64,000 bases of DNA from an uncultured Gammaproteobacteria bacterium (lineage in GTDB: Bacteria; Pseudomonadota; Gammaproteobacteria; SZUA-229), in the NCBI GenBank assembly GCA_963711255.1, contig CAVQDO010000019.1:83022-147021 (forward strand), read 5' to 3'. Each line of letters begins with the position of its first letter. The first letter of the stretch is position 1. The notes under the pieces were generated by a model. It did not search any database. It worked only from the letters and a program-made list of their open reading frames with translations, and had not been told where the DNA came from. Positions 1-64,000 of the stretch are shown here, in pieces. The position numbers and the translations under genes were made by a program.

Positions 1-1
1 G

Positions 2-973
2 ATGGCGCACCGTAACAGCAAGCTACATAATAACTCTGACTGCTGCGTTTATTTAGGTGAGGGACTCGCCTCCTATGGTTTTGGCAATGACCACCCTTTC
101 GGCCCGCAACGCCACCATGTTTTCGAAAAAGCTTTTTATAAACAGAAGCTTAACGAAAGAACCAGCGTGCTGTCACCGGTCATGGCCGATCAGCAGCAAT
201 TACAGGTTTTTCATACAGAAGAATACATAAACAGGGTCATTGAACAGTCCAAATTTGGCCTCGGTTATCTTGACGGCGGCGATACGCCGGCATTCATCGG
301 CATGTATGAAGCGGTCCGCTATGTCGCAGGCAGTGTACTGGATGCCGTCGACCAGTTAATGAGCGGGCAGTACAAAAAAGCCTTCGTCCCTATCGCCGGT
401 CTGCATCATGCCCGCCGCCATGTCGCTGCCGGCTTTTGCGTGATCAATGACTGCGGTATCGCGATAGAAACGCTGCTTCAGAAATACCAGTTACAGCGCG
501 TCGCTTATGTCGATATTGATGCCCATCATGGTGATGGCGTTTTCTACAGTTTCGAAGATGAGCCGCGTTTGGTTTTTGCCGATATGCATGAAGATGGCCA
601 CTACCTTTATCCCGGCACGGGAATGATTAGCGAAGTCGGTGAAGGTGAGGCTGCCGGTACAAAGCTAAATATCCCGATGCCACCACATGCAGATGACGCG
701 CTATTTTTTAAAATGTGGCAGCAGCTTGAAAAATTCATCGAGAAATATTCGCCCGAATTTATCCTGTTTCAATGTGGCGCAGACAGCATTAAGGGTGACC
801 CTATTACGCATCTTGCCTATTCCGAAAAAGCCCACGCTTATGCCGCAAAACGATTAAGTGAAATCGCACAGCGGCATTGCCAGGGAAAGTTACTGGTCAT
901 GGGCGGCGGTGGCTATAACCATGACAACATAGCCAAAACCTGGACGGCTGTTGTGGCTGCATTGGCGGAGTAG
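2..973 (+). CDS. Histone deacetylase-family enzyme (AcuC/acetoin utilization-type deacetylase); N-terminus may extend beyond the window edge
   Basis: Motifs GNDHPFGPQRH, HHARRH and DIDAHHGDG are typical of the arginase/deacetylase superfamily; about 320 aa. Confidence 0.8.
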   Translation: MAHRNSKLHNNSDCCVYLGEGLASYGFGNDHPFGPQRHHVFEKAFYKQKLNERTSVLSPVMADQQQLQVFHTEEYINRVIEQSKFGLGYLDGGDTPAFIGMYEAVRYVAGSVLDAVDQLMSGQYKKAFVPIAGLHHARRHVAAGFCVINDCGIAIETLLQKYQLQRVAYVDIDAHHGDGVFYSFEDEPRLVFADMHEDGHYLYPGTGMISEVGEGEAAGTKLNIPMPPHADDALFFKMWQQLEKFIEKYSPEFILFQCGADSIKGDPITHLAYSEKAHAYAAKRLSEIAQRHCQGKLLVMGGGGYNHDNIAKTWTAVVAALAE

Positions 974-988
974 TCATAGAAAAGCTTT

Positions 989-1672
989 TTAACCGTTCTT
1001 AATTATTAAAGTAAAAACCTCACCCATCGCAGTTCGCATCTGTGAAATAGATAAGTACCTGTCATCCAGTACTGACTCCCAGTGCTGGCAGGTCATACGA
1101 AAGACATCCGGCTGCTTATCAGAGCGTAAGTACATCATGGTAGCGTAGTTAAAGACTTCACTGCGATCCAGCATACCTAATGCGTTCAATTTCCCGGCAA
1201 TAACGTGGTCCAGTGATGCCAGTTGCGTACCTTGTTGAATTGATGACGACTCAATATTATCTTCTACCTTGATGATCTCAAAACTGCCCGCCTGTACACT
1301 GCGCGGTTTTTCGTCAATGGTATAGATTTCAAATTTACAATTAGGCTGGTACTTATTAATATCTGCTTCACGCAGAACCTCCCCATTTTGCACATAGACC
1401 GCAACCTGGTCACCGGCAATGCTTATTTCTCGGTTAAGCATCAGCGTTGATCCCACCGCAACCGAATAAAAAGGGGAAGCCTCGTCCTTTACCCTGTTAG
1501 CCTCACATGCCGAAATCACTGCGGCACAGACTACGGAACAGGCAGCCAGCATCAAAAAACCGGACACTCTATTAATACCAATCATAATTACAGCTCCCAA
1601 GATAGCGTTTGTCAGCACATGTCTGATCTGTATATACTCCGGATACACTGAAACTCTGTCAATATTTTCCAC
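989..1672 (-). CDS. Hypothetical exported or lipoprotein-like protein; start codon uncertain
   Basis: Long ORF with an N-terminal hydrophobic stretch and Cys residues (LAACSVVCAAVISAC); no recognisable catalytic motif. Confidence 0.45.
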   Translation of the reverse strand: MENIDRVSVYPEYIQIRHVLTNAILGAVIMIGINRVSGFLMLAACSVVCAAVISACEANRVKDEASPFYSVAVGSTLMLNREISIAGDQVAVYVQNGEVLREADINKYQPNCKFEIYTIDEKPRSVQAGSFEIIKVEDNIESSSIQQGTQLASLDHVIAGKLNALGMLDRSEVFNYATMMYLRSDKQPDVFRMTCQHWESVLDDRYLSISQMRTAMGEVFTLIIKNG

Positions 1673-1694
1673 ATCATCATTTCATAATAAAAGT

Positions 1695-2924
1695 ATGCTG
1701 ACACATCTCTGGTTTGCGTTTTTTGCGGTTTCTTTTATTAGCGCCTGTTATCAGTGGCTGATAAACGGCCAGGCGGAGATCTTTTCGCTATTGATTCAGT
1801 CAACTTTCGACATGGCGGGTCTGAGTGTCGAAATTGCTATTGGCTTAATCGGCGTGCTGGCGCTCTGGCTGGGCTTTTTTAAAATTGCAGAACAGGCAGG
1901 CATGGTTAAGGTGTTATCCCGTGTACTGGAGCCTCTGTTTCTCAAACTGATGCCTGATGTGCCTAAAAACCACCCGTCACATGGCAGCATCACGATGAAT
2001 GTCGCCGCCAATATCCTGGGGCTGGATAATGCTGCCACGCCAATGGGACTAAAAGCCATGCAGGATCTGCAGCAGCTTAATCCCGACAAAAGCACCGCGA
2101 GTAATGCTCAAATTTTATTCCTGGTACTGAACACTTCATCACTGACATTATTACCGGTAACGATCTTCATGTATCGCGCGCAGCAGGGAGCAACTGATCC
2201 AACGGCTGTTTTCCTGCCGATATTAATGGCGACCGGGGCATCTACCCTGACCGGTTTACTGGCCGTGGCCTATGTACAGAAAATTAACCTGCTGGATAAA
2301 ACCATTGCCCTGTATTTCACCGCGCTGGCAGTACTGCTGGCCGTTCTCGCCAGCTTTTTAGTTTCACTGCCAGCCGAGCAAATGGCTGCCACTTCCAGTC
2401 TGCTTGGCAACTTTCTGCTGTTCAGTGTCATTATGCTTTTCCTCGGCTCGGGCTGGGTTAAAAAAGTAGACGTTTACGATGCCTTTATTGAAGGCGCAAA
2501 ACAGGGATTTGAAATTGCTATCAAGCTCATTCCCTACCTGCTTGCCATGCTGGTCGCCATCGGTCTGCTGCGCAGCAGCGGCGTGCTCGACGGCCTGCTG
2601 ACGATGTTCGAATACCTGTTCACCCTGCTGGGATTTAACACCGACTTTGTGCAGGCGCTACCCACTGCCTTTATGAAACCCTTAAGTGGCAGCGGCGCCC
2701 GTGCCATGATGCTGGAAACCATGAATACCTACGGTGCTGATTCATTTGCTGCGACTGTTTCTGCTATTATGCAGGGCAGCACAGAAACCACTTTTTATGT
2801 ACTTGCCGTTTACTTCGGCAGTGTCGGCATTAAAAAAGTCCGGCATGCACTTGCCTGCGCCCTGCTGGCAGACCTGGCGGGTATCAGTACAGCTATTTTT
2901 GCCGGTTACCTGTTTTTCCACTAG
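1695..2924 (+). CDS. Nucleoside-recognition (Gate) domain membrane protein, SpmA/SpmB-like
   Basis: About 409 aa polytopic membrane protein with two homologous halves resembling fused spore-maturation SpmA/SpmB nucleoside transporter-like proteins. Confidence 0.55.
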   Translation: MLTHLWFAFFAVSFISACYQWLINGQAEIFSLLIQSTFDMAGLSVEIAIGLIGVLALWLGFFKIAEQAGMVKVLSRVLEPLFLKLMPDVPKNHPSHGSITMNVAANILGLDNAATPMGLKAMQDLQQLNPDKSTASNAQILFLVLNTSSLTLLPVTIFMYRAQQGATDPTAVFLPILMATGASTLTGLLAVAYVQKINLLDKTIALYFTALAVLLAVLASFLVSLPAEQMAATSSLLGNFLLFSVIMLFLGSGWVKKVDVYDAFIEGAKQGFEIAIKLIPYLLAMLVAIGLLRSSGVLDGLLTMFEYLFTLLGFNTDFVQALPTAFMKPLSGSGARAMMLETMNTYGADSFAATVSAIMQGSTETTFYVLAVYFGSVGIKKVRHALACALLADLAGISTAIFAGYLFFH

Positions 2925-3005
2925 ATTGATTCAAGACCATTGTGCGCGGTTAAATAACTCATATTAGTAGCATTTATCGCCATAATGATTTAAAACACCT
3001 TACCT

Positions 3006-3878
3006 ATGCCTATACAATTTTCACTAAAATTAGTTAGCACCGCGTTAATCCTGTTAATGCTATCAGCCTGCTCCATGAATAGCATGATGGTAAAAATGTC
3101 CATGCCAATGATGGAAAGCGGTATCGAGGCGATGCAACAGGAATCCGACCTGCAGCTGGCGGAAGACGCCATGCCCGCCAATATAAGCATGCTAAGAGGC
3201 ATGATTCAACTGGACCCGGAAAATAGCCAGTTACACGTTTATGCTGCCCAGGCCTACTACGGTTTATCTTATGGCTTCAATGAAGACAGTGATTCAATCC
3301 GCGCAGGAAAACTTTATAAACGCGGACTTAAACACGGACTGACTGCTTTACGATTAATGGGCTTTAAAAATGCGGAAAAGCTCAAGCCGAAAGAACTCGA
3401 AAAACAGTTAAAAACACTTGGCCCGGACAGCGTTGCCGCGCTGTTCTGGACGGCCAGCAACTGGGTAAAGTGGATAGATCTTAATCGTGATGATGCGGCC
3501 AGTTTGATTCAGCTGCCAAAACCAACATCAATGATGCAGCGCGTGCTGGAACTGGATGACACATTTTATTACGGCGGCGCTCATATGTACTTTGGTGTTT
3601 ATTATGGCGCACGCGCTCCAACCCTGGGCGGCGACTATAAAAAGTCAAAAAAACATTTTGACCGGGCACGAAAAATCACCAATAACAAGCTACTGATCGT
3701 CGACCTGCTGCAGGCAGAGTACCTTGCCAGGCAAATGTTTGACCAGAATGATTTTCATCAGCGTCTAAGCAGAATCATTGAAGCACCCGAGGATCTTTCA
3801 CCGGATTTAATGCTGCTAAATCAAATAGCCAAACGTAAAGCGACCTTACTGTTAAATAAGGAAAGAAAATGGTTTTAG
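3006..3878 (+). CDS. TatT-like TPR protein associated with a TRAP transporter
   Basis: Lipoprotein signal (LLMLSACS) and TPR-like helical content, immediately upstream of DctP/DctQ/DctM genes (TPAT arrangement). Confidence 0.55.
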   Translation: MPIQFSLKLVSTALILLMLSACSMNSMMVKMSMPMMESGIEAMQQESDLQLAEDAMPANISMLRGMIQLDPENSQLHVYAAQAYYGLSYGFNEDSDSIRAGKLYKRGLKHGLTALRLMGFKNAEKLKPKELEKQLKTLGPDSVAALFWTASNWVKWIDLNRDDAASLIQLPKPTSMMQRVLELDDTFYYGGAHMYFGVYYGARAPTLGGDYKKSKKHFDRARKITNNKLLIVDLLQAEYLARQMFDQNDFHQRLSRIIEAPEDLSPDLMLLNQIAKRKATLLLNKERKWF

Positions 3879-4933
3879 CAGGAAAATTTTTTCAACTTAA
3901 AAAGTTATCGCCTGGTAAATTTATTTCCGGCCTTTCAATACTTGCACTGTGCCTTCTATGCTGGCAAAACGTAATCGCACAGGAAACTTACACCTTAAAA
4001 TTTGCCACGCTCATACCTACCGGTACCGCATGGACAAAAACCTTCGATAACTGGATACAGGACATCGAAGATAAAAGCCAGGGCCGCCTAATATTTAAAA
4101 TGTACCCTGGCGGTGTTATGGGTGATGAACCCGACGTTTTACGGAAAATCCGAAAGGGCCAGCTGCATGGCGGACTTTTTAGTGGTTACGGTATCGGGCG
4201 CATTTATTCGCCCGCGCGAATTCTGGAACTGCCTTTTTTGTTTAAAAATGCCGATGAATCTGATTACGTCAGAAACCAGTTAATGCCGGAAATAGAAAAT
4301 GGCTTTCGTGACAGCGGCTTCGAGCTGATCGGCTGGCCCGAAGTTGGTTTTATACATTTCTTTTCCAAGCACAAAATACAATCCATTGAGGATATAAAAA
4401 ACAGCCGCATCTGGTTATGGCAGGGCGACCCCCTGGGCGAAGCATTATTTGCTGCTGCCGATATTAAACCTGTACCGCTGTCGATTATCGATGTTTACCC
4501 GCAATTATCTGCCCGCCACGGCAGCATTGATACCGTCTACATGTCTACCTTTGGCGCTATTGCACTGCAGTGGTATTCAAAAGTAAATTATGCCACTCAC
4601 ATTTCGGTCACCAATGCCATCGGCGCCGTTGTAGTCAGCAACGATTTTTATAACACGCTGCCTGAAGACCTGCAGCTACTGCTTAAAACATCTGGCACAC
4701 AGGCAAGCGACCTGATCCGCAAGCAGACACGCCTGGAAAACATAAAAAGCAAACAGCTGTTAATCGATAATGGCATTGAGTTTCTATGGGACTGGGACAC
4801 TGCAAATATCGATGAATTTATTACCATCCGGGACAAGGCTGCTTCACATTTAATTAAAACAAACTATATACCTCAAGAGTTTTTCAATAAAACCCGATTT
4901 CACTTAAGCCATTACCGCGAACAGAATAAATAA
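3869..4933 (+). CDS. TRAP transporter substrate-binding protein (DctP family)
   Basis: Signal peptide and DctP-like periplasmic binding protein length; operon with DctQ and DctM. Confidence 0.75.
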   Translation: MVLAGKFFQLKKLSPGKFISGLSILALCLLCWQNVIAQETYTLKFATLIPTGTAWTKTFDNWIQDIEDKSQGRLIFKMYPGGVMGDEPDVLRKIRKGQLHGGLFSGYGIGRIYSPARILELPFLFKNADESDYVRNQLMPEIENGFRDSGFELIGWPEVGFIHFFSKHKIQSIEDIKNSRIWLWQGDPLGEALFAAADIKPVPLSIIDVYPQLSARHGSIDTVYMSTFGAIALQWYSKVNYATHISVTNAIGAVVVSNDFYNTLPEDLQLLLKTSGTQASDLIRKQTRLENIKSKQLLIDNGIEFLWDWDTANIDEFITIRDKAASHLIKTNYIPQEFFNKTRFHLSHYREQNK

Positions 4934-4939
4934 ACTATT

Positions 4940-5413
4940 TTGCTGAAGAAACTTGATCAGTTATTACAAAAACTAGAAACAGGATTTGCCGCAGGCAGCC
5001 TGCTTATGTTGCTGGCGCTCTCGCTGTTTCAAATTCTAATCAGGAATATTTTTGAGTACGGCTATCCGGAAATAGACATTATTAATCGTCATTTACTGGT
5101 GTTATGCGGCATGATGGGCGCTGTACTTGCCACCTCAAAATTTTCCCACATTAAAACAGACGCGCTGAATATTTTTCTATCTGGCGAACAAAAAAAGAAA
5201 CTGCGACTGCCACTGGCCCTGTTTGCCAGCGGTACCTGTGCAGCACTTTTTTATTATTCAATTATTTTTGTTAGTGACGAATGGCAGTACCTGCCAATAA
5301 ATGAGCGCTGGACCCTGCCGTTCACCCTGATCTACCCGCTAAGTTTTTCATTAATGAGCTTTCACTTCATCAGCAACGAAATCATTCCCGGTAAACGGCC
5401 TGCTCAAACATGA
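4940..5413 (+). CDS. TRAP transporter small permease (DctQ)
   Basis: 157 aa with four hydrophobic helices, positioned between DctP and DctM. Confidence 0.65.
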   Translation: MLKKLDQLLQKLETGFAAGSLLMLLALSLFQILIRNIFEYGYPEIDIINRHLLVLCGMMGAVLATSKFSHIKTDALNIFLSGEQKKKLRLPLALFASGTCAALFYYSIIFVSDEWQYLPINERWTLPFTLIYPLSFSLMSFHFISNEIIPGKRPAQT

Positions 5414-6669
5414 TGTTTGCTGCTGTATTTCTTCTCATTATTATTGCACTCACAGGTGCGCCATTATTTACCGCACTGGCAGCAGGCGCATTGCTGGCCA
5501 GTAATTCATTAGATATCAGTCCTGACATTCTTATCATTGAAATGAACCGGCTAGCCGCATCGCCCAATATGATCGCATTGCCACTTTTTATATTTGCTGG
5601 CGTTGTTATGTCTAATGGTGGCGCAGCAAATAGATTAATAGCATTTTACCGCGCCAGTTTTGGTTTTATGCCCGGCGGCATTGCCATTGTTGCCTTAATC
5701 AGCTGCGCATTTTTTACCATGTTTTCCGGCGCTTCCGGCGTTACCATCCTTGCCCTTGGCGGCCTGCTGTACCCTATCCTTAGAAAAGAAGGTTACTCCG
5801 AAAATTTCAGCCTGGGACTGTTAACCACATCGGGTTCCCTGGGATTGTTATTCCCGCCAAGCCTGGCCATTATCATTTATGGCATCGTTGCCAACGTCAG
5901 CATTGAACATATGTTTCTTGCCGGGCTGCTGCCAGGACTTTTACTGATCCTTTTTTTAGCGGCCTACAGTGCCTATTGTGATAAATCATTTCGCGTGCAG
6001 CGCCAGCCGTTCAATTTAAACGAAGCGCTCACAACAAGCCGACATTGCATCTGGGACCTGCTAATGCCTGTTGGTATTATCCTTGGAATATTCGGTGGTT
6101 TTGTATCCTTAACAGAAGCCGCTGCTGTTACTGCCAGCTATGTCCTGTTTATTGAATCGGTTGTTTATAGATCCATTTCATTAAAAGATAAATTGTTCGG
6201 CTTATTGAGCGAAACCTGTTTACTGTTTGGCAGCCTGATCATCATTCTTCTCGTTGCACTGGGGCTGACAAATTTATTAATAGATGCCCAGGTACCGATG
6301 CAATTACTGGCCTTTATTGAAAGCTTCATCGATTCCAAAATTCAGTTTTTAATTCTATTAAATATTTTTCTGCTGCTGGTTGGCGCACTGATGGACATCT
6401 TTTCCGCTTTGCTTGTCGTGGTTCCATTGCTGCTGCCGCTTGCCAGTCGTTATAATATAGATCCCGTTCACCTGGGTATTATCTTTCTGGCTAACCTCGA
6501 AATCGGCTACTCAACACCGCCTATAGGTATCAATCTTTTTATCGCCAGCCAGCGATTCAACAAACCCGTATTAACACTTTTTCAGTCGACTATCCCGTTT
6601 TTACTGATTATGCTTGTCTGGTTATTAGTAATTACTTATTTACCCGCACTTTCCCTGTGGTGGCAATAA
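5410..6669 (+). CDS. TRAP transporter large permease (DctM)
   Basis: 419 aa polytopic permease; 4-bp overlap with the upstream dctQ. Confidence 0.8.
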   Translation: MMFAAVFLLIIIALTGAPLFTALAAGALLASNSLDISPDILIIEMNRLAASPNMIALPLFIFAGVVMSNGGAANRLIAFYRASFGFMPGGIAIVALISCAFFTMFSGASGVTILALGGLLYPILRKEGYSENFSLGLLTTSGSLGLLFPPSLAIIIYGIVANVSIEHMFLAGLLPGLLLILFLAAYSAYCDKSFRVQRQPFNLNEALTTSRHCIWDLLMPVGIILGIFGGFVSLTEAAAVTASYVLFIESVVYRSISLKDKLFGLLSETCLLFGSLIIILLVALGLTNLLIDAQVPMQLLAFIESFIDSKIQFLILLNIFLLLVGALMDIFSALLVVVPLLLPLASRYNIDPVHLGIIFLANLEIGYSTPPIGINLFIASQRFNKPVLTLFQSTIPFLLIMLVWLLVITYLPALSLWWQ

Positions 6670-6793
6670 AATCATGCCTAATATTCATCATATTGATTTA
6701 TTTGCAAAAAATCACGAAAAAACAGATGAAAAATAGAACTGACAGCGCTATCCTTGTCTGATAGCGAGATGTTATTAAACATGGAGAAACGAA

Positions 6794-8470
6794 ATGCAAA
6801 AACCCTGGTTAAATAGTTACCCGGAAGGCGTCGAAGAATTCATTGATATCAATCAGTTTTCATCGGTAGCAGATATATTTGACACCAGTATCTCCAAATT
6901 CAGCGAACTGCCCGCTTATACTAATTTTGGCAAAACAATCAGCTATCACGAACTCGATGTTTATACGGCTCAACTAGGCGCTTACCTGAAAAATGAATTG
7001 GGCCTTGAAAAAGGTGACCGCGTTGCGGTAATGATGCCTAACCTGCTGCAAAACCCGATCGCAATCTTCGGCATTCTCCGTGCGGGCCTGGTGGTGGTTA
7101 ATACCAACCCTTTATATACCGCCCGTGAACTTCAACATCAGCTCGATGACTCTGGTGCAAAAGCTATTATAATCGTTGAAAACTTCGCCCACGTATTAGA
7201 AAAAGTTATTGAAGACACGCCAGTTAAACATGTAATCACTACAAAAATGGGCGACCTGTTATCGCCGTTCAAAGGCTTCCTTATTAACACCGTTGTAAAA
7301 TATGTAAAAAAGATGGTGCCTGCCTTTCGCTTGAAAGGTTCTGTTGGCTTTAAAAAAGCCCTTAAACTTGGCTCCCAGCATCGCTTTCAAACCGTACCTG
7401 GAACGCACGACGATATTGCCTTTCTACAATATACCGGTGGTACAACGGGTGTATCCAAAGGCGCGGTACTGACTAACAAAAACATGGTTGCCAATATGCA
7501 GCAGGCTTCGGCATGGATTGACCATTGCCTTGGCGACAAAAAAGGCACCATTATCACTGCGTTACCGCTGTATCATATTTTTTCCTTAACCGCGAACTGC
7601 CTCACCTTCATGCGCTATGGCTGGTGTAATTACCTGATCACTAATCCACGTGATATCAACGGCTTCGTCAAGGAGTTGAAGTCTGTTGATTTTAATGTGC
7701 TGACCGGTGTAAACACTTTATTTAACGGCCTGTTAAACCATCCTGATTTTAAAAAACTGGACTTCAGTAATTTCTCTTTTGCACTGGGCGGCGGCATGGC
7801 CGTGCAGCGCGGTGTAGCAGAACGCTGGAAAGAAGTCACCGGCACTACATTAATTGAAGCTTATGGCCTTACTGAAACCTCACCCGCTGCCTGCATGAAT
7901 CCTATGGATCTGAAAGAATTCAACGGCAAAATCGGGCTGCCTATTTCGTCTACTGAAGTATCTATTCAGGATGATGACTGGAATGAGCTGGAAATAGGTA
8001 AACACGGTGAAATCTGTATACGCGGCCCACAGGTTATGCGTGGATACTGGGCGCGCCCGAAAGAAACCTCCAATGTATTGAGTAATGATGGCTGGCTTCA
8101 CACCGGCGACATTGGCTTTATGGACGAAGATGGTTTTGTTCAGATTGTTGACCGCAAAAAAGACATGATCCTGGTCTCAGGTTTTAATGTCTTCCCTAAC
8201 GAAGTTGAAGAAGTAATAGCCGCACACCCGAAAGTTATTGAAGTTGGCGTTATCGGCAAGCCGGATGAGCATAGCGGTGAAGTAGTAATGGCTATTGTTG
8301 TAAAAAGCGACGATTCACTAAGCGAAGAAGAATTAAGAGTATTTTGCCGTGAAAGTCTGACAAGTTATAAAGTACCAAAATCTATTATCTTTACTGATGA
8401 GCTACCTAAAACCAATGTCGGTAAAATTTTAAGGCGTGAATTACGCGACCAGTATATTACCGGCACTTAA
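6794..8470 (+). CDS. fadD: Long-chain-fatty-acid--CoA ligase
   Basis: AMP-binding motif YTGGTTGVSKGA, TGD and GKI motifs, 558 aa, N-terminus KPWLNSYPEGV typical of FadD. Confidence 0.85.
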   Translation: MQKPWLNSYPEGVEEFIDINQFSSVADIFDTSISKFSELPAYTNFGKTISYHELDVYTAQLGAYLKNELGLEKGDRVAVMMPNLLQNPIAIFGILRAGLVVVNTNPLYTARELQHQLDDSGAKAIIIVENFAHVLEKVIEDTPVKHVITTKMGDLLSPFKGFLINTVVKYVKKMVPAFRLKGSVGFKKALKLGSQHRFQTVPGTHDDIAFLQYTGGTTGVSKGAVLTNKNMVANMQQASAWIDHCLGDKKGTIITALPLYHIFSLTANCLTFMRYGWCNYLITNPRDINGFVKELKSVDFNVLTGVNTLFNGLLNHPDFKKLDFSNFSFALGGGMAVQRGVAERWKEVTGTTLIEAYGLTETSPAACMNPMDLKEFNGKIGLPISSTEVSIQDDDWNELEIGKHGEICIRGPQVMRGYWARPKETSNVLSNDGWLHTGDIGFMDEDGFVQIVDRKKDMILVSGFNVFPNEVEEVIAAHPKVIEVGVIGKPDEHSGEVVMAIVVKSDDSLSEEELRVFCRESLTSYKVPKSIIFTDELPKTNVGKILRRELRDQYITGT

Positions 8471-8587
8471 AAGCGCTAACCACTATATCATCGCTGTCAT
8501 TTCGAGCTCAGTGATAAATCGTAAAGCTCAAAGCAAGCAAGATCTCTCAATACAGCTTTCGAGATTACAGACATATGGCTCCCTTCA

Positions 8588-9193
8588 TTATAAAAATGAA
8601 TACTTGCCACTGGCGATAAATTCCAGCTCTTCTGGTGTACTCTCTCGTTCTAGTATTTCATTTAGCTCAGGAAAACGGCCAAACTTTTCGATTACATAAT
8701 GATGACTTTTTGCAAAGCTTAGCGCGACTTCAAATGGCTTTTGATACTGTTCCGGCACATCCTTCACCAGCTGGGAAAACGCTGCCAGCGACAAGTCCTG
8801 CTTATGTAAGTCTTCCGCATGTTCCAGCGGCAAATAAAAAAAACTGCGCTCTACCGCGTGCATACGGCTATCATCACCTGCACCGATGCCTTCAATACAC
8901 AGGGCCTGTGCTTTTTCATCCTGCGCAAAGGATAAAGCGGAGCCCCGATGTATATGCCGGGAAAACTGATCAAGTAAAATAATGAGTGCAAGGCGGCCAC
9001 GAAAAGAATCAATCCAGTGATCTAACTCACCATTGATCGCCTTATCGTAGTCGACAGCGAAATTAATAAAAATCTCACTGTCATATGCCGCACCATTTTT
9101 AAACCACATATCCTGCTTCGAAACATCGGCAGAATACGGCGTAGGAAAGGCACCAAACCAGAACTCGAGAATATCTTCGATACGGTTAGTCAT
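8588..9193 (-). CDS. DUF924 family protein
   Basis: N-terminal ILEFWFG... pattern and a length of about 200 aa resemble the DUF924 (YbaA-like) family. Confidence 0.6.
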   Translation of the reverse strand: MTNRIEDILEFWFGAFPTPYSADVSKQDMWFKNGAAYDSEIFINFAVDYDKAINGELDHWIDSFRGRLALIILLDQFSRHIHRGSALSFAQDEKAQALCIEGIGAGDDSRMHAVERSFFYLPLEHAEDLHKQDLSLAAFSQLVKDVPEQYQKPFEVALSFAKSHHYVIEKFGRFPELNEILERESTPEELEFIASGKYSFL

Positions 9194-9260
9194 TAAAACT
9201 CGTTTTTATTTACCGGTCAGGAGTTCGTACATCTAATGTCGCCCCATATACCGACCTGCT

Positions 9261-9746
9261 CTAAAACTTGAGCAGCGCGTTTACCTGCAAACCATTAACG
9301 TGCTCACGCGCTACGTATTCCATCCGCATTGCAACTTTAGTATCAAACTTGTATTGCAAACCGGCACCCAGCAACAGGCCGTCATCATCACCAAAGTCAT
9401 AACCAAATCTACCCAGCAGGTCCACCTTGCTGGTCAAAGGTACAGACTCAACAACTGCCGCCCAAACACCTATGACATCACCGATGCTGCCGGACGTTTT
9501 GTAACGATCAAAATCGCCGCTATCCATGTAACCGATTTCCAGCGCGGTAGATATATCGTCATTAAGTTTAAAGTCAAAGTCGTAACCACCAAAAAACTGG
9601 AAGCCGCGCGCACTGCCAACACCCGGCAAACTGTTAAAGCCAAAGCCGCCGCCCAGGTAAAGACGCTTTGCATCAATACCTTCAGCCATCACCGGTGTAA
9701 CCACTACAGCTGACAGCAAAGCCAGTAAACCAACAAATTTCTTCAT
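9261..9746 (-). CDS. Small outer-membrane beta-barrel protein (OmpA-like TM / OmpW-like)
   Basis: Signal peptide MKKFVGLLALLSAVVVTPVMA, alternating hydrophobic pattern, C-terminal aromatic residue (KF). Confidence 0.6.
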   Translation of the reverse strand: MKKFVGLLALLSAVVVTPVMAEGIDAKRLYLGGGFGFNSLPGVGSARGFQFFGGYDFDFKLNDDISTALEIGYMDSGDFDRYKTSGSIGDVIGVWAAVVESVPLTSKVDLLGRFGYDFGDDDGLLLGAGLQYKFDTKVAMRMEYVAREHVNGLQVNALLKF

Positions 9747-9965
9747 AAATAAACCTTTCTTTTTAAAACTTAAAATTCAATTAACCATTGATGCGCTACA
9801 CTTCCAGCGCGCCTGTTGGACAGATACATTAGCCAAACGTTTCATCTATAGCTGGCATCGCATTTGACCATAGTCGGAAGCCTTAGCCAATAACAACTGG
9901 TAACAATATTAAAAATACATGAAAATGGCAGCCAGGCAAATTTATCGAGAAATAAGCAGACACTG

Positions 9966-10457
9966 ATGGCACGAATAATAATTCTCATTGCGGTAATCGG
10001 TATCGCCCTGATTCTCTGGCATAAAATCACCAGAACTAGCGGCGACGAACGTAAAAAGCTCATTTTCTGGAGTATTTTTGGCAGCATCATTGCCATACTT
10101 GGCCTCCTCGCCATTACCGGCCACCTGAATATTATTACTGCAGCTATTGCCGGGCTCATTGCATTGATCCCTCGCGCCATGCAATTGGTGAAATACCTGC
10201 CGTTCATCAGCAAGCTATACCAGCAGGGCAAGCAGGGGCCCGGACAGACCCACCAGCAGGCGCAACCGCCGCCACAGGGCAAAAACGCCATGAGCAAGGA
10301 AGAAGCCATAGAAGTACTTGGTTTAAAGCCCGACTATACAAAAGATGACGTGGTCAGCGCACACCGGCGCATGATGTCGAAGGTTCACCCGGATCGGGGC
10401 GGTTCGGATTACATGGCGGCGCAACTCAACAAAGCCAAAGATACTTTACTAGGTTAA
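9966..10457 (+). CDS. Membrane-anchored J-domain protein (DnaJ-domain co-chaperone, DjlA-like)
   Basis: Two N-terminal TM helices, a P/Q-rich linker and a C-terminal J-domain with the HPD motif (KVHPDRGGS). Confidence 0.7.
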   Translation: MARIIILIAVIGIALILWHKITRTSGDERKKLIFWSIFGSIIAILGLLAITGHLNIITAAIAGLIALIPRAMQLVKYLPFISKLYQQGKQGPGQTHQQAQPPPQGKNAMSKEEAIEVLGLKPDYTKDDVVSAHRRMMSKVHPDRGGSDYMAAQLNKAKDTLLG

Positions 10458-10766
10458 TACCCCTGATTACAGCAAAGCCCTGGGTTTCATGGCTATTTGT
10501 GCACATTAATTCCAGTAAAATACCTGCTTAAGCCAGGGCCTCAACGTAACTGGCTATGCTCGCCAAGATTCGACAAATAAAACATTTAAAAACAATCAGT
10601 TATGACACTTCATTAAAAACAGTCAAGCCTCTTTCTGCTGCTGCGGGTAGCAACAAGCGCTTGAATTATTTATCATAAGCCCTATCTAGAACCATGAACG
10701 GTAGCAAAAATTTAACACTAGCGACTCGAATCAGCCGTTAAATTATGCTTTTTAAACGAGAGAACT

Positions 10767-11057
10767 ATGCCCTTATCTGATGAGAAAAAAATCGAAACCC
10801 GTGACCGTATTAATCGTGACCCCGATTTTCGCTCGGCATTTTTAATACAGGCACGTAATATGTATAAAAAAGCGTTGCAATTTAACGCACAGCTTGAAGA
10901 TGAAGTGAACCGCTTTGAACAGATACTGGGCGCCGAACCTGACACCTATGAATTCATGGAAGGCGAACTCGATGAAATCGATATTTTTGAAAAAATCCTG
11001 GATGCGTTTGATAGCCAGACCCTGGAAGATGAAAAGAACACCAGCACAATTAACTAG
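10767..11057 (+). CDS. Hypothetical acidic protein
   Basis: 96 aa ORF with no recognisable motif. Confidence 0.35.
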   Translation: MPLSDEKKIETRDRINRDPDFRSAFLIQARNMYKKALQFNAQLEDEVNRFEQILGAEPDTYEFMEGELDEIDIFEKILDAFDSQTLEDEKNTSTIN

Positions 11058-11175
11058 TACACTTAAACAATGTCATCTTGAACGATAGTGAACAATCTTG
11101 GACACAACGTGTTTACAATTCTTCTTATGTCTAATAAGACCAAATACATTCAATCGCTAACCTAAAACAAAGCTA

Positions 11176-11832
11176 ATGATCAAACTAACATACCCAATAG
11201 CAACGCTCATCTTATCAAGCATCACTCTGGCTTCATGCACACAGCCCGCAGAAGACCCTAAAGCAGTTGCCGACCAATACTGGCAGTACATGAAAAATGG
11301 AAATCATGTCGAAGCCGAAAAGCTGATTTCAATCAATAGCCGACAGGCATTTGAACAACACAAAAATCGTATCAATACTATCGATCAGCTCTCGACCAAT
11401 GAAGCAACAACGATCGTGAGCACATCAATAAGCACAACAAACCCCAGCACCAACTACACGCATACGGAAACTTTTAACACTACGCTTGTGCTGCAGCAGG
11501 GCAAATGGAAAATAGACATAAACCAGTCACAGATTCCACCAGCACCCAGTGCAGAAGAAGAACAAATGCAACAATTGGCCGAAGAACTGTCAGAGTCCAT
11601 GCAGGAAAATATAGAATCCATCGATGACGCCATGAGCGAAGGCATGCAGCTGTTCAATGAAGCATTGCGCGAGGGCTCAAAAGAAATGGGCGACTCATTG
11701 CTACATTTAATGAACGAACTCAACAGCACAATGCACGAGTCGATCGAAAAAATGAAAAAACGCCGTGAACAGCAGCAGGAACAGTTGCCGCAAAACCAGC
11801 CTGACCCTGAAGGGGGCGAAGGCATGATTTAA
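11176..11832 (+). CDS. Hypothetical lipoprotein, Q/E-rich
   Basis: Lipobox LASC after the signal peptide; low-complexity E/Q-rich C-terminus. Confidence 0.5.
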   Translation: MIKLTYPIATLILSSITLASCTQPAEDPKAVADQYWQYMKNGNHVEAEKLISINSRQAFEQHKNRINTIDQLSTNEATTIVSTSISTTNPSTNYTHTETFNTTLVLQQGKWKIDINQSQIPPAPSAEEEQMQQLAEELSESMQENIESIDDAMSEGMQLFNEALREGSKEMGDSLLHLMNELNSTMHESIEKMKKRREQQQEQLPQNQPDPEGGEGMI

Positions 11833-12073
11833 AGCACCGGCAGATAAAATATAATAAGCGGATAACATAGCTACTTCTATTACTATCACAACACTAATAC
11901 ACACGCCGGGCACTTTTTGTAAAATCAGAAAATACCGTCCGTTGCTCTGTTAACATCAAGTAGACAAATATTTTCACACTCTCACTTTTAACTGAGTTAC
12001 TATTGTGCGAATAAATCTAATAAAAAAACAAATAACCCTTAATAATATAGGGTTAATTTGGAATCCAGCTTTT

Positions 12074-12904
12074 ATGAATAATTGTCTACGCGCTTCTGCA
12101 ATACTTTTCCTCCTGTTGTTACAGATTGCCAACCCGGTTTTTGCTGAAAAAATTTATTCCGTCGGTGTCGTTCCCCAGTTTGAAGCCCGCCGAATAGCAA
12201 CAATTTGGCAGCCTATTCTTGATGAAGTAAGCCAGCGCAGCGGGGTAAAACTTCAACTCAAAGCATCACCCAATATTCCCCGCTTCGAAGAACAATTCGC
12301 TGCCGGTGAATTTGATTTCGCTTATATGAACCCCTATCACGCTATACAGGCAAATAAAATACAGGGTTATACCCCGCTGCTGAGAGATAACGGCCGTAAC
12401 CTTTTTGGCATCATCGTGGTGAAAAAAGACAGTCCGATAATGTCGGTAGAAGAACTTGACGGCAAGACGGTTGCTTTCCCCGCACCGAATGCACTCGGTG
12501 CGGCACTACTACCACGTGCAGAGTTCAACCGGAAATTTAACATTAAAGTAAAAGAACTCTACGTCAAGAGCCATAGCTCGGTGTATCTAAACGTACTTCT
12601 GGGTAAAGCAGATGCAGGCGGCGGTGTGCAGAAGACCCTGTCACAGCAACCGGAAAACATTCGTCAGCAACTGCGAATCCTGTATAAAACAAGTATCGTA
12701 CCGCCGCATCCATTTACTGCACATCCGCGCATAGACAAATCTATCCAGGAGAAAGTAGCCGCTGCATTCCTCGAACTGGGCAACAGCAAAAAAGGCAAAG
12801 CTTTACTAAAAAAAATTCCCATGAAAAAAATTGGCACTGCCTCAATTGAGGATTATGAGCCAGTTAAAAAAATGGAACTGGACAAATACTATGTAGGCAA
12901 ATAA
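12074..12904 (+). CDS. PhnD/SsuA-like periplasmic substrate-binding protein, probable sensor-kinase partner
   Basis: Signal peptide MNNCLRASAILFLLLLQIANPVFA; phosphonate-binding-like fold proteins often precede sensor kinases; the track ORF starts at 12005 but an internal Met plus signal peptide is preferred. Confidence 0.6.
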   Translation: MNNCLRASAILFLLLLQIANPVFAEKIYSVGVVPQFEARRIATIWQPILDEVSQRSGVKLQLKASPNIPRFEEQFAAGEFDFAYMNPYHAIQANKIQGYTPLLRDNGRNLFGIIVVKKDSPIMSVEELDGKTVAFPAPNALGAALLPRAEFNRKFNIKVKELYVKSHSSVYLNVLLGKADAGGGVQKTLSQQPENIRQQLRILYKTSIVPPHPFTAHPRIDKSIQEKVAAAFLELGNSKKGKALLKKIPMKKIGTASIEDYEPVKKMELDKYYVGK

Positions 12905-12908
12905 TTAC

Positions 12909-15900
12909 ATGAACCTTCACCTGAAACTGTTTATACCTACATTATTGCTACTCGCGGCGATCGCGACAACCATTCATTTTTACTGGCTGCCTGATTATCT
13001 TACCCTGGAAATCGAAGAACAGGAAAAATATGAACTCAGCTTTGCCGACTTACTGGGCACGGCGCTGGTTCCCGACCTGCTCAATAACGACCTCGCCATA
13101 ACACACAGCACACTCGACCAGGTGCTGGAAAATCGTAAATACTGGTATGCCGTTAAACTGTTCGACCGCGATAACCAGCTCATCTATCCACTGACCGAAC
13201 CGCAACTGCCAGCAGATATTGAACTCAAAACACTGGATCACGAAATCATATTCGATGGCAACCGCATCGCCAGCTTCACCGTCTGGATTGACATCAACGC
13301 TGCGAGTTCTCAGCGTGTTGATCATATCTATCATCTCGAACATCTATTGCTGATCACACTGCTGGTGGCTGCGCTATTAGCTACACTGTTGCAGGACAGG
13401 TGGATCAGGTTTCCGTTGCGGCAACTGGCCAATTTTGCCAGCGATATTGCACGCGGCAAATATGATTCTCGCATGGAATACCAGTCCCATGATGAAGTCG
13501 GAAAACTGGTAGCCGCTTTTAACAGCATGCGCCGACAAATACGGCAGCGTGAAGCCGACCTGGTAGAAAGCCAGGCACGCCACAAGGCAGTCATTGAAAA
13601 CGCCGTTGACGGCATTATCTCGATTGACGCACACGGCAAGGTGCAAAGCTTTAATCCTGCGGCAGAAAAAATCTTCGGTTACAACCATAACGAAGTAAAC
13701 GGAAAGAATATCAAAATGCTGATGCCGCAGCCTTACCAGCGAGAACACGACGGCTACCTGTACAACTATATTGCAACAGGCAATAAAAAAGTTATCGACA
13801 TCGGGCGCGAAGTAAAAGGTCAGCGCAAAGACGGCTCAACCTTCCCGCTGGATCTGGCCGTTAGTGAAGTTGACCTGGGAGACCGCCGCCTGTTTATCGG
13901 CATGATACGCGACATCACTGAGAGAAAATTTGCCGAGCAGGAAGCAGCACGTTATTCCAATGCGCTGGAACAGCTGCACATTATTACGTCAGATATAGAA
14001 ACTGATTTCAAGCAGAAAATTCACAATGTTCTCGAACTTGGCCGCCAGCTGCTTGATATGCCGCTGGCAATCATCAGCCATATCCAGGCAGAGCGTTATA
14101 TCGTCGAACATGTTGCCAGCCCCGATGGTGCGCCTCCACCCGGCACCGAATTCGTGCTGGGTGAAACCTATTGCTGTCACACGCTGGCCACCAATACAGC
14201 CACCGGCTTTGAGCATGCAGGGGAAAGCGAAATAAACAACCATCCCTGTTATAAAAACTTCGGTCTTGAAGCTTACATCGGTGCGCCGGTTATTGTTAAC
14301 GGCGCGCTTTATGGCACACTGAATTTTTCCAGCCCGAAACCGCATGCCGGTAAATTCAGTAGCGTCGACTATAACCTGATCAGGTTATTTGCCCAATGGG
14401 TAAGCAGCGAAATTACCCGCGTTCAGGCGGAGACAGAACTCTATAATACAACAGCACTTCGGCAAGCCATTCTGGACAGCGCCAATTTCAGTATTATTTC
14501 AACAGACGTAAACGGCATAATACGTCTATTTAATCATGGCGCCGAGCGCATGCTCGGCTACAGTGCCGAAGAACTCATCGACAAGGAAAGTCCGGCGATA
14601 TTGCACGACATTGAAGAAGTCGTATCAAGGGCAAAAGAACTTACAGTAGAACTAGGACAAAGCATCGAACCAGGCTTTGACGTTTTTATCAGCAAAGCAA
14701 AAGCCGGAATTGCGGATGAAAGGGAGTGGACATACATACGCAAAGATAAAACACGCTTACCGGTAATGCTTTCTATCACCGCAGTGCATGACTCCAGTGG
14801 CAACATCGTCGGCTACCTTGGCATCGGCAGCGACCTGACCGAGCGCAAAAAAATCGATTTGATGAAAAGCGAATTTGTTTCTACCGTCAGCCATGAATTG
14901 CGCACCCCGCTTACTTCCATACGCGGTGCATTAAGCCTGGTGCTTGGCAAAGGTGCAGCCGACCTGCCGCCCAAGCTGCAACGCATGCTGGAAACCGCCA
15001 ACCGCAACAGTGAACGCCTGACATTTCTGATTAACGATATCCTTGATCTTGAAAAAATAAATGCCGGGAAACTCGACCTTCGCCTCGAAGCCGTAAACCT
15101 GGCCGCACTGGCAAAAAGAGCCGTTGATGAAAACGAAGGTTATGCGCTATCACACAACGTCAAGCTAAAACTTTCATTTGAGTCTGATGAGACGACGACA
15201 GTACGCGTGGACGAACATCGCCTGTTACAGGTTTTTGCCAACCTTATTTCCAATGCCGTCAAATACTCACCTGAAGAAGATACTGTTGACGTCGTAGTAA
15301 AAAGAACCAACGGTCGGGTACGCGTTTCTGTCATCGATAAAGGCGCAGGTATACCCGTTGAGTTCCGTCCGCGTATTTTTGGCCGTTTCGCTCAGGCCGA
15401 CAGTTCAGACACGCGCGAGAAAGGCGGTACCGGCCTTGGCCTGACCATCACAAAAGCTATCATTGAACAGCTTGGCGGCAGCATCGACTTCAACAGTGAA
15501 CCCGGCGAAGGCGCAGAGTTTTATTTCGAACTCTCCGCATGGGACCAGACCGTTGAAAACACACAGCTGGATAAATCACTGCCCAAAGTACTGGTCTGTG
15601 AAGACGACCCGGACGTTGCTTATGTACTGGTCAACCTTCTGGAGCAGGAAGGGCTTTCCGGTGACATTGCTGCAACCGCCAGCAGTGCTCGAGATTTGCT
15701 GCAAAAAAACAACTACAGCCTGTTACTGCTTGACCTGGTTCTGCCAGATGCAAACGGCCTGGAACTTGTACGTGATATTCGTAAGGCAGAAAGCACCAGG
15801 AAATTGCCCATTATCGTTATTTCCGGTCGTGCCAACGAAGGACGTAAAGAATTCAACGGAGATGCCGTTACTGTAGCAGACTGGCTGCAAAAACCGATTG

Positions 15901-16298
15901 ACCGTGACCGGCTGTCGCATGCGGTTGCCGATGCAATACATGGCAATCACCGCCCGAATATTCTACATATCGAAGATGATCTTGATGTTATACAGGTATC
16001 CCAGGTATTGTTTGAAGATGAGGCGGACTTTGAATATGCAACCTCACTGGAAGAGGCCCATAAAAAACTGGCTAAAAAAGTATATGACCTGGTCATTGTT
16101 GATATCTCATTACCTGACGGCTCGGGGCTGGATCTACTGGACGAAATCGGCCGCGACTGCCCAATCGTGCTTTTTTCCGGCCAGGAGACCCAGGCTGAAA
16201 TCAGCGATAAGGTGAATGCAACATTAACCAAGTCACTGACCAGCAATGATGAGCTGATGAGCACAGTAAAACGATTATTGAAACACAACATCCAATAA
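12909..16298 (+). CDS. Hybrid sensor histidine kinase (TM-periplasmic-TM-HAMP-PAS-GAF-PAS-HisKA-HATPase-REC-REC)
   Basis: H-box SHELRTPLTSIRGAL, HATPase G-boxes (GGTGLGL), and two C-terminal receiver domains with conserved Asp (LLLDLVLPD, VIVDISLPD). Confidence 0.85.
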   Translation: MNLHLKLFIPTLLLLAAIATTIHFYWLPDYLTLEIEEQEKYELSFADLLGTALVPDLLNNDLAITHSTLDQVLENRKYWYAVKLFDRDNQLIYPLTEPQLPADIELKTLDHEIIFDGNRIASFTVWIDINAASSQRVDHIYHLEHLLLITLLVAALLATLLQDRWIRFPLRQLANFASDIARGKYDSRMEYQSHDEVGKLVAAFNSMRRQIRQREADLVESQARHKAVIENAVDGIISIDAHGKVQSFNPAAEKIFGYNHNEVNGKNIKMLMPQPYQREHDGYLYNYIATGNKKVIDIGREVKGQRKDGSTFPLDLAVSEVDLGDRRLFIGMIRDITERKFAEQEAARYSNALEQLHIITSDIETDFKQKIHNVLELGRQLLDMPLAIISHIQAERYIVEHVASPDGAPPPGTEFVLGETYCCHTLATNTATGFEHAGESEINNHPCYKNFGLEAYIGAPVIVNGALYGTLNFSSPKPHAGKFSSVDYNLIRLFAQWVSSEITRVQAETELYNTTALRQAILDSANFSIISTDVNGIIRLFNHGAERMLGYSAEELIDKESPAILHDIEEVVSRAKELTVELGQSIEPGFDVFISKAKAGIADEREWTYIRKDKTRLPVMLSITAVHDSSGNIVGYLGIGSDLTERKKIDLMKSEFVSTVSHELRTPLTSIRGALSLVLGKGAADLPPKLQRMLETANRNSERLTFLINDILDLEKINAGKLDLRLEAVNLAALAKRAVDENEGYALSHNVKLKLSFESDETTTVRVDEHRLLQVFANLISNAVKYSPEEDTVDVVVKRTNGRVRVSVIDKGAGIPVEFRPRIFGRFAQADSSDTREKGGTGLGLTITKAIIEQLGGSIDFNSEPGEGAEFYFELSAWDQTVENTQLDKSLPKVLVCEDDPDVAYVLVNLLEQEGLSGDIAATASSARDLLQKNNYSLLLLDLVLPDANGLELVRDIRKAESTRKLPIIVISGRANEGRKEFNGDAVTVADWLQKPIDRDRLSHAVADAIHGNHRPNILHIEDDLDVIQVSQVLFEDEADFEYATSLEEAHKKLAKKVYDLVIVDISLPDGSGLDLLDEIGRDCPIVLFSGQETQAEISDKVNATLTKSLTSNDELMSTVKRLLKHNIQ

Positions 16299-16311
16299 AC
16301 GAGATGCGAAT

Positions 16312-16680
16312 ATGAAATTACTCTACGTAGAAGACGAAGCCGATATCCGCGAAATTGCCGAATTCGCCCTCGAAGACGAAGGCTTCGATATCCTTTTTTG
16401 CGAGTCTGGTGAAAAGGCAGTGGAACAGGCGGCTGATTTTCAACCGGAAGCCATCCTGCTGGATGTTATGATGCCCGGCATGGATGGGCCCACCACACTA
16501 CAAAACCTGCGAACCCTGCCTGGACTGGAATCCACACCGGTCATCTTTCTTACCGCAAAGGTTCAGCCCAATGAAATTCAAAACTTTATTTCACTCGGCG
16601 CCATCGACGTCATCCCGAAACCCTTTGAACCGATGACACTGGCTGAACAGATTCGCGAAATACTGAGCCGTAGCCGCTAA
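16312..16680 (+). CDS. Single-domain response regulator (CheY-like receiver)
   Basis: 122 aa with DE...D...K receiver signature (LLDVMMPGMDG). Confidence 0.85.
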   Translation: MKLLYVEDEADIREIAEFALEDEGFDILFCESGEKAVEQAADFQPEAILLDVMMPGMDGPTTLQNLRTLPGLESTPVIFLTAKVQPNEIQNFISLGAIDVIPKPFEPMTLAEQIREILSRSR

Positions 16681-18311
16681 TGAGCACCAGCAAACAGGAA
16701 AAATTACGCAAGCTACAGGAAAAGTACATATCCCAGCTGCCAGGAAAACTCAATGCACTAAACCGGGTATGGCTGCATTCGCTGCACCATAATGACATTG
16801 ACGGCTTAAATCAGCTTCGCCAGCTGGCACATAACCTTGCCGGATCTGCAGGCACATTCGGTTTTCCTGCCGTCAGCGTCGAAGCCAGGAACCTTGAAGA
16901 CATACTGAGAAACCTGAGTGATATACAGGATTTAAACAACATCGTCGAAGAAAATATTGCCGATGCGCTGCAACGGATTGTCAGCTACGTTGAACTCGGA
17001 CCAGAGAATGTTGAAAGTCTTACACCGCTTGATCATGAAAAAGCTTACAGCACTGCTCAGTTTGACCGTCTGATTTACGTTATTGAAGATGACGACCTGC
17101 TGGCCCGCGAAATTGCCACCCAGCTTTATTACTTTGATTACGAAGTGGAAACCTTCTCCTCCACCGCGCGAGCAATGGAAGCAATAAAACTGCGCATGCC
17201 AACAGCTATGATTATTGATATACAACTGCCGGACGGCGATCTCGCCGGCCCGGAATTTGCGAGAGTATTTAACGAATTTTCTTCCACCGCCATACCTTCC
17301 ATATTTATTTCTTCACGTGATGACTGGCATGCACGCCTTGCCGCAGTGCAGGCCAATGGCAGCGCATACCTGACAAAACCGATAGACTTCAACGACCTGC
17401 TCGAACGCCTGGAAATGCTGACGGTTAGACAAATGCCAGAACCGCTCAAAATACTTATTGTTGATGACATGGAAGTACTGGCAGAACACTATGCCACTGT
17501 CTTAAGAAACGCCAACATGGAAGTGAAAACGGTTACCGATATCAATGACATGCTTGAAGCCTTAAGTGACTTTAAGCCGGAACTAATCTTAATGGATATC
17601 TACATGCCCCAGTGTTCCGGCCTTGATGCCGCAAAAATAATACGGCAAAAAGACGAACTGCTTGGCGTACCCATCGTTTTCCTGTCAACCGAAGCCGATC
17701 CTCTGCAGCATATTTCAGCCATGGAGCTGGGCGGCGACGACTTCCTGCAAAAACCCATTACCGATGACCGTCTGCTTGTTTCGGTTAGAACTCGCGCCCA
17801 GCGCTTTCGCCGTCTGCGCAGCCATATGCTTTGCGATGGACTCACCGGCCTGCTCAACCACGTTGCCGTCAGAACCCACCTCGAATCAGAAATTTCACGC
17901 GCACAACGCCAGAACGAAGCGCTTAGTTTCGCCATGATTGATATCGACAACTTCAAACAGGTAAATGATACCTACGGCCACCCTGTCGGTGACCGGGTAA
18001 TAAAAAGCATTGCGCGCATGCTAAAAAAACGTTTACGCAAATCAGATCTCATCGGCCGATATGGCGGCGAAGAGTTTGCCATCATACTGCCGGAAACCGA
18101 GTTAAATACTGCAAAAAAATTACTGGATGATGTACGGCAGAATTTTTCACAAATTACCCAGCAGGATCACGAAACCCAGTTTTACTGCACGCTCAGTGCA
18201 GGCGTAACGCAGCTATCAAAAAGCGACTCCCTGGACAGCCTGGTTAACACCGCCGATGAAGCACTCTACGAAGCAAAACATGCCGGTCGCAATCAGGTGT
18301 GTATAAAATGA
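16680..18311 (+). CDS. Hpt-REC-REC-GGDEF diguanylate cyclase
   Basis: N-terminal Hpt-like helix bundle (HNLAGSAGTFG), two receiver domains, C-terminal GGDEF with an intact GGEEF active site (RYGGEEFAI); start overlaps the upstream stop (TAATG). Confidence 0.85.
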   Translation: MSTSKQEKLRKLQEKYISQLPGKLNALNRVWLHSLHHNDIDGLNQLRQLAHNLAGSAGTFGFPAVSVEARNLEDILRNLSDIQDLNNIVEENIADALQRIVSYVELGPENVESLTPLDHEKAYSTAQFDRLIYVIEDDDLLAREIATQLYYFDYEVETFSSTARAMEAIKLRMPTAMIIDIQLPDGDLAGPEFARVFNEFSSTAIPSIFISSRDDWHARLAAVQANGSAYLTKPIDFNDLLERLEMLTVRQMPEPLKILIVDDMEVLAEHYATVLRNANMEVKTVTDINDMLEALSDFKPELILMDIYMPQCSGLDAAKIIRQKDELLGVPIVFLSTEADPLQHISAMELGGDDFLQKPITDDRLLVSVRTRAQRFRRLRSHMLCDGLTGLLNHVAVRTHLESEISRAQRQNEALSFAMIDIDNFKQVNDTYGHPVGDRVIKSIARMLKKRLRKSDLIGRYGGEEFAIILPETELNTAKKLLDDVRQNFSQITQQDHETQFYCTLSAGVTQLSKSDSLDSLVNTADEALYEAKHAGRNQVCIK

Positions 18312-19552
18312 AACCCGCGGCCATACCGGATAATGAAGAACAACGAATTCATCGATTAAATGAGCTGGGCATTCTTGATACGCTAGAAGAACAGGCCTAT
18401 GATGACCTTACTCAGCTGGCGGCAAAAATATGTGATACACCAATCGCGCTGGTGAGCCTGGTAGATACTGATCGACAATGGTTCAAATCCCACCATGGCC
18501 TGGACGCGCACGAAACTCCCCGCGATATCGCATTCTGCGCGCACGCTATTCTAGATGACCATGTATTTGTTGTAGAGGATTCCAGCAAAGACGAGCGCTT
18601 TCATGATAATCCATTAGCGACAGGCCATCCAGATGTAAAGTTCTACGCGGGCGCACCCCTGATAATGAGCGACAATCTCAGGCTCGGAACATTATGCGTT
18701 ATAGCAAATGAGCCTCGAACGATTTCCGATACTCAAAAGGCGGCCCTTGAGGCCCTGGCACGACAAACCATAAGCCAGATGGAGCTTCGCCTTAAAGTAA
18801 AAGAACTGCAAAGTCTGGACAACGCCAAGGACGAATTCATTTCCATGGTTAGTCACGAACTAAGGACACCGCTAACATCCATTACCGGCTCGCTTTCCCT
18901 GCTTTCAAACAACAAAGTTGGCCCATTAAGCAGTAAACAACAGAATATGGTGGCCATCGCTGCACGCAACAGTGACCGGCTTCTCTGCATCGTTAATGAC
19001 ATACTCGACCATGCAAAAATGGAAGCTGGTAAATTTGAAATCAGCCGTAAACCACATAAAGTTTTTGACCTACTTGAAAAAGCACTGGAACTAAATCAGC
19101 CCTATTGTGAAAAATGTAACTGCGAAATAATTCTGAAATTTAACGATGCGGATAAAGACAGGATAATTGAGTGCGATGAAAACCGCCTGTTGCAGGTGTT
19201 AAGCAATCTTATTTCTAACGCGGCGAAAGTTTCCAGCAATAAAGATATCATAGAGCTATCTCTTGTTATAGATAGCGACAAGGCACGTTTTGAAGTTACC
19301 GATCACGGACCAGGAATATCAAAAGAACAACAGAAGCACCTTTTCCAACGGTTCAAACAAATTGAAACCTCGGGAAACCAGAAAATGCCCGGTACAGGCC
19401 TTGGCCTCAGGATCAGCAAACATATTGTAGAACTTCACGATGGCCAGATCGATTTTGAATCATTACCCGGCGATTACACTAAATTTTATTTCACCATTAC
19501 ACTTAAGAAAATAAAACACGACACTCATCCGGATCGAAACTGCCGCCAGTGA
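18308..19552 (+). CDS. Cytoplasmic GAF-domain histidine kinase
   Basis: GAF-like N-terminus, H-box SHELRTPLTSITGSL, HATPase motifs (GTGLGL); ATGA overlap with the upstream gene. Confidence 0.8.
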   Translation: MKPAAIPDNEEQRIHRLNELGILDTLEEQAYDDLTQLAAKICDTPIALVSLVDTDRQWFKSHHGLDAHETPRDIAFCAHAILDDHVFVVEDSSKDERFHDNPLATGHPDVKFYAGAPLIMSDNLRLGTLCVIANEPRTISDTQKAALEALARQTISQMELRLKVKELQSLDNAKDEFISMVSHELRTPLTSITGSLSLLSNNKVGPLSSKQQNMVAIAARNSDRLLCIVNDILDHAKMEAGKFEISRKPHKVFDLLEKALELNQPYCEKCNCEIILKFNDADKDRIIECDENRLLQVLSNLISNAAKVSSNKDIIELSLVIDSDKARFEVTDHGPGISKEQQKHLFQRFKQIETSGNQKMPGTGLGLRISKHIVELHDGQIDFESLPGDYTKFYFTITLKKIKHDTHPDRNCRQ

Positions 19553-19692
19553 GAATCACTGCCTGCTGAGTAAAGAGGCCGTTACTAGCGCCACGCCACG
19601 GGCTTAACTATTCAGCAACCCTGGCATTCTACAACAAATAGCGTATAATAGTGATCTACAGCTACAAATAAAATTTAGAACATCGTATAACT

Positions 19693-20064
19693 ATGGAATT
19701 TTTTCAAATTATTAATCACATCAAGACAGATACCGAAAAATTAAAAAATCTACTTACACTCAACTGCCTGCCTGAACTTTGCGACTCTATTGACACCGTT
19801 ACTTCTGATAATGCACATCAAGCTGAGATATATTGTCTCTGGGGTGAATTTAGTGTCATTCGCGATGAGATAAGAAATGGTGTTCGCTTCTCGTTGGTTA
19901 ATTGCCCGCATGCCCTTGCATGGACTATTACGCATCATGAGGAAGTAGAAAACATCGTCATTCACTGCACTATCGATGATATTGAAACAGATGAAGACTT
20001 TGCCGACTCGATTGAATTATTTATCGAAGACTGGTCAACAGGCGTTTCCAGGTCATTACAATAA
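19693..20064 (+). CDS. Hypothetical acidic protein
   Basis: 123 aa ORF with no recognisable motifs. Confidence 0.35.
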   Translation: MEFFQIINHIKTDTEKLKNLLTLNCLPELCDSIDTVTSDNAHQAEIYCLWGEFSVIRDEIRNGVRFSLVNCPHALAWTITHHEEVENIVIHCTIDDIETDEDFADSIELFIEDWSTGVSRSLQ

Positions 20065-20078
20065 ATACATTTATACCT

Positions 20079-20717
20079 ATGACTATCAATCCAACTCCCG
20101 CTCTACTCGACCACCTGCACCTGATAACACTGATTGCTGTTGTTGTTTCCTCTACATCCGGCGTACTTAAAGCCGGCTTTAAACAGTTCGATTTATTCGG
20201 TGTAATTATTATTGCTATTGCAACCGGATTGGGAGGCGGATCATTACGCGACATGTTGCTGGACCGGGAAGTATTCTGGATTCGTGATCAGGTGTTTTTT
20301 ATCGCATCACTTGGCAGCGCAATCGCCATCTTTATTACCGCACGGCTAATGGCAATTCCTCCTCGTTTCTTCCTGGTTGCCGATGCGGCAGGACTGGCAA
20401 CATTTAGCGTAGCCGGCACACTGGTATCACTAATGGTCGGCGCACCCTGGATGGTTGCGAGCTTTATGGGGGTAATGACCGGCACTATGGGTGGAATTTT
20501 CCGTGACATTTTAAGCAACGAACCGCCCGTTGTTTTCCAGAGCCCACTCTATGCCACTGTTTCATGGGGAGGATCATTATTCTTTATAGCCCTGCTCTAT
20601 ATTAATATCGATACCACATTTGCTGCTATTTTTGCTGGACTGAGTATTTTCATTTCCCGTTTACTCGCGCTTTATTTCAATATCAGCCTGCCCAGATTCC
20701 GCTTTAAATCCAGTTAA
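20079..20717 (+). CDS. UPF0126 (YadS/TRIC-like) membrane protein
   Basis: Two internal repeats each carrying a glycine-rich motif (GLGGGSLRD and TMGGIFRD), characteristic of UPF0126/TRIC channels. Confidence 0.7.
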   Translation: MTINPTPALLDHLHLITLIAVVVSSTSGVLKAGFKQFDLFGVIIIAIATGLGGGSLRDMLLDREVFWIRDQVFFIASLGSAIAIFITARLMAIPPRFFLVADAAGLATFSVAGTLVSLMVGAPWMVASFMGVMTGTMGGIFRDILSNEPPVVFQSPLYATVSWGGSLFFIALLYINIDTTFAAIFAGLSIFISRLLALYFNISLPRFRFKSS

Positions 20718-20887
20718 ACACGGCTTCTTACGCTTTCCTATAAAACGTCTGTATTTACAGATGAACTACTATGCCTTATTCTTAAAAAACAATTTCATAT
20801 ATTCGATTGTGCTATCCTGCTTCAATTAAATACACGATCACCTTCTTACCAGTGATGGAATAACCTACAATTTAACTATCATTTATT

Positions 20888-21334
20888 ATGAACTCGCTAA
20901 CATTAAAACGAATCGCTTATGTAAGTCATCAGGTCCATGATTTTACTGATGAAGACGTACTTGAACTAATGATTGCAGCACGACAGAAAAATACAAATCT
21001 GGAGATTACCGGCTTGCTTCTATTTGATAAACCAGTATTTTTACAATTGCTGGAAGGGCCACCAGCAGCCGTAGATAAATTAATTGCTGAAATCATCGCT
21101 GATGACAGACACAAGGATGTGGACATTATATTTTCGCAAGAAAACTGCCCTCAGCGGGAATTTCCACGATGGAGCATGGATTGTAAAATACTTGGCCATC
21201 GCAATGGCGAAGAGTACAGCGAACTAGATGCGCGAGTAAAACAGGTATTAAGTGCAGCCAAACCTAATGGCGATCTGGCACACCAGTTATTGCTGGATTA
21301 TAGAGAAGAAAAGAATTCTTCTATGGATATTTAG
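20888..21334 (+). CDS. Short BLUF-domain blue-light photoreceptor
   Basis: BLUF signature: conserved Tyr (YVSHQ), ITGLLLF...FLQLLEG and the downstream Trp/Met region; 148 aa standalone. Confidence 0.75.
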   Translation: MNSLTLKRIAYVSHQVHDFTDEDVLELMIAARQKNTNLEITGLLLFDKPVFLQLLEGPPAAVDKLIAEIIADDRHKDVDIIFSQENCPQREFPRWSMDCKILGHRNGEEYSELDARVKQVLSAAKPNGDLAHQLLLDYREEKNSSMDI

Positions 21335-21372
21335 TATATTATTCCTTACAACTCGTTTGCTATACTCATTAA

Positions 21373-21843
21373 ATGAATAATACTAATTGCTATCTAGCAC
21401 CCGTCCTGTTTGCATGCTGCGCACTATTGTATTCAACAAATGTATTGCCTGAACAAAAAGCAAAGAAATCATATACTGTCGATTTCAACAATCCTCCCGA
21501 GAAGACCGAAACACTAAACGAGATAAAAGACAGGATCAATTCAACTTTTGCAGATCAACCAAACATGCGCATGATGATTTACGGAAGAGGACTGGCGTTT
21601 TTCCTGGACCCGGGCACAATACAAAATACCAGCTTGCAATTTAACAGCAACAACCAGTCTGCTCAAAAAGAAATAGCAGACCTGAAGAGTAAAAATGTGG
21701 ACTTGATAGTCTGCGAGAAACCGGAAAACAGGTCGATAAGAAAGATAACAACAGATCTTGATGGCAGACATTTGAGTACTCACAAGCAGAACGACAGAAT
21801 AACTCACCTTAAGCAGCAGGGTTACATCTGTATCAAACCCTGA
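21373..21843 (+). CDS. Hypothetical secreted protein
   Basis: Signal-peptide-like N-terminus; no recognisable motif. Confidence 0.35.
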   Translation: MNNTNCYLAPVLFACCALLYSTNVLPEQKAKKSYTVDFNNPPEKTETLNEIKDRINSTFADQPNMRMMIYGRGLAFFLDPGTIQNTSLQFNSNNQSAQKEIADLKSKNVDLIVCEKPENRSIRKITTDLDGRHLSTHKQNDRITHLKQQGYICIKP

Positions 21844-21964
21844 GCATTACCGGCCTTATTAGCCAATTTTTAATAGATAACTGCCGGTATTTCATAAGTT
21901 ATACTTTGCGTTATAATACGTATAACTAATTAGTCATATAACTTAATCCAGCGGGTACACCCAC

Positions 21965-22180
21965 ATGTCTATAGAACGTACACTTTTCGCATTTGGCGGC
22001 ATCATGGTAATGCTAACCTCCTTACTTGCCTTATTTCATCACCCATACTGGACATGGTTCACACTGTTTATCGGTTTCAACTGTTTCCAGAGCTCATTCA
22101 CCGGTTTTTGCCCACCAGCCTGGATAATGAAAAAGTTCGGCCTGAAAACTGAAGCTGAATTAGCCACTGCCGGCAAATAA
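21965..22180 (+). CDS. DUF2892 (YgaP-like) small membrane protein
   Basis: 71 aa with two TM helices and a CFQSSFTGFCP motif, typical of DUF2892 found with rhodanese-type proteins. Confidence 0.55.
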   Translation: MSIERTLFAFGGIMVMLTSLLALFHHPYWTWFTLFIGFNCFQSSFTGFCPPAWIMKKFGLKTEAELATAGK

Positions 22181-22196
22181 TTATTTATTAAAAAAA

Positions 22197-22247
22197 TTAA
22201 GCCGCTTTTATTGCAGATTTTTGATGTTGCAATAATAGCGGCTTAAC
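22197..22247. terminator. Bidirectional stem-loop terminator between convergent genes
   Basis: Roughly 17-bp stem ttaagccgcttttattgc / gcaataatagcggcttaa, flanked by an A-run on one side and T-rich sequence on the other. Confidence 0.5.
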
Positions 22248-22262
22248 TTCTTTATCGGACAA

Positions 22263-23675
22263 TTACTTTTCTGCTTTCCAGTGAATGATTGAATTAGCGT
22301 AATAGTTGATTATTTCACTTTCAGACTTATCCATTCTATAAAGGTTATCTTTTTCTTCAACCAGTCCACGGCCTGTCATTGCATTAAGAGCGGATCCTAA
22401 AACACTTTCAAGTGCACTGGATGAAATTTCGATCGGTGCACCTGCCTGCTCTAGCTCACCAATTCGATTCAAACATTCGGTTTTAAGCTCTAGCTCACTT
22501 TTCCATTGGCCTTGATTCTTAATTAAAGTCTCGCTCATTAATGCAACCGGCATAACCGGTACCACCTTTTCGATTTCTTCCATTATAACTGCTGCCAGCA
22601 GGCCCACCCTTTCAAACCTCTGCTCCTGCTCCAGCGCACTAAAATCCAGCTGATTTTTTTCACAATAATCTTTTGCAGAAACGGGCTCACCAAAGTTAAC
22701 ACTGGCATAACCAAAACGGCGCCAGCGATTTTTTCTCGACAGCATTACGTTTTTAAAAATAAAGCTCACAGTCGTTTTTAAAATGAACCACAAGCTTCTT
22801 TTTTCTGCATCCTTATCCAGTCTGCGCACCAGGCTCCGATCTTCAATAACTCGGTCGTAATTAATGCCGACAGGGATAAATACAATATCCCGGTCAGTAT
22901 GCGGATGGTAATCCCTTAGCATATAATCTAAAAATCCGAGGCGCGGCTCTCGCATCACACCATCTTTACTTAAGCCGCCTTCAAGAAATACGGCCTGGCA
23001 AACCCCGGCCCGGGTAGACATGTTGATATAGCGCTCCAGCACTTTTCGATATAAAACATTACCGGAATTTCGTCGTACAAAAAATGCGCCCATAGCTTTT
23101 ATCAGGGTTTGCAGTGGCCATATTCGCGCCCATTCACCAACGGCATACGACAGCGTCGTTTTTTCCGCGACTAAAAACGATACCAGTACATAATCCATAT
23201 TACTGCGATGATTCATTACGAATACGACACTGGCATTGCTATCACTTTCCTTGATTTTATTATTATCATAAAAACCAACGCGCACCCGGTATACCATGCG
23301 TGCCAGTTTTTTTGCCAGCCAGTAGCCGATACGAAAATAGATATAGGCATTAAATGCGGGCACGATCTCGGAAGCATATTTATGTGCGTTTTGCTGTGCG
23401 ATTGCTTGCGGCATATCATGCGCTTCGGCATAATCCTTGATGGCATCAATCACTTTTTCATCAAAAACCAGCTGATCGATCAAGGCCTGGCGGCGGGTAA
23501 ACTGGAAGGGGCGGATTTCAATATCCAGGCGTGTATTAATTTCACTAATTACACGATTGACGCGGCGTTTTAAATACCAGCGCATGCCAGGCAGCAATAT
23601 TCGATCCAGCACCATGACTGCAGCAAATACCACCAGTACAATAAAAACCCAGTAGGGCAGAGTTATCGTTTCCAT
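22263..23675 (-). CDS. Glycerol-3-phosphate/lysophospholipid acyltransferase-family protein (PlsB/GPAT-like)
   Basis: HXXXXD acyltransferase motif (NHRSNMD), N-terminal TM helix, 470 aa. Confidence 0.65.
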   Translation of the reverse strand: METITLPYWVFIVLVVFAAVMVLDRILLPGMRWYLKRRVNRVISEINTRLDIEIRPFQFTRRQALIDQLVFDEKVIDAIKDYAEAHDMPQAIAQQNAHKYASEIVPAFNAYIYFRIGYWLAKKLARMVYRVRVGFYDNNKIKESDSNASVVFVMNHRSNMDYVLVSFLVAEKTTLSYAVGEWARIWPLQTLIKAMGAFFVRRNSGNVLYRKVLERYINMSTRAGVCQAVFLEGGLSKDGVMREPRLGFLDYMLRDYHPHTDRDIVFIPVGINYDRVIEDRSLVRRLDKDAEKRSLWFILKTTVSFIFKNVMLSRKNRWRRFGYASVNFGEPVSAKDYCEKNQLDFSALEQEQRFERVGLLAAVIMEEIEKVVPVMPVALMSETLIKNQGQWKSELELKTECLNRIGELEQAGAPIEISSSALESVLGSALNAMTGRGLVEEKDNLYRMDKSESEIINYYANSIIHWKAEK

Positions 23676-23766
23676 TATGACTACATATTACACAATCACC
23701 TGACAGAATGTTACACAAGGGTTAAGATTCACCCTCTTTAAGACAAAGTTATATAAAGGTATAGAA

Positions 23767-24744
23767 ATGAGCAAGTATGATGTTTATGGCCTGGGTAATG
23801 CACTGGTTGATATGGAATTTGAGATCAAAGACCAATTCCTGCAGGAAAACAAAATAGATAAAGGTGTCATGACCCTGGTTGATGAAAATCAGCAACATGA
23901 GTTGATTTCTCAGTTAGACGTCTTTGATGGCAACAAGGCCAGTGGCGGCTCTGCAGCCAATACCTTGATAGCCGTCAGTTCTATGGGCGGATCTTCTTAT
24001 TATTCATGCAAAGTTGCTGATGACGAGCTTGGCCATTTTTACCTGGACGATCTTAAAACCGCCGGTGTTGACTGCAACATGGATGGTAAACACAAAGGCG
24101 GCATTACCGGTAAATGTCTGGTAATGGTTACACCAGATGCCGAACGCACAATGCATACCTTTTTAGGCGTATCTTCAGAATTATCGCCTTACGAAGTTAG
24201 CGAAGAAGCAATCAAAAACGCGCAATACTGCTACCTCGAAGGCTATCTCACTACATCGGAAACAGGAAAAGCAGCCAATATCGAAGCCCGTAAAATTGCC
24301 CAGGCCAACAATATTAAAACGGCGCTGACATTCTCGGATCCATTTGTAGTAGAACACTTCCGCAATGACTTCACCGACACCATCGGCGATGGCATAGACT
24401 TGTTATTCTGCAATGAAGCGGAAGCACTGAGTTACACGCAACAAGATTCTGTCGAAGATGCTGCAAACGTTATTAAAACCTTTGCTAAAACTTTTGCCAT
24501 CACACTGGGCGCTAAAGGCGCCGCAGTTTATGACGGCAGCGAGTTGATAAGCATTGAAGCCAATCCGACTACTGCGGTTGACACCAATGGCGCAGGGGAT
24601 TTATTTGCCGGTGCTTTTATGTATGGACTGACACACGGAATGAACTACGAACAATCAGGAAACCTGGCAAGTAAAGCCTCTTCAATAATCGTCAGCCAGT
24701 TTGGCCCACGGCTGAAACTGGAACAGTATAAATCTCTGATTTAG
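23767..24744 (+). CDS. PfkB-family carbohydrate/adenosine kinase
   Basis: N-terminal GLGNALVD and C-terminal DTNGAGD ribokinase-family motifs. Confidence 0.75.
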   Translation: MSKYDVYGLGNALVDMEFEIKDQFLQENKIDKGVMTLVDENQQHELISQLDVFDGNKASGGSAANTLIAVSSMGGSSYYSCKVADDELGHFYLDDLKTAGVDCNMDGKHKGGITGKCLVMVTPDAERTMHTFLGVSSELSPYEVSEEAIKNAQYCYLEGYLTTSETGKAANIEARKIAQANNIKTALTFSDPFVVEHFRNDFTDTIGDGIDLLFCNEAEALSYTQQDSVEDAANVIKTFAKTFAITLGAKGAAVYDGSELISIEANPTTAVDTNGAGDLFAGAFMYGLTHGMNYEQSGNLASKASSIIVSQFGPRLKLEQYKSLI

Positions 24745-24848
24745 TAAGTATATAACCGTATAGCAATAATATTTTGAAGGGATTCAATTTATTATTTTCT
24801 GTTTCACTTGTTGATATTTACCAGGAAAGTTCAACAGGGAAAGAACCC

Positions 24849-26447
24849 TCAAACAGGTTGCAAATCGTCACAGGCATGATTAGCAAAGCCTGCGCCGGCT
24901 TCTGCGTATACATTGTATACTGAATCAACACCGGCCTCCTTTAACACAGCAATATTTTCATTGTGTTTTACCGCAGCAGCGATTTTACCCTGGTAGTTTG
25001 ATTGCTTTATCATTTCAACAGCAATCTTCTGTTCTTTCAGGTTTGGCATATCCAGCAAAATCATTGATACCGCATCCGGTCTTAAGCGCTCCCAGAAATC
25101 ATAATCCGTTACATCGCCAAGCATGACATTTCTACCATTTTCAACATGCCAGTCAACAACCGCCTGATCAGAATCGATACCCAGTAAGCTTTCACCAAAC
25201 TTTTCAGAAAGGTTCTGGTAAACACCGGTACCCACCCGTCCCATACCAAACACCAGCACCTGTGCACCACCTATGTCGATGGGCTTATCATCATCGAGGC
25301 GATGGTCACTTTCGAATTTACACAGCCCCTGCTCGTATTTCGCATATAATTTATGTGAATTAGCATTTGCCAGTGAAGAAAAGACAAACGTTATCGATAG
25401 AGCCATGGCAATAATAACCAGCCACTCGCTATTCATCCAGCCACTTGAAACACCAATTGCACCGACGATCAAGCCAAATTCACTGTAATTAGACAAGGAC
25501 AAACTCGTTAAAAAACTGGTACGTGTCCGCAATTTAAAACTGGTAAACAAACTAAAGAACAGGAATGCCTTTGCAAGCATAACAATGGCTAGCACCAGTG
25601 CAATAATAGCGGACAATAATGTAGGTGCACCATAAAAACCAATACTGAGGAAAAAAGCGACCAGAAAAATTTCCTTAAATGCCAGCAGGGACTTTGCCAA
25701 CTCGTCTGATTTCTCGTTACCTGCTAACAATACTCCCAGCAATAATGCACCCAGGTCTGCCTTAACACCAACGATCTCAAACAGTGAAGCGCCACCAAGC
25801 GCCAGCGCCATGCCAAACAGTATCAACAGCTCACCATGCCCTGCCCGTTTTATTAAGACTATCAGCAAAGGACGAGCCGGTATTAACAACAACAGCAGCA
25901 ATGCCCACAAGGACGGAACTTTATCTGATGAAGCCGTTAGAAAAATAACCGCAAATAAATCCTGCATGATCAATATACCAATCGCAATTTTTCCGTGCAA
26001 GGATGACATCTCTGCTTTTTCATCGAGCACTTTTACCGCAAACACGGTACTGGAAAAGCTTAATGCAAACGCGATAATGGCTGAATCAATAACGGAAAGC
26101 CCGGCGAAATTCTGCAAGCCGGTATAACTTAATGCGAATATCAGCAGGCCAAATACAACTATGGTAATGAGCATATGAATAACAGAAACCGCCCATATTT
26201 CTGCCCGCAATAAATCCCTGATATTTAACTTAAGCCCGATACTGAACAGTAAAATGGTAACGCCAACATCAGCCACCGCTGCGAGCGCATCCCCACTTTG
26301 CATATTCATCGCGCTCAATACAAAACCGGCGACAAGATAACCAACCATAGGCGGTAATGAAACCAGCTTGACAACCATACCGGACGCGAGGGCAACGATT
26401 ATCCAGACGACATCGGTAAAATGTACTGCGATCAAACTTAATTCCAT
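24849..26447 (-). CDS. Monovalent cation:proton antiporter-2 (KefB/KefC-like) with C-terminal TrkA-N (RCK) domain
   Basis: Polytopic N-terminus plus a Rossmann motif VFGMGRVG in the C-terminal domain. Confidence 0.8.
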   Translation of the reverse strand: MELSLIAVHFTDVVWIIVALASGMVVKLVSLPPMVGYLVAGFVLSAMNMQSGDALAAVADVGVTILLFSIGLKLNIRDLLRAEIWAVSVIHMLITIVVFGLLIFALSYTGLQNFAGLSVIDSAIIAFALSFSSTVFAVKVLDEKAEMSSLHGKIAIGILIMQDLFAVIFLTASSDKVPSLWALLLLLLIPARPLLIVLIKRAGHGELLILFGMALALGGASLFEIVGVKADLGALLLGVLLAGNEKSDELAKSLLAFKEIFLVAFFLSIGFYGAPTLLSAIIALVLAIVMLAKAFLFFSLFTSFKLRTRTSFLTSLSLSNYSEFGLIVGAIGVSSGWMNSEWLVIIAMALSITFVFSSLANANSHKLYAKYEQGLCKFESDHRLDDDKPIDIGGAQVLVFGMGRVGTGVYQNLSEKFGESLLGIDSDQAVVDWHVENGRNVMLGDVTDYDFWERLRPDAVSMILLDMPNLKEQKIAVEMIKQSNYQGKIAAAVKHNENIAVLKEAGVDSVYNVYAEAGAGFANHACDDLQPV

Positions 26448-26566
26448 GATATTTACATCTATAATTGGATTAGAAAAAGTCTTTCTTGAACAGGTCTTGC
26501 TATACTTTAACCATGTTTCATCTTAATTTATATACGCTCATGCCGGTATTTAGTGAGGCGAGAATC

Positions 26567-26956
26567 ATGCTGACTGCAAAACGTCTGGTGACTGCTATCT
26601 TTTTAGCGATAAGCAGTTCATCGTTCCTTGCCCATGCCGATACTGATTTTCCTGAGTCAAAACGTATTGAAGTGTATTCATTAAGCCAGAACTACTGGGA
26701 CACACAGGCTGGCGACACCCTGGGTAAAATAAGCAGGCACCTGCTACCCAATAACCCGTCAAAACGGGCATCACTCGAGCGTGACATCGTATTATTAAAC
26801 CCGCATGCATTTATCAATGCCAATCCTGAAAAGCTGCTTGCTGGCAAACGCCTGTGGATGCCGGGTTATATGAAACAGGCAGACAGCAAAGTGAATCCTG
26901 CTACAACCGCTGTTGAACGCTACTCCTGGGGAAATATTAAGCGACCTAAAAATTAA
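26567..26956 (+). CDS. Hypothetical secreted protein with LysM-like segment
   Basis: Signal peptide MLTAKRLVTAIFLAISSSSFLAHA; the QAGDTLGKIS motif resembles LysM. Confidence 0.4.
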   Translation: MLTAKRLVTAIFLAISSSSFLAHADTDFPESKRIEVYSLSQNYWDTQAGDTLGKISRHLLPNNPSKRASLERDIVLLNPHAFINANPEKLLAGKRLWMPGYMKQADSKVNPATTAVERYSWGNIKRPKN

Positions 26957-27046
26957 TACAACACACCCTGGTAAAGGTTTTTCTATTTGCTGTATATTGA
27001 CCTGTCATCTCGAACCAATGTGAGGATTGACAAAGCTATAGCATTA

Positions 27047-27718
27047 TTACAACAAACCACGCTCGGCAAATGACACGACCTCATCACCCACCACAAAATG
27101 ATCCAGCACCCGTATATCAACCAGAGCCAGCGCGGCTTTTAAGCGCTGCGTTATCTGCTCATCGGCATGGCTTGGCTCTGCCACACCCGACGGGTGGTTG
27201 TGGGCAAAGATGATCGCTGCGGCATTCTTCTGCAATGCCAGCCTTACGACTTCTCGTGGGTAGACACTGGCACCGTCAATAGTGCCATGAAACATTTTTT
27301 CAAAGGCGATGACACGATTTCGATTATCCAGAAACAGGCAGGCAAATACTTCATGCGGATAACTGGCCAGTTGCGCCATCAAGTACTGCCGTGTTTGCGC
27401 AGGACTGCATAACGCATCACCCCGGCTTAGCTGCTCAAACATATGGCGCTTTGCCATTTCCAGCACGGCCTGCAACTGAGCATACTTGGCACTACCCAGT
27501 CCTTTATGCTGGCAGAAGTCATCCTGGCTCGCCTGCAACATGGGTTTTAAACCATCAAAACTAGCCAGTAGTTGCCGTGCCAGGTCAACAGCAGAACAAC
27601 CTTTGCAACCCGTTCTTAAAAAAATAGCCAGTAATTCAGCATCAGAAAGTGCAGCAGCACCTTTATCGAGTAATTTTTCGCGCGGCCGCTCGGCTATCGG
27701 CCATTGTGATATTGCCAT
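27047..27718 (-). CDS. radC: RadC-family JAB/MPN domain protein
   Basis: ERPREKLL N-terminal motif and the HNHPSG JAB metalloprotease motif. Confidence 0.8.
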
Positions 27719-27832
27719 ATTCTCTCCCTGCCAGATTAGATACAAATTCAGTCCATTGTCTTCTGATATTAACCGTAAGCCTTATTCAGCGCAAACTGCC
27801 AGCCGATAGCTGATTCTGCTAGAATAAGGCTA

Positions 27833-29128
27833 ATGAGCCCGTTAAGTAACAAACATATTGTCATCGGCATCACCGGTGGCATCGCAGCGTACAAAAGCGC
27901 CGATCTTTGCCGTCGACTGATTGAAGCCGGCGCCGAGGTACGTATTGTTATGACCGATGCCGCTACTGAATTTGTCACCCCCCTGACTTTTCAGGCGCTG
28001 TCTGGCCACCCGGTGTTTTTTGATGCCAGCGACCCTGAAACTTCAGGCAGCAGTACCTCGGGCATGAAACATATCGAACTGGCACGCTGGGCAGATGCCA
28101 TTATTATTGCCCCAGCCAGCGCCAATACCATTGCCAAACTCGCCCAAGGCCGTGCTGATAATTTACTCACCACTTTATGTCTTGCCAGTGAGGCCAGTAA
28201 ATTTTTTGCGCCGGCGATGAACCGGATAATGTGGGACGATCTGAGTACGCAGGCCAACTGCCGTACACTGATTGATAAAAACTGGTTTCAGCTTGGCCCC
28301 GGCAGCGGCGCACAGGCCTGTGGTGAAATCGGCGAAGGCCGCATGCTTGAAGTTAGCGATATTTTAACGGCTGTTGAGCAATGCTTTACCTCCGGCGCGC
28401 TACAGGGTTTAAACCTGGTTATTACAGCTGGACCAACCTATGAAGCCATCGATCCGGTTCGCTTTATCGGTAACCGGAGCTCTGGACGTATGGGTTATGC
28501 CATTGCCGAAGCTGCTCGTGATGCTGGCGCCAATGTCACCCTGATTAGCGGCCCCAGTCATTTAGCCGCTCCGCAGGCGGTCACATTTATTGCTGTCGAA
28601 TCGGCCGAAGAAATGAAACAGTCGGTATTATCAGCGCTAAAGCAATGCCAGATATACATATCGGCTGCTGCCGTTTCTGATTATCGGGTTGAGAACATCG
28701 CCGAGCAGAAAATCAAAAAAACCAGCGACAGCCTGACCCTGCAACTGACAAAAACCGATGACATCATCTCTATCGTTGCCAAACAGAAAAGCCGGCCTTA
28801 CGTAGTGGGATTCGCCGCGGAAACTGAAGATGTCATTGCAAACGCCCAGCGAAAATTACAGAGCAAAAACCTCGACATGATCGTTGCCAATGACGTTAGC
28901 AGCAATAACTCAACAGACAAACCTGACATTGGCTTTAACAGTGAATACAATGCACTGCAGGTTTTCTGGTCCGATCAGGCACAACCAGCAACAACAAAAA
29001 ACAGGGAAATCAGCGGCCAGCAGCATTTTGATGTTGCACGTAAGTCACAGCTTGCCAGCCAGTTGATCTCACTGATAGCAAAACAATATTCACTCAACAA
29101 ACTACAACATGAACAAAATACAGCTTAA
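27833..29128 (+). CDS. coaBC: Bifunctional phosphopantothenoylcysteine decarboxylase/phosphopantothenate-cysteine ligase
   Basis: Flavoprotein N-domain ([13 protein letters not shown]) plus DFP ligase C-domain; about 400 aa. Confidence 0.9.
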
Positions 29129-29564
29129 AATTCTCGATCCCCGCATTGGCAACGACATTCCACTACCCGAGTACGCAACCGATGGCTCTGCCGGTATGGA
29201 TTTACGTGCTGCACTGGATAAGAACACCGAAATAAAACCCGGCGAAACAATATTAATTCCAACCGGCCTGGCCATTTATGTCGAAGACCCGAACATGGCA
29301 GCCATCGTTCTACCGCGCTCCGGTCTTGGCCACAAACACGGTATTGTTCTGGGCAACCTGGTGGGCCTGATTGATTCTGATTACCAGGGCCAGCTATTCG
29401 TCTCCTGCTGGAACCGTGGCCATGAGACCTTCAATATAGAAGTGGGGGATCGTGTGGCACAGCTGGTTATTGTACCGGTTGTACAAGTTGGCTTTGAAGT
29501 TGTTGATGATTTTGAAAGCACCCATCGCGGCGCGGGTGGCTTTGGCCATTCCGGAAAAAACTGA
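29109..29564 (+). CDS. dut: dUTP diphosphatase
   Basis: 151 aa with dUTPase motifs ([21 protein letters not shown]); overlaps coaBC as in many gammaproteobacteria. Confidence 0.9.
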
Positions 29565-29646
29565 ACAGGCAAATAAATAGAAAAAACCAGGGCCCGGATA
29601 CAGCCTCCCTCTAAATTAAGAATAACCACTATATTAAAATTATATT

Positions 29647-31020
29647 ATGTCAATTACAGAAGAAATTTTTCGCGCATACGATATTCGCGGCATTGTAGAA
29701 ACTGCACTAACCCCTGATGCTGTACAGCAAATTGGTCAGGCATTTGCAACCGAAGCTTTGGCGCAAAACCAGAAAACCGTTGTTATTGGCCGTGACGGAC
29801 GATTGTCCAGCCCTGAACTGGCGCAACGCTTAAGTGCCGGTCTGCGCGCCGGCGGCTGCGACGTAATAGATGTTGGCATGGTACCAACACCGGTACTGTA
29901 TTACGCAACGCACAAGTTAAAAACCGGCACTGGCATCATGGTTACCGGCAGCCATAATCCACCGCAATATAATGGCCTGAAAATGCTGATCGCTGGTAAC
30001 ACTTTATATGGTGATGGCATTAAGGCGCTATACCAGATGATTATCAATGATAAAGTCAATCACGGTGAAGGCACTCACAGCGAACACAATATATTACCGG
30101 ATTACCTGGATACCATTGTAAACGACATCAAACTGGAGAAACCATTAAACATTGCTGTGGATTGCGGTAATGGTGTAGCAGGTGTTGCAGCCACAGAACT
30201 GTTCACCCGGTTAGGCTGCAAGGTGACAGAATTATTTTGCGATGTCGACGGCACATTCCCGAACCATCATCCAGACCCGTCAAAACCGGAAAACCTGCTC
30301 GATCTGCAGAACACCATGAGAGATAATGATCTTGATATTGGCCTGGCATTTGATGGCGATGGTGACCGTGTCGGCATATTAGATGACAAACAGAATATTC
30401 TCTGGGCCGACCGCCAGATGATGCTATATGCCGAAGACGTGTTAAAACGTAAACCCGGTGCACAAATTATCTTCGATATTAAATCAACAACAAATTTGGC
30501 CATCTATATTAAAAACCTGGGCGGCGAACCGTTAATGTGGAAAACCGGTCATTCCTTTATCAAGGCAAAAATGAAAGAAACCGGTGCAGAACTTGCCGGA
30601 GAAATGAGCGGCCACATTTTCTTCAAGGAACGCTGGTTTGGTTTCGATGACGGCTTATACAGCGCGGCCCGTATGCTGGAAATTGTCAGCCAACGCGATG
30701 AAAAAAGCTCTGCTATATTTGAAAAGCTGCCAGACAGTATTAATACGCCGGAGTTACAGATTAACTTTGCGGAAGGTGAACACTACAAATTCATGGAGAA
30801 GTTCATCAAGGAGTCCAGTTTTGAGGGCGCAGACATTATTACCATCGATGGCATCCGTGTTAACTACGCAAAGGGCTGGGGACTGGTGCGTCCGTCAAAT
30901 ACCACCCCCTGCCTGGTACTGCGTTTTGAAGCAAACGATAAAAAAACACTGGACGAAATTCAAAATATATTCAGGCAACAACTGCTGGCCATCGATAACA
31001 CTTTGAGTTTGCCTTTTTAA
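29647..31020 (+). CDS. algC: Phosphomannomutase/phosphoglucomutase
   Basis: Active-site TGSHNP, metal-binding DGDGDR and the GEMSGH motif. Confidence 0.85.
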   Translation: MSITEEIFRAYDIRGIVETALTPDAVQQIGQAFATEALAQNQKTVVIGRDGRLSSPELAQRLSAGLRAGGCDVIDVGMVPTPVLYYATHKLKTGTGIMVTGSHNPPQYNGLKMLIAGNTLYGDGIKALYQMIINDKVNHGEGTHSEHNILPDYLDTIVNDIKLEKPLNIAVDCGNGVAGVAATELFTRLGCKVTELFCDVDGTFPNHHPDPSKPENLLDLQNTMRDNDLDIGLAFDGDGDRVGILDDKQNILWADRQMMLYAEDVLKRKPGAQIIFDIKSTTNLAIYIKNLGGEPLMWKTGHSFIKAKMKETGAELAGEMSGHIFFKERWFGFDDGLYSAARMLEIVSQRDEKSSAIFEKLPDSINTPELQINFAEGEHYKFMEKFIKESSFEGADIITIDGIRVNYAKGWGLVRPSNTTPCLVLRFEANDKKTLDEIQNIFRQQLLAIDNTLSLPF

Positions 31021-31962
<942 letters not shown>

Positions 31963-31996
31963 CGGGCGGCTGATCAAGGCGCGGCAGGATAATTTA

Positions 31997-32650
31997 TTAG
32001 CCGCCGCGCTCTTTCAGAATTCTTTCACGCTTTGCTCTCTGCTCGTCTTTTAAGACTTTAAAACGTTCAATATAACCATTGAACTGTTTTAAGATTTCGT
32101 TATAACGTTTTTTATGACCCTTTAAATTTTTTGTCTGCACTTCAATCTGCTGTTTCTCGCCATTAATCCTTTTATACAAATCAGGCGGTACCTCGCGACC
32201 TGTATCCTTAATCTGGGAAACCTGCTTTTGCATTGAATCAACTTTATTTGTCGAATCATCAATAATAGTTTTTGATAACTGAATTTGCGAATCAACCGCT
32301 TCAAGTCGGGAATCACGTGCCACAATCAAATCTCGCTCAGTGGTATAGGTATCCAGCAGTACGCGATCACGCTGTTTTTTCTTTTTTTCCACCAGCTCAA
32401 CTTTTTTACGCTCACGTTCAAGGCGCCGATCCTCAGCTTTTTCTTCAGCTGTTTTTGCCGCTTCTTTACGTTTCGTCACAAGCCCCTGATCATTCAGCTC
32501 CTGGTGTTCTTTGACCAGGTATTTTTCAGGTATCCTGTCACCAAAATGCATCTGACCTTCTTCATCCACCCACTTATACATTTTTGCCTGCGCAAAAAGT
32601 GGGCTTACTAATAAAATAACAGGCAGGGTATATAAAACAATACGCTTCAC
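31997..32650 (-). CDS. DUF4124 domain periplasmic coiled-coil protein
   Basis: Signal peptide followed by MYKWVDEEGQMHFGDRIP (DUF4124 signature) and a K/E-rich coiled coil. Confidence 0.6.
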   Translation of the reverse strand: MKRIVLYTLPVILLVSPLFAQAKMYKWVDEEGQMHFGDRIPEKYLVKEHQELNDQGLVTKRKEAAKTAEEKAEDRRLERERKKVELVEKKKKQRDRVLLDTYTTERDLIVARDSRLEAVDSQIQLSKTIIDDSTNKVDSMQKQVSQIKDTGREVPPDLYKRINGEKQQIEVQTKNLKGHKKRYNEILKQFNGYIERFKVLKDEQRAKRERILKERGG

Positions 32651-32726
32651 GTGCGACCTCGGATATTTATAACTGATAAGCTATGAGTATAGGCACTATT
32701 TCCCAGTAATCGAGCATATTCACGAC

Positions 32727-33476
32727 GTGGCCGAACAACTCCTTATATTTATCATTTCGCTGGTTGCCAACCTGTTTTCCGCCCTATCTGGCGGTGGCGC
32801 CGGTTTAATACAGCTGCCAGCCCTTATTTTCCTTGGCCTGCCCTTCGGACTGGCCCTCGCCACCCACAAAGTGGCGACTATCGCGCTGGGCATCGGTGCC
32901 ACGGCACGCCACCTGAAAGAAAACCGGATCGACCGTGATTTTGCCCTGGTGATGATCATTTCCGGCCTGCCCGGAGTAGTTCTCGGCGCGAGCTTTATTC
33001 TGCAAATCCCTGACCAAATCGCAAAAGTTGCTCTCGGCCTGCTTACCATGGGCCTGGGCATCTATTCCTTTCTTTCGCCCCAGCTGGGACAAACTTGCGA
33101 GTTAAAAAATCGTCATTTAAAGGGTTATATCATCGGCGGCCTGGCGTTATTCGGTATCGGTATCCTGAACGGTTCACTAACTTCGGGTACCGGGCTGTTC
33201 GTCACCCTGTGGCTAATCCGCTGGTTCGGCTTTGACTACAAATTAGCTGTCACCTATACCCTGGTTTTTGTCGGCCTGTTCTGGAATGCCTCCGGGGCGA
33301 TTACGCTGGGGCTTTTGGGTGATATTCACTGGTTATGGATTCCGGCTTTGTTACTGGGTTCTCTTATTGGCGGGTATATTGGGGCGCATTTGTCGATTGT
33401 TAAGGGGAATCGGGTGATTAAGCGGAGTTATGAGGTGGTTACTTTGTTGATTGGGTTGAAGTTGGTTTTGGGGTAG
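32727..33476 (+). CDS. TauE/SafE family sulfite/anion exporter
   Basis: 249 aa polytopic protein with an internal duplication and glycine-rich helices typical of TauE/SafE (DUF81). Confidence 0.7.
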   Translation: MAEQLLIFIISLVANLFSALSGGGAGLIQLPALIFLGLPFGLALATHKVATIALGIGATARHLKENRIDRDFALVMIISGLPGVVLGASFILQIPDQIAKVALGLLTMGLGIYSFLSPQLGQTCELKNRHLKGYIIGGLALFGIGILNGSLTSGTGLFVTLWLIRWFGFDYKLAVTYTLVFVGLFWNASGAITLGLLGDIHWLWIPALLLGSLIGGYIGAHLSIVKGNRVIKRSYEVVTLLIGLKLVLG

Positions 33477-33477
33477 T

Positions 33478-34207
33478 TTTGTTTTGTCTTTTGGTATTAA
33501 TATTTTCTGTTGTTTGCTTACTTTGGCATTGCGGTTCTCGCACCGCGGGCGAGTTACTCTTTTGCTACAGCCCAAAAGAGTAACCAGAAAAGGCCGCCGC
33601 GAACTCGATAGCCCCGGGTGAAGCGTCCGGGGAACCTGAATTTGAGGGTATCTGCTCTATTGGCGTTTGTGTTTTACGGAAATAATTATTGCTTACTTTG
33701 GCCCGAGCCGCCCCGATACGCCGTCCGGGCGTAGCGTGGCTAAATCCGCCGTCCATGGCGGATTTGCTCTACGTGTTGGCAAATTCAGCTATCGAAGGCG
33801 GGAGAGTCAAAGTCAAAAAACAGAGTCAATAGCACCAGCAGGAACACAGCAAAAAACATGGCGCGCGGCGCCATAGCTGGAGAAGCGTTTGTTTCGTTTC
33901 TTGTTTTTCTTTGTTTTTCTCCCCTTTTGTTTGCTGACTTTGGGGGCATTGGTAGAGCAAATCCGCCATGGACGGCGGATTTAGTGATGCTGCGCCTGGA
34001 CGGCGCATCAGCACGGGCTCGTAGGCAATGCGCCCAAAGTCAGGTACCCCGAGTGTTTTTCTCGGGGCAAACAAGTCGGGGCGGCATTCTTTCTGGTTAC
34101 TTTTCTTTTGCTGCAGAAAGAAAAGTAACTCGCCCGCGGTGCGAGAACCGCAAGACCTAAGTAAGCAAACAACAGTAAATATTAACGCCAACAACAAATA
34201 AAAAACG
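33478..34207. repeat. About 730 bp nested quasi-palindromic non-coding element filling the convergent tauE/pyrE intergenic gap
   Basis: Outer arm 33495-33565 is the reverse complement of 34105-34190. Inner arm 33700-33783 is the reverse complement of 33940-34040. A perfect 33-nt pair ctaaatccgccgtccatggcggatttgctctac lies at 33740-33772 and 33952-33984. A central hairpin atggcgc-gcg-gcgccat lies at 33858-33874. Confidence 0.85.
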
Positions 34208-34212
34208 CAAAA

Positions 34213-34854
34213 TCAAATCCCATACTGACTACGATAACTCTCCATCGCCGCCAGATGCTCCCCAAAAGAAGAATCCGCAGAAAGGTAATCAATCAAGTCC
34301 GCCATGGTAATTATGCTGAATACATCAATCCCATAATCACGGTTAACTTCCTGTATTGCCGACAGTTCGGTCTTACCTTTTTCCTGCCTGTCCAGTGCAA
34401 TCAGAACCGCCGAGGTGTTCGCGCCTTCTGCTTTTATAATATCGACCGCTTCGCGAATGGCCGTACCGGCGGTAATAACATCATCTACAATCAGGGCGTT
34501 ACCTGTTAAAGCAGCACCGACAATCAATCCGCCTTCACCGTGATCTTTGGCTTCTTTTCGATTGAAGGCATATGGCTTGTCAATATTATGGTTCACGGAA
34601 AGCGCATAGGCGATAGCTGCGACCAGTGGAATCCCTTTGTATGCCGGGCCGAATAAAACATCGTAGTCGATTTTATTATCGATGATACTTTGCGCGTAAC
34701 AACTACCGAGTTCTGCCAGTGCATAACCGCTATTAAATAAACCGGCATTAAAAAAATAGGGGCTGACACGGCCTGACTTCAGGGTGAACTCGCCAAATTT
34801 CAGTACCTGGTATTTTATGGCCAGTTCGATAAATCGTTTTTTATTCTGCTGCAT
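34213..34854 (-). CDS. pyrE: Orotate phosphoribosyltransferase
   Basis: PRPP-binding motif ([12 protein letters not shown]) and N-terminal [17 protein letters not shown]. Confidence 0.9.
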
Positions 34855-34947
34855 ATTTCACCTTTATTCTGCCTGCGAAGTATACGCGATTTTAAGGTAT
34901 CATAGGCGCACACATTATAAACAGAAGCTCCCATACAATACATAATC

Positions 34948-35724
34948 ATGCGAATAATTTCCGCCAACACTAACGGCATTCGTGCTGCTGCGAAAAAAGG
35001 TTTTTTTGACTGGCTAAAAAGGGTTGATCCTGATGTCGTCTGCATCCAGGAAACCAAGGCACAATTTCATCAGCTTAGCGATGACATATTTTCACCCAAG
35101 GGTTATTTTTGTGAATACCATGACGCTGAAAAAAAAGGCTACAGCGGTGTCGCGATTTACAGCAAGGTTAAACCCAAAAAAGTAATCAAGGGTATCGGCT
35201 GGCATGATATTGATCTTGAAGGCCGCTTCATCGAGTTTCAGTATGAGAAACTCAGTATCATTTCACTTTATATGCATTCTGGCTCTGCCAGTGAAGAGCG
35301 CCAGGGCGTAAAGTTTGACTTCATGGAACGCTTTATCGGCTACCTGCAAAGCCTGCGTCGTAAACGCCGTGACTTTATTATTTGCGGTGACTGGAATATT
35401 GCGCATAAAAAAATTGATATCAAGAACTGGAAAGGCAATCAGAAAAACTCCGGCTTTCTGCCTGAGGAGCGCGAATGGATGGACAGGCTGTTCGATGAAA
35501 TTGGATTTGTCGACGCTTTCCGCGAGGTTAACCAGATGCCTGACCAGTATACCTGGTGGTCTAACCGTGGCCAGGCGTGGGCTAATAATACCGGCTGGCG
35601 GATTGATTACCAGGTAATCACACCAAAACTTGCACCACTGGTAAAGACCGCTGACATTTACAAAGATGAACGATTTTCTGACCATTCACCATTGATTATT
35701 GATTACGATTACACGCTTGCATGA
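34948..35724 (+). CDS. Exonuclease III-family protein (XthA-like AP endonuclease; Crc-like genomic context next to pyrE)
   Basis: ExoIII motifs IQETK, GDWNIAH, FLPEEREWMDRL and SDHSP are present and the catalytic residues look conserved. Confidence 0.8.
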   Translation: MRIISANTNGIRAAAKKGFFDWLKRVDPDVVCIQETKAQFHQLSDDIFSPKGYFCEYHDAEKKGYSGVAIYSKVKPKKVIKGIGWHDIDLEGRFIEFQYEKLSIISLYMHSGSASEERQGVKFDFMERFIGYLQSLRRKRRDFIICGDWNIAHKKIDIKNWKGNQKNSGFLPEEREWMDRLFDEIGFVDAFREVNQMPDQYTWWSNRGQAWANNTGWRIDYQVITPKLAPLVKTADIYKDERFSDHSPLIIDYDYTLA

Positions 35725-37091
35725 ATCAGGCAGAATTAAAAAATTCATCGCAGCATAAAGGCTGGCTTGAAGCGCTAAGCGTTTATCTTCAGCCACGTGT
35801 TCTGGCGATGCTTTTTTTAGGGTTTTCCGCCGGCCTGCCACTGTTACTGGTATTTGGTACTTTATCTGGCTGGCTGGCGAGGGAAGGTGTCGATAAAAGT
35901 ACCATTGGCCATATTAGCTGGGTCGCCCTTTTATACGGACTTAAATTTATCTGGTCTCCATTGGTCGACCATATGCGATTCCCCTTGCTGACATCGCTCT
36001 TCGGCCAGCGCCGGAGCTGGATGTTATTCGCACAGGTAGGCGTTATATCGGGGCTTCTGTTGATGGCAGGCAGCAACCCGCAAACACAATTAAGCTTGCT
36101 GGTATACGCAGCGCTACTGGTCGCTTTTTCTTCAGCAACACAGGATATTGCTATTGATGCCTGGCGCATTGAAGCTATGCCAATTGAAACACAGGGCGCT
36201 ATGGCGGCGACCTACCAGACGGGTTACCGCCTGGGCATGTTACTGGCCGGTGGCGGCGCCTTTACACTGGCACACTATTACTCATGGTCGCTGGCATATA
36301 CTGTGCTCGCAATGGTTATGGGCATTGGCATCATCACTACGTTATTGATTCCAGAACCCGACCATAGCGTTTCAAGAAACACCTGGAAGCAGGAAGAAAA
36401 AGTAATCCAGTTTCTTGAACGCTCAGCACACCTGCCGAAAAGACTGCGGGATATTTATGCCTGGATAACGGGTGCGATCATCTGCCCTTTTACCGACTTC
36501 TTCATCCGTAACGGTAAATATGCCCTGATAATATTATTATTTATCGGGCTGTTCCGAATCAGCGATATCACCATGGGTATCATGGCAAACCCGCTCTACG
36601 TAGACATTGGTTACAGCGACCTGCAAATTGGACTGGTGACTAAAACAATTGGTCCCGTGATTACCATTCTAGGCGCAATTCTCGGTGGCATGATGGTACT
36701 GCGTTATGGCGTCATGCCAATACTTTTACTCGGCGCCATTCTGGTCATCGCCACCAATTTGCTATTTGCCCTTCTCGCCATCCTCCCTGCCAACACGCTT
36801 TACCTGGGGGTGGTCATTGGTGCTGATAATTTAAGTGCAGGCCTTGCCGGTTCCGCCTTTATTGCTTATCTCTCCAGTTTGACCAATCGAGCCTACACCG
36901 CCACACAATATGCCCTGTTTAGTTCACTCATGCTGTTACCGGCTAAATTCATCGGTGGGTTTTCCGGTGATGTGGTCGATGCCATGGGTTTTGTACCCTT
37001 CTTTATTTACACCGCACTGCTCGGACTCCCGGCAGTCGCACTTATCCTTTACCTGATAAAATACCCGGTTCAGACACCTGAATCGTCATGA
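35721..37091 (+). CDS. ampG: AmpG-family muropeptide MFS permease
   Basis: 456 aa 12-14 TM MFS protein with an AmpG-like N-terminus (SVYLQPRVLAMLFLGFSAGLPLLL). Confidence 0.75.
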   Translation: MNQAELKNSSQHKGWLEALSVYLQPRVLAMLFLGFSAGLPLLLVFGTLSGWLAREGVDKSTIGHISWVALLYGLKFIWSPLVDHMRFPLLTSLFGQRRSWMLFAQVGVISGLLLMAGSNPQTQLSLLVYAALLVAFSSATQDIAIDAWRIEAMPIETQGAMAATYQTGYRLGMLLAGGGAFTLAHYYSWSLAYTVLAMVMGIGIITTLLIPEPDHSVSRNTWKQEEKVIQFLERSAHLPKRLRDIYAWITGAIICPFTDFFIRNGKYALIILLFIGLFRISDITMGIMANPLYVDIGYSDLQIGLVTKTIGPVITILGAILGGMMVLRYGVMPILLLGAILVIATNLLFALLAILPANTLYLGVVIGADNLSAGLAGSAFIAYLSSLTNRAYTATQYALFSSLMLLPAKFIGGFSGDVVDAMGFVPFFIYTALLGLPAVALILYLIKYPVQTPESS

Positions 37092-37315
37092 AATGGCAGG
37101 TTTTCTAAAAATTTAACTTAAAGTTAACAATTCACGTCTCCTCGTAAGCTGTTGATAGTAAACAATATATAATTTTAAACAAAACCTAAGTTATTGAAAT
37201 AACTGACAATATGTCACCCATGTCAGTTTGATAAAAATCATTGGTAATTCCCTTTGAACTTTATAATATTAGACTATACTAATACCTTATATACAATAAC
37301 TATGGAGATTAGAAA

Positions 37316-37405
37316 TGATCTTTGACGCACTGACTTACACCATCGCTACGGTGGTATTTATATTGACGTTTACAATATTATTGCTTGCCCGCTCTAAAAA
37401 ATAAT
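37316..37405 (+). CDS. Small hydrophobic peptide (29 aa), possible leader or small membrane protein
   Basis: GGAG RBS 8 nt upstream of ATG; MIFDALTYTIATVVFILTFTILLLARSKK; lies just upstream of the rhodanese gene; not in the ORF track (below 60 aa). Confidence 0.3.
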
Positions 37406-37427
37406 ACTGAGCACGAGTAACCGCAAG

Positions 37428-37715
37428 ATGAATACTGTGAATTGTGATGTTATCCGCCAAACAATGCAATCAGGCGCGACCTTGCTGGATGTCCGTTCCA
37501 GTGACGAATTTCGCCAGGGCTCTCTGCCTGATGCAAAGAACATTCCGCTAGCTCTTTTGCCGGTGGTGGCGGACGAACGCCTGAAAAAACATGAGCCGGT
37601 ACTGATCTACTGCCGCTCAGGTGGCCGCGCAATAATGGCGGAAAGAATACTGGCAGGTATGGGCTTCACGAATGTGACCAATATAGGCAGTATCTTTCAT
37701 TATCAGCACTGCTAA
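37428..37715 (+). CDS. Single-domain rhodanese sulfurtransferase (GlpE-like)
   Basis: Active-site loop YCRSGGRA. Confidence 0.7.
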   Translation: MNTVNCDVIRQTMQSGATLLDVRSSDEFRQGSLPDAKNIPLALLPVVADERLKKHEPVLIYCRSGGRAIMAERILAGMGFTNVTNIGSIFHYQHC

Positions 37716-37847
37716 ATGATTGCAGTCGCTTACAGGAATGTTTAATAGAGAATAAGGCTGTTCCCGAAACCGAACAATATAGCTCGGAAGTGGCGCACAC
37801 CCTCAATCAGGTATTACCGTATGCCTGGCTGCTACGAGCTGTAATGT

Positions 37848-37884
37848 AAGAGGCATAACTGTTAGAGTTATGCCTCTTTTTTTT
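37848..37884 (+). terminator. Rho-independent terminator
   Basis: 13-bp stem aagaggcataact / agttatgcctctt followed by a T8 run. Confidence 0.7.
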
Positions 37885-39070
37885 GTCTCGCCAAAAATAT
37901 CCGCTCAAGAACCCCGTGAACACAGTCATTCCCTTAAGTCTTTATGTCCACATTCCATGGTGCGTAAAAAAATGCCCGTATTGTGATTTTAACTCGCACG
38001 AAAAAAATAAATCGTTTGATGAAGAAAGATATGTCGCCGCACTGCTGGCTGATCTTGATGCCGAATATGAACAGCACCGGGACCGCAGCTTAAGCAGTAT
38101 ATTTTTTGGCGGCGGCACACCCAGCCTGTTTTCAGCAAATGCTATTTTCCAGGTCATTGATCACGCCAGAAAACTGTTTAAATTTGATCGTATCGAAATC
38201 ACCCTGGAAGCCAACCCGGGAACCTTTGAACAGGAAAAATTTACTGCTTTCAACCAGGCTGGGGTTAACCGGCTTTCAATAGGAATTCAGAGCTTCAATG
38301 ATACTCACCTGAAAACGCTAGGCCGAATTCACGATAAAAACCAGGCCTTAACCGCGATTGAAACGGCAAAAAATGCAGGTTTCGATAATATTAATCTTGA
38401 CCTGATGTTTGGCCTGCCGGGGCAAACCACAACGCAGGCTATAGCCGATATAAACACAGCCTGTGATTTTAATGTGCCGCATATTTCACATTACCAGCTC
38501 ACCATCGAAGCCAATACCTATTTCTACAAACACACGCCGGTATTGCCTGAAAATGATTTAATCTGGGAGATGCAAAACCAGTGTCAGGCTATTCTGTACG
38601 ATAGAAAATATGCGCAATATGAAATTTCCGCCTACTCATTAAAAAACCGGCAATGCACACATAATTTAAATTACTGGCACTTTGCTGATTATATTGGCAT
38701 CGGTGCAGGCGCACACGGCAAACGTTCCGTGCAAATACCTTCAGCCAACGGTACTATAAAAATTTACCGGCAATGGAAACACCGTCAGCCATCGCAGTAT
38801 ATGGATCAGGCATTAAAAGGAAATGCCATATCCGGTAGAGCAGAGTTAAAACAGCAGGATATTATTTTTGAATTTTTACTAAACGCCTTACGGCTGAAAA
38901 AAGGCTGCGATGTTAAAACATTTAAACAGCATACCGGGCTTGATATAAAAACATTGAAAAACACAGTCAGTGAAATCGACCCGGTATTACTTAGCATCGA
39001 TGACAACACCATAACGACTACAGATAAAGGATTTTTGTTTTTAAATGATATTTTAGAAAAACTGCTATAA
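37883..39070 (+). CDS. hemW: Radical-SAM heme chaperone HemW (coproporphyrinogen-III oxidase-like)
   Basis: CxxxCxxC radical SAM motif (CVKKCPYCDF) and LSLYVHIPWC; the annotated start is TTG, and the real start may be a downstream GTG (37916). Confidence 0.8.
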   Translation: MSRQKYPLKNPVNTVIPLSLYVHIPWCVKKCPYCDFNSHEKNKSFDEERYVAALLADLDAEYEQHRDRSLSSIFFGGGTPSLFSANAIFQVIDHARKLFKFDRIEITLEANPGTFEQEKFTAFNQAGVNRLSIGIQSFNDTHLKTLGRIHDKNQALTAIETAKNAGFDNINLDLMFGLPGQTTTQAIADINTACDFNVPHISHYQLTIEANTYFYKHTPVLPENDLIWEMQNQCQAILYDRKYAQYEISAYSLKNRQCTHNLNYWHFADYIGIGAGAHGKRSVQIPSANGTIKIYRQWKHRQPSQYMDQALKGNAISGRAELKQQDIIFEFLLNALRLKKGCDVKTFKQHTGLDIKTLKNTVSEIDPVLLSIDDNTITTTDKGFLFLNDILEKLL

Positions 39071-39262
39071 CTATACAAAACACATTGGCAGTAATTATTC
39101 CCAACGGCTAACAGTCATTAAAAATGCTATGCAAATTCTGTCATCTCAACGGCCTTTCCAGGAGAGATCATTTTAAACCTGCAGCATGGTTTCCTGATAA
39201 GGCTATCATTCCTCGAAACATCAGATACCACAGGGCAATAGGATTTTTACAAAAAATATACG

Positions 39263-39730
39263 TTACAAGTCATTCAGCATCTTTTGCTGATCTTCATGAC
39301 GTTGCTTGAGTAGATCTTCGACACCTTTTGCATCATTCATGACTTTTTTCATGCCTTTCATGGAATACGGGCTCGGCACTTCGGCTACATCCTCTTCTTC
39401 GGGTTCTTCCTCAACTGGCGGTTTTACTGCCTTCATCAGGTTACTGTTCGGATCTAAAGTGAGCTGCTCGGTGTCATGACCAACAGGCGGTGTATTACTA
39501 AACTGCATGACACCATTCTCATCTCGCCATTTATACACCTGCACTTTTTCATTGCTAACAACACTGCTGAGATTTTTAGGCGCTTTAGCTTTCAGTTTCT
39601 TAAACTCAGACATGCCACCGCTGATACCTGAATCAAAAAACGACATCGGGTCAAATTTACCCATATATATCATTGGCATAACCGAAAGAAAACCCAGAAT
39701 TACCAGCATTGATATTATTTTGAATTTCAT
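39263..39730 (-). CDS. DUF4124 domain protein (paralog of 31997..32650)
   Basis: Signal peptide plus VYKWRDENGVMQFSNTPP motif. Confidence 0.55.
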   Translation of the reverse strand: MKFKIISMLVILGFLSVMPMIYMGKFDPMSFFDSGISGGMSEFKKLKAKAPKNLSSVVSNEKVQVYKWRDENGVMQFSNTPPVGHDTEQLTLDPNSNLMKAVKPPVEEEPEEEDVAEVPSPYSMKGMKKVMNDAKGVEDLLKQRHEDQQKMLNDL

Positions 39731-39976
39731 TATAAAGTCTCTTCTCTGTCTTCTTTATTGCTCATAAAATGCCATAAAGTATGGACTATGCCCCCGTAGA
39801 AATCAGTAAAACTCCACTAAATTTCAGGCAAATCTGCCCTTCATAAATACACTTGCTTATAAAATCACTTACAGGTAGAATTTACGCCCTGTTTTTTCGG
39901 CCTTTACTCGCCTTGATTATCTATAGTTTTAGGATAGATTTTAGGCGGATGTTTCAGGTATCGAAAATTATTATCA

Positions 39977-40016
39977 TTGGCCCAGGGGTGACCCAAAAGG
40001 GTGATCCAGGGGCCAA
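39977..40016. repeat. 40-bp imperfect palindrome upstream of rpmE (possible operator)
   Basis: ttggcccaggggtgacccaaaagggtgatccaggggccaa; shares the CCAGGGRTG core with repeats downstream of rpmE. Confidence 0.5.
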
Positions 40017-40048
40017 TAATTAACATCTGAATTACCATCGGAATAGAC

Positions 40049-40258
40049 ATGAAAGCTGATATACACCCAAAATACAACGACGTAAATGTTAAATGCAGCT
40101 GCGGCAATACATTCGCCACACGCTCTACTTATGGTAAAGATGATCTGACCATCGATGTCTGCTCTGAATGCCACCCGTTTTACACTGGCAAGCAAAAGAT
40201 TCTTGATTCTGCTGGTCAAATCGACAAATTCAACAAACGTTTTGGCAGTAAGTCTTAA
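40049..40258 (+). CDS. rpmE: 50S ribosomal protein L31 (Zn-binding C+ form)
   Basis: MKADIHPKY... with CxC...CxxC zinc ribbon, 69 aa. Confidence 0.9.
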
Positions 40259-40283
40259 CAGGGCCGTCACAGATATGCCTGTT

Positions 40284-40313
40284 AAAAAAGACGCTTTTCA
40301 GCGTCTTTTTTTA
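40284..40313 (+). terminator. Rho-independent terminator of rpmE
   Basis: agacgc-ttttca-gcgtct stem-loop followed by a T7 run. Confidence 0.7.
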
Positions 40314-40517
40314 TGTCCAGGGATGGACGGTATGTCGCAAGGAGCCAGGGATGGCGGTGCAACGATGCCAAGGAAGAGCGGTATAGCGCTTAGAGCCAGG
40401 ACGGCGGTGCGCATATGTCCAGGGATGGAGCGGTATGTCGCAAGGAGCCAGGGATGGCGGTGCGACGATGTCAGGGAAGAGCGGTATTGCGCATAGAGCC
40501 AGGACGGCGGCGCGAAC
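40314..40517. repeat. Two tandem ~102-bp direct repeats, each containing three CCAGGRATGGCGG-like sub-motifs
   Basis: Unit 1 at 40314-40415 and unit 2 at 40416-40517 are over 90 percent identical; the motif ccagggatgg[a/c]ggt recurs six times. Confidence 0.85.
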
Positions 40518-41292
40518 AATCCTGCTTACAGCCTGCTATTTAACCACCACGCCGCTGTTAGCACAAAATGCATGCACCCTTGCTGGCAACGAAGAATACG
40601 ATAAAACGGCTACCGTCAGCCAGGTCTACGATGGCGACACACTAAGACTCAGTAACGGCCAAAAAGTACGACTTATTGGTATCAACACTCCCGAAATGTC
40701 GCGCAATAACAGGACAGCAGAACCTTATGCGGTTGATGCCAAAAATGCGCTCAACGCCTTATTCAGTCAAAATAAAACCATCAAGTTACTGTATGGCAAA
40801 GAGAAAAAAGATAACTATGGTCGTATCCTGGCTCATGGCTTTCTGGCTGATGACAGGAATATACAGGCCAGCCTGCTAAACCTGGGCCTTGCCAGGGCCA
40901 TAGCAATACCACCGAATACCCGGTTTAGCACCTGTTATCAACAACAGGAACTTGGCGCACGCTGCAGTAAATCCGGCCTCTGGAAAAAACCCGGCATTAT
41001 TCTCGCCAAAAAACTTAAACCAAAAAATACTGGCTACCAGCTGCTGGAGGGGCAGGTTAAAAAAATCGACCGTAACAAACAGGGCATCTGGCTCAACATC
41101 GATAATAAGCTCACTATCGGTATCCGCCCTGAAAACCTGGCATTATTTAATGACTCAGTAATAAATGCCCTGCTAAATCAGACAATTATCGTGCGCGGCT
41201 GGGTTAATAAAAGTAACCGTTCAACACCTTATTACCTGCGTATTAAACACCCTGCCGCCTTGCAGTTAAGCCGTGATTTCGCCTGTCGCTAA
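40468..41292 (+). CDS. Secreted thermonuclease (staphylococcal nuclease/SNase-like)
   Basis: Signal peptide (RTILLTACYLTTTPLLAQNA) and the SNase core motifs DGDTLRL and LIGINTPE; the track ORF starts at 40435 inside the repeat, but an internal Met at 40468 is preferred. Confidence 0.7.
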   Translation: MSGKSGIAHRARTAARTILLTACYLTTTPLLAQNACTLAGNEEYDKTATVSQVYDGDTLRLSNGQKVRLIGINTPEMSRNNRTAEPYAVDAKNALNALFSQNKTIKLLYGKEKKDNYGRILAHGFLADDRNIQASLLNLGLARAIAIPPNTRFSTCYQQQELGARCSKSGLWKKPGIILAKKLKPKNTGYQLLEGQVKKIDRNKQGIWLNIDNKLTIGIRPENLALFNDSVINALLNQTIIVRGWVNKSNRSTPYYLRIKHPAALQLSRDFACR

Positions 41293-41407
41293 ACTACTGA
41301 TTAGTAAACCTTAGCCCATGCAGCCAACCGCTATCTGCTCGAATTTCAGCGCTAAAAATGTTATTATTCTTGCCCTTATATTCATTTTCATTATTGACTA
41401 AACGCCC

Positions 41408-42661
41408 ATGCCAACACGTTTCAAGCAAGACGCCCTGGAATATCACGCCAAACCAAAACCAGGAAAAATCGCCACCGAAATAACCAAACCCTGTGCCACC
41501 CAGCAAGACCTCTCGCTGGCGTACACACCGGGTGTTGCTGAGCCATGCCGCGCTATTCATCGTGACGAAGAAGCCGCCTATGAGTACACCGCCAAAGGCA
41601 ACCTGGTCGCCGTTATCACAGACGGCACAGCGGTACTGGGGCTGGGCAATATCGGCGCACTGGCGGGCAAACCGGTGATGGAAGGTAAAGGCGTTCTGTT
41701 TAAAGCGTTTGCCGATATCGATGTCTTTGATATTGAGGTGAATGCAGATTCCACTGAAGACTTTATTAAAACCGTAAAAAATATCGCGCCCACATTTGGC
41801 GGCATCAATCTTGAAGACATCGCCGCTCCGGCCTGCTTCGAAATCGAAGACGCCTTAATCGAGCAGCTGGACATTCCGGTATTCCACGACGATCAGCACG
41901 GCACCGCCATTATTATTGCTGCCGCATTGATTAACGCACTGGAACTTCAGCATAAAAAAATTGAAGATGTACGTGTAGTTTGCCTGGGCGCAGGTGCCGC
42001 CGGTATTGCTTCGATGAAACTGTTACAGGGGCTTGGCGCCGATCCTGAAAAACTGTTCATGATCGACCGCAACGGCATTATTCAATCAGAACGCGATGAT
42101 TTGAATAAATACAAAAAAGCGTTTGCTGTACATACCGATAAACGCACACTGGCCGATGCAATGAATGGTGCTGATGTCTTTATCGGTGTATCCGGACCCG
42201 ACCTGCTTTCATCCGATATGCTGGCGGCCATGGCGGCTAACCCTGTTGTCTTCGCTTTATCAAATCCCGACCCGGAAATTCTGCCTGAACTGGCGCACAT
42301 GACGCGTGATGATTTAATTATGGGCACCGGCCGCAGCGACTACCCGAACCAGGTCAATAACGTTCTGGGCTTCCCTTACATATTTAAAGGCGCACTTGAT
42401 GTCCGCGCCAGTTGCATCAACCAGGAAATGCAAATTGCTGCCGTTAACGCATTGGCAGAGCTGGCACGGGAACCCGTGCCCAAAGAAGTGCTAGATGCAT
42501 ACGGACTCGACACCATGGTGTTTGGTCCGGAATACATTATTCCCAAACCACTGGATCCACGTTTAATCGACACCATTCCACGCGCTGTTTCTAAAGCGGC
42601 GATTGCTACCGGTGTGGCAAAAAAATTTCCTAAAGACAGTCGCCCGGCAAAAGAAGCATAA
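41408..42661 (+). CDS. maeB: NAD(P)-dependent malic enzyme (short form without PTA domain)
   Basis: Malic-enzyme motifs ([28 protein letters not shown]-binding), 417 aa. Confidence 0.85.
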
Positions 42662-42722
42662 TATTTTTTATTAGCGCCAGAATAAGCGGCGAATTTTCAG
42701 TAACAAGCAGGGAACGTATTTC

Positions 42723-43481
42723 ATGTTATTAGATAAATGCCTGGCTGTTTTTATTACGCTGTTTATGGCAACAACTGTACTTGCTTCAGAGACACCGAGC
42801 ATCAGCTTTAAATCAGCCGATGATTTATTAATTACGGCAGATGCTTACATACCCCACGCCGCTAATGCTGCCCCGTTGATTATGTTATTTCACCAGGCCG
42901 GCTCAAGCCGCGGCGAGTACTCTGAAATTGCACCCGAATTAAACAAGCTGGGATTTAACTGCATTGCTGTCGACCAGCGCTCAGGTGAATATTCTCGGGG
43001 AAAGGATAACGAAACAGCAATACGTGCAGGCAATGCCGGGCTAGCAACACGATATGTTGATGCGCTGCCTGATATTATCGCAGCACTGCGATACGCTAAT
43101 AAAAAATACAGCAACAGCAAAATAATTGCCTGGGGAAGTTCTTACTCAGCATCACTGGTACTTAAAGTCGCCGGTGATTATCCGGAACTTGTCGATGGCG
43201 TTATCGCGTTCTCGCCGGGTGAATATTTTTCGCACCAGGGGAAAAGTAAAACCTGGATTCGTGATTCAGCACAAAAAATCAAGGACCCGGTTTTTATTAC
43301 TTCATCAAAAGCCGAAGCCAGTGACTGGGTGCCAATATTTGATGTCATTAAAGCTGAGGGAAAGACAGGCTTTATACCAGAGACGGCAGGTAAACATGGT
43401 TCAAAAGTCCTGTGGAAAAAATACCAGGACAGCAAACAATACTGGAAAGCGGTTTCTGATTTTCTGAATCAGTATAGATAA
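42723..43481 (+). CDS. Secreted alpha/beta hydrolase (dienelactone hydrolase-like)
   Basis: Signal peptide and a GSSYS nucleophile-elbow-like motif. Confidence 0.55.
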   Translation: MLLDKCLAVFITLFMATTVLASETPSISFKSADDLLITADAYIPHAANAAPLIMLFHQAGSSRGEYSEIAPELNKLGFNCIAVDQRSGEYSRGKDNETAIRAGNAGLATRYVDALPDIIAALRYANKKYSNSKIIAWGSSYSASLVLKVAGDYPELVDGVIAFSPGEYFSHQGKSKTWIRDSAQKIKDPVFITSSKAEASDWVPIFDVIKAEGKTGFIPETAGKHGSKVLWKKYQDSKQYWKAVSDFLNQYR

Positions 43482-43519
43482 ACAGTCATTCTCATAAGTA
43501 CCAATTCAATCTCTATTTA

Positions 43520-44164
43520 CTACGCTGTCTTTGCGTGCGAATGAATCAGATACTTTTCAAGCATTGATTGCAGATCAATCGATTTCCGGCCAAGCGTATA
43601 ACAATCACGATCATTCAGTGTTTCTTCCAGGCTGCGTCGATTCATTTTTTTCTCAATCATTAAATCTCTTTTTTCAATCATGTCACACAATGTATCACTG
43701 TATAAATGCAACAGCACGGTCAACCAGTTACCAACAATATCATCGTCTGCACTAATCACCAGTTCTTTTAGCCTTGCTATAAAATCTTCTTTACTCAACC
43801 ATGAGCCATCGGTGACCCAGCGGTTAGTCATAAACCAGTCCTGTGGCTGACCTTCGCAATCAATACTTAAGCCTGCCACATGCGCCCAGTCCTGATTGCC
43901 AACATCAACAAACAGGTGAAAATGGCCGTATTCAGTTGTGCATCCTTCTTCTTTATCGTGGCTATGATAAAAAACTCGCCATTTGTTTTCTGCGAATAAC
44001 ATGCCATTCTCCGGGTAACGGCAATCAAATTCGAACTGCTTTACATCTGACAGAATTTTTAATACCACATTGCTCTTTAACGTGGCCATATGCCGCATTA
44101 ACAGATACAGTTTTGAGCACCAGTAAAATTTATATTCTGAAAAATTATGTGTATATTGAAACAT
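43520..44164 (-). CDS. Hypothetical His/Cys-rich protein
   Basis: ORF with conserved-looking HSHD...HFHLF motifs; no family recognised. Confidence 0.4.
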   Translation of the reverse strand: MFQYTHNFSEYKFYWCSKLYLLMRHMATLKSNVVLKILSDVKQFEFDCRYPENGMLFAENKWRVFYHSHDKEEGCTTEYGHFHLFVDVGNQDWAHVAGLSIDCEGQPQDWFMTNRWVTDGSWLSKEDFIARLKELVISADDDIVGNWLTVLLHLYSDTLCDMIEKRDLMIEKKMNRRSLEETLNDRDCYTLGRKSIDLQSMLEKYLIHSHAKTA

Positions 44165-44196
44165 TATAATGAACAGGGTGAACCCTGCCTCCCTGG

Positions 44197-44472
44197 TTAA
44201 GAGGGTTGATTACAATCACCGCTATCTTCAGCCGGTATTACTTCACCCTCATCAATAATTATTAAAACCCTTGATGCTGCCAGTTTCTTTCCGGGCACAA
44301 CCGTTTGCTCAAACGCGGCAGTCTTTTCCACCAGGCCGGTGGTCAGTCCAATGGGTTTTTCCAGAATAATATCGTTCATTATTTCGGCAACACCGACAGA
44401 AACCCCACTGACACAGAAGTGGCACTGCCGACGTAAACTTAAAATAGACAAACCTGACATATCACGCTCCAC
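44197..44472 (-). CDS. Hypothetical small protein, apparent operon partner of 43520..44164
   Basis: 91 aa ORF 32 bp upstream of the next gene on the same strand. Confidence 0.35.
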   Translation of the reverse strand: MERDMSGLSILSLRRQCHFCVSGVSVGVAEIMNDIILEKPIGLTTGLVEKTAAFEQTVVPGKKLAASRVLIIIDEGEVIPAEDSGDCNQPS

Positions 44473-45039
44473 GATCTTTACAATCCCTTATATAAGCAAC
44501 AGGAGTTAAAGATTAACAACCGCCTTCTTGTAAAATTCTGACGACAATTTTCTCAAATTTATGCCAGGCATCGTTATTTTCAACTTTAAGCTTTGTCGCG
44601 TTGCGTTAAGCCTCAAGTGCCAGAGATAATTTTCGTTTCCTGGTTAATTTATTACCCTTGCTCATACAGTATTCAACCGCGCTGCAACTCACTTTAAACT
44701 CAACAGCCTGCGTCACAGCCTTATAGAACGGCACTGTTATCGCTAACGCCACCATTATCGACAAACTTTTCTGGATGCCATGACCTGACCTCAATTCGTT
44801 ATATAAACCCTCATACAATTTTCATTTAGCAACACTATGAATTATTAAAGTTTGATATATATCAAAGATTGCACTTACTTACTCACAGGCTTTAATATTT
44901 CCTATACAAATCATGAATTTATACAGCAATTATTATGTTTTTATATTTATTTAATTGAATTTATACTTTATACAGCAGTCGGCCGATATACGTGCTACAA
45001 GATTAATATACGGTTAAAACATGAATCAGGATTTAAATA

Positions 45040-45969
45040 ATGAATAAAATCACTATCATAGGTGCCGGTCGAGTCGGCGAATCCACCGCACAGTTTATTG
45101 CTGCCAAGAACCTGTGCAGTGAAATTGTATTGCTTGATATTAATGAAGGCGCAGCAAAAGGCGCCGCCCTCGATATTCAGGAAGTATCACCACTTTTCCA
45201 CTACGATACTCGCCTGATCGGCGGGGTTGACCACGCATTGATGGCAGACTCTGAACTTATTATTATCACCGCCGGACTACCACGCAAACCCGGTATGTCA
45301 CGTTCCGATGTGCTGGCAAGTAACATTCCTATCATGGACGGCATTATTGATGGTGCAATGAAGTATGCGCCGAATGCTATCTTACTGTTTGTAACCAATC
45401 CGGTTGATGTCATCACTTACCATGCCTACATCAAAACCGGCTGGCCGAGAAACCGCGTTTTCGGCCAGGCAGGCGTACTTGACTCCAGCCGCATGGCCAG
45501 CTTTATCGCCATGGAAACCGGTTATTCAATCATGGACATTTATGCCATGGTTCTGGGCGGGCACGGTGATACCATGGTGCCTATGTTGCGTCACTGCACC
45601 ATAGCCGGCGTTCCGATTGAGAAATTTCTTTCTAAAGAAAAAATCGACTCTATTGTCGAACGTACCCGCAATGGTGGCGCTGAAATTCTCGCACTGCGAA
45701 AAAACAGCAGCGCTTATGATGCACCGGCAGCCTCTGTGGTTGATATGGTTGATGCCATCGTGCACAACCGCCACCGTATTCTGCCGACCGTGTGCTTACT
45801 CGAAGGCGAATACCAGCTTAACGATATCGCTATTGGCGTACCGGCCGTATTAGGACGAAACGGCATTGAAGACATTATCCAGCTGGACCTGAACGAAGAA
45901 GAAAAATCCATGCTCGATCACTCCGCTTCGCTGGTTATGGAAGATATTGATATGTTGAAAGCTATGTAA
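45040..45969 (+). CDS. mdh: Malate dehydrogenase (LDH-like type)
   Basis: KITIIGAGRVG Rossmann motif, catalytic His region (GGHGDTMVP), 309 aa. Confidence 0.9.
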   Translation: MNKITIIGAGRVGESTAQFIAAKNLCSEIVLLDINEGAAKGAALDIQEVSPLFHYDTRLIGGVDHALMADSELIIITAGLPRKPGMSRSDVLASNIPIMDGIIDGAMKYAPNAILLFVTNPVDVITYHAYIKTGWPRNRVFGQAGVLDSSRMASFIAMETGYSIMDIYAMVLGGHGDTMVPMLRHCTIAGVPIEKFLSKEKIDSIVERTRNGGAEILALRKNSSAYDAPAASVVDMVDAIVHNRHRILPTVCLLEGEYQLNDIAIGVPAVLGRNGIEDIIQLDLNEEEKSMLDHSASLVMEDIDMLKAM

Positions 45970-46062
45970 CCTGAACGCTGGTATTGCATTACCGGCAACA
46001 CATTAATTTCAGTTTTTCCGCTTACTGGTCTTTGTTTGCCTGCATAATTATGCGAACATTCA

Positions 46063-46461
46063 TTGACTACTCAATACACACTCAGTTACCTTAATGAGGC
46101 AGGCAAACTCCTGCGTTATAGCATGACTTCTAATACCAAAACTAATGATACCGACGTGTTACGTGCCAGTATCAACAGTGAAACTTCACAGATAGGCTGG
46201 AATGAATTACAGCGATTTTTCGCCGGTGGCTGGTTAATTTATGTCAGCAGTTCAACCAATCTGCTTGACGTTGCCGTGGCTTTTTCGCAGGATGATAAAG
46301 AACAGGTCAGTAAATGGTTAGCCGCCGGAACCGTCGCCAAAGTAACGGATGACCAGGCAAAATTATGGCACAAAGAAGAAAACCTTTTCTGGTCAACCGT
46401 AGTAAAACCCTGGGTACTTATTCAACCCATTACAAACACTGAAAACAATAATATACATTAA
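46063..46461 (+). CDS. DUF2288-like hypothetical protein
   Basis: 132 aa conserved-looking ORF; family assignment by recollection only. Confidence 0.4.
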   Translation: MTTQYTLSYLNEAGKLLRYSMTSNTKTNDTDVLRASINSETSQIGWNELQRFFAGGWLIYVSSSTNLLDVAVAFSQDDKEQVSKWLAAGTVAKVTDDQAKLWHKEENLFWSTVVKPWVLIQPITNTENNNIH

Positions 46462-46481
46462 TTTATCTGTGGGAATGGATC

Positions 46482-47651
46482 ATGAGTTTTATAGAAGAAT
46501 TTATTAAGAAAGAATCCTCTTCCGGCATTCTGTTAATTATTGTAACAATACTCGCACTGGCATTGAAGAACTCGATGTTTAGTGAAATATATGCTGCCTT
46601 CCTGAATACACCTGTCGAAGTTCGTTTTGGACAATTACAAATCGCAAAACCATTATTACTATGGATAAATGATGGCTTAATGGCCATTTTCTTTTTGCTT
46701 ATCGGCCTGGAAGTTAAGCGCGAATTTTTAGAAGGCCAGTTATCCACACCCAGTCAGTTGGCACTTCCCGGCATCGCTGCGATTGGCGGCATGGTTGTAC
46801 CGGCATTACTATATACCTACTTCAATATGGGTGATAAAGAAGCGATGCGTGGCTGGGCAATTCCAACAGCAACCGATATTGCCTTCGCATTAGGAATATT
46901 AGCACTGCTCGGAAAACGCGTACCCTTATCACTGAAAGTATTCCTCATGGCACTGGCAATCATTGATGACCTTGGTGCAATCGTCATCATTGCATTGTTT
47001 TATACAATAGAACTGTCAACCATGTCGATTGTCGTGTCAGCATCCGCTCTAACCGTGCTAATCATTATGAATCGCATGGGCGTTGCTAAAAAAGCCGCTT
47101 ATATAATCGTTGGCACAGTGCTATGGGTAAGCGTCCTGAAATCAGGCGTTCACGCCACCCTGGCTGGTGTTGCCCTGGCATTCACCATACCACTCACTGG
47201 CAAAAACGAACAGGGTGAGAGTTACTCACTGTCAAAAGCAATGGAACACGATCTTCATTACTGGGTTGCTTTTTTTATCCTGCCTTTGTTTGCTTTCGTC
47301 AATGCAGGCGTGGATTTACGCAACGTATCACTCGATCAAATGACCACCGGTGTACCTTTAGGTATTATGGCGGGACTATTTTTAGGCAAACAAATCGGCG
47401 TCTTCGGCTTTAGCTGGGTAGCGATAAAACTGGGCATCGCAAAAATCCCGAAAGATAGCAGCTGGCTACAGCTCTATGGTATTTCTGTTTTAACTGGCAT
47501 TGGTTTCACTATGAGCCTGTTTGTTGACTCGCTGGCATTTACCGATGTTGATATTTACCATTCAGCAGACAAACTTGCCGTATTAATCGCTTCATTCAGT
47601 GCCGGGCTTGCGGGCTATCTTATTTTACGTGCCGCCAAAAATAATAACTAA
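46482..47651 (+). CDS. nhaA: Na+/H+ antiporter NhaA
   Basis: 389 aa, NhaA signature region (IIDDLGAIVIIALFYT) and FFIL/LAGI helices. Confidence 0.9.
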   Translation: MSFIEEFIKKESSSGILLIIVTILALALKNSMFSEIYAAFLNTPVEVRFGQLQIAKPLLLWINDGLMAIFFLLIGLEVKREFLEGQLSTPSQLALPGIAAIGGMVVPALLYTYFNMGDKEAMRGWAIPTATDIAFALGILALLGKRVPLSLKVFLMALAIIDDLGAIVIIALFYTIELSTMSIVVSASALTVLIIMNRMGVAKKAAYIIVGTVLWVSVLKSGVHATLAGVALAFTIPLTGKNEQGESYSLSKAMEHDLHYWVAFFILPLFAFVNAGVDLRNVSLDQMTTGVPLGIMAGLFLGKQIGVFGFSWVAIKLGIAKIPKDSSWLQLYGISVLTGIGFTMSLFVDSLAFTDVDIYHSADKLAVLIASFSAGLAGYLILRAAKNNN

Positions 47652-47848
47652 TATTTCGTCATTAACAATTGTTTGTTTTCAGATACAATGCGCTACCTTA
47701 CACATTATCAAGTAATGTATTCTTTCTCGATATGGCGGTAGTTATTATATTTGTCCCGGGATTCACCTTGGCACTAACACTGGTGGCTTACCCGTATTTA
47801 TAGGTCATATTTTTCAATATCACGGACAGTGCTCAACTGGAATTTACA

Positions 47849-48382
47849 ATGCGATTTAAACACTATCTTTTCCCTGTCCTTACTTTTGCAGCAGTATTAA
47901 TCTCATCATGCGCAACACTGACCGATGACATTGAAATCGAAACGCATGCTGACCCTGAGGCTAATTTTAATGCTTATAGAACGTACGCATGGGCCGGCAG
48001 CACACAGGTGGTATTTGACCCCATCGGACAATGGGAGCAGCCAACGCTGGACACCGACGAAGAAGTCAGGTTTGTTATAAACAGAGAACTGCGCAAACGT
48101 AATTTTATCCCTGTCGACCAGGACCCGGATCTACTGGTTACATTTGCAGCAGGGATTGATGTAACGGCAATGGAAATTAAAGAAAAACCGAATAATGGTG
48201 AGACAATGCTCAGCAATGTACCAAAGGCCGCCTTGATTATCGCTCTTATTGATGCGGATACCGGCTATGCAGTCTGGCTAGGTTATGCAATGGGCAATGT
48301 ACAGGAGCAACAAACCATTGAAAACATTCGCACAAGAATTGATTTTGCTATAACGGAAATATTTAATTCTTACCAAAGGTAA
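47849..48382 (+). CDS. DUF4136 lipoprotein
   Basis: Lipobox LISSCA and the DUF4136-like ...YRTYAW... region. Confidence 0.55.
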   Translation: MRFKHYLFPVLTFAAVLISSCATLTDDIEIETHADPEANFNAYRTYAWAGSTQVVFDPIGQWEQPTLDTDEEVRFVINRELRKRNFIPVDQDPDLLVTFAAGIDVTAMEIKEKPNNGETMLSNVPKAALIIALIDADTGYAVWLGYAMGNVQEQQTIENIRTRIDFAITEIFNSYQR

Positions 48383-48423
48383 GTCATGACATATCAAAAT
48401 ATGGCGAAAAATCAATAGTTCTT

Positions 48424-48648
48424 CTATTCGTACTGTGTTTTTTCCTGGTTCCACCATACCGCGCCATCAATTAATTTCCCGCTGACATCAGCATCACGTC
48501 GAGGCACACCACTGCGGCAGTCTTCAGCACTGACATGAAGACGCACAGGATTTCGCCGTTCGCCACCATCTCGACGATCATGCCAGTGTTTACGGCGTTC
48601 AACTTCAGAAACGTTTGTAACGTTTACTTTTTTGGACATGCCCGACAC
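48424..48648 (-). CDS. Hypothetical small basic protein
   Basis: Strong GGAGG RBS 9 nt upstream of ATG; 74 aa, Arg-rich. Confidence 0.4.
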   Translation of the reverse strand: MSGMSKKVNVTNVSEVERRKHWHDRRDGGERRNPVRLHVSAEDCRSGVPRRDADVSGKLIDGAVWWNQEKTQYE

Positions 48649-48710
48649 CTCCGATGTACGCTGATATCCTGCAAGAAATAACTCTTACTATGAAGCGCTC
48701 ATACAATGTC

Positions 48711-48756
48711 GAAGTCAAGAAAAAAGCGATTGAAGTTTTTTATGCTTCAATCGCTT
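48711..48756 (-). terminator. Rho-independent terminator (minus strand) after the small gene 48813..48992
   Basis: 12-bp stem aagcgattgaag / cttcaatcgctt with a T-run on the minus strand. Confidence 0.6.
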
Positions 48757-48812
48757 CTAATATACACGCCAGCTGATATAACTGGCACGTATTAAACAGG
48801 CATTATTAAAAA

Positions 48813-48992
48813 TTAATGCTGTACTTCTTCTTTTTCCAGCGTTTCCAGACGATCATTTAAGATCATATAATCACCACCAGTCTGAAAACGTACAACAGAA
48901 AAACCATGATTGCTAACGCGTTTCACCTCAACAATCTGGCCAGTACTTGCAATTTTTGCTTGTCCACCCTTTTGTAGTCGTTTAACTTCCAT
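48813..48992 (-). CDS. Small conserved protein (59 aa), paralog of 61968..62174
   Basis: AAGGGGA RBS; protein MEVKRLQKGGQAKIASTGQIVEVKRVSNHGFSVVRFQTGGDYMI... shares GQIVE(L/V)KRVSNHG.S.V.F.TGGDY with the ORF at 61968..62174; not in the ORF track (below 60 aa). Confidence 0.5.
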   Translation of the reverse strand: MEVKRLQKGGQAKIASTGQIVEVKRVSNHGFSVVRFQTGGDYMILNDRLETLEKEEVQH

Positions 48993-49084
48993 AATCTTCC
49001 CCTTTATAATTATTGTTATCAGGTCTAGTTATAGCACACTTTTTATAATTATTTGATAAAAGCACTATAACGTCATGAATTTTA

Positions 49085-49288
49085 TCATTTAACGCGCACC
49101 AATGTCGATACCCAGGGCAGATTTATTGCCTTTTTCCCCAGACGAACACTTTTTCCAACCTCATTTTCGTACCAGCTGCAGTGCGACAAATTAGGCTCAA
49201 CCTGAAATCCCCACCAGGTTCCGTCTTTATCCTGCGCTATCCAGCACACCCAGGCTGGAAATTCGTTAAAATCAAAATCCGCATTCAT
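49085..49288 (-). CDS. Hypothetical small Trp-rich protein
   Basis: 67 aa ORF divergent from greB; weak RBS. Confidence 0.3.
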   Translation of the reverse strand: MNADFDFNEFPAWVCWIAQDKDGTWWGFQVEPNLSHCSWYENEVGKSVRLGKKAINLPWVSTLVRVK

Positions 49289-49313
49289 ACTAATCTACTT
49301 AATTAAAAATACA

Positions 49314-49835
49314 ATGGGAAGATACCGACCACCACAACCCGTGGGATCAAAATATATCACAGCCGGCGGGCATAAGCGCCTGACTGAAGAACTTGATTAC
49401 CTGTGGAAAAAAAAGCGCCCCGAAGTCACCCGCATTCTGTCTGAGGCGGCGGCAGAGGGGGACCGCTCAGAAAATGCTGAATATATTTATCGCAAAAAAG
49501 AGCTGCGTGAAATTGATGCACGGGTACGGTTTCTGCGTAAAAGACTGGATGACATGGTAATAGTAGACCGCATACCCAGTGAAACCGGCAAGGTTTTTTT
49601 TGGCGCCTGGGTAACCATCGAAAATGAAACGGGGGAGGAAAAAACCTACCGCGTCGTTGGCCCGGATGAATTTGACGCAAAACTGGGCTATATCAGTATG
49701 GACTCGCCCATGGGAAAAGCCCTATTAGGCAAATCGCTTGATGATGATTTCAGCATTAAGGTAGATACAAAAGATAGCCAGCTGAAACAAACGTACATTA
49801 TTAATGAAATCACTTACAAGAGCGATGAGGACTGA
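49314..49835 (+). CDS. greB: Transcription elongation factor GreB
   Basis: GreA/B coiled-coil and C-terminal domain motifs (GDRSENAEY, GKVFFGAWV, YISMDSPMGKALLGK); basic N-terminus; the true start may be GTG at 49341. Confidence 0.8.
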   Translation: MGRYRPPQPVGSKYITAGGHKRLTEELDYLWKKKRPEVTRILSEAAAEGDRSENAEYIYRKKELREIDARVRFLRKRLDDMVIVDRIPSETGKVFFGAWVTIENETGEEKTYRVVGPDEFDAKLGYISMDSPMGKALLGKSLDDDFSIKVDTKDSQLKQTYIINEITYKSDED

Positions 49836-49870
49836 TAATTACCAGAAATGTGGATTATTTCTCGCATAAA

Positions 49871-49896
49871 AAAACCCTCATGAAGAGGGTTTTTTG
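49871..49896 (+). terminator. Rho-independent terminator of greB
   Basis: aaaaccctc-atgaa-gagggtttttt. Confidence 0.7.
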
Positions 49897-49971
49897 TTTA
49901 CAACCAGTGATACACGGTTCGGCTATGCACGGCCGATGCATGCAGAGCACCGGACCGAACTTACCCTACTA

Positions 49972-50403
49972 CTAGTAGCCGTATTGTTGGCGTGGAGCGT
50001 AGTATCCTGGTGGTGGACCGTATGGAGATGGTGCATTATTCGCCGGTGCGTTATTTGCAGGTGCTTGTTGCGCGGGTGCTTGTTGTGCAGGCGCAGGTGC
50101 ATAACCCTGAGGTGGCGCGTAATAACCTGGAGGCGGACCGTACCCTGGACCTGGGCCATAGCCATACCCTGGACCTGGACCATAACCGTAACCCGGGCCA
50201 GGACCGTAACCATAACCTGGACCATAGTAATCATCGTCATCATCAAACGCATCTTCCATTTCTTCCATCCAGTAACGTGGATCCCATTCGTCATAAGGGT
50301 TCCAGTCATTACCGCCCCAGCTGTCATTACCAAAGAATGCATAGCTGCTTGTTGCCGTTAGCAATAAACTCATTGCTATCGCTAATCGTACGATTGCTCT
50401 CAT
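49972..50403 (-). CDS. Secreted low-complexity Gly/Pro/Tyr-rich repeat protein
   Basis: Signal peptide MRAIVRLAIAMSLLLTATSSYA with a GGAGA RBS, then GYGYGPGPGY repeats and APAQQAPANNAP repeats; the DNA repeats create ORFs on both strands. Confidence 0.55.
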   Translation of the reverse strand: MRAIVRLAIAMSLLLTATSSYAFFGNDSWGGNDWNPYDEWDPRYWMEEMEDAFDDDDDYYGPGYGYGPGPGYGYGPGPGYGYGPGPGYGPPPGYYAPPQGYAPAPAQQAPAQQAPANNAPANNAPSPYGPPPGYYAPRQQYGY

Positions 50404-50595
50404 TATCTTCTCCATCATCAGGAATAATTGTTCTACCGCTGTCATTCTAAGACAGCACCCACCTTGCTTAAATGATCTGCGTCAATATTCCGCATTTCTT
50501 CATTAAGTTTAAAATTGCAACGTTTTCAACGACAACCACAAGGACGTGTATCGTTTATTTCTTTTTTTCCATGCTATCCAGAGCATCACCAAGAT

Positions 50596-50943
50596 TCACT
50601 GATTAATATTTTCATCGATGAAATCACGAATAAATGATAAGGACTTGGCACCACTAAAACGGGCTACTTCTTCGCCGTTATTAATCAGCAATATGGTCGG
50701 GAACCCTCTCACCTGGTATCGACCAGCCAGCTTCATGTTTTCACCCTCATCAACTTCCACCTTTGCCAGCTTTATTCCGCCTTCAAATTCTTCCACCAGC
50801 TGTTTTAATACTGGCGCAATAACCAGGCAGGGTGAACACCATTCAGCCCACAGGTCTACCAGCACGGGCGTATCATGCGAAGCAGTTAGCACCTGCTCTT
50901 CATACGCGCCGAGGTCCACATCAAAAATCCAGTCTTTACTCAT
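50596..50943 (-). CDS. Thioredoxin-family protein with atypical CSPC active site
   Basis: WAEWCSPCLVIAP active site in a thioredoxin fold of 115 aa. Confidence 0.75.
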   Translation of the reverse strand: MSKDWIFDVDLGAYEEQVLTASHDTPVLVDLWAEWCSPCLVIAPVLKQLVEEFEGGIKLAKVEVDEGENMKLAGRYQVRGFPTILLINNGEEVARFSGAKSLSFIRDFIDENINQ

Positions 50944-51034
50944 TATTACTCTAATTCAGCCAGTTTCAAATGCCGTGTATTATACATCGTGCTTTTCATT
51001 TCACGTTATAATAAGCGGCCATTAATATACGTTT

Positions 51035-51325
51035 TTGAGACCACTTATGAGTTCTATCACTATCGAACACCATGTCACCCCCGCAAAGCTGGACGTTTTA
51101 TACGTTGACGACTGGCCGACCTGGTCAAAAGGGGTTTCAGAGTTTGACTGGAGTTACGACAAAAAAGAAACTTGCTACATTATTGAGGGCAAAGCCATTA
51201 TCACGCCGGAAAATGAAGAACCGATAACGATTCAGGAAGGTGATATGGTATTTTTTCCGAAAGGCATGAAGTGCACATGGAAAATTATTGAGCCCATTGA
51301 AAAACACTACATTATCGAAGATTAG
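51035..51325 (+). CDS. Small cupin-domain protein (DUF861/EutQ-like)
   Basis: 96 aa with a cupin-like beta-strand pattern (TCYIIEGKAIIT...GDMVFFPKGMKCTWKI). Confidence 0.5.
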   Translation: MRPLMSSITIEHHVTPAKLDVLYVDDWPTWSKGVSEFDWSYDKKETCYIIEGKAIITPENEEPITIQEGDMVFFPKGMKCTWKIIEPIEKHYIIED

Positions 51326-51339
51326 GCAGGATATTAATT

Positions 51340-51525
51340 ATGGAACTATGGCAGCAGCTATTAGCAGGCGCGATCGGACTTTTTGTGCTTTTCATGTTTT
51401 TCCCCGGCATTAAAGCCACCATGGAAAAAAGCCGCAATGCAGAAGAAAAACACTGGGGAACACTGGCGTTACTGGCGATCGTTTTAATCGCGTTTGTCAT
51501 GCTGATGATTTACTCAGTGCAATAA
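51340..51525 (+). CDS. Small membrane protein
   Basis: 61 aa with two hydrophobic helices. Confidence 0.35.
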   Translation: MELWQQLLAGAIGLFVLFMFFPGIKATMEKSRNAEEKHWGTLALLAIVLIAFVMLMIYSVQ

Positions 51526-51542
51526 TTAACCCGGATATATTG

Positions 51543-52430
51543 TTACAGACTAAATCGTTTGAAATAACTCAAGCGTACCGTTAGGCCTTCATACTGCAAA
51601 TCAACATCAGATGCTTCTGATTCAAGATAGCGCGCAGACAGATCAAGCGAACTATGCAAATCCTGCACCCAGTTATAACCCAAAGTCACAAACTGGATAG
51701 TGGCATCAAGCTTGTAGGTTTGCTTATCAATAAAAACATCATCGTTCACAATATCAGGAAAAGATGCATCAATAACTTCAACACTTACATTGGAAGAGGA
51801 AGAAAAGGTATCTCCCTTCTGGATTTTATAAGTGGCGTATAGTATGTGTTTTTTAACCACTTCCCAGTCCAGGTTAAAAAAGAAAGAGCTATTCTGAGTA
51901 TCAAAAACCCGGCTTTCAGCATCACGATCCTGAAATGAAAAACCAAGACGCATACTGGTGGCATCATCAATCTGCATACCCATAGTCGCTGTTGCCCTGG
52001 CAACATTACTGTCACGCAAAAACGATTCAAACTCAATGACGCCGTATTCGGCATCAAGTGCAAACCAGGGCGCGCCGAAACCGCTGCCAAAACCAAAGGT
52101 GTAGTTTAATTTACCCGAAGCAACCAGGTTACTTAAACCATCGAAGCGCGAAAATTTATTGGCTTCCAGCAATACCTTTGCCACCAGCAGACCCGAGCGG
52201 CCTTCGAGTAACTCGTATCCACCTGTACCCGCCAGTGTTAAAAATCCATCATGCTCGATATCAACATTGGCGGCGGCACGAGTCACATTATCATCCAGAC
52301 CCAGCGTTGCCTCAAAATCAACAAAAGCTTCAGAACCGGCATGCGCCGTACCGAAAATCATAAATAACCCTGAAACTACAAAGGCTTTTGTACTTTTTGA
52401 GCGCCTGGCCATTGCTATATTTTTATCCAT
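51543..52430 (-). CDS. Putative outer-membrane beta-barrel protein
   Basis: Signal peptide ending AHA, amphipathic beta-strand pattern, C-terminal aromatic residue. Confidence 0.5.
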   Translation of the reverse strand: MDKNIAMARRSKSTKAFVVSGLFMIFGTAHAGSEAFVDFEATLGLDDNVTRAAANVDIEHDGFLTLAGTGGYELLEGRSGLLVAKVLLEANKFSRFDGLSNLVASGKLNYTFGFGSGFGAPWFALDAEYGVIEFESFLRDSNVARATATMGMQIDDATSMRLGFSFQDRDAESRVFDTQNSSFFFNLDWEVVKKHILYATYKIQKGDTFSSSSNVSVEVIDASFPDIVNDDVFIDKQTYKLDATIQFVTLGYNWVQDLHSSLDLSARYLESEASDVDLQYEGLTVRLSYFKRFSL

Positions 52431-52621
52431 TTATTTTGTTATACCTTTATACTCTAGCCTGTATTATGTGGACGGTATCACAAGTTCATAAAATTACAGA
52501 GAATACCATAGCAAAAATGTTAGCTAAATCACACCTTAAATAACGATTCGGTACATTTTTTAGCTATTATTAGAAGCAAGACAAGTTCAGGCATACATGC
52601 TGTAACCAGGAGCAATATACT

Positions 52622-53353
52622 ATGCGTCGTACACCTAAAGAAGAAATTGATGATCCACGTAGAGAATTATTAGTCAAAGCACTATCTACCGGAATGTTTG
52701 TTGCTGGCGGCAGTGCCGGGATATTACAACCCGTACATGCCATGGGAAAAATCCCAAAAGTACTTGAGCCCGGAAAATCAATTTATGACATGCGCGGCAA
52801 CGTCACTGTCAGCGGCAAAAAAGCCGATGAGAACACACTAATCACTAGCAGTGACACTGTGGTAACCGGACGACGCAGTCACGTAGTCTTTGCGGTAGGT
52901 AAAGACGCCTTTGTATTACGTAGCAATAGCCAGCTTGAACTTAGTGGTTCTGGCATGCTGATAAATACCCTGCGACTTGTCACCGGCAAACTGCTTTCGG
53001 TATTTGGCAAAACCACACACAAAATCAATACACCAAACGCAACGATTGGTATTCGCGGAACTGGCGTTTATACCGAAGCGGAACCTGATCAAACCTATAT
53101 CTGCACCTGCTATGGTGTTGTCGACCTGTTTGCCAATAATGATAAGAGCAGCACAGAAACGATTACCTCACTGCATCACGATGCGCCACGGTATATCCTT
53201 TCTAACGAGGCCAGTGGCAGAAACATTCGAGAAGCACCTTTTATTAACCATACCGACCTTGAATTGCAGGTTATCGAAGAGCTCGTTGGTCGCGAACCAC
53301 CATTTACAATGGCAGGCGGCGGATATTCAGCACCGCGACGCACTGATTACTGA
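52622..53353 (+). CDS. Tat-exported FecR-domain-like protein
   Basis: Twin-arginine signal (RRELLVKALSTGMFVAGGSAG); the central region resembles the FecR/DUF4880 beta-sandwich. Confidence 0.45.
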   Translation: MRRTPKEEIDDPRRELLVKALSTGMFVAGGSAGILQPVHAMGKIPKVLEPGKSIYDMRGNVTVSGKKADENTLITSSDTVVTGRRSHVVFAVGKDAFVLRSNSQLELSGSGMLINTLRLVTGKLLSVFGKTTHKINTPNATIGIRGTGVYTEAEPDQTYICTCYGVVDLFANNDKSSTETITSLHHDAPRYILSNEASGRNIREAPFINHTDLELQVIEELVGREPPFTMAGGGYSAPRRTDY

Positions 53354-53398
53354 TTACTGATTACGTTATGATTAGTGATTAGTGATTAGTGATTATTT
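53343..53398. repeat. Heptamer microsatellite (tgattac)x3 ... (tgattag)x4
   Basis: Read directly: ctgattactgattactgattacgttatgattagtgattagtgattagtgatta; it overlaps the stop codon of the upstream ORF. Confidence 0.8.
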
Positions 53399-53445
53399 TA
53401 TTACACTGAATACTGCGGTTAGAATAATTTAACTGCAGTAACCGG

Positions 53446-54708
53446 TTACTGATCATCTTTTAGCAGGCGCTTCGCGATAAATTTCATTGTTGGCGCCTGA
53501 ACAAACAACGAAAACATCACCACGCCAAAAGCAATAGACTGTATCGTCCACCAGTAGTCCAGGCTGGTTGGCAGGGATAATGCCAGCGCCAGTGTTACCG
53601 CTCCACGCAAGCCACCCCATACCATTAACGTCTGCGATGCAAAAGAAACTTTCAGGTTTTTGCAAAAAGCAAATAATAACATCACACCGTAGACACTCAA
53701 TGCCCTTGCCACCAGCAAGGCAACAATAGCAATTAGCATTGCCAGCCAGCGCTGCTCAAACATATCTAAAGTGATAACTGCCCCCACTATAAGGAAGACA
53801 CTTATATTCGCAACGTGTGCGAGAACCTTCCAGAAATAAATATTCCCTGGTTCAACTGCGGCTTTCCGCTTCCCCGACACATCGGCCAGGCTGTCGCCAC
53901 TAAGCATCGAAAAACTTAAAGCGGCCAGCAAGGTCGCCATAACGCCTGAAACATGAAAGAACTCGGCCAGCAGGTAAGAGCCATAGGCAACGACAAGGCT
54001 AATCATCGCCCTGACAATTAATGGCTGCATAATTTTTTGAACATAACCAAAAAATAGTCCGACACAAAGCCCGGTAAAAGCGCCACCAAAAAATATCAAT
54101 AGAAAATCAAGAATTACTTGCAGCACTGATTGAAGGTTCGTAAATGTGGCATCAGAACCCGTCGCCATTGCCATCGATAAAAACACACCAAATAACACTA
54201 TGGCCGTCGCATCATTAAACAGACTCTCACCTTCAAGCAATACTGCCATTCTTTTTGGAGCCTTCATCTCACGAAGCTTGTCGACTACCGCTACGGGATC
54301 TGTTGCTGCCAGAATAGCCCCCGTTATTAATGCAGCCAACCACGGGAACCCGCTTTCATGGGCAATACCGTAAAACAATAATATAGCCGCAATAAAACAG
54401 GTAAATAGCATTGCAACAACTGCAAGAGACAGGATTACAATTACGTTCTCTTTTAACCGCTGTTTGTCTATGCTGAAGGCTGATTCGAAAACCAGTACAG
54501 GAATGAACACATAAAAAATTATAGACTGAAAATTATCTGAACGAATCCTGGTATCAATACCTGCGTAGATCACAAGCTCTGACGCAAGAAAACCCAGAAC
54601 CACAAGAACACTGGCATAAGGTAAACGAGTCCAGCGGGAGACCGGTTGCGCAATCAATGAAAGCGTTATAATCAGGACCAGCGCCAGCATGATATGTTCA
54701 ACGAGCAT
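53446..54708 (-). CDS. Na+/H+ exchanger, CPA1 (NhaP-type)
   Basis: 420 aa polytopic protein with NhaP-like motifs (ATDPVAV, FNDATAIVLF). Confidence 0.8.
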   Translation of the reverse strand: MLVEHIMLALVLIITLSLIAQPVSRWTRLPYASVLVVLGFLASELVIYAGIDTRIRSDNFQSIIFYVFIPVLVFESAFSIDKQRLKENVIVILSLAVVAMLFTCFIAAILLFYGIAHESGFPWLAALITGAILAATDPVAVVDKLREMKAPKRMAVLLEGESLFNDATAIVLFGVFLSMAMATGSDATFTNLQSVLQVILDFLLIFFGGAFTGLCVGLFFGYVQKIMQPLIVRAMISLVVAYGSYLLAEFFHVSGVMATLLAALSFSMLSGDSLADVSGKRKAAVEPGNIYFWKVLAHVANISVFLIVGAVITLDMFEQRWLAMLIAIVALLVARALSVYGVMLLFAFCKNLKVSFASQTLMVWGGLRGAVTLALALSLPTSLDYWWTIQSIAFGVVMFSLFVQAPTMKFIAKRLLKDDQ

Positions 54709-54785
54709 GGTGTTGTGACAAACTAACCTCTCATTAATTCAGATGACTGCGAGCAAAGACAACTAGCAGACGATATTGTTAGTGA

Positions 54786-56807
54786 TTAGCTCACCTGCTG
54801 CCACTCACGCCAGTCAGAATGGTTTTGCGCAATATGAAACAGGGCGGCGATCACATTACTGTCGTAGCGTGTATCAGCCTCTGACATAAGAATTTCAAGC
54901 ACTTCTTTAATAGGCTTACCTGATCGATAGGCCCTGGCACTGGTCATTGCAACAAAAGCATTGGCAACCGACAAGATCCGGGATTCCTGTAATATATCAT
55001 CGCCAGTAACCCCATTCGGGTAACCACTACCATCCAGGCTTTCATTCTTCTGTTCCACAATCTTAATCACCGGTCCGTCGAAGTCCAGATCTTTGAGTAT
55101 ATCGACGCTATAGTTAATATTTTTACGCAGCATCAATTCTTCTTCTTTGGTCAAAGGATCAACCATGGTTAGCATTTCAGCTGGAATATATAGCTTTCCA
55201 ATATTTGCCAGTAACGCTGCCATCGCTAGCGTATCAATACGTTGCTTGGGCAAACCCATCGCCGCTGCAACGGCAACCGCAACTTCACGCGTTCTACCCG
55301 AATGATTTATACAATGCGGGTCATGTTTATCAATAAGCTGTGCAAGCGTGGTAATAACGCCTTCCATCAAACGGTTATGCCTGCCCTGCGCATCTTTTAT
55401 TTCTGTTATGTCATGCATAACATACAGGTGTGACTGGTTGTAATCTGGATGCTTTAAAGCTATCACTGACACATGATAGTCATTGCGCTTATCTTTAAAT
55501 TCAAGGCGCATTTCTTTGTTGCGCACATTCGCCTCATCGTCATTCGGTTTTATCGAAAGCAGCTTATCGGTGATCTCTTTATTAAACACATGATTTAAAG
55601 ACTTGCCACGAACATCCGCATTATCAATAGCGAATGACTTCGCTAATGCATCATTGATAAATACCAGCTTACATTTATGATCTATTAAAAATATATGATC
55701 GTTAATACTATCGCCTATAGCGTTTAATAACTCTGCCCTGGCTTTCAAACGACGCGTTGCTTTTTGCAAATGTAAACTAGTTGCATGCCGCCATATCGCA
55801 ATAAAACTGATTGTTACAACAAATACAACCAGCAAAAACACAATCAGAATAAAATTTTGATGTGCTGACGATTCCGCCATCGCTTCGCCGATATCTATTT
55901 TTTGCACCAGCAGCATATCGGTATTTCGCAGGTTTCTTGCCGTTGCCAGCACCTCTGTCTGCCGATAATCTTTCAAACTGGAAAATTCACCTACCCTTGC
56001 AGCCACAACAGATGCCGCACTGCTGGATCGTGCCTGTTTATGAAACACATTAAAACCATGCTTCAACGGGCTAAGATAATTAATACTGTTTTCATCGAGC
56101 TTAACCAGTAGTGTTTCTTCGCTACTGGTCGATATCCATTCCTTCAACAGTAATTGATACAGACTGTTCTCCGGATTAATAACAGCAACCACTGCGCCCT
56201 TATAATCACCGGAACCAAGCGATTGAACCGAACTTACGGGCACCACAATAATTAAACGCGGCTGGCTGCCGCCATTATCTGCCGCACCAAAATCACGTAT
56301 ATCAGAAATAACGATTTTCTGATTTTCCATGGCATGGGCATATGCCTTGTTTACTTCATCGTTATCGGGGAAATATCTTGTTGCCAGCAAAATACTGCTG
56401 CCATTAAAAACCGCGATGCCGTCATTTATACCATTTACAACTTCATTATTAATTTTATTAATTGGCGTAAAAACATTTGCATAATCTGCTGTCGCATTTA
56501 GCAGGTTTTTCAAATGACCCAGTTGACCACGACTGGTTTCATCAGCGGGCACATCGTTGAAATGAGACTGGCTAACAAAAATCTGCAACAGCGGATTATT
56601 CGCCAGGGAACTTAAAACATCCAGCTGCGCATCAAACCAGTCTTCGACAGAAGACTGTTGTGACTCAGCCATGATGGCCAGGCGCGCCTGCCAGTCATTC
56701 AGATCTCGCTGCTTTTCAGCAGACACATATTTAAATACCAGCCAGGTACTGCCGCCAATAAATAATAACAGTAAAATAAATGCAATAAGCGCCGGTTTAT
56801 TCTTCAC
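54786..56807 (-). CDS. Membrane sensor HD-GYP c-di-GMP phosphodiesterase (TM-periplasmic ~300 aa-TM-PAS-HD-GYP)
   Basis: HD motif (KHDPHCINHSGR) and GYP motif (LDGSGYPNG); two TM segments flank a large periplasmic domain. Confidence 0.8.
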   Translation of the reverse strand: MKNKPALIAFILLLLFIGGSTWLVFKYVSAEKQRDLNDWQARLAIMAESQQSSVEDWFDAQLDVLSSLANNPLLQIFVSQSHFNDVPADETSRGQLGHLKNLLNATADYANVFTPINKINNEVVNGINDGIAVFNGSSILLATRYFPDNDEVNKAYAHAMENQKIVISDIRDFGAADNGGSQPRLIIVVPVSSVQSLGSGDYKGAVVAVINPENSLYQLLLKEWISTSSEETLLVKLDENSINYLSPLKHGFNVFHKQARSSSAASVVAARVGEFSSLKDYRQTEVLATARNLRNTDMLLVQKIDIGEAMAESSAHQNFILIVFLLVVFVVTISFIAIWRHATSLHLQKATRRLKARAELLNAIGDSINDHIFLIDHKCKLVFINDALAKSFAIDNADVRGKSLNHVFNKEITDKLLSIKPNDDEANVRNKEMRLEFKDKRNDYHVSVIALKHPDYNQSHLYVMHDITEIKDAQGRHNRLMEGVITTLAQLIDKHDPHCINHSGRTREVAVAVAAAMGLPKQRIDTLAMAALLANIGKLYIPAEMLTMVDPLTKEEELMLRKNINYSVDILKDLDFDGPVIKIVEQKNESLDGSGYPNGVTGDDILQESRILSVANAFVAMTSARAYRSGKPIKEVLEILMSEADTRYDSNVIAALFHIAQNHSDWREWQQVS

Positions 56808-56845
56808 AATACACCCGTGTAAAACACTCGTTAATATATAAAACG

Positions 56846-57487
56846 CTAATTAGGAACATGCATCCACCAGTTACCTTCATTTACCGAGTAAACAGGCACG
56901 TAATGATAGATATCTAAATGTGATATAACTTCTTCTATCTGATTATCGAGTATAAGGATATCATTCTTATTTTGAATGGCCATTATAGCGTGAGGAATTC
57001 TCAAATTAGTATCCTGAACTACCACCACGCGCATACTTTTTACATCGACACCCAGCCATTTCATCGATAACATTTTAATAATGGCATAATCCTCGCAGTC
57101 ACCATTATTCACCAGAAACTCCTTTGGCGTCGCCCAGTAGTCAACTATCCCGTAATTTTCAATATCCAGAATATATTCCTTTTCATTGGCGTATTTATTT
57201 ACCTGCTTAATTTGCTGTAAAAGCGGAAGCGACTTTATATTTTCCAGAAAGCGCTGCCACTGTCTTAGGTGGCATTGATTAAACTGTGTCGATTGACAGG
57301 ATTTAGAATCGCTCAAATTCAGCACCTGGCGTTCAAGTACCGACAGCCATTGAGGAAACAGCGTTAGATCCTGCTTTTGAATTTCCTGATAACCAAATAA
57401 ACTGGAGGGCGTTGTATTGGCTGACCAGGCGGGGGAATTTGTCAGCAGCAACCATGTAATTATTATAGGGAGCGATTTTTTAGCCAT
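56846..57487 (-). CDS. Periplasmic bacterial transglutaminase-like cysteine proteinase (BTLCP, LapG-like)
   Basis: Signal peptide and the catalytic Cys motif NGDCEDYAIIK, with downstream His and Asp. Confidence 0.7.
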   Translation of the reverse strand: MAKKSLPIIITWLLLTNSPAWSANTTPSSLFGYQEIQKQDLTLFPQWLSVLERQVLNLSDSKSCQSTQFNQCHLRQWQRFLENIKSLPLLQQIKQVNKYANEKEYILDIENYGIVDYWATPKEFLVNNGDCEDYAIIKMLSMKWLGVDVKSMRVVVVQDTNLRIPHAIMAIQNKNDILILDNQIEEVISHLDIYHYVPVYSVNEGNWWMHVPN

Positions 57488-57537
57488 TGGCAGGTATAAT
57501 ACGCAACTTGTTCACATCCTGCACTACTTAGTTTTCC

Positions 57538-58833
57538 ATGACAAATAAAAACCATAAACCTGTTTCTTTACTCGCACTATTGCTTTCGCTGACATGCTAC
57601 ACCAACATCGCCTATGCTGCTGAAACGCCCGCTAACACAGAACTTTCAGATGAAGACGCTCAGCTGCTCTTCGAGCTTGCAATGGAGCAGCGTGACAGTG
57701 GAAAGATTTACACTGCGATAGAAAAATTTGAAGACATATTGAATCGTCGACCGTCACTTAATCGTGCACGACTGGAACTCGCTGTTAGCTATCACCGTGC
57801 CAGCCAATATGATAAAGCGCTAGCTCAATTTCAAGCTGTCCTGGACAACCCCGACACACCTGAAAAAGTTCGCCTCGCTATACTGGCCTATCTTGGACAG
57901 CTGACCAGCGACGAACTCAAACCTGCATCTGACAACAGCTTTTCATACTATACAAAAGCCGGCCTGTTATATAACAGCAACATTAACTTCGCACCATTAA
58001 GAGGAAGCGTCGAATACAACATACCGGACGGAAAGGACACAGCCTCCCCCGGACTGGACACCTTCTTCAGCGCCTCGCATCGTTACCGTGACAACAGGCC
58101 GTTTAATGTTGACGGCGCCGCCACGCATTTTGAATGGCAAAGCCAGCTATCCTGGACAGGCAACAACTACACACGCCAGAGTGATTACAATGTCAACACC
58201 CTTAGCGCCAGTACCGGCCCGGCATTTATTTCAACCGGCAGATGGCGCGGCGCGATCAACCTGCAAATCGACCAGACATTTTTTGGTAACTCAACGCTGG
58301 GCACCTTCACTTCGATCAACCCGCTGATTACTTTTGACCTGGGCAATTACCGCGGTGTTACCGTGGAAGCCTCCTACTCGAATAACGACTTCGCGCGCAG
58401 CGAAGACCAGGGACGCGATGGTAACAGCCTGCTGGCCGGCGCGGCATACTCAACCCTACTGGGCGGAGTTGATAATGGCCTTGAGACCGGTTTTCGCCTG
58501 ATGAAACAGACCGCTGATGACGACCAGTATGGCTTCGACCGGGGAGAAATTTATTTCGGCGGGTTTGCCGGCTATGACCCGAAAAGCAGTTTTTACCTGA
58601 ACATCAATTTCAAACAATATAAGTTTGACGCGGCCGATATCGTTTCAGGGACTGTCAGGGATGAAATAGAAAGCCTTTATACCATTGGTTACAATCGTGA
58701 TATTTCCGAAGGTTTGCTGGAAGGCTGGTCACTGAACACACACATTTCATTCACTAAAAACAATTCAAATGTTGATGCGTTTAGCTATGAGCGGACTCTG
58801 TTAGCCGTTAATCTGGCCCGTTATTTTATCTAA
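57538..58833 (+). CDS. TPR-containing outer-membrane beta-barrel protein (DUF560/Slam-like or BTLCP-operon TPR partner)
   Basis: Signal peptide, N-terminal TPR-like helices, C-terminal beta-strand-rich region ending in aromatic YFI. Confidence 0.5.
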   Translation: MTNKNHKPVSLLALLLSLTCYTNIAYAAETPANTELSDEDAQLLFELAMEQRDSGKIYTAIEKFEDILNRRPSLNRARLELAVSYHRASQYDKALAQFQAVLDNPDTPEKVRLAILAYLGQLTSDELKPASDNSFSYYTKAGLLYNSNINFAPLRGSVEYNIPDGKDTASPGLDTFFSASHRYRDNRPFNVDGAATHFEWQSQLSWTGNNYTRQSDYNVNTLSASTGPAFISTGRWRGAINLQIDQTFFGNSTLGTFTSINPLITFDLGNYRGVTVEASYSNNDFARSEDQGRDGNSLLAGAAYSTLLGGVDNGLETGFRLMKQTADDDQYGFDRGEIYFGGFAGYDPKSSFYLNINFKQYKFDAADIVSGTVRDEIESLYTIGYNRDISEGLLEGWSLNTHISFTKNNSNVDAFSYERTLLAVNLARYFI

Positions 58834-59373
58834 AGCCGAAAACCTATACTCTTGTTTACAGAATAAATTAGATTTCTGTCAGAAAATTGCCACATTGTGT
58901 AAATATTACCAACACTTAAGTTTGATTAAAAACTAACCATTTTCGCAATTACTGCATAAAAAATAATCAAAACCACTTCCAAGTGTAAGATTAACCGAAA
59001 AGTGTCGAGATTCATTACATCAAGAAGGTTGCTTCAGTTTTTCGCCATGTCAGAGTCTGTCGGCAACCCTATTAAAACTTTATAACCCCTTGATAGATAA
59101 CTGCTTTGCGACAATAGTAGAGTATAATGATCAGGCGGAAGTACTGTATACAGATGACAGCAAAGTCTTTAAATATTTGAACATAAGCATATAATTAATA
59201 AAATTCTTTACAGTAGTTAACATTAGCCGACGTAATTATGGCTGCAGCAACAGCTAAATCAGCTTATAATAAATTACTCAGGCGTAAGTTATTGATATAA
59301 TAACGCATGCTTTTCGATGGCACGAATTATGCATCATATAATTTGATATTAATTGGTATGTTGTTTAAATAAA

Positions 59374-59808
59374 ATGAACAAAAATATAGTTACTTTAAAA
59401 ATGCCAGCTCTGCTGACTTCAGGCTTATTGCTTGTTTCACTATCACTGGTATTTTCATCCGGCAGTGTAGCGGCCCAGGACGCTACCCCTGAGGACATCG
59501 CGGCCCAGAAAAGTGAAGCAACCGCTTTCGTTGACTCCGTTCATGAATGGGGCGCATGGGGACTTGATATTGAACCTGCCGCAGGTGGTATCCAGCCACA
59601 ATCAACTGGCCCGTTAAATGCGCGTGGCAGTAAACTATCACTGCGCACAAACAGTATTGCGGCACTGGCACCGAAACGTCCGCCAGTTCCGATCAACAAC
59701 CCTCCACAACCAACACCTGTAGCCCCACCGGAAATACCGGTAACGCCTCCGCCTCCGCCACCACCAGTAACACCCCCTGTTGGCGGACCGACTGATGGCT
59801 TATTTTAA
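59374..59808 (+). CDS. Secreted proline-rich protein
   Basis: Signal peptide, then a PPQPTPVAPPEIPVTPPPPPPPVTPPVGGP tail. Confidence 0.45.
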   Translation: MNKNIVTLKMPALLTSGLLLVSLSLVFSSGSVAAQDATPEDIAAQKSEATAFVDSVHEWGAWGLDIEPAAGGIQPQSTGPLNARGSKLSLRTNSIAALAPKRPPVPINNPPQPTPVAPPEIPVTPPPPPPPVTPPVGGPTDGLF

Positions 59809-59822
59809 ATAGTGAGACAATT

Positions 59823-60537
59823 ATGAAAAACACATACTTATATGCTTTATTCGTGATTACAGCTGCATTCAACACTGCACAGGCAGCCACTATCTTTGAA
59901 ATACAGGCTGACGTCGCGGTATACGCAAATGCTGTAACCGACAAAACAGGTATTTATTACGATCAGTCCTTCACTGGCTTTGCGTCGTCGACACCTGCCA
60001 CATTCAGCCAGTTAAATACCAGCTTATCCGGTGGCGACCTGACAACATATGGCTGGACACCAAACGCACATCTACCCTCACGTTAATGTGCCCGGCGAGC
60101 AACCTGTAGGCAACTCATATATCGATCTTGGCTTTAGCGGCAACATCTACAATGGTGATGGTGTTGACCTGGTTCTATTTTTTGCAGGCAACGGAACGAA
60201 CCTATCAACAGGCACATTTGACTATAATTTTTCTGTTGATATCGGCGCCGATGATTCTATCGAAGCATCAAATATCGGTGTAATTAGCAGCTCAACATCC
60301 AGCATTTACGGCGATCGTTTCTTCGCCTCTTACGCGATGATTGACCTCGATGACTTTGGCTTTGATCAGCATACTGCGCTGGGTGATATCAGAATTCATC
60401 TGGGTGATATCAGCATGCCAGCCCTGGCCGCCGTCGGCGCCTATCACACGACTGCTGTGCCACTGCCAGCAAGCCTCGTATTATTCGGTTCTGGCCTGAC
60501 ACTTCTTTCTCTATTTAGAAGAAAGCCACAGGCATAA
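59823..60537 (+). pseudogene. PEP-CTERM (exosortase-sorted) secreted protein interrupted by a frameshift near 60050-60086
   Basis: Signal peptide MKNTYLYALFVITAAFNTAQA opens an ORF that stops at 60086; the downstream ORF in another frame ends in the PEP-CTERM signature VPLPASLVLFGSGLTLLSLFRRK. Confidence 0.5.
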
Positions 60538-60634
60538 TCCTGGACTAATACCGGCCTGATCCAGCTCTGCCCTGGAACCAGCTCTAGCGCCCCGACTTTG
60601 CAATGATTATTTCACTGTAATAGACGGGGCGCTT

Positions 60635-60643
60635 TGGTATAAT
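60635..60643 (+). promoter_or_regulatory. Candidate extended -10 element (TGgTATAAT) for the PP-loop/TusA operon
   Basis: tggtataat lies 31 bp upstream of the ATG; no convincing -35. Confidence 0.3.
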
Positions 60644-60673
60644 AGGGGTTCACTTCCAAACCTTTTTAGCGCT

Positions 60674-61717
60674 ATGTCACAACAACGTAAAGCTGTCGCC
60701 CTCATCTCGGGTGGCCTTGATTCATTACTCGCCGCCAAATTACTGATTGATCAGGGCGTCCATGTTGAAGGCATTAATTTTTATACGGGCTTCTGTGTCG
60801 AAGGCCACACTCATGCGATACGCAAAAAAGACAAGGCTAAACCGAAACGCAACAATGCATTATGGAGCGCGGAACAGCTTGGCATAAAGCTGCACATCAT
60901 CGATATTATCGACGAGTATAAAGATGTGCTGATTAACCCCAAGCACGGTTACGGCGCAAACATGAACCCCTGCCTGGACTGTAAAATATTCATGGTCGGA
61001 AAAGCCAAACAGTGGATGGATGAAAACGGCTTCGACTTCATCATTACGGGTGAAGTTATAGGCCAGCGCCCTATGTCACAGCGCAAAAACCTGCTACCTG
61101 TTGTGGTACGAGAATCTGGTGCTGATGACCGCCTGCTGAGACCGCTTTGTGCAAAAAACCTTGCTGTGACACTGCCAGAGCGAGAAGGCTGGGTGGACCG
61201 TGAAAAACTAAAAAATTTCGGTGGACGTAACCGTAAACCACAAATGGCACTGGCTGCTGAATTTGGTTTTGATGACTATGCAACACCAGCTGGTGGCTGC
61301 TGCTTCCTTACCGACAAAAGCTATTCAGATAAACTGGTAGATTTATGGCAGGCGAGAAATAAAAAGGATTACGAGCTCGACGATATTATGCTGCTGAAAG
61401 TCGGCCGACATTTACGTCCTGAGCCACATTACAAATTGATCGTCAGCCGTGAAGACGGCGAAAATAAATTCCTGCAGGGATACCGTAAGCACTTTACCAC
61501 CATTGAAATCAAAAGCCATAACGGCCCGTTAACTTTAGTTGACGGTGAATTAAGCGATGAAGATATGAAATTTGCATCACGAATCGCTGCGCGCTTTAGC
61601 CAGGGGCGTGACGCAGAAAGCGTCAGCGTTAAAGTAACGCGGCCTGGCGGTGAAGAGCAGCAGTTCGACATTCCGCCGTTACCGGTTTCCGAAATAAAGC
61701 AGGAATGGTATGTATGA
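60674..61717 (+). CDS. PP-loop ATP pyrophosphatase of the tRNA-thiolation family (MnmA/ThiI-like)
   Basis: SGGLDS PP-loop at the N-terminus, NPCLDCK and GGCCFLT Cys motifs; translationally coupled to a TusA gene. Confidence 0.55.
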   Translation: MSQQRKAVALISGGLDSLLAAKLLIDQGVHVEGINFYTGFCVEGHTHAIRKKDKAKPKRNNALWSAEQLGIKLHIIDIIDEYKDVLINPKHGYGANMNPCLDCKIFMVGKAKQWMDENGFDFIITGEVIGQRPMSQRKNLLPVVVRESGADDRLLRPLCAKNLAVTLPEREGWVDREKLKNFGGRNRKPQMALAAEFGFDDYATPAGGCCFLTDKSYSDKLVDLWQARNKKDYELDDIMLLKVGRHLRPEPHYKLIVSREDGENKFLQGYRKHFTTIEIKSHNGPLTLVDGELSDEDMKFASRIAARFSQGRDAESVSVKVTRPGGEEQQFDIPPLPVSEIKQEWYV

Positions 61718-61944
61718 GCCACCATACACTCGACGCGCGCAACTCCCTTTGCCCGATGCCTGTCATAAAAACACAAGACGTGGTTAAAGAATTAAAGACC
61801 GGCGATACGCTTGAAGTAACCTGCACAGATCCTGGCGCACTCAATGACATCCCTGCCTGGTGCAGAATTAACGGCCACACTGTTCTGGAGCAAAGCGAAA
61901 ATAATGGGGAAGTTATTATCCTGGTTCAGGTTAACAACGAATAA
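61705..61944 (+). CDS. TusA-family sulfur carrier protein
   Basis: CPMP active-site motif (LDARNSLCPMPVIKT), 79 aa. Confidence 0.7.
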   Translation: MVCMSHHTLDARNSLCPMPVIKTQDVVKELKTGDTLEVTCTDPGALNDIPAWCRINGHTVLEQSENNGEVIILVQVNNE

Positions 61945-61967
61945 GCAAACATATTATGCTTTTCAGC

Positions 61968-62174
61968 TTACACGGAAAGCAGCGGCACCAGAAACTGGTT
62001 AGAGACAAGATAATCACCACCGGTGCGAAATGTTACCAGTGAAATACCATGATTACTGACACGCTTTAACTCGACAATCTGGCCGGTATGAGTCAGCCTG
62101 GCTTTAGCGCCAGGTTTTAATAACGATTCTGCTTTAACTTTATAACTTCCCTGTGCTATCGATTGTAATAACAT
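61968..62174 (-). CDS. Small conserved protein, paralog of 48813..48992
   Basis: Shares the GQIVELKRVSNHGISLVTFRTGGDYL core with the other copy. Confidence 0.45.
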   Translation of the reverse strand: MLLQSIAQGSYKVKAESLLKPGAKARLTHTGQIVELKRVSNHGISLVTFRTGGDYLVSNQFLVPLLSV

Positions 62175-62265
62175 TTAATTTCTCTTTTTTTACATTTAGT
62201 TAACACCCGGGGCATCCTGCCGCAGGTATTAATATTTAACGACTACTCTTTATACCTTAGCAAAT

Positions 62266-63831
62266 CTATTGGGCAATATACTTCTGTATGGTTGCCAGCT
62301 GACGAACAACAGGGCGCTGACTGTTTATATAGGCAGGCATATTTTCTGCTGCTGCCAGCGCCTGTCTTTGTGTCGCATAATTACCTGACAGTAATACATA
62401 ACTAACCACGCCATTTTCAACTACTTCAAAATAAGACAGGTTATCTTTAAGGTAATGATTATATCGTTGTGCAAGTTCATACATTGCCGCTTTATCACTA
62501 GCATATGATAATTGCAGGGTAAAATTTTCTGCCGGCAATGCAGCAATCCACTGCTTACCATGAATAACATTATCACTACCTATCTGGCTAAACGGCGACG
62601 ACTGGGTTAAACGTGCATCCACACTTTGAACCTGGTCCTGCATACTGATAATTTTGCCTTCAACCTGCTCGATCTTCTGCTCAATTTCCTGTTCTATCCT
62701 GGATTCCAGCGCAGCAATTGATTTATCTGTAAGCAGATCAGAATTAACCTGCTGCTGTTGCAGACTGTCAATTTTAATATCCACGATATCACTGCGTTCA
62801 GCAAAAATGGATTCATTAGTTACAAATTGATTTTGCTGAGCGAAATAAATAACGCCGGTAACAATTAATAAAAATATAAGGCCGGCTGTTACCAGTTTAA
62901 AATGCCTGCCTTCTCGACCTGCAAGAGCAGCAACATTGCTGGCAATATCCGAAGTCGCTTTTTGCAGACTGCCGAGCATCGTGCTGTGATTATTAACACT
63001 TTCTTCCAGGGCAGCAGCACGGCTTTTTAATGTTTCCACCTCATGCGTCATCACATTGGCGCTTAACTCCAGTTGCTCAATAGAAGCATCCATATGCTGA
63101 GCAGAAACGGTTAATTCAGCTGATGAAATTTCAAGTGTTGTGGCACGTCTGATAATTGCTTCATCAATTGATTGCAATTTCAGTATTTTTGCCTTATTGC
63201 TATCAACCGAACTGGCAATAGCTTCTGTCTTTTCAGTAGTGGTACTGGATAGATATTCTATTTCGGCCACAACCTTTTTTTCTATCTCCAGCATCATGTC
63301 AGTGGTTGACTGAATTTTCTGGCCAAGCATGTCACTGGTTAATTTCGATGTTTCAACCAGCTGATTCACCCTGGAAGCAACCTGCTGATTTTTTTGTGCG
63401 AATTCATGTGACTGAACAAGACTGGTTTGCTCAAGATTTTTAATGCCCGAGGCAGATTGTTCGGCAACGGTACTGACATCGCCATTTAATTTCTGTATAT
63501 CGCTGTCTATGCGGGAAGAAATGACCAGCAGGGATTTATAGGCGTTATCAATTTCGCCTAATCGCTTATAGGTTTCAGACACTTTTGCTGTCAGATCGGT
63601 ATCAGTATCACCTAAACGATCAAGCCCTTCTTCAACGCTATTATTAATAGTGCCCAGCTCCATACGCAGTTGCGCAAGATCGGTGTCCAGGTCTGTGATT
63701 TTTGAGTTAATGTCTTTGCCCGTTGTGACGATATTGTTTTCATCAAACTTTATTAAGTTTTTCGTTTCACTTTGAGCTGAATTTTTTTCGCTCTTGTCCG
63801 CTGCATCTGCCCGCTTATTATCGGTATTCAT
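62266..63831 (-). CDS. SPOR-domain coiled-coil membrane protein (DamX/FtsN-like)
   Basis: Long N-terminal coiled coil, one TM helix (LVTAGLIFLLIVTGVIYFA), C-terminal SPOR-like domain (FTLQLSYASDKAAMYELAQRY...). Confidence 0.6.
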   Translation of the reverse strand: MNTDNKRADAADKSEKNSAQSETKNLIKFDENNIVTTGKDINSKITDLDTDLAQLRMELGTINNSVEEGLDRLGDTDTDLTAKVSETYKRLGEIDNAYKSLLVISSRIDSDIQKLNGDVSTVAEQSASGIKNLEQTSLVQSHEFAQKNQQVASRVNQLVETSKLTSDMLGQKIQSTTDMMLEIEKKVVAEIEYLSSTTTEKTEAIASSVDSNKAKILKLQSIDEAIIRRATTLEISSAELTVSAQHMDASIEQLELSANVMTHEVETLKSRAAALEESVNNHSTMLGSLQKATSDIASNVAALAGREGRHFKLVTAGLIFLLIVTGVIYFAQQNQFVTNESIFAERSDIVDIKIDSLQQQQVNSDLLTDKSIAALESRIEQEIEQKIEQVEGKIISMQDQVQSVDARLTQSSPFSQIGSDNVIHGKQWIAALPAENFTLQLSYASDKAAMYELAQRYNHYLKDNLSYFEVVENGVVSYVLLSGNYATQRQALAAAENMPAYINSQRPVVRQLATIQKYIAQ

Positions 63832-64000
63832 TCTTTTTCTCTCAATTAAAGTGGTTCAATATTGAAGAAACAGGTAAACAACGATACAGCGACCCTGTTA
63901 ACTAACGGCGGATTGTATCATATTAGTAAAGCCTAATATATGCCGTAGGTCAATCAGACTTCCTTTGTGGCCAGGTACGGCCAGCTACAGGCAAGTGCAG

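What the first reader, a model, noticed from the sequence alone, without database searches (positions are those of the whole stretch)
49972..50403. Secreted Gly/Pro/Tyr-rich low-complexity protein encoded by a GC-rich tandem DNA repeat
After a canonical signal peptide the protein is almost entirely GYGYGPGPGY and APAQQAPANNAP repeats, then PPPGYY, ending in Tyr. The underlying 18-30 bp DNA repeats open long ORFs on both strands. Tyr/Gly/Pro-rich exported proteins are reminiscent of adhesive, cross-linkable or structural matrix proteins and are rarely annotated in bacteria. The repeats could also vary in copy number.
Basis: seen in the sequence. Interest (0 to 1): 0.5.

Follow-up and report, generated by a model that had tools for sequence, protein, structure and literature searches.

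The report
Likely sulfur-globule coat protein gene
This is a real, conserved gene for a small exported, acidic, Gly/Tyr/Pro-repeat protein; it belongs to an unmodelled family found only in marine sulfur-oxidising gammaproteobacteria and most likely coats periplasmic sulfur globules, although no member has been tested.

Summary
Window 49972-50403 (minus strand) encodes a 143-aa protein: a Sec signal peptide, a 39-aa acidic/aromatic module, Gly/Tyr/Pro repeats, an AP(Q/N) tail, ending in Tyr. It is a genuine gene. It has a conserved promoter, a Shine-Dalgarno site and a terminator. The 16-aa core NPYDEWDPRYWMEEME is identical in 65 homologues but written in 47 DNA versions that differ almost only at third codon positions.

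The family is small: 105 representatives among 1.84 billion proteins. It has no Pfam or NCBIfam model. It occurs only in gammaproteobacterial MAGs, and those carrying a finer name come from thiotrophic groups (lucinid and Gigantopelta symbionts, Sedimenticolaceae, Chromatiales, Thiotrichaceae). Size, composition and module order match canonical sulfur globule proteins (Pfam SGP, PF17228). The central motif is different, and no member hits PF17228.

A sister variant lies beside fccAB in Ca. Thiopontia. A secreted DsrE-like gene neighbours ten family loci.

Best reading (about 0.55): a new branch of sulfur-globule envelope proteins. Repeat copy number does vary between close relatives, always in frame. 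The window itself carries no sulfur-oxidation genes, and no member has been studied experimentally.

The parts
49972..50403 (-). Coding sequence, 143 codons plus stop. Start is the ATG at 50403.
   Evidence: ORF list and translation. Homologues start at the equivalent MK(x)I. The in-frame ATG at 50445 lies within the predicted -10 hexamer (50444-50449), upstream of the expected transcript start.
50338..50403 (-). Sec signal peptide, residues 1-22, predicted cleavage SYA|FF.
   Evidence: Sequence features. AF2 helix 2-22 with pLDDT 81-91. Conserved in all homologues.
50302..50337 (-). Trp/Gly/Asn-rich start of the mature protein (FFGNDSWGGNDW), residues 23-34.
   Evidence: Alignment A1. In relatives this segment resembles the start of PF17228 proteins more than composition alone predicts.
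50254..50301 (-). Family-defining core NPYDEWDPRYWMEEME, residues 35-50.
   Evidence: 11 of the 16 core residues are invariant and the other 5 nearly invariant (at least 90%) in A1. Identical in 65 copies written in 47 DNA versions; 11 of 16 third positions vary against 1 of 32 first and second positions.
50242..50280 (-). Predicted amphipathic acidic helix PRYWMEEMEDAFD, residues 42-54.
   Evidence: AF2 helix 42-54, low confidence (pLDDT about 55-60). Hydrophobic moment 0.54, reached by 52 of 5000 shuffles.
50230..50244 (-). Poly-Asp run, residues 54-58.
   Evidence: Sequence. An acidic run is present at this position in the aligned family members.
50101..50229 (-). Gly/Tyr/Pro repeat region, residues 59-101 (GYGYGPGP x3, then GPPPGYY). 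It contains the 24-bp tandem DNA repeat at 50137-50223.
   Evidence: TRF. Unit type and number vary among homologues. AF2 pLDDT below 50.
50029..50100 (-). Ala/Pro/Gln/Asn tail repeats (APAQQ x2, APANN x2), residues 102-125. It contains the 15-bp tandem repeat at 50030-50064.
   Evidence: TRF. AP/Q-rich tails are present in most of the family and in PF17228 proteins.
49975..50028 (-). C-terminal SPYGPPPGYYAPRQQYGY, residues 126-143; it repeats the earlier GPPPGYYAP.
   Evidence: Sequence. A ..YGY end is shared by a subset of homologues.
50410..50413 (-). Shine-Dalgarno GGAG, 6 nt before the ATG.
   Evidence: Sequence. GGAG occupies the same position in 16 of 17 aligned upstream regions; L007 has GGGG.
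50444..50472 (-). Sigma-70-type promoter: -35 TTTAAG (50472-50467), 17-nt spacer, -10 TAGAAT (50449-50444).
   Evidence: The block TCATTGAAGT..N..CTGnCATAnAAT is conserved in 17 aligned upstream regions; coordinates. The consensus scan missed it because the window's -35 matches only 3 of 6.
50473..50489 (-). Conserved element upstream of and overlapping the -35 (..TTGAyNCAnrTCA..). Possibly an activator site or UP element.
   Evidence: Alignment of 17 upstream regions. Function is inferred only.
49868..49895 (.). Bidirectional intrinsic terminator hairpin (A7-CCCTC-ATGAA-GAGGG-T6), shared with the convergent greB.
   Evidence: RNA fold of 49860-49975: -43.3 kcal/mol, z = -4.7, with the hairpin followed by a U-run.

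Best explanation
The gene encodes a structural protein of the periplasm that most likely forms part of the protein coat around stored elemental sulfur. It would be a sulfur globule protein of a family not yet described.

Proposed mechanism. The gene is transcribed from its own conserved promoter. The precursor is exported by Sec and cut after SYA. The 13-kDa mature protein is largely disordered.

Its Gly/Tyr/Pro repeats resemble those of SgpA/SgpB and the GPGGY-type units of elastomeric silks. They would self-associate and lay aromatic rings against hydrophobic sulfur. The acidic module (an amphipathic helix PRYWMEEMEDAF followed by a poly-Asp run) would face the water, keeping globules charged, separate and expandable.

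Shown: the gene signals, export signal, composition, family conservation, taxonomic range, repeat variability and gene neighbourhoods.

Inferred: localisation on sulfur globules, the orientation of the two halves, and elasticity.
For: 1. It is a real, selected gene. The core is identical in 65 copies with 47 DNA versions that differ at synonymous sites. The promoter and Shine-Dalgarno site are conserved and a terminator is present.

2. The module order matches experimentally supported Sgps of Beggiatoaceae (sequences from the PMC7356093 supplement) and other PF17228 proteins: signal peptide, W/G/N-rich start, one short conserved motif, GY repeats, AP tail.

3. Size and composition also match. 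Median mature length is 107 vs 94 aa, G 21 vs 25%, Y 16 vs 15%, P 16 vs 12%, W 4 vs 4.5%.

4. Weak sequence links run in both directions. The family profile finds three PF17228 proteins at E 2e-4 to 7e-4 among 1.84 billion. B. alba Sgp finds a variant-B member at 3e-4. The pre-motif segments score above composition-preserving shuffles, with z up to 5.1.

5. Taxonomic range. All but one of the 80 genome loci retrieved are gammaproteobacterial or unclassified proteobacterial MAGs; the exception is L010, a 2.5-kb contig binned as Phaeodactylibacter sp.. Those with finer names are lucinid symbionts, Chromatiales and Thiotrichaceae. The protein search adds Sedimenticolaceae and the sulfur-oxidising endosymbiont of Gigantopelta. 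The sister variant occurs in Ca. Thiopontia autotrophica, which has rDsr (PMC8359478).

6. Sulfur-related neighbours. The variant-B gene lies 560 nt from fccB/fccA, on both contigs shown and, by the tool's count, at 17 similar places. A secreted DsrE-family gene sits about 550-900 nt upstream of the family gene in ten loci.

7. Paralogy is typical of sgp genes. There are tandem pairs in five loci and two unlinked copies in at least eight MAGs. PMC10386293 reports 1 to 6 sgp genes per genome.

8. A few members already carry the automatic name 'sulfur globule protein CV1' or 'CV2-like'.
Against: No member of the family has been localised, purified or mutated.

The window protein and all 26 aligned members fail Pfam SGP PF17228 even at E <= 10. 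The central motif is entirely different: acidic NPYDEWDPRYWMEEME-Dn instead of GDGWGDFNMSMSGGGRGYGRG.

The profile-profile match to SGP covers only the signal peptide and the first mature residues. BLAST with composition correction finds nothing. The resemblance could therefore be convergent low complexity.

The protein is more acidic than SGPs (pI 4.05 vs 5.4) and more hydrophilic (GRAVY -1.23 vs -0.73), whereas A. vinosum Sgps are described as extremely hydrophobic.

The 64-kb window holds no sox, dsr, fcc or sqr gene, and its genome is not in the public collections searched. Thiotrophy of this organism is therefore unproven.

Most loci sit among housekeeping genes.
Confidence: 0.55

Rival explanations
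1. A general periplasmic or cell-envelope structural or matrix protein unrelated to sulfur storage. This is the first reader's idea: an adhesive, cross-linkable (dityrosine) or gel-forming disordered protein.
For: High Tyr/Gly/Pro content and predicted disorder. Most loci sit in housekeeping neighbourhoods. There are no sulfur-oxidation genes in the window. A LapG/EAL biofilm-type module lies 6 kb away at 54786-57487.
Against: A generic envelope protein would not be expected to be confined to 105 representatives, essentially all from sulfidic-habitat gammaproteobacteria. There is no sorting signal beyond Sec. No peroxidase or cross-linking enzyme is linked. The fccAB and DsrE-like neighbours and the parallel with SGP architecture would be left unexplained.
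Confidence: 0.2
2. An acidic cation- or mineral-binding periplasmic protein. The poly-Asp run and Glu-rich helix would bind Ca2+, Fe or Cu, or organise another inclusion; the Gly/Tyr repeats would act as a spacer.
For: A run of five Asp residues next to an acidic helix, and pI 4.05. Sub-threshold, composition-driven matches of seven members to the copper-binding octapeptide repeat model PF03991. Some long variant-B relatives have Met-rich tails.
Against: PF03991 scores stay below its gathering cut-off, for example 20.1 bits against a cut-off of 32. No metal-transport or biomineralisation genes are linked. The most conserved residues are aromatic (W, Y), Pro and Arg rather than only carboxylates.
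Confidence: 0.1
3. An exported precursor of a smaller bioactive peptide (bacteriocin- or RiPP-like). One homologue was labelled this way by JGI.
For: JGI named P0019 'predicted ribosomally synthesized peptide with SipW-like signal peptide'. The protein is small and secreted.
Against: No modification enzyme, immunity gene or transporter is conserved nearby. The repeat-rich body is long and variable in length, unlike a defined peptide core.
Confidence: 0.03
4. Not a gene: a GC-rich tandem DNA repeat that happens to open reading frames on both strands.
For: Four of six frames are open across the repeat.
Against: Only this frame has a signal peptide, a Shine-Dalgarno site and a promoter. The non-repetitive core shows synonymous-only variation across 65 copies. 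Length changes between relatives are always whole codons.
Confidence: 0.01

Closest known systems
Sulfur globule proteins of the SgpA/SgpB (CV1/CV2) type, Pfam SGP PF17228. This includes the Beggiatoa leptomitoformis envelope protein ALG67575.1 (PMC7356093) and A. vinosum SgpA/SgpB (PMC10386293).
   Same: Sec signal peptide. Mature size about 10-15 kDa. W/G-rich start directly after the cleavage site. One short conserved motif followed by Gly/Tyr(/Pro/Ala) repeats and an AP-rich tail. Near-identical bulk composition. Stand-alone genes with one to several paralogues. Occurrence in sulfur-storing Gammaproteobacteria. Weak cross-hits in both directions.
   Different: The central motif is NPYDEWDPRYWMEEME plus an Asp run instead of GDGWGDFNMSMSGGGRGYGRG. 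No match to the PF17228 model. Twice the acidic residue content and a lower pI. More Pro and Gln in the repeats. No experimental link to globules.
The sister variant of the same superfamily, with core NDWPEWTPMYWMEE[MF]. It has at least 425 proteins, for example the Ca. Thiopontia autotrophica protein UniRef100_A0A8J6PDX0.
   Same: Same architecture and the same ..P-[RM]-Y-W-M-E-E-[MF] helix followed by an acidic run. Found by the family profile.
   Different: Different residues before the helix (WPEWTPM vs YDEWDPR). Repeats are often Asn- or Met-rich, and some members have long S/P/M/G tails or two to three tandem modules. This variant, not the window's, is the one seen next to fccAB.
SgpC and SgpD of Allochromatium vinosum.
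   Same: Periplasmic proteins of the globule envelope made with Sec signal peptides (PMC10386293).
   Different: SgpD was predicted, with caveats noted by the authors, to have a coiled-coil structure, unlike this Gly/Tyr/Pro repeat protein.
Elastomeric or structural Gly/Tyr/Pro repeat proteins of eukaryotes: GPGGY-type spider silk units, plant glycine-rich cell-wall proteins (Pfam GRP PF07172), cytokeratin end domains.
   Same: Repeat chemistry (GYGPGP, PPPGYY) and predicted disorder. Sgps have been likened to keratins and plant cell-wall proteins. The silk comparison rests on my own knowledge.
   Different: No homology: GRP matches are sub-threshold and compositional. The protein is bacterial, tiny and periplasmic, and has a unique acidic module.

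Membership tests
Pfam SGP (PF17228; SgpA/SgpB, CV1/CV2 type) | Scores at or above the PF17228 model's gathering cut-off (26.7 bits). | tested here: not met
   No hit for the window protein or any of the 26 members of A1 at E <= 10. Controls: P0213 69.4 bits, P0204 40.2, P0207 31.8, B. alba Sgp 22.7.
Pfam SGP (PF17228; SgpA/SgpB, CV1/CV2 type) | Central motif G-D-[FW]-x-[MFIL]-[SN]-[MFL]-S-G-G-G-R-G-[YW]-G. | tested here: not met
   Absent from the window protein and from all 91 loci held (regex scan). It is replaced by NPYDEWDPRYWMEEME.
Pfam SGP (PF17228; SgpA/SgpB, CV1/CV2 type) | Cleavable Sec signal peptide; small mature protein (about 9-15 kDa). | tested here: met
   Residues 1-22; mature protein 121 aa, 13.1 kDa. 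Median mature length 107 aa vs 94 aa for SGP.
Pfam SGP (PF17228; SgpA/SgpB, CV1/CV2 type) | Gly/Tyr-rich repeats followed by an Ala/Pro-rich tail. | tested here: met
   G 19%, Y 15.7%, P 20.7%; GYGYGPGP and APAQQ/APANN repeats. Family averages compared with SGP.
Pfam SGP (PF17228; SgpA/SgpB, CV1/CV2 type) | Detectable common ancestry outside the low-complexity regions. | tested here: inconclusive
   hhalign probability is 98-99%, but only over 26-39 columns that are mostly signal peptide. Shuffle z-scores for the pre-motif segment are mostly 1-3 and reach 5.1. BLAST finds nothing.
Sulfur globule proteins in the functional sense | Physically part of the sulfur-globule envelope; induced by sulfide or thiosulfate; loss impairs sulfur storage. 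| not testable with these tools
   Needs proteomics, localisation or genetics. Such data exist for PF17228 members only.
Sulfur globule proteins in the functional sense | Host organism oxidises reduced sulfur and stores it intracellularly. | tested here: inconclusive
   Family level: the taxa named belong to thiotrophic groups, and there are fccAB and DsrE-like neighbours. Window level: no sulfur-oxidation gene in 64 kb, and the genome was not found in public data.
Unnamed family defined here (NPYDEWDPRYWMEEME core) | Signal peptide, then W/G/N segment, then the core N-P-Y-D-E-W-D-P-R-Y-W-M-E-E-M-E, then an acidic run, then GY repeats. | tested here: met
   The window protein has the exact core at residues 35-50 and shows 47-76% identity to the 25 aligned homologues in A1.
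SgpC / SgpD of A. vinosum | Sequence similarity to Alvin_1325 or Alvin_2515. | not tested
Copper-binding octapeptide repeat (PF03991) and plant glycine-rich protein (PF07172) | Score above the Pfam gathering cut-off. | tested here: not met
   The window protein has no hit. Some relatives give sub-threshold, composition-driven matches.

The most novel reading that the evidence does not exclude
The family is not a diverged SGP. It would be an independent invention: a disordered, silk- or resilin-like periplasmic coat protein whose acidic amphipathic helix plus poly-Asp module acts as a built-in surfactant head. That would be a new class of inclusion-coating (or periplasmic gel- or condensate-forming) protein, marking sulfur storage or some other inclusion in uncultured marine thiotrophs that current SGP models miss.
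Probability: 0.2. Interest if true: 0.65.

Novelty: new variant of a known kind. Interest (0 to 1): 0.4.

Why it matters
Sulfur storage in environmental genomes is usually called from the Pfam SGP model or by name transfer from A. vinosum. The window's family has 105 representatives among 1.84 billion proteins. Its sister variant has at least 425 proteins in the 90%-identity cluster search. Neither has a Pfam or NCBIfam model, and most members are labelled hypothetical.

If these proteins coat sulfur globules, sulfur-storage capacity is being under-counted in lucinid and gastropod symbionts, Sedimenticolaceae, the Black Sea BS-GSO2 lineage (Ca. Thiopontia autotrophica) and marine-sediment gammaproteobacteria. 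A simple marker (the YDEWDPRYWMEEM / WPEWTPMYWMEEM core) would then be available.

The two-part design, an acidic amphipathic head and a variable Gly/Tyr/Pro body, also gives a testable model for how a hydrophobic mineral phase is kept dispersed in the periplasm.

Tried and rejected
- Exact look-ups of three window proteins in public assemblies found nothing, so the source organism stays unknown.
- Pfam and NCBIfam scans of the protein gave only sub-threshold noise: TrAA12, Kri1, Rv3852 at 16 bits against a cut-off of 100.
- A PDB sequence search with the family profile gave no hit at E <= 1.
- The AF2 model was too poor (mean pLDDT 54, pTM 0.21) to justify a fold search, so none was run.
- The consensus promoter/terminator scan reported nothing. 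Both signals were found instead by alignment and folding.
- Annotating about 50 window ORFs for sox, dsr, fcc, sqr or apr found none.
- Neighbourhoods of paralogues L002 and L017 contain EgtB/EgtD-like genes, a hydrolase and an OMP, which are not informative.
- Neighbourhoods of P0080, P0127, P0085, P0067, P0120 and P0279 are housekeeping genes.
- The 4-kb block between trx and the gene in some relatives is MoxR/DUF58/transglutaminase-like and is unrelated.
- Simple motif scans for SoxY, DsrC and RuBisCO in the held loci found nothing.
- The supplements of the SUP05 paper did not contain its Sgp sequences.
- One literature search was wasted on overly generic terms.
- Codon usage is unusual but does not resemble that of mdh, so it gives no clear sign of high expression.
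- A. vinosum SgpA-D sequences could not be obtained. Beggiatoaceae Sgps and other PF17228 proteins served as the canonical set.
Full report
**What is there**

Window 49972-50403, on the minus strand, is a 143-codon ORF. Its product has these parts:
- a typical Sec signal peptide, MRAIVRLAIAMSLLLTATSSYA, with no lipobox;
- a non-repetitive acidic/aromatic module, FFGNDSWGGNDWNPYDEWDPRYWMEEMEDAFDDDDDYY;
- three GYGYGPGP units and a GPPPGYY;
- an Ala/Pro tail with APAQQ x2 and APANN x2;
- a second GPPPGYYAP, then the end ..QQYGY.

The mature protein is 121 aa, 13.1 kDa and pI 4.05, with P 20.7%, G 19.0%, Y 15.7% and A 10.7%.

Tandem Repeats Finder reports a 24-bp unit x3.6 at 50137-50223 and a 15-bp unit x2.3 at 50030-50064. 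The repeat half is 58% GC against 45% for the window. Four of the six frames are open for 139-157 aa. That is a side effect of GGN/CCN/TAY/GCN codons.

**It is a real, independently expressed gene**

A GGAG lies 6 nt before the ATG at 50403.

I aligned 220 nt upstream of this gene and of 16 homologues. This shows a conserved block TCATTGAAGT-N-CTGnCATAnAAT. In the window it reads -35 TTTAAG (50472-50467), a 17-nt spacer and -10 TAGAAT (50449-50444). There is a further conserved element just upstream and a conserved 5' leader. The longer in-frame start at 50445 lies inside the -10 hexamer, so it cannot be used.

Downstream, an A7-CCCTC-loop-GAGGG-T6 hairpin at 49868-49895 serves both this gene and the convergent greB.

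The 16-residue core NPYDEWDPRYWMEEME is identical in 65 copies from different genomes. Those copies are written in 47 distinct DNA versions. Eleven of 16 third-codon positions vary, against one of 32 first or second positions.

The protein is under strong purifying selection, and the repeats are the least conserved part.

**The family**

A word-indexed search of 5.8 billion proteins gave 135 hits. An exhaustive profile search of 1.84 billion representatives gave only 105 at E <= 1e-3. All are 60-330 aa with the same layout.

There are two core variants:
- the window's, NPYDEWDPRYWMEEME;
- a sister variant, NDWPEWTPMYWMEE[MF], with at least 425 proteins.

No Pfam or NCBIfam model covers either, and no relative has a solved structure. 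AF2 with the family alignment predicts only the signal helix and a low-confidence helix at residues 42-54; everything else is below pLDDT 50. That helix, PRYWMEEMEDAFD, is amphipathic: its hydrophobic moment of 0.54 is reached by 52 of 5000 shuffles.

**Where it occurs**

A scan of one genome per GTDB species found 85 copies. Of the 80 loci retrieved, all but one are MAGs labelled Gammaproteobacteria, Proteobacteria or Pseudomonadota. The exception, L010, is a 2.5-kb contig binned as Phaeodactylibacter sp..

The finer names in that scan are Thiotrichaceae, Chromatiales and symbionts of the lucinid clams Lucinoma and Taylorina. Source names from the protein search add Sedimenticolaceae and the sulfur-oxidising endosymbiont of Gigantopelta aegis. 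No cultured isolate appeared. However, the scan patterns matched only the window's variant.

The sister variant occurs in Ca. Thiopontia autotrophica. That is the Black Sea BS-GSO2 lineage, which carries rDsr and Calvin-cycle genes (PMC8359478).

The window's own proteins are not in the public assemblies searched. The nearest loci (L001, L004, L008, L009) share about 82-89% identity in GreB and malate dehydrogenase. They also share the same gene order: lapG-like, PAS/EAL, CPA1 antiporter, FecR-like, OMP-like, 61-aa protein, cupin, trx, this gene, greB.

**Comparison with known sulfur globule proteins**

Three Beggiatoaceae Sgp sequences are printed in the supplement of PMC7356093. One of them, B. 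leptomitoformis ALG67575.1, has experimental support: peptides were detected, it is induced ten-fold by thiosulfate, and transposon disruption abolishes sulfur globules and lithotrophic growth. Searching with the B. alba sequence showed that these proteins belong to Pfam SGP, PF17228.

SGP proteins and the window's family share the module order. Both have a signal peptide ending A-x-A, a W/G/N-rich start, one short conserved motif, Gly/Tyr repeats with Pro/Ala, and an AP-rich tail. They also share size and bulk composition.

| Property | Window's family | PF17228 |
|---|---|---|
| Median mature length | 107 aa | 94 aa |
| Gly | 21% | 25% |
| Tyr | 16% | 15% |
| Pro | 16% | 12% |
| Trp | 4.3% | 4.5% |
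| Asp + Glu | 13% | 6% |
| Median pI | 4.05 | 5.4 |

The central motif is entirely different: acidic NPYDEWDPRYWMEEME-Dn against GDGWGDFNMSMSGGGRGYGRG. None of the 26 aligned members reaches PF17228 even at E <= 10, whereas the positive controls do.

Sequence evidence for common descent is suggestive but not decisive:
- The family profile picks up three PF17228 proteins at E 2e-4 to 7e-4.
- B. alba Sgp picks up a variant-B member at 3e-4.
- The segment before the motif scores above composition-preserving shuffles in most pairs, with z up to 5.1. An example is WGGNGWGNDWNPY.. against WGNNGYGNNWNDW...
- hhalign gives 98-99% probability, but only over 26-39 columns that are largely signal peptide.
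- Composition-corrected BLAST finds nothing.

I therefore do not file the protein as a member of PF17228. I treat it as a parallel branch with a swapped central module, or possibly a convergent design.

**Gene neighbourhood**

Most copies are monocistronic among housekeeping genes. There are two exceptions.

In Ca. Thiopontia the variant-B gene is 560 nt from fccB and fccA, on both contigs shown and, by the tool's count, at 17 similar places. These encode flavocytochrome c sulfide dehydrogenase, which makes periplasmic sulfur.

In ten loci of the window's variant, a secreted DsrE-family protein (PF02635, 49.9 bits) is encoded about 550-900 nt upstream. In L040, the one locus examined in detail, it diverges from trx and this gene. 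The window lacks that gene.

The window also has no sox, dsr, fcc or sqr gene among about 50 ORFs annotated.

Paralogy fits what is reported for sgp genes. There are tandem pairs in L001, L028, L030, L044 and L049, and two unlinked copies in at least eight MAGs. PMC10386293 reports one to six sgp genes per genome.

**Repeat variability**

Relatives with 90-100% identical N-terminal halves differ by whole repeat units, always in frame:
- L004 vs L080: 82 vs 72 residues of tail;
- L007 vs L038: five vs seven GPPPGY units;
- the two L001 copies: four vs six PPPGYG units.

A few database copies (L008, L050, P0010) are frameshifted inside the repeats. These may be assembly errors or real slippage.

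**Most likely mechanism**

The precursor is exported by Sec and cleaved. The disordered Gly/Tyr/Pro body self-associates and lies on hydrophobic sulfur. The acidic amphipathic helix and Asp run face the periplasm, giving the globule a charged, expandable coat.

The gene signals, export signal, composition, conservation, range and neighbourhoods are shown. The location on globules and the orientation of the two halves are inferred. I put this at about 0.55.

Rivals:
- a sulfur-unrelated periplasmic matrix or adhesive protein (0.2);
- an acidic metal- or mineral-binding protein (0.1);
- a peptide precursor (0.03);
- a non-coding repeat (0.01; refuted).

**Novelty and verdict**

A handful of members already carry automatic names such as 'sulfur globule protein CV1' or 'CV2-like'. 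One of these is evidently bacterial contamination in the Priapulus caudatus assembly. The idea is therefore not wholly new.

Even so, the family has no model, and I found no description of it in the papers I searched and no experimental data on any member. Its defining module differs from every characterised Sgp I could compare. I rate it a new variant of a known kind, with moderate interest (0.4). It would matter mainly as a missing marker for sulfur storage in uncultured marine thiotrophs, and as a clear two-part design for coating a hydrophobic inclusion.

Noticed in passing
window 33669-33796 (-) and 33928-34049 (+): Two matches to the TwoAYGGAY RNA motif (Rfam RF01731; 53 and 69.5 bits, gathering score 43), arranged divergently in one intergenic region.
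   Followed up: no
window 48813-48992 (-) and 49085-49288 (-): Two small ORFs (59 and 67 aa) beside greB are strongly conserved in 24 and 20 related loci, with up to 95% and 78% identity. Neither has a Pfam match.
   Followed up: partly
window 50473-50489 (-) and 50425-50439 (-): Besides the -35 and -10 hexamers, an element overlapping the -35 (TTGAyNCAnrTCA) and a leader motif (GTTCGAAAATTA-like) are conserved upstream of the gene in 17 loci. They may be regulator binding sites.
   Followed up: partly
window 49972-50403: Codon choice departs from the other window genes: GGT 65% vs 31%, CCA 56% vs 22%, GCA 61% vs 30%, CAA 86% vs 32%. This is unexplained and does not mirror mdh.
   Followed up: partly
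L004 5876-9829 (also L009, L034, L041, L042): Some close relatives carry a 4-kb block between trx and the gene: a MoxR-type ATPase, a DUF58-like protein and a transglutaminase-like membrane protein (assignments by inspection of the translations). The window and L001 lack it.
   Followed up: partly
L001 9965-10393 and 10596-11027: The nearest relative has a tandem duplicate of the gene that differs mainly by two PPPGYG units. The window has a single copy.
   Followed up: yes
L040 8994-9554 (-) and nine other loci (L011, L026, L030, L032, L045, L049, L053, L073, L074): A secreted DsrE-family protein (PF02635) is encoded about 550-900 nt upstream of the family gene; in L040 it diverges from trx and the gene. 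It is absent from the window.
   Followed up: yes
L086 and L087 10869-12872: In Ca. Thiopontia autotrophica the sister-variant gene lies 560 nt from fccB/fccA, which encode flavocytochrome c sulfide dehydrogenase.
   Followed up: yes
proteins P0145, P0153, P0167, P0175, P0188, P0190, P0196, P0199, P0205, P0209; also P0143, P0173: Long variant-B relatives (200-332 aa) have S/P/M/G-rich tails (..GMPGMSPMS..), most ending in PFR, PRF or RRF. P0143 and P0173 hold two to three tandem copies of the WPE[WF]T[PS]MYWMEEF module.
   Followed up: no
protein P0302 (XP_014680428.1): 'Sulfur globule protein CV2-like' of the animal Priapulus caudatus is a variant-B member on a 1.2-kb contig. It is almost certainly bacterial contamination of that assembly.
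   Followed up: no
window 54786-57487 (-): A LapG-like cysteine protease next to a PAS/EAL c-di-GMP phosphodiesterase-type protein suggests a Lap-type biofilm switch. GGDEF and hybrid kinase genes lie at 12909-19552.
   Followed up: no
L008, L050, protein P0010: Copies of the gene with frameshifted repeat regions (C-termini such as ..HLNMLQHHNLNM.. or ..LWLWWLWPGLW..). These are either slippage or long-read assembly errors.
   Followed up: no

What the first reader, a model, noticed from the sequence alone, without database searches (positions are those of the whole stretch)
54786..58833. LapG-like BTLCP protease paired with a periplasmic-sensor HD-GYP phosphodiesterase and a TPR beta-barrel protein
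In characterised Lap systems the periplasmic BTLCP protease LapG is encoded next to LapD. LapD is a TM-periplasmic-TM-HAMP-GGDEF-EAL c-di-GMP receptor that sequesters LapG. Here the BTLCP gene (catalytic NGDCEDYA) sits directly upstream of, and on the same strand as, a TM-periplasmic(~300 aa)-TM-PAS-HD-GYP protein. A signal-peptide TPR/beta-barrel gene is divergent from this pair. An HD-GYP protein in the LapD position would be an uncommon variant of inside-out c-di-GMP control of a periplasmic protease. No LapA-like giant adhesin is in the window.
Basis: partly seen in the sequence, partly recalled or inferred. Interest (0 to 1): 0.65.

Follow-up and report, generated by a model that had tools for sequence, protein, structure and literature searches.

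The report
c-di-GMP-gated protease module with Slam-like barrel
A periplasmic LapG-type protease sits beside a catalytically dead HD-GYP c-di-GMP receptor of the kind recently described in Desulfovibrio (DvhG/DvhD), but here the pair is always linked to a Slam-like outer-membrane barrel and a small secreted protein carrying the protease's cleavage motif, instead of to a giant adhesin.

Summary
In detail: all three ORFs are at the stated coordinates with the stated domains.

**The protease-receptor pair is a known kind.**
- The 673-aa protein is not a LapD relative and is very unlikely to be a phosphodiesterase.
- It is a homologue of Desulfovibrio vulgaris DvhD, with the layout TM-dCache-TM-PAS-degenerate HD-GYP.
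- The best PDB sequence hit is DvhD PAS/HD-GYP (E 1e-35). The best fold hit for the periplasmic domain is DvhD dCache.
- The metal ligands are lost in 47/47 orthologues, while GYP and most c-di-GMP contacts are kept.
- The BTLCP keeps the Cys-His-Asp triad and the D-C-E calcium site in 57/57 orthologues.
- So the pair is a DvhG/DvhD-type inside-out c-di-GMP switch, described in 2024 and 2026.

**The context is new.**
- In about 55 species of uncultured sediment Gammaproteobacteria the pair is divergently linked to a TPR plus ~14-strand barrel protein. This protein is a distant Slam/T11SS relative.
- The barrel gene is followed by a small Sec-secreted, Pro-rich protein with an almost invariant DSVYxWGxW(x4-5)PAAG motif. 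PAAG is a validated LapG cleavage site.
- A VPLPA/PEP-CTERM protein follows that.
- No T1SS or giant adhesin lies nearby.

**Reading.** I read this as a "mini-Lap" system whose substrate is the PAAG protein. That part is inferred, not shown.

The parts
54786..56807 (-). DvhD-like inner-membrane c-di-GMP receptor (673 aa). Layout: TM1 (~res 5-28), periplasmic dCache (~res 29-315, nt 55863..56723), TM2 (~res 316-337), PAS (~res 355-470, nt 55398..55745), degenerate HD-GYP (res 487-652, nt 54852..55349).
   Evidence: Pfam gives dCache_1, PAS and HD_5. PDB phmmer finds 9rc0_A/9rbz_A (DvhD PAS/HD-GYP) at E 1.3e-35. The AF2 model of residues 28-318 has pLDDT 82.6, and its best PDB fold hit is 9rc2, the DvhD periplasmic domain, followed by other dCache domains. 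The metal ligands are degenerate in 47/47 orthologues, while GYP and most c-di-GMP contact residues are conserved.
56846..57487 (-). Periplasmic LapG/DvhG-type BTLCP cysteine protease (213 aa) with a Sec signal peptide. Catalytic residues are C131 (nt 57095..57097), H166 and D181. The calcium-site residues D130 and E132 flank the Cys.
   Evidence: Pfam Peptidase_C93 scores 67 bits. The NCBIfam LapG equivalog scores only 80 bits against a cut-off of 320. PDB LapG entries 4u65_E and 4fgo_A match at E ~1e-17. D-C-E, H and D are invariant in 57/57 orthologues. The gene lies 38 bp upstream of the receptor gene on the same strand.
57538..58833 (+). Outer-membrane protein (431 aa): signal peptide, a three-repeat TPR domain (~res 38-125, nt 57649..57912) and a beta-barrel of about 14 strands (~res 138-431). 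It is a distant relative of Slam/T11SS (DUF560) proteins.
59374..59808 (+). Small Sec-secreted, Pro-rich protein (144 aa from the ATG at 59374; the mechanical ORF starts at a TTG at 59353). It carries the conserved motif DSVHEWGAWGLDIEPAAG (nt 59533..59586). The predicted scissile bond lies between the two Ala codons at 59578..59583. This is the candidate BTLCP substrate.
   Evidence: A motif ORF lies immediately downstream of the barrel gene in 36 of 41 loci. The five exceptions are three truncated flanks and two insertions of foreign genes. The motif regex hits exactly 36 of 3702 locus ORFs, all at this position. The four-residue site is PAAG in 33 of 37 sequences (the window plus 36 loci), and S, G and W are invariant. 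Background PAAG frequency is 0.07 per 1000 aa. PAAG is the validated LapG site of V. cholerae FrhA. There is no Pfam or NCBIfam family for this protein. About 48 small-protein cluster representatives carry it in 1.84 billion proteins.
59823..60537 (+). VPLPA/PEP-CTERM-type secreted protein, about 237 aa when intact. In the window it is split by a 1-nt frameshift into 59823..60086 and 60049..60537.
   Evidence: The intact 237-aa orthologue in L008 covers both halves. The frameshift region was read directly. There are weak PEP-CTERM and VPLPA-CTERM hits. A VP[LV]P[AL]-TM-RRK C-terminus protein follows the motif gene in 26/29 loci.
53446..54708 (-). CPA1 Na+/H+ exchanger, co-directional and 77 bp downstream of the receptor gene. 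It is an accessory neighbour, not part of the core module.
   Evidence: Pfam Na_H_Exchanger scores 187 bits. The gene is present after the receptor gene only in the closer relatives L004, L007, L008, L010, L012, L013 and L016.

Best explanation
This is a five-gene envelope module.

**Layer 1 (well supported).** The BTLCP and the 673-aa membrane protein form a DvhG/DvhD-type pair.
- The receptor's HD-GYP domain has lost its catalytic metal site and acts as a c-di-GMP sensor.
- Nucleotide binding is relayed through the PAS domain, the stalk and the TM helices to a periplasmic dCache domain.
- At high c-di-GMP the dCache domain restrains the soluble, calcium-dependent periplasmic protease. At low c-di-GMP the protease is free.

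**Layer 2 (inferred).** The protease's local substrate is the small Sec-exported protein encoded after the barrel gene.
- An aromatic "targeting" segment (DSVYxWGxW) docks on the protease.
- The PA|AG bond four to five residues downstream is cut.
- By analogy with LapA in LapE and CdrA in CdrB, the uncut protein is held at the Slam-like TPR-barrel. Its short N-terminal piece stays in the periplasm, plausibly bound by the TPR domain. Its Pro-rich C-terminal part passes through the barrel to the surface.
- Cleavage releases the surface part.
- The adjacent VPLPA/PEP-CTERM protein is a co-conserved partner of unknown role.
For: **Layer 1**
- The best PDB sequence match is DvhD PAS/HD-GYP (9rc0/9rbz, E 1e-35). 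It shares degenerate signatures, for example ILSVANAFVAM against ILAVANAFCAM.
- The best PDB fold match for the periplasmic model is the DvhD dCache domain (9rc2).
- HD, HH and D..D are replaced in 47/47 orthologues. GYP, the IGK lysine and the equivalents of DvhD L577, R650, Y652 and P567 are invariant.
- The BTLCP triad and the D-C-E calcium site are invariant in 57/57 orthologues.
- The gene order G->D, with a 38-bp gap, is the same as dvhG-dvhD.
- DvhD/DvhG function has been established experimentally (PMC10990149; PMC13090378).

**Layer 2**
- The barrel and the pair are syntenic in 53 loci, with identities down to about 30%.
- The motif ORF is present in 36/41 loci, and the regex is specific: 36 hits in 3702 ORFs, all at the expected position.
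- PAAG occurs in 33/37 sequences, against a background of 0.07 per 1000 aa.
- No other module protein carries a conserved [TAP]AAG.
- [T/A/P]AAG preceded by a hydrophobic targeting helix is the defined LapG/DvhG recognition element, and PAAG is FrhA's site.
- The motif protein has a Sec signal peptide, so it reaches the protease's compartment.
- In L047 and L050 the region N-terminal to the motif is a lipobox plus coiled coil. In L036, L040 and L049 the region C-terminal to it carries an extra domain. Both fit the layout "N-terminal anchor, cleavage site, linker, displayed part".
- The three non-gammaproteobacterial loci without the barrel also lack the motif ORF.
- The barrel resembles Slam translocons, and its TPR resembles peptide-binding TPRs.
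Against: - Nothing here shows proteolysis, c-di-GMP binding or surface exposure.
- Two of eight DvhD canonical-site contacts differ (K582->E/Q, Y523->H/Y/N).
- The periplasmic domain is only 14% identical to DvhD's, so the DvhD-DvhG docking mode may not transfer.
- The N-terminal piece left after cleavage would be only about 18-40 residues in most orthologues. That is far too small to act as a steric plug like LapA's retention module.
- Known Slam/T11SS cargo have a C-terminal beta-barrel domain, which this protein lacks.
- The barrel's Pfam scores are below the curated thresholds in the window protein, and the AF2 model is of only moderate confidence (pLDDT 63.8; residues 120-218 are below 50).
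- A T1SS adhesin elsewhere in the genome could be the main substrate, or an additional one. Only 64 kb were visible.
Confidence: 0.55

Rival explanations
1. This is a canonical Lap/Dvh logic with a remote substrate. The pair controls a giant T1SS (or T5b) adhesin encoded elsewhere in the genome. The barrel, the PAAG protein and the PEP-CTERM protein are functionally separate neighbours.
For: Known LapG and DvhG proteases act on adhesins encoded at other loci, such as MapA, CdrA and DVU1545. Only 64 kb of the genome was visible, and no adhesin is in it. The alphaproteobacterial locus L055 has an ORF of more than 1000 aa beside the pair.
Against: The barrel and the pair stay divergently adjacent across about 53 species-level genomes while the surrounding genes change. 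A near-invariant PAAG site sits in the neighbouring small protein and in no other module protein. No T1SS gene appears within +/-10 kb in any gammaproteobacterial locus.
Confidence: 0.15
2. The PAAG protein is processed, but the functional product is the conserved N-terminal peptide (about 18-40 residues, DSVYxWGxW...PA). It would be released as a periplasmic or exported signal, or act as a pseudosubstrate or inhibitor that occupies the protease. It would not be a surface-display cargo.
For: Sequence conservation is concentrated in the N-terminal peptide. The C-terminal part is conserved only in composition. In many orthologues the signal-peptidase site lies 1-4 residues before the motif, which gives a defined short peptide. 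TPR domains of this type bind short peptides.
Against: Orthologues with a lipobox and coiled coil before the motif, or with a folded domain after it, fit an anchor-and-cargo layout better. A second conserved patch ([LF]R[PT]N[ED]) follows the cleavage site. In known systems, conservation of the targeting helix is explained by protease recognition alone.
Confidence: 0.15
3. The barrel belongs to an exosortase/PEP-CTERM or exopolysaccharide export pathway, like the TPR-porins PgaA, BcsC and PelB. The BTLCP would process the PEP-CTERM protein or the barrel itself.
Against: The PEP-CTERM and barrel families lack a conserved [TAP]AAG site (1/24 and 3/45). The model has about 14 strands, whereas EPS porins have 16-18. 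No glycosyltransferase, exosortase or EPS genes lie in the conserved neighbourhood.
Confidence: 0.08
4. The 673-aa protein is an active, ligand-sensing HD-GYP phosphodiesterase that lowers c-di-GMP. Its adjacency to the protease reflects co-regulation only.
For: HD_5 scores 133 bits, and source annotations call homologues "HD-GYP c-di-GMP phosphodiesterase class II". The first His (HxxR) and, in 34/47 orthologues, the third-motif His are retained.
Against: Five of the metal-ligand positions are non-ligands in 47/47 orthologues. The closest characterised homologue, DvhD, has the same substitutions, no bound metal and no PDE activity with any added ion.
Confidence: 0.04

Closest known systems
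DvhG/DvhD (DVU1019/DVU1020) of Desulfovibrio (Nitratidesulfovibrio) vulgaris Hildenborough
   Same: - The gene order is the same: BTLCP, then receptor.
- The receptor has the same architecture: TM-dCache-TM-PAS-HD-GYP.
- The same HD-GYP positions are degenerate, and GYP and most c-di-GMP contacts are retained.
- It gives the best sequence and fold matches in the PDB.
- The protease has the C-H-D triad and the D-C-E calcium site.
- Like most DvhG orthologues, it has a signal peptide.
   Different: - The class is different: uncultured sediment Gammaproteobacteria rather than Desulfovibrionales.
- There is no T1SS and no giant adhesin with a beta-rich retention domain at the locus.
- A Slam-like TPR-barrel, a small PAAG protein and a PEP-CTERM protein take their place.
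- The periplasmic domains are only about 14% identical.
- The protease lacks the TM anchor and long linker of D. vulgaris DvhG.
LapG/LapD/LapA-LapE system (Pseudomonas fluorescens, V. cholerae, Legionella, Bordetella)
   Same: - A periplasmic calcium-dependent BTLCP is encoded beside an inner-membrane receptor with a dead c-di-GMP enzyme domain, giving inside-out signalling.
- The cleavage consensus is [T/A/P]AAG after a hydrophobic targeting segment.
- The candidate substrate layout is the same: N-terminal periplasmic piece, cleavage site, then the part beyond the outer membrane.
   Different: - The receptor is unrelated to LapD. It has no LapD_MoxY_N, HAMP, GGDEF or EAL domain.
- The protease scores 80 bits against the 320-bit LapG equivalog cut-off.
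- The candidate substrate is a Sec-exported protein of about 100-390 aa, not a T1SS RTX adhesin of thousands of residues.
- The candidate conduit is a monomeric barrel of about 14 strands, not a TolC-like LapE.
CdrA/CdrB (P. aeruginosa type Vb secretion substrate cleaved by LapG)
   Same: It is the precedent for a LapG-type protease controlling a Sec-dependent substrate held in a non-T1SS outer-membrane barrel.
   Different: CdrB is a 16-strand Omp85/TpsB transporter with POTRA domains, and CdrA is a large TpsA-type adhesin. Here the barrel is TPR plus about 14 strands, and the substrate is tiny.
Slam / type XI secretion system outer-membrane proteins (DUF560: Slam1/2, NilB, HrpB)
   Same: - The layout is an N-terminal periplasmic TPR domain plus a C-terminal 14-strand barrel.
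- The cargo gene lies next to the OMP gene.
- The cargo is Sec-exported.
- TPR_Slam matches all 37 orthologues tested.
   Different: - The match is only a distant one, below threshold for the window protein.
- The neighbour lacks the TbpBBD or C-terminal 8-strand barrel domain that defines known cargo, and in most orthologues it is not a lipoprotein.
- No TonB or TonB-dependent receptor lies nearby.
- No known T11SS is linked to a protease or to c-di-GMP.

Membership tests
DvhDG-type c-di-GMP/protease switch | Receptor architecture TM - periplasmic dCache - TM - PAS - HD-GYP | tested here: met
   Pfam assigns the domains. DvhD PAS/HD-GYP is the top PDB sequence hit at E 1.3e-35. The DvhD dCache domain (9rc2) is the top PDB fold hit, with E 2.2e-9 and TM 0.63/0.72.
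DvhDG-type c-di-GMP/protease switch | HD-GYP domain lacks the metal-coordinating HD and HH motifs (a receptor, not an enzyme) but keeps c-di-GMP-contacting residues | tested here: met
   HD is replaced by A-N, HH by K-N/Q, and D..D by N..V in 47/47 orthologues. The equivalents of L577, Y621, M646, R650, Y652 and E668 are kept in the window protein, while K582 and Y523 are not.
DvhDG-type c-di-GMP/protease switch | [quoted passage not shown] | tested here: met
   D130-C131-E132, H166 and D181 are invariant in 57/57 orthologues. The gene lies 38 bp upstream on the same strand.
DvhDG-type c-di-GMP/protease switch | Operon context with a T1SS and a giant adhesin bearing an N-terminal retention domain plus [T/A/P]AAG | tested here: not met
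   There is no T1SS or large adhesin in the window, and none within +/-10 kb in the gammaproteobacterial loci. A small PAAG protein and a TPR-barrel are present instead.
DvhDG-type c-di-GMP/protease switch | High-affinity c-di-GMP binding and c-di-GMP-dependent restraint of the protease | not testable with these tools
   This needs ITC and PDE assays plus reconstitution, as done for DvhD.
Lap system (LapG/LapD) | LapD receptor: LapD_MoxY_N periplasmic domain plus HAMP-GGDEF-EAL | tested here: not met
   There is no LapD_MoxY_N, HAMP, GGDEF or EAL hit at E<0.01.
Lap system (LapG/LapD) | Protease meets the LapG equivalog model | tested here: not met
   NF045674 scores 80.4 bits against a cut-off of 320. 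It is a BTLCP (PF06035, 67 bits) and about 30% identical to the solved LapG structures.
Lap system (LapG/LapD) | Substrate carries [T/A/P]AAG after a targeting helix | tested here: inconclusive
   The neighbouring small protein has DSVHEWGAWGLDIE-PAAG, conserved in 36 loci. Cleavage was not tested.
Slam / T11SS outer-membrane protein (DUF560) | N-terminal periplasmic TPR domain of the Slam type | tested here: met
   TPR_Slam matches 37/37 orthologues, with a best E of 4e-9. The window protein scores 27.6 bits, below the gathering score of 35.2. The model shows helices at residues 38-125.
Slam / T11SS outer-membrane protein (DUF560) | C-terminal 14-strand DUF560 (SlipAM) barrel | tested here: inconclusive
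Slam / T11SS outer-membrane protein (DUF560) | Adjacent cargo with a TbpBBD or C-terminal beta-barrel domain (a lipoprotein or hemophilin-like protein) | tested here: not met
   The neighbour has no Pfam or NCBIfam domain and is Pro-rich and low in complexity. A lipobox is present only in L047 and L050.

The most novel reading that the evidence does not exclude
This would be a third class of LapG-type regulated surface display. Cytoplasmic c-di-GMP, read by a dead HD-GYP/dCache receptor, gates a periplasmic BTLCP. The protease clips a small Sec-exported protein at PA|AG and so releases it from a Slam/T11SS-like TPR-barrel. If true, this would be the first link between the T11SS/Slam superfamily and both second-messenger control and regulated proteolysis. 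It would also show that a retention element can be a short TPR-bound peptide rather than a folded plug.
Probability: 0.4. Interest if true: 0.75.

Novelty: new variant of a known kind. Interest (0 to 1): 0.6.

Why it matters
**What is already known.** The protease-receptor pair extends the recently defined DvhDG switch from sulfate reducers to a broad set of uncultured marine and sediment Gammaproteobacteria (Thiogranum, Thiohalobacter, Thiotrichaceae and Arenicellales relatives).

**What would matter if the inferred part is right.**
- The LapG principle, release of a surface protein by c-di-GMP-gated periplasmic cleavage, would not be tied to giant adhesins or to T1SS and T5SS conduits.
- It would also give a function and a regulatory input to an environmental branch of the Slam/DUF560 superfamily for which no cargo is known.
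- The predicted substrate is a compact, easily synthesised peptide, suitable for testing BTLCP specificity.
- The module is small enough (five genes, about 6 kb) to be reconstituted heterologously.

Tried and rejected
**Ideas tested and rejected**
- **LapD-like output domain.** Rejected. There is no LapD_MoxY_N hit, and the fold is dCache.
- **Active phosphodiesterase.** Rejected on the ligand analysis.
- **Giant adhesin or T1SS in the window.** None found. The 1129-aa ORF is a hybrid kinase.
- **c-di-GMP riboswitch or another RNA element** in the 540-bp spacer before the PAAG gene or elsewhere in 53000..61000. No Rfam match at E<=1.
- **A conserved [TAP]AAG in the barrel, PEP-CTERM or BTLCP families.** Absent.

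**Analyses that gave nothing useful**
- The promoter and terminator scan returned counts at the shuffled expectation.
- The large proteins hit by the PAAG-region phmmer search (P0398, P0402, P0407) are unrelated WGxW-type repeats.

The barrel was therefore modelled from a shallow alignment (>=65% identity) and reached only moderate confidence.
- The AFDB fold library was unavailable.
- Looking up the source contig by exact protein found nothing.

**Literature**
- Searches found no paper linking DUF560, Slam, T11SS or PEP-CTERM with LapG, BTLCP or c-di-GMP gating.

Full report
**1. Observation**

- 54786..56807 (-) encodes a 673-aa protein. It has two hydrophobic segments flanking a stretch of about 290 residues. 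Pfam assigns that stretch to dCache_1 (34.8 bits, below the gathering score of 45). A PAS domain and a strong HD_5 (HD-GYP) domain of 133 bits follow.
- 56846..57487 (-) encodes a 213-aa protein with a signal peptide, the sequence NGDCEDYA, and a Peptidase_C93/BTLCP match of 67 bits.
- 57538..58833 (+) lies 50 bp away on the other strand. It encodes a 431-aa signal-peptide protein with TPR repeats and a beta-rich C-terminal two-thirds.
- No giant adhesin is in the window. The largest ORF, 1129 aa, is a hybrid histidine kinase.

**2. The protease**

- It matches the two solved LapG proteins at E ~1e-17.
- It reaches only 80 bits on NCBI's LapG equivalog model, whose cut-off is 320. It is therefore a LapG-like BTLCP, not a LapG orthologue.
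- The catalytic Cys131, His166 and Asp181 are invariant in all 57 related genes retrieved. So are Asp130 and Glu132, which flank the Cys. In LapG and DvhG those flanking residues form the calcium site (PMC13090378).

**3. The membrane protein is a DvhD homologue, not a phosphodiesterase and not a LapD relative**

- Against all PDB sequences the best hit, at E 1.3e-35 over PAS plus HD-GYP, is 9rc0/9rbz.
- Those entries belong to DvhD (DVU1020) of Desulfovibrio vulgaris, described by Font et al., Nat Commun 2026 (PMC13090378), following Karbelkar et al., PNAS 2024 (PMC10990149).
- These papers show four things:
  - DvhD is TM-dCache-TM-PAS-HD-GYP.
  - Its HD-GYP domain lacks the metal ligands and has no phosphodiesterase activity.
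  - It binds c-di-GMP with sub-micromolar affinity.
  - It confers c-di-GMP-dependent control on the adjacent BTLCP DvhG, which cleaves T1SS adhesins at [T/A/P]AAG.
- I aligned the window protein, 47 orthologues, DvhD and two active HD-GYP enzymes.
  - HD is A-N here and S-Q in DvhD.
  - HH is K-N/Q here and M-N in DvhD.
  - The DxxD pair is N..V here and N..C in DvhD.
  - All these substitutions hold in 47/47 orthologues.
  - GYP, the IGK lysine and the equivalents of DvhD L577, R650, Y652 and P567 are invariant.
  - Y621, M646 and E668 are conserved in the window protein. K582 and Y523 are not.
- An AF2 model of the periplasmic region (pLDDT 82.6) finds the DvhD periplasmic domain (9rc2) as its best PDB match. 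Dozens of other dCache sensor domains follow.
- No LapD_MoxY_N, HAMP, GGDEF or EAL domain is detected.
It does not refute the idea, because the characterised HD-GYP counterpart of LapD uses exactly such a domain.
- The pair is best filed as a new member of the DvhDG kind. This part is not novel.

**4. Conservation of the neighbourhood**

- A genome scan with the protease returned 57 loci. 54 come from uncultured Gammaproteobacteria: Thiogranum, Thiohalobacter, Thiotrichaceae, Arenicellales and unclassified sediment MAGs.
- In essentially all of these 54, the barrel gene is divergent from BTLCP->receptor. Identities fall to about 50% for the protease and about 30% for the receptor and the barrel.
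- All-against-all clustering of the locus ORFs shows only five conserved families: protease (56 loci), receptor (56), barrel (53), a protein of about 220 aa (29 by similarity) and a small protein (20 by similarity). Everything else is lineage-specific housekeeping.
- The CPA1 antiporter after the receptor gene is kept only in the closer relatives.

**5. The barrel protein**

- Pfam gives TPR_Slam and a full-length but sub-threshold SlipAM (DUF560) match in the window protein.
- Across 37 orthologues, TPR_Slam matches 37, SlipAM 15 and DUF2860 9.
- The AF2 model is of moderate quality (pLDDT 63.8; the first strands are poorly defined). It shows a helical TPR module followed by 13-14 strands.
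- I therefore treat it as a distant member of the Slam/T11SS superfamily by architecture. Family membership is unproven.

**6. The small protein: the main new finding**

- Immediately after the barrel gene every evaluable locus encodes a Sec-signal-peptide protein of about 100-390 aa. Its only strongly conserved part is [DN]-S-[VAI]-Y-x-W-G-x-W-x(4-5)-P-A-A-G.
- In the window this is DSVHEWGAWGLDIEPAAG (nt 59533..59586), in the ORF 59353/59374..59808.
- The motif ORF is present in 36 of 41 loci with any flank. Three exceptions are cut by contig ends. In two (L026, L030) foreign genes occupy the position.
- A regular expression for the motif hits 36 of 3702 six-frame ORFs in all loci, every one at the expected position. 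It hits none in the three non-gammaproteobacterial loci that lack the barrel.
- The four-residue site is PAAG in 33 of 37 sequences (the window plus 36 loci) and PASG, PASA or PSAG in the rest.
- PAAG occurs 0.07 times per 1000 residues in the background. None of the other module proteins has a conserved [TAP]AAG.
- [T/A/P]AAG, with the scissile bond between the alanines and a hydrophobic targeting helix just upstream, is the experimentally defined recognition element of LapG and DvhG. PAAG itself is the validated site of V. cholerae FrhA.
- The rest of the protein is Pro-rich and variable. There is a second, weaker conserved patch ([LF]R[PT]N[ED]) 15-25 residues after the site.
- Two variants are informative.
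  - In L047 and L050 the segment before the motif is a lipobox plus a coiled coil of about 150 residues.
  - In L036, L040 and L049 the segment after it carries an extra domain of about 250 residues.
  - Both fit the layout "periplasmic anchor, cleavage site, linker, displayed part".
- The family has no Pfam or NCBIfam model. A phmmer search of 1.84 billion representatives gives 53 hits, about 48 of them genuine small proteins.

**7. The fifth gene**

- It encodes a signal-peptide protein of about 220 aa. It ends in VP[LV]P[AL], a hydrophobic helix and RRK, which is a PEP-CTERM/VPLPA-CTERM sorting signal. It is present in 26/29 loci.
- In the window it is split by a 1-nt frameshift (59823..60086 and 60049..60537). 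The L008 orthologue is intact.
- Its role is unknown.

**8. Mechanism**

- *Shown by homology to characterised proteins.* A calcium-dependent periplasmic cysteine protease is paired with a c-di-GMP-sensing, catalytically dead HD-GYP/dCache receptor. By analogy with DvhDG and LapDG, the protease is restrained at high c-di-GMP and free at low c-di-GMP.
- *Inferred from synteny and the motif.* The PAAG protein is the local substrate, and the Slam-like barrel is its outer-membrane partner. Cleavage at PA|AG separates a short conserved periplasmic N-terminal piece from a Pro-rich C-terminal part, which is then released.
- *Speculative.* The N-terminal piece is held by the TPR domain.
- *Weak points.*
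  - The N-terminal piece is too small to be a steric plug.
  - Known T11SS cargo have a C-terminal barrel domain that is absent here.
  - The barrel's family assignment is sub-threshold.
  - A remote T1SS adhesin cannot be excluded from 64 kb.

**9. Novelty and score**

- The "HD-GYP in the LapD position" idea is right but already published.
- The new element is the invariant coupling of such a pair to a Slam-like barrel, a small PAAG-motif protein and a PEP-CTERM protein in sediment Gammaproteobacteria. I found no literature on this coupling.
- I rate it a new variant of a known kind, with interest 0.6.
- Confidence is about 0.85 for the DvhDG-type assignment and about 0.55 for the full model including the substrate.

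Noticed in passing
window 59823..60537 (+): The VPLPA/PEP-CTERM protein gene is split into two overlapping ORFs (59823..60086 and 60049..60537) by a single-base frameshift near 60078..60090. The L008 orthologue is one 237-aa ORF. This could be an assembly error or a real pseudogene.
   Followed up: partly
window 12909..19552 (+): Three signalling genes lie in a row about 37 kb from the receptor: a HAMP-PAS-GAF hybrid histidine kinase with REC domains (1129 aa), an Hpt-REC-REC-GGDEF diguanylate cyclase (543 aa) and a GAF histidine kinase (417 aa). They are a possible local source of c-di-GMP.
   Followed up: no
window 53342..53395: About eight copies of the heptamer ACTGATT are arranged as a long hairpin (20-pair stem), followed by a T-rich run. 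The element sits between the convergent FecR-like gene (52622..53353) and the CPA1 antiporter gene. It looks like a bidirectional terminator built from a microsatellite.
   Followed up: no
window 49972..50445 (-): A small secreted protein made largely of GPGYGYGPGP-type Gly/Pro/Tyr repeats (24-nt tandem repeat at 50125..50223). It has homologues a few kb from the module in L002, L004, L006, L008, L010 and L013. No family hit.
   Followed up: no
window 58834..59373: An AT-rich non-coding spacer of about 540 bp lies between the barrel gene and the PAAG-protein gene. It has no Rfam match. Comparable gaps of 230-640 nt occur in most related loci (863 nt in L027), which suggests a separate, regulated promoter for the PAAG and PEP-CTERM genes.
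   Followed up: partly
L026:6790-8364 and L030:365-2339: In two Thiohalobacter/Thiogranum loci the slot normally holding the PAAG-protein gene is occupied by foreign genes: a HipA-like kinase plus an XRE antitoxin in one, and an IS200-like transposase plus an ATPase in the other.
   Followed up: no
L047:7411-8169, L050:7132-8106; L036:7147-8325, L040:2516-3589, L049:7129-8238: There are architectural variants of the PAAG protein. Two have a lipobox and a coiled coil of about 150 residues before the motif. Three have a Cys-containing domain of about 250 residues after it.
   Followed up: partly
L056:556-1734; L055:218-3235: Outside the Gammaproteobacteria the pair occurs without the barrel or the PAAG gene. 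The Desulfurivibrionaceae BTLCP ORF is 392 aa as a first-start mechanical ORF and overlaps an upstream gene, so a DvhG-like long N-terminal extension is possible but unconfirmed. The alphaproteobacterial locus has an ORF of more than 1000 aa beside the receptor gene.
   Followed up: no
window 51543..53353: A divergent pair: a 295-aa signal-peptide protein with no family hit (beta-barrel-like by eye) and a FecR-domain protein (243 aa). The pair is conserved next to the module only in L007.
   Followed up: no
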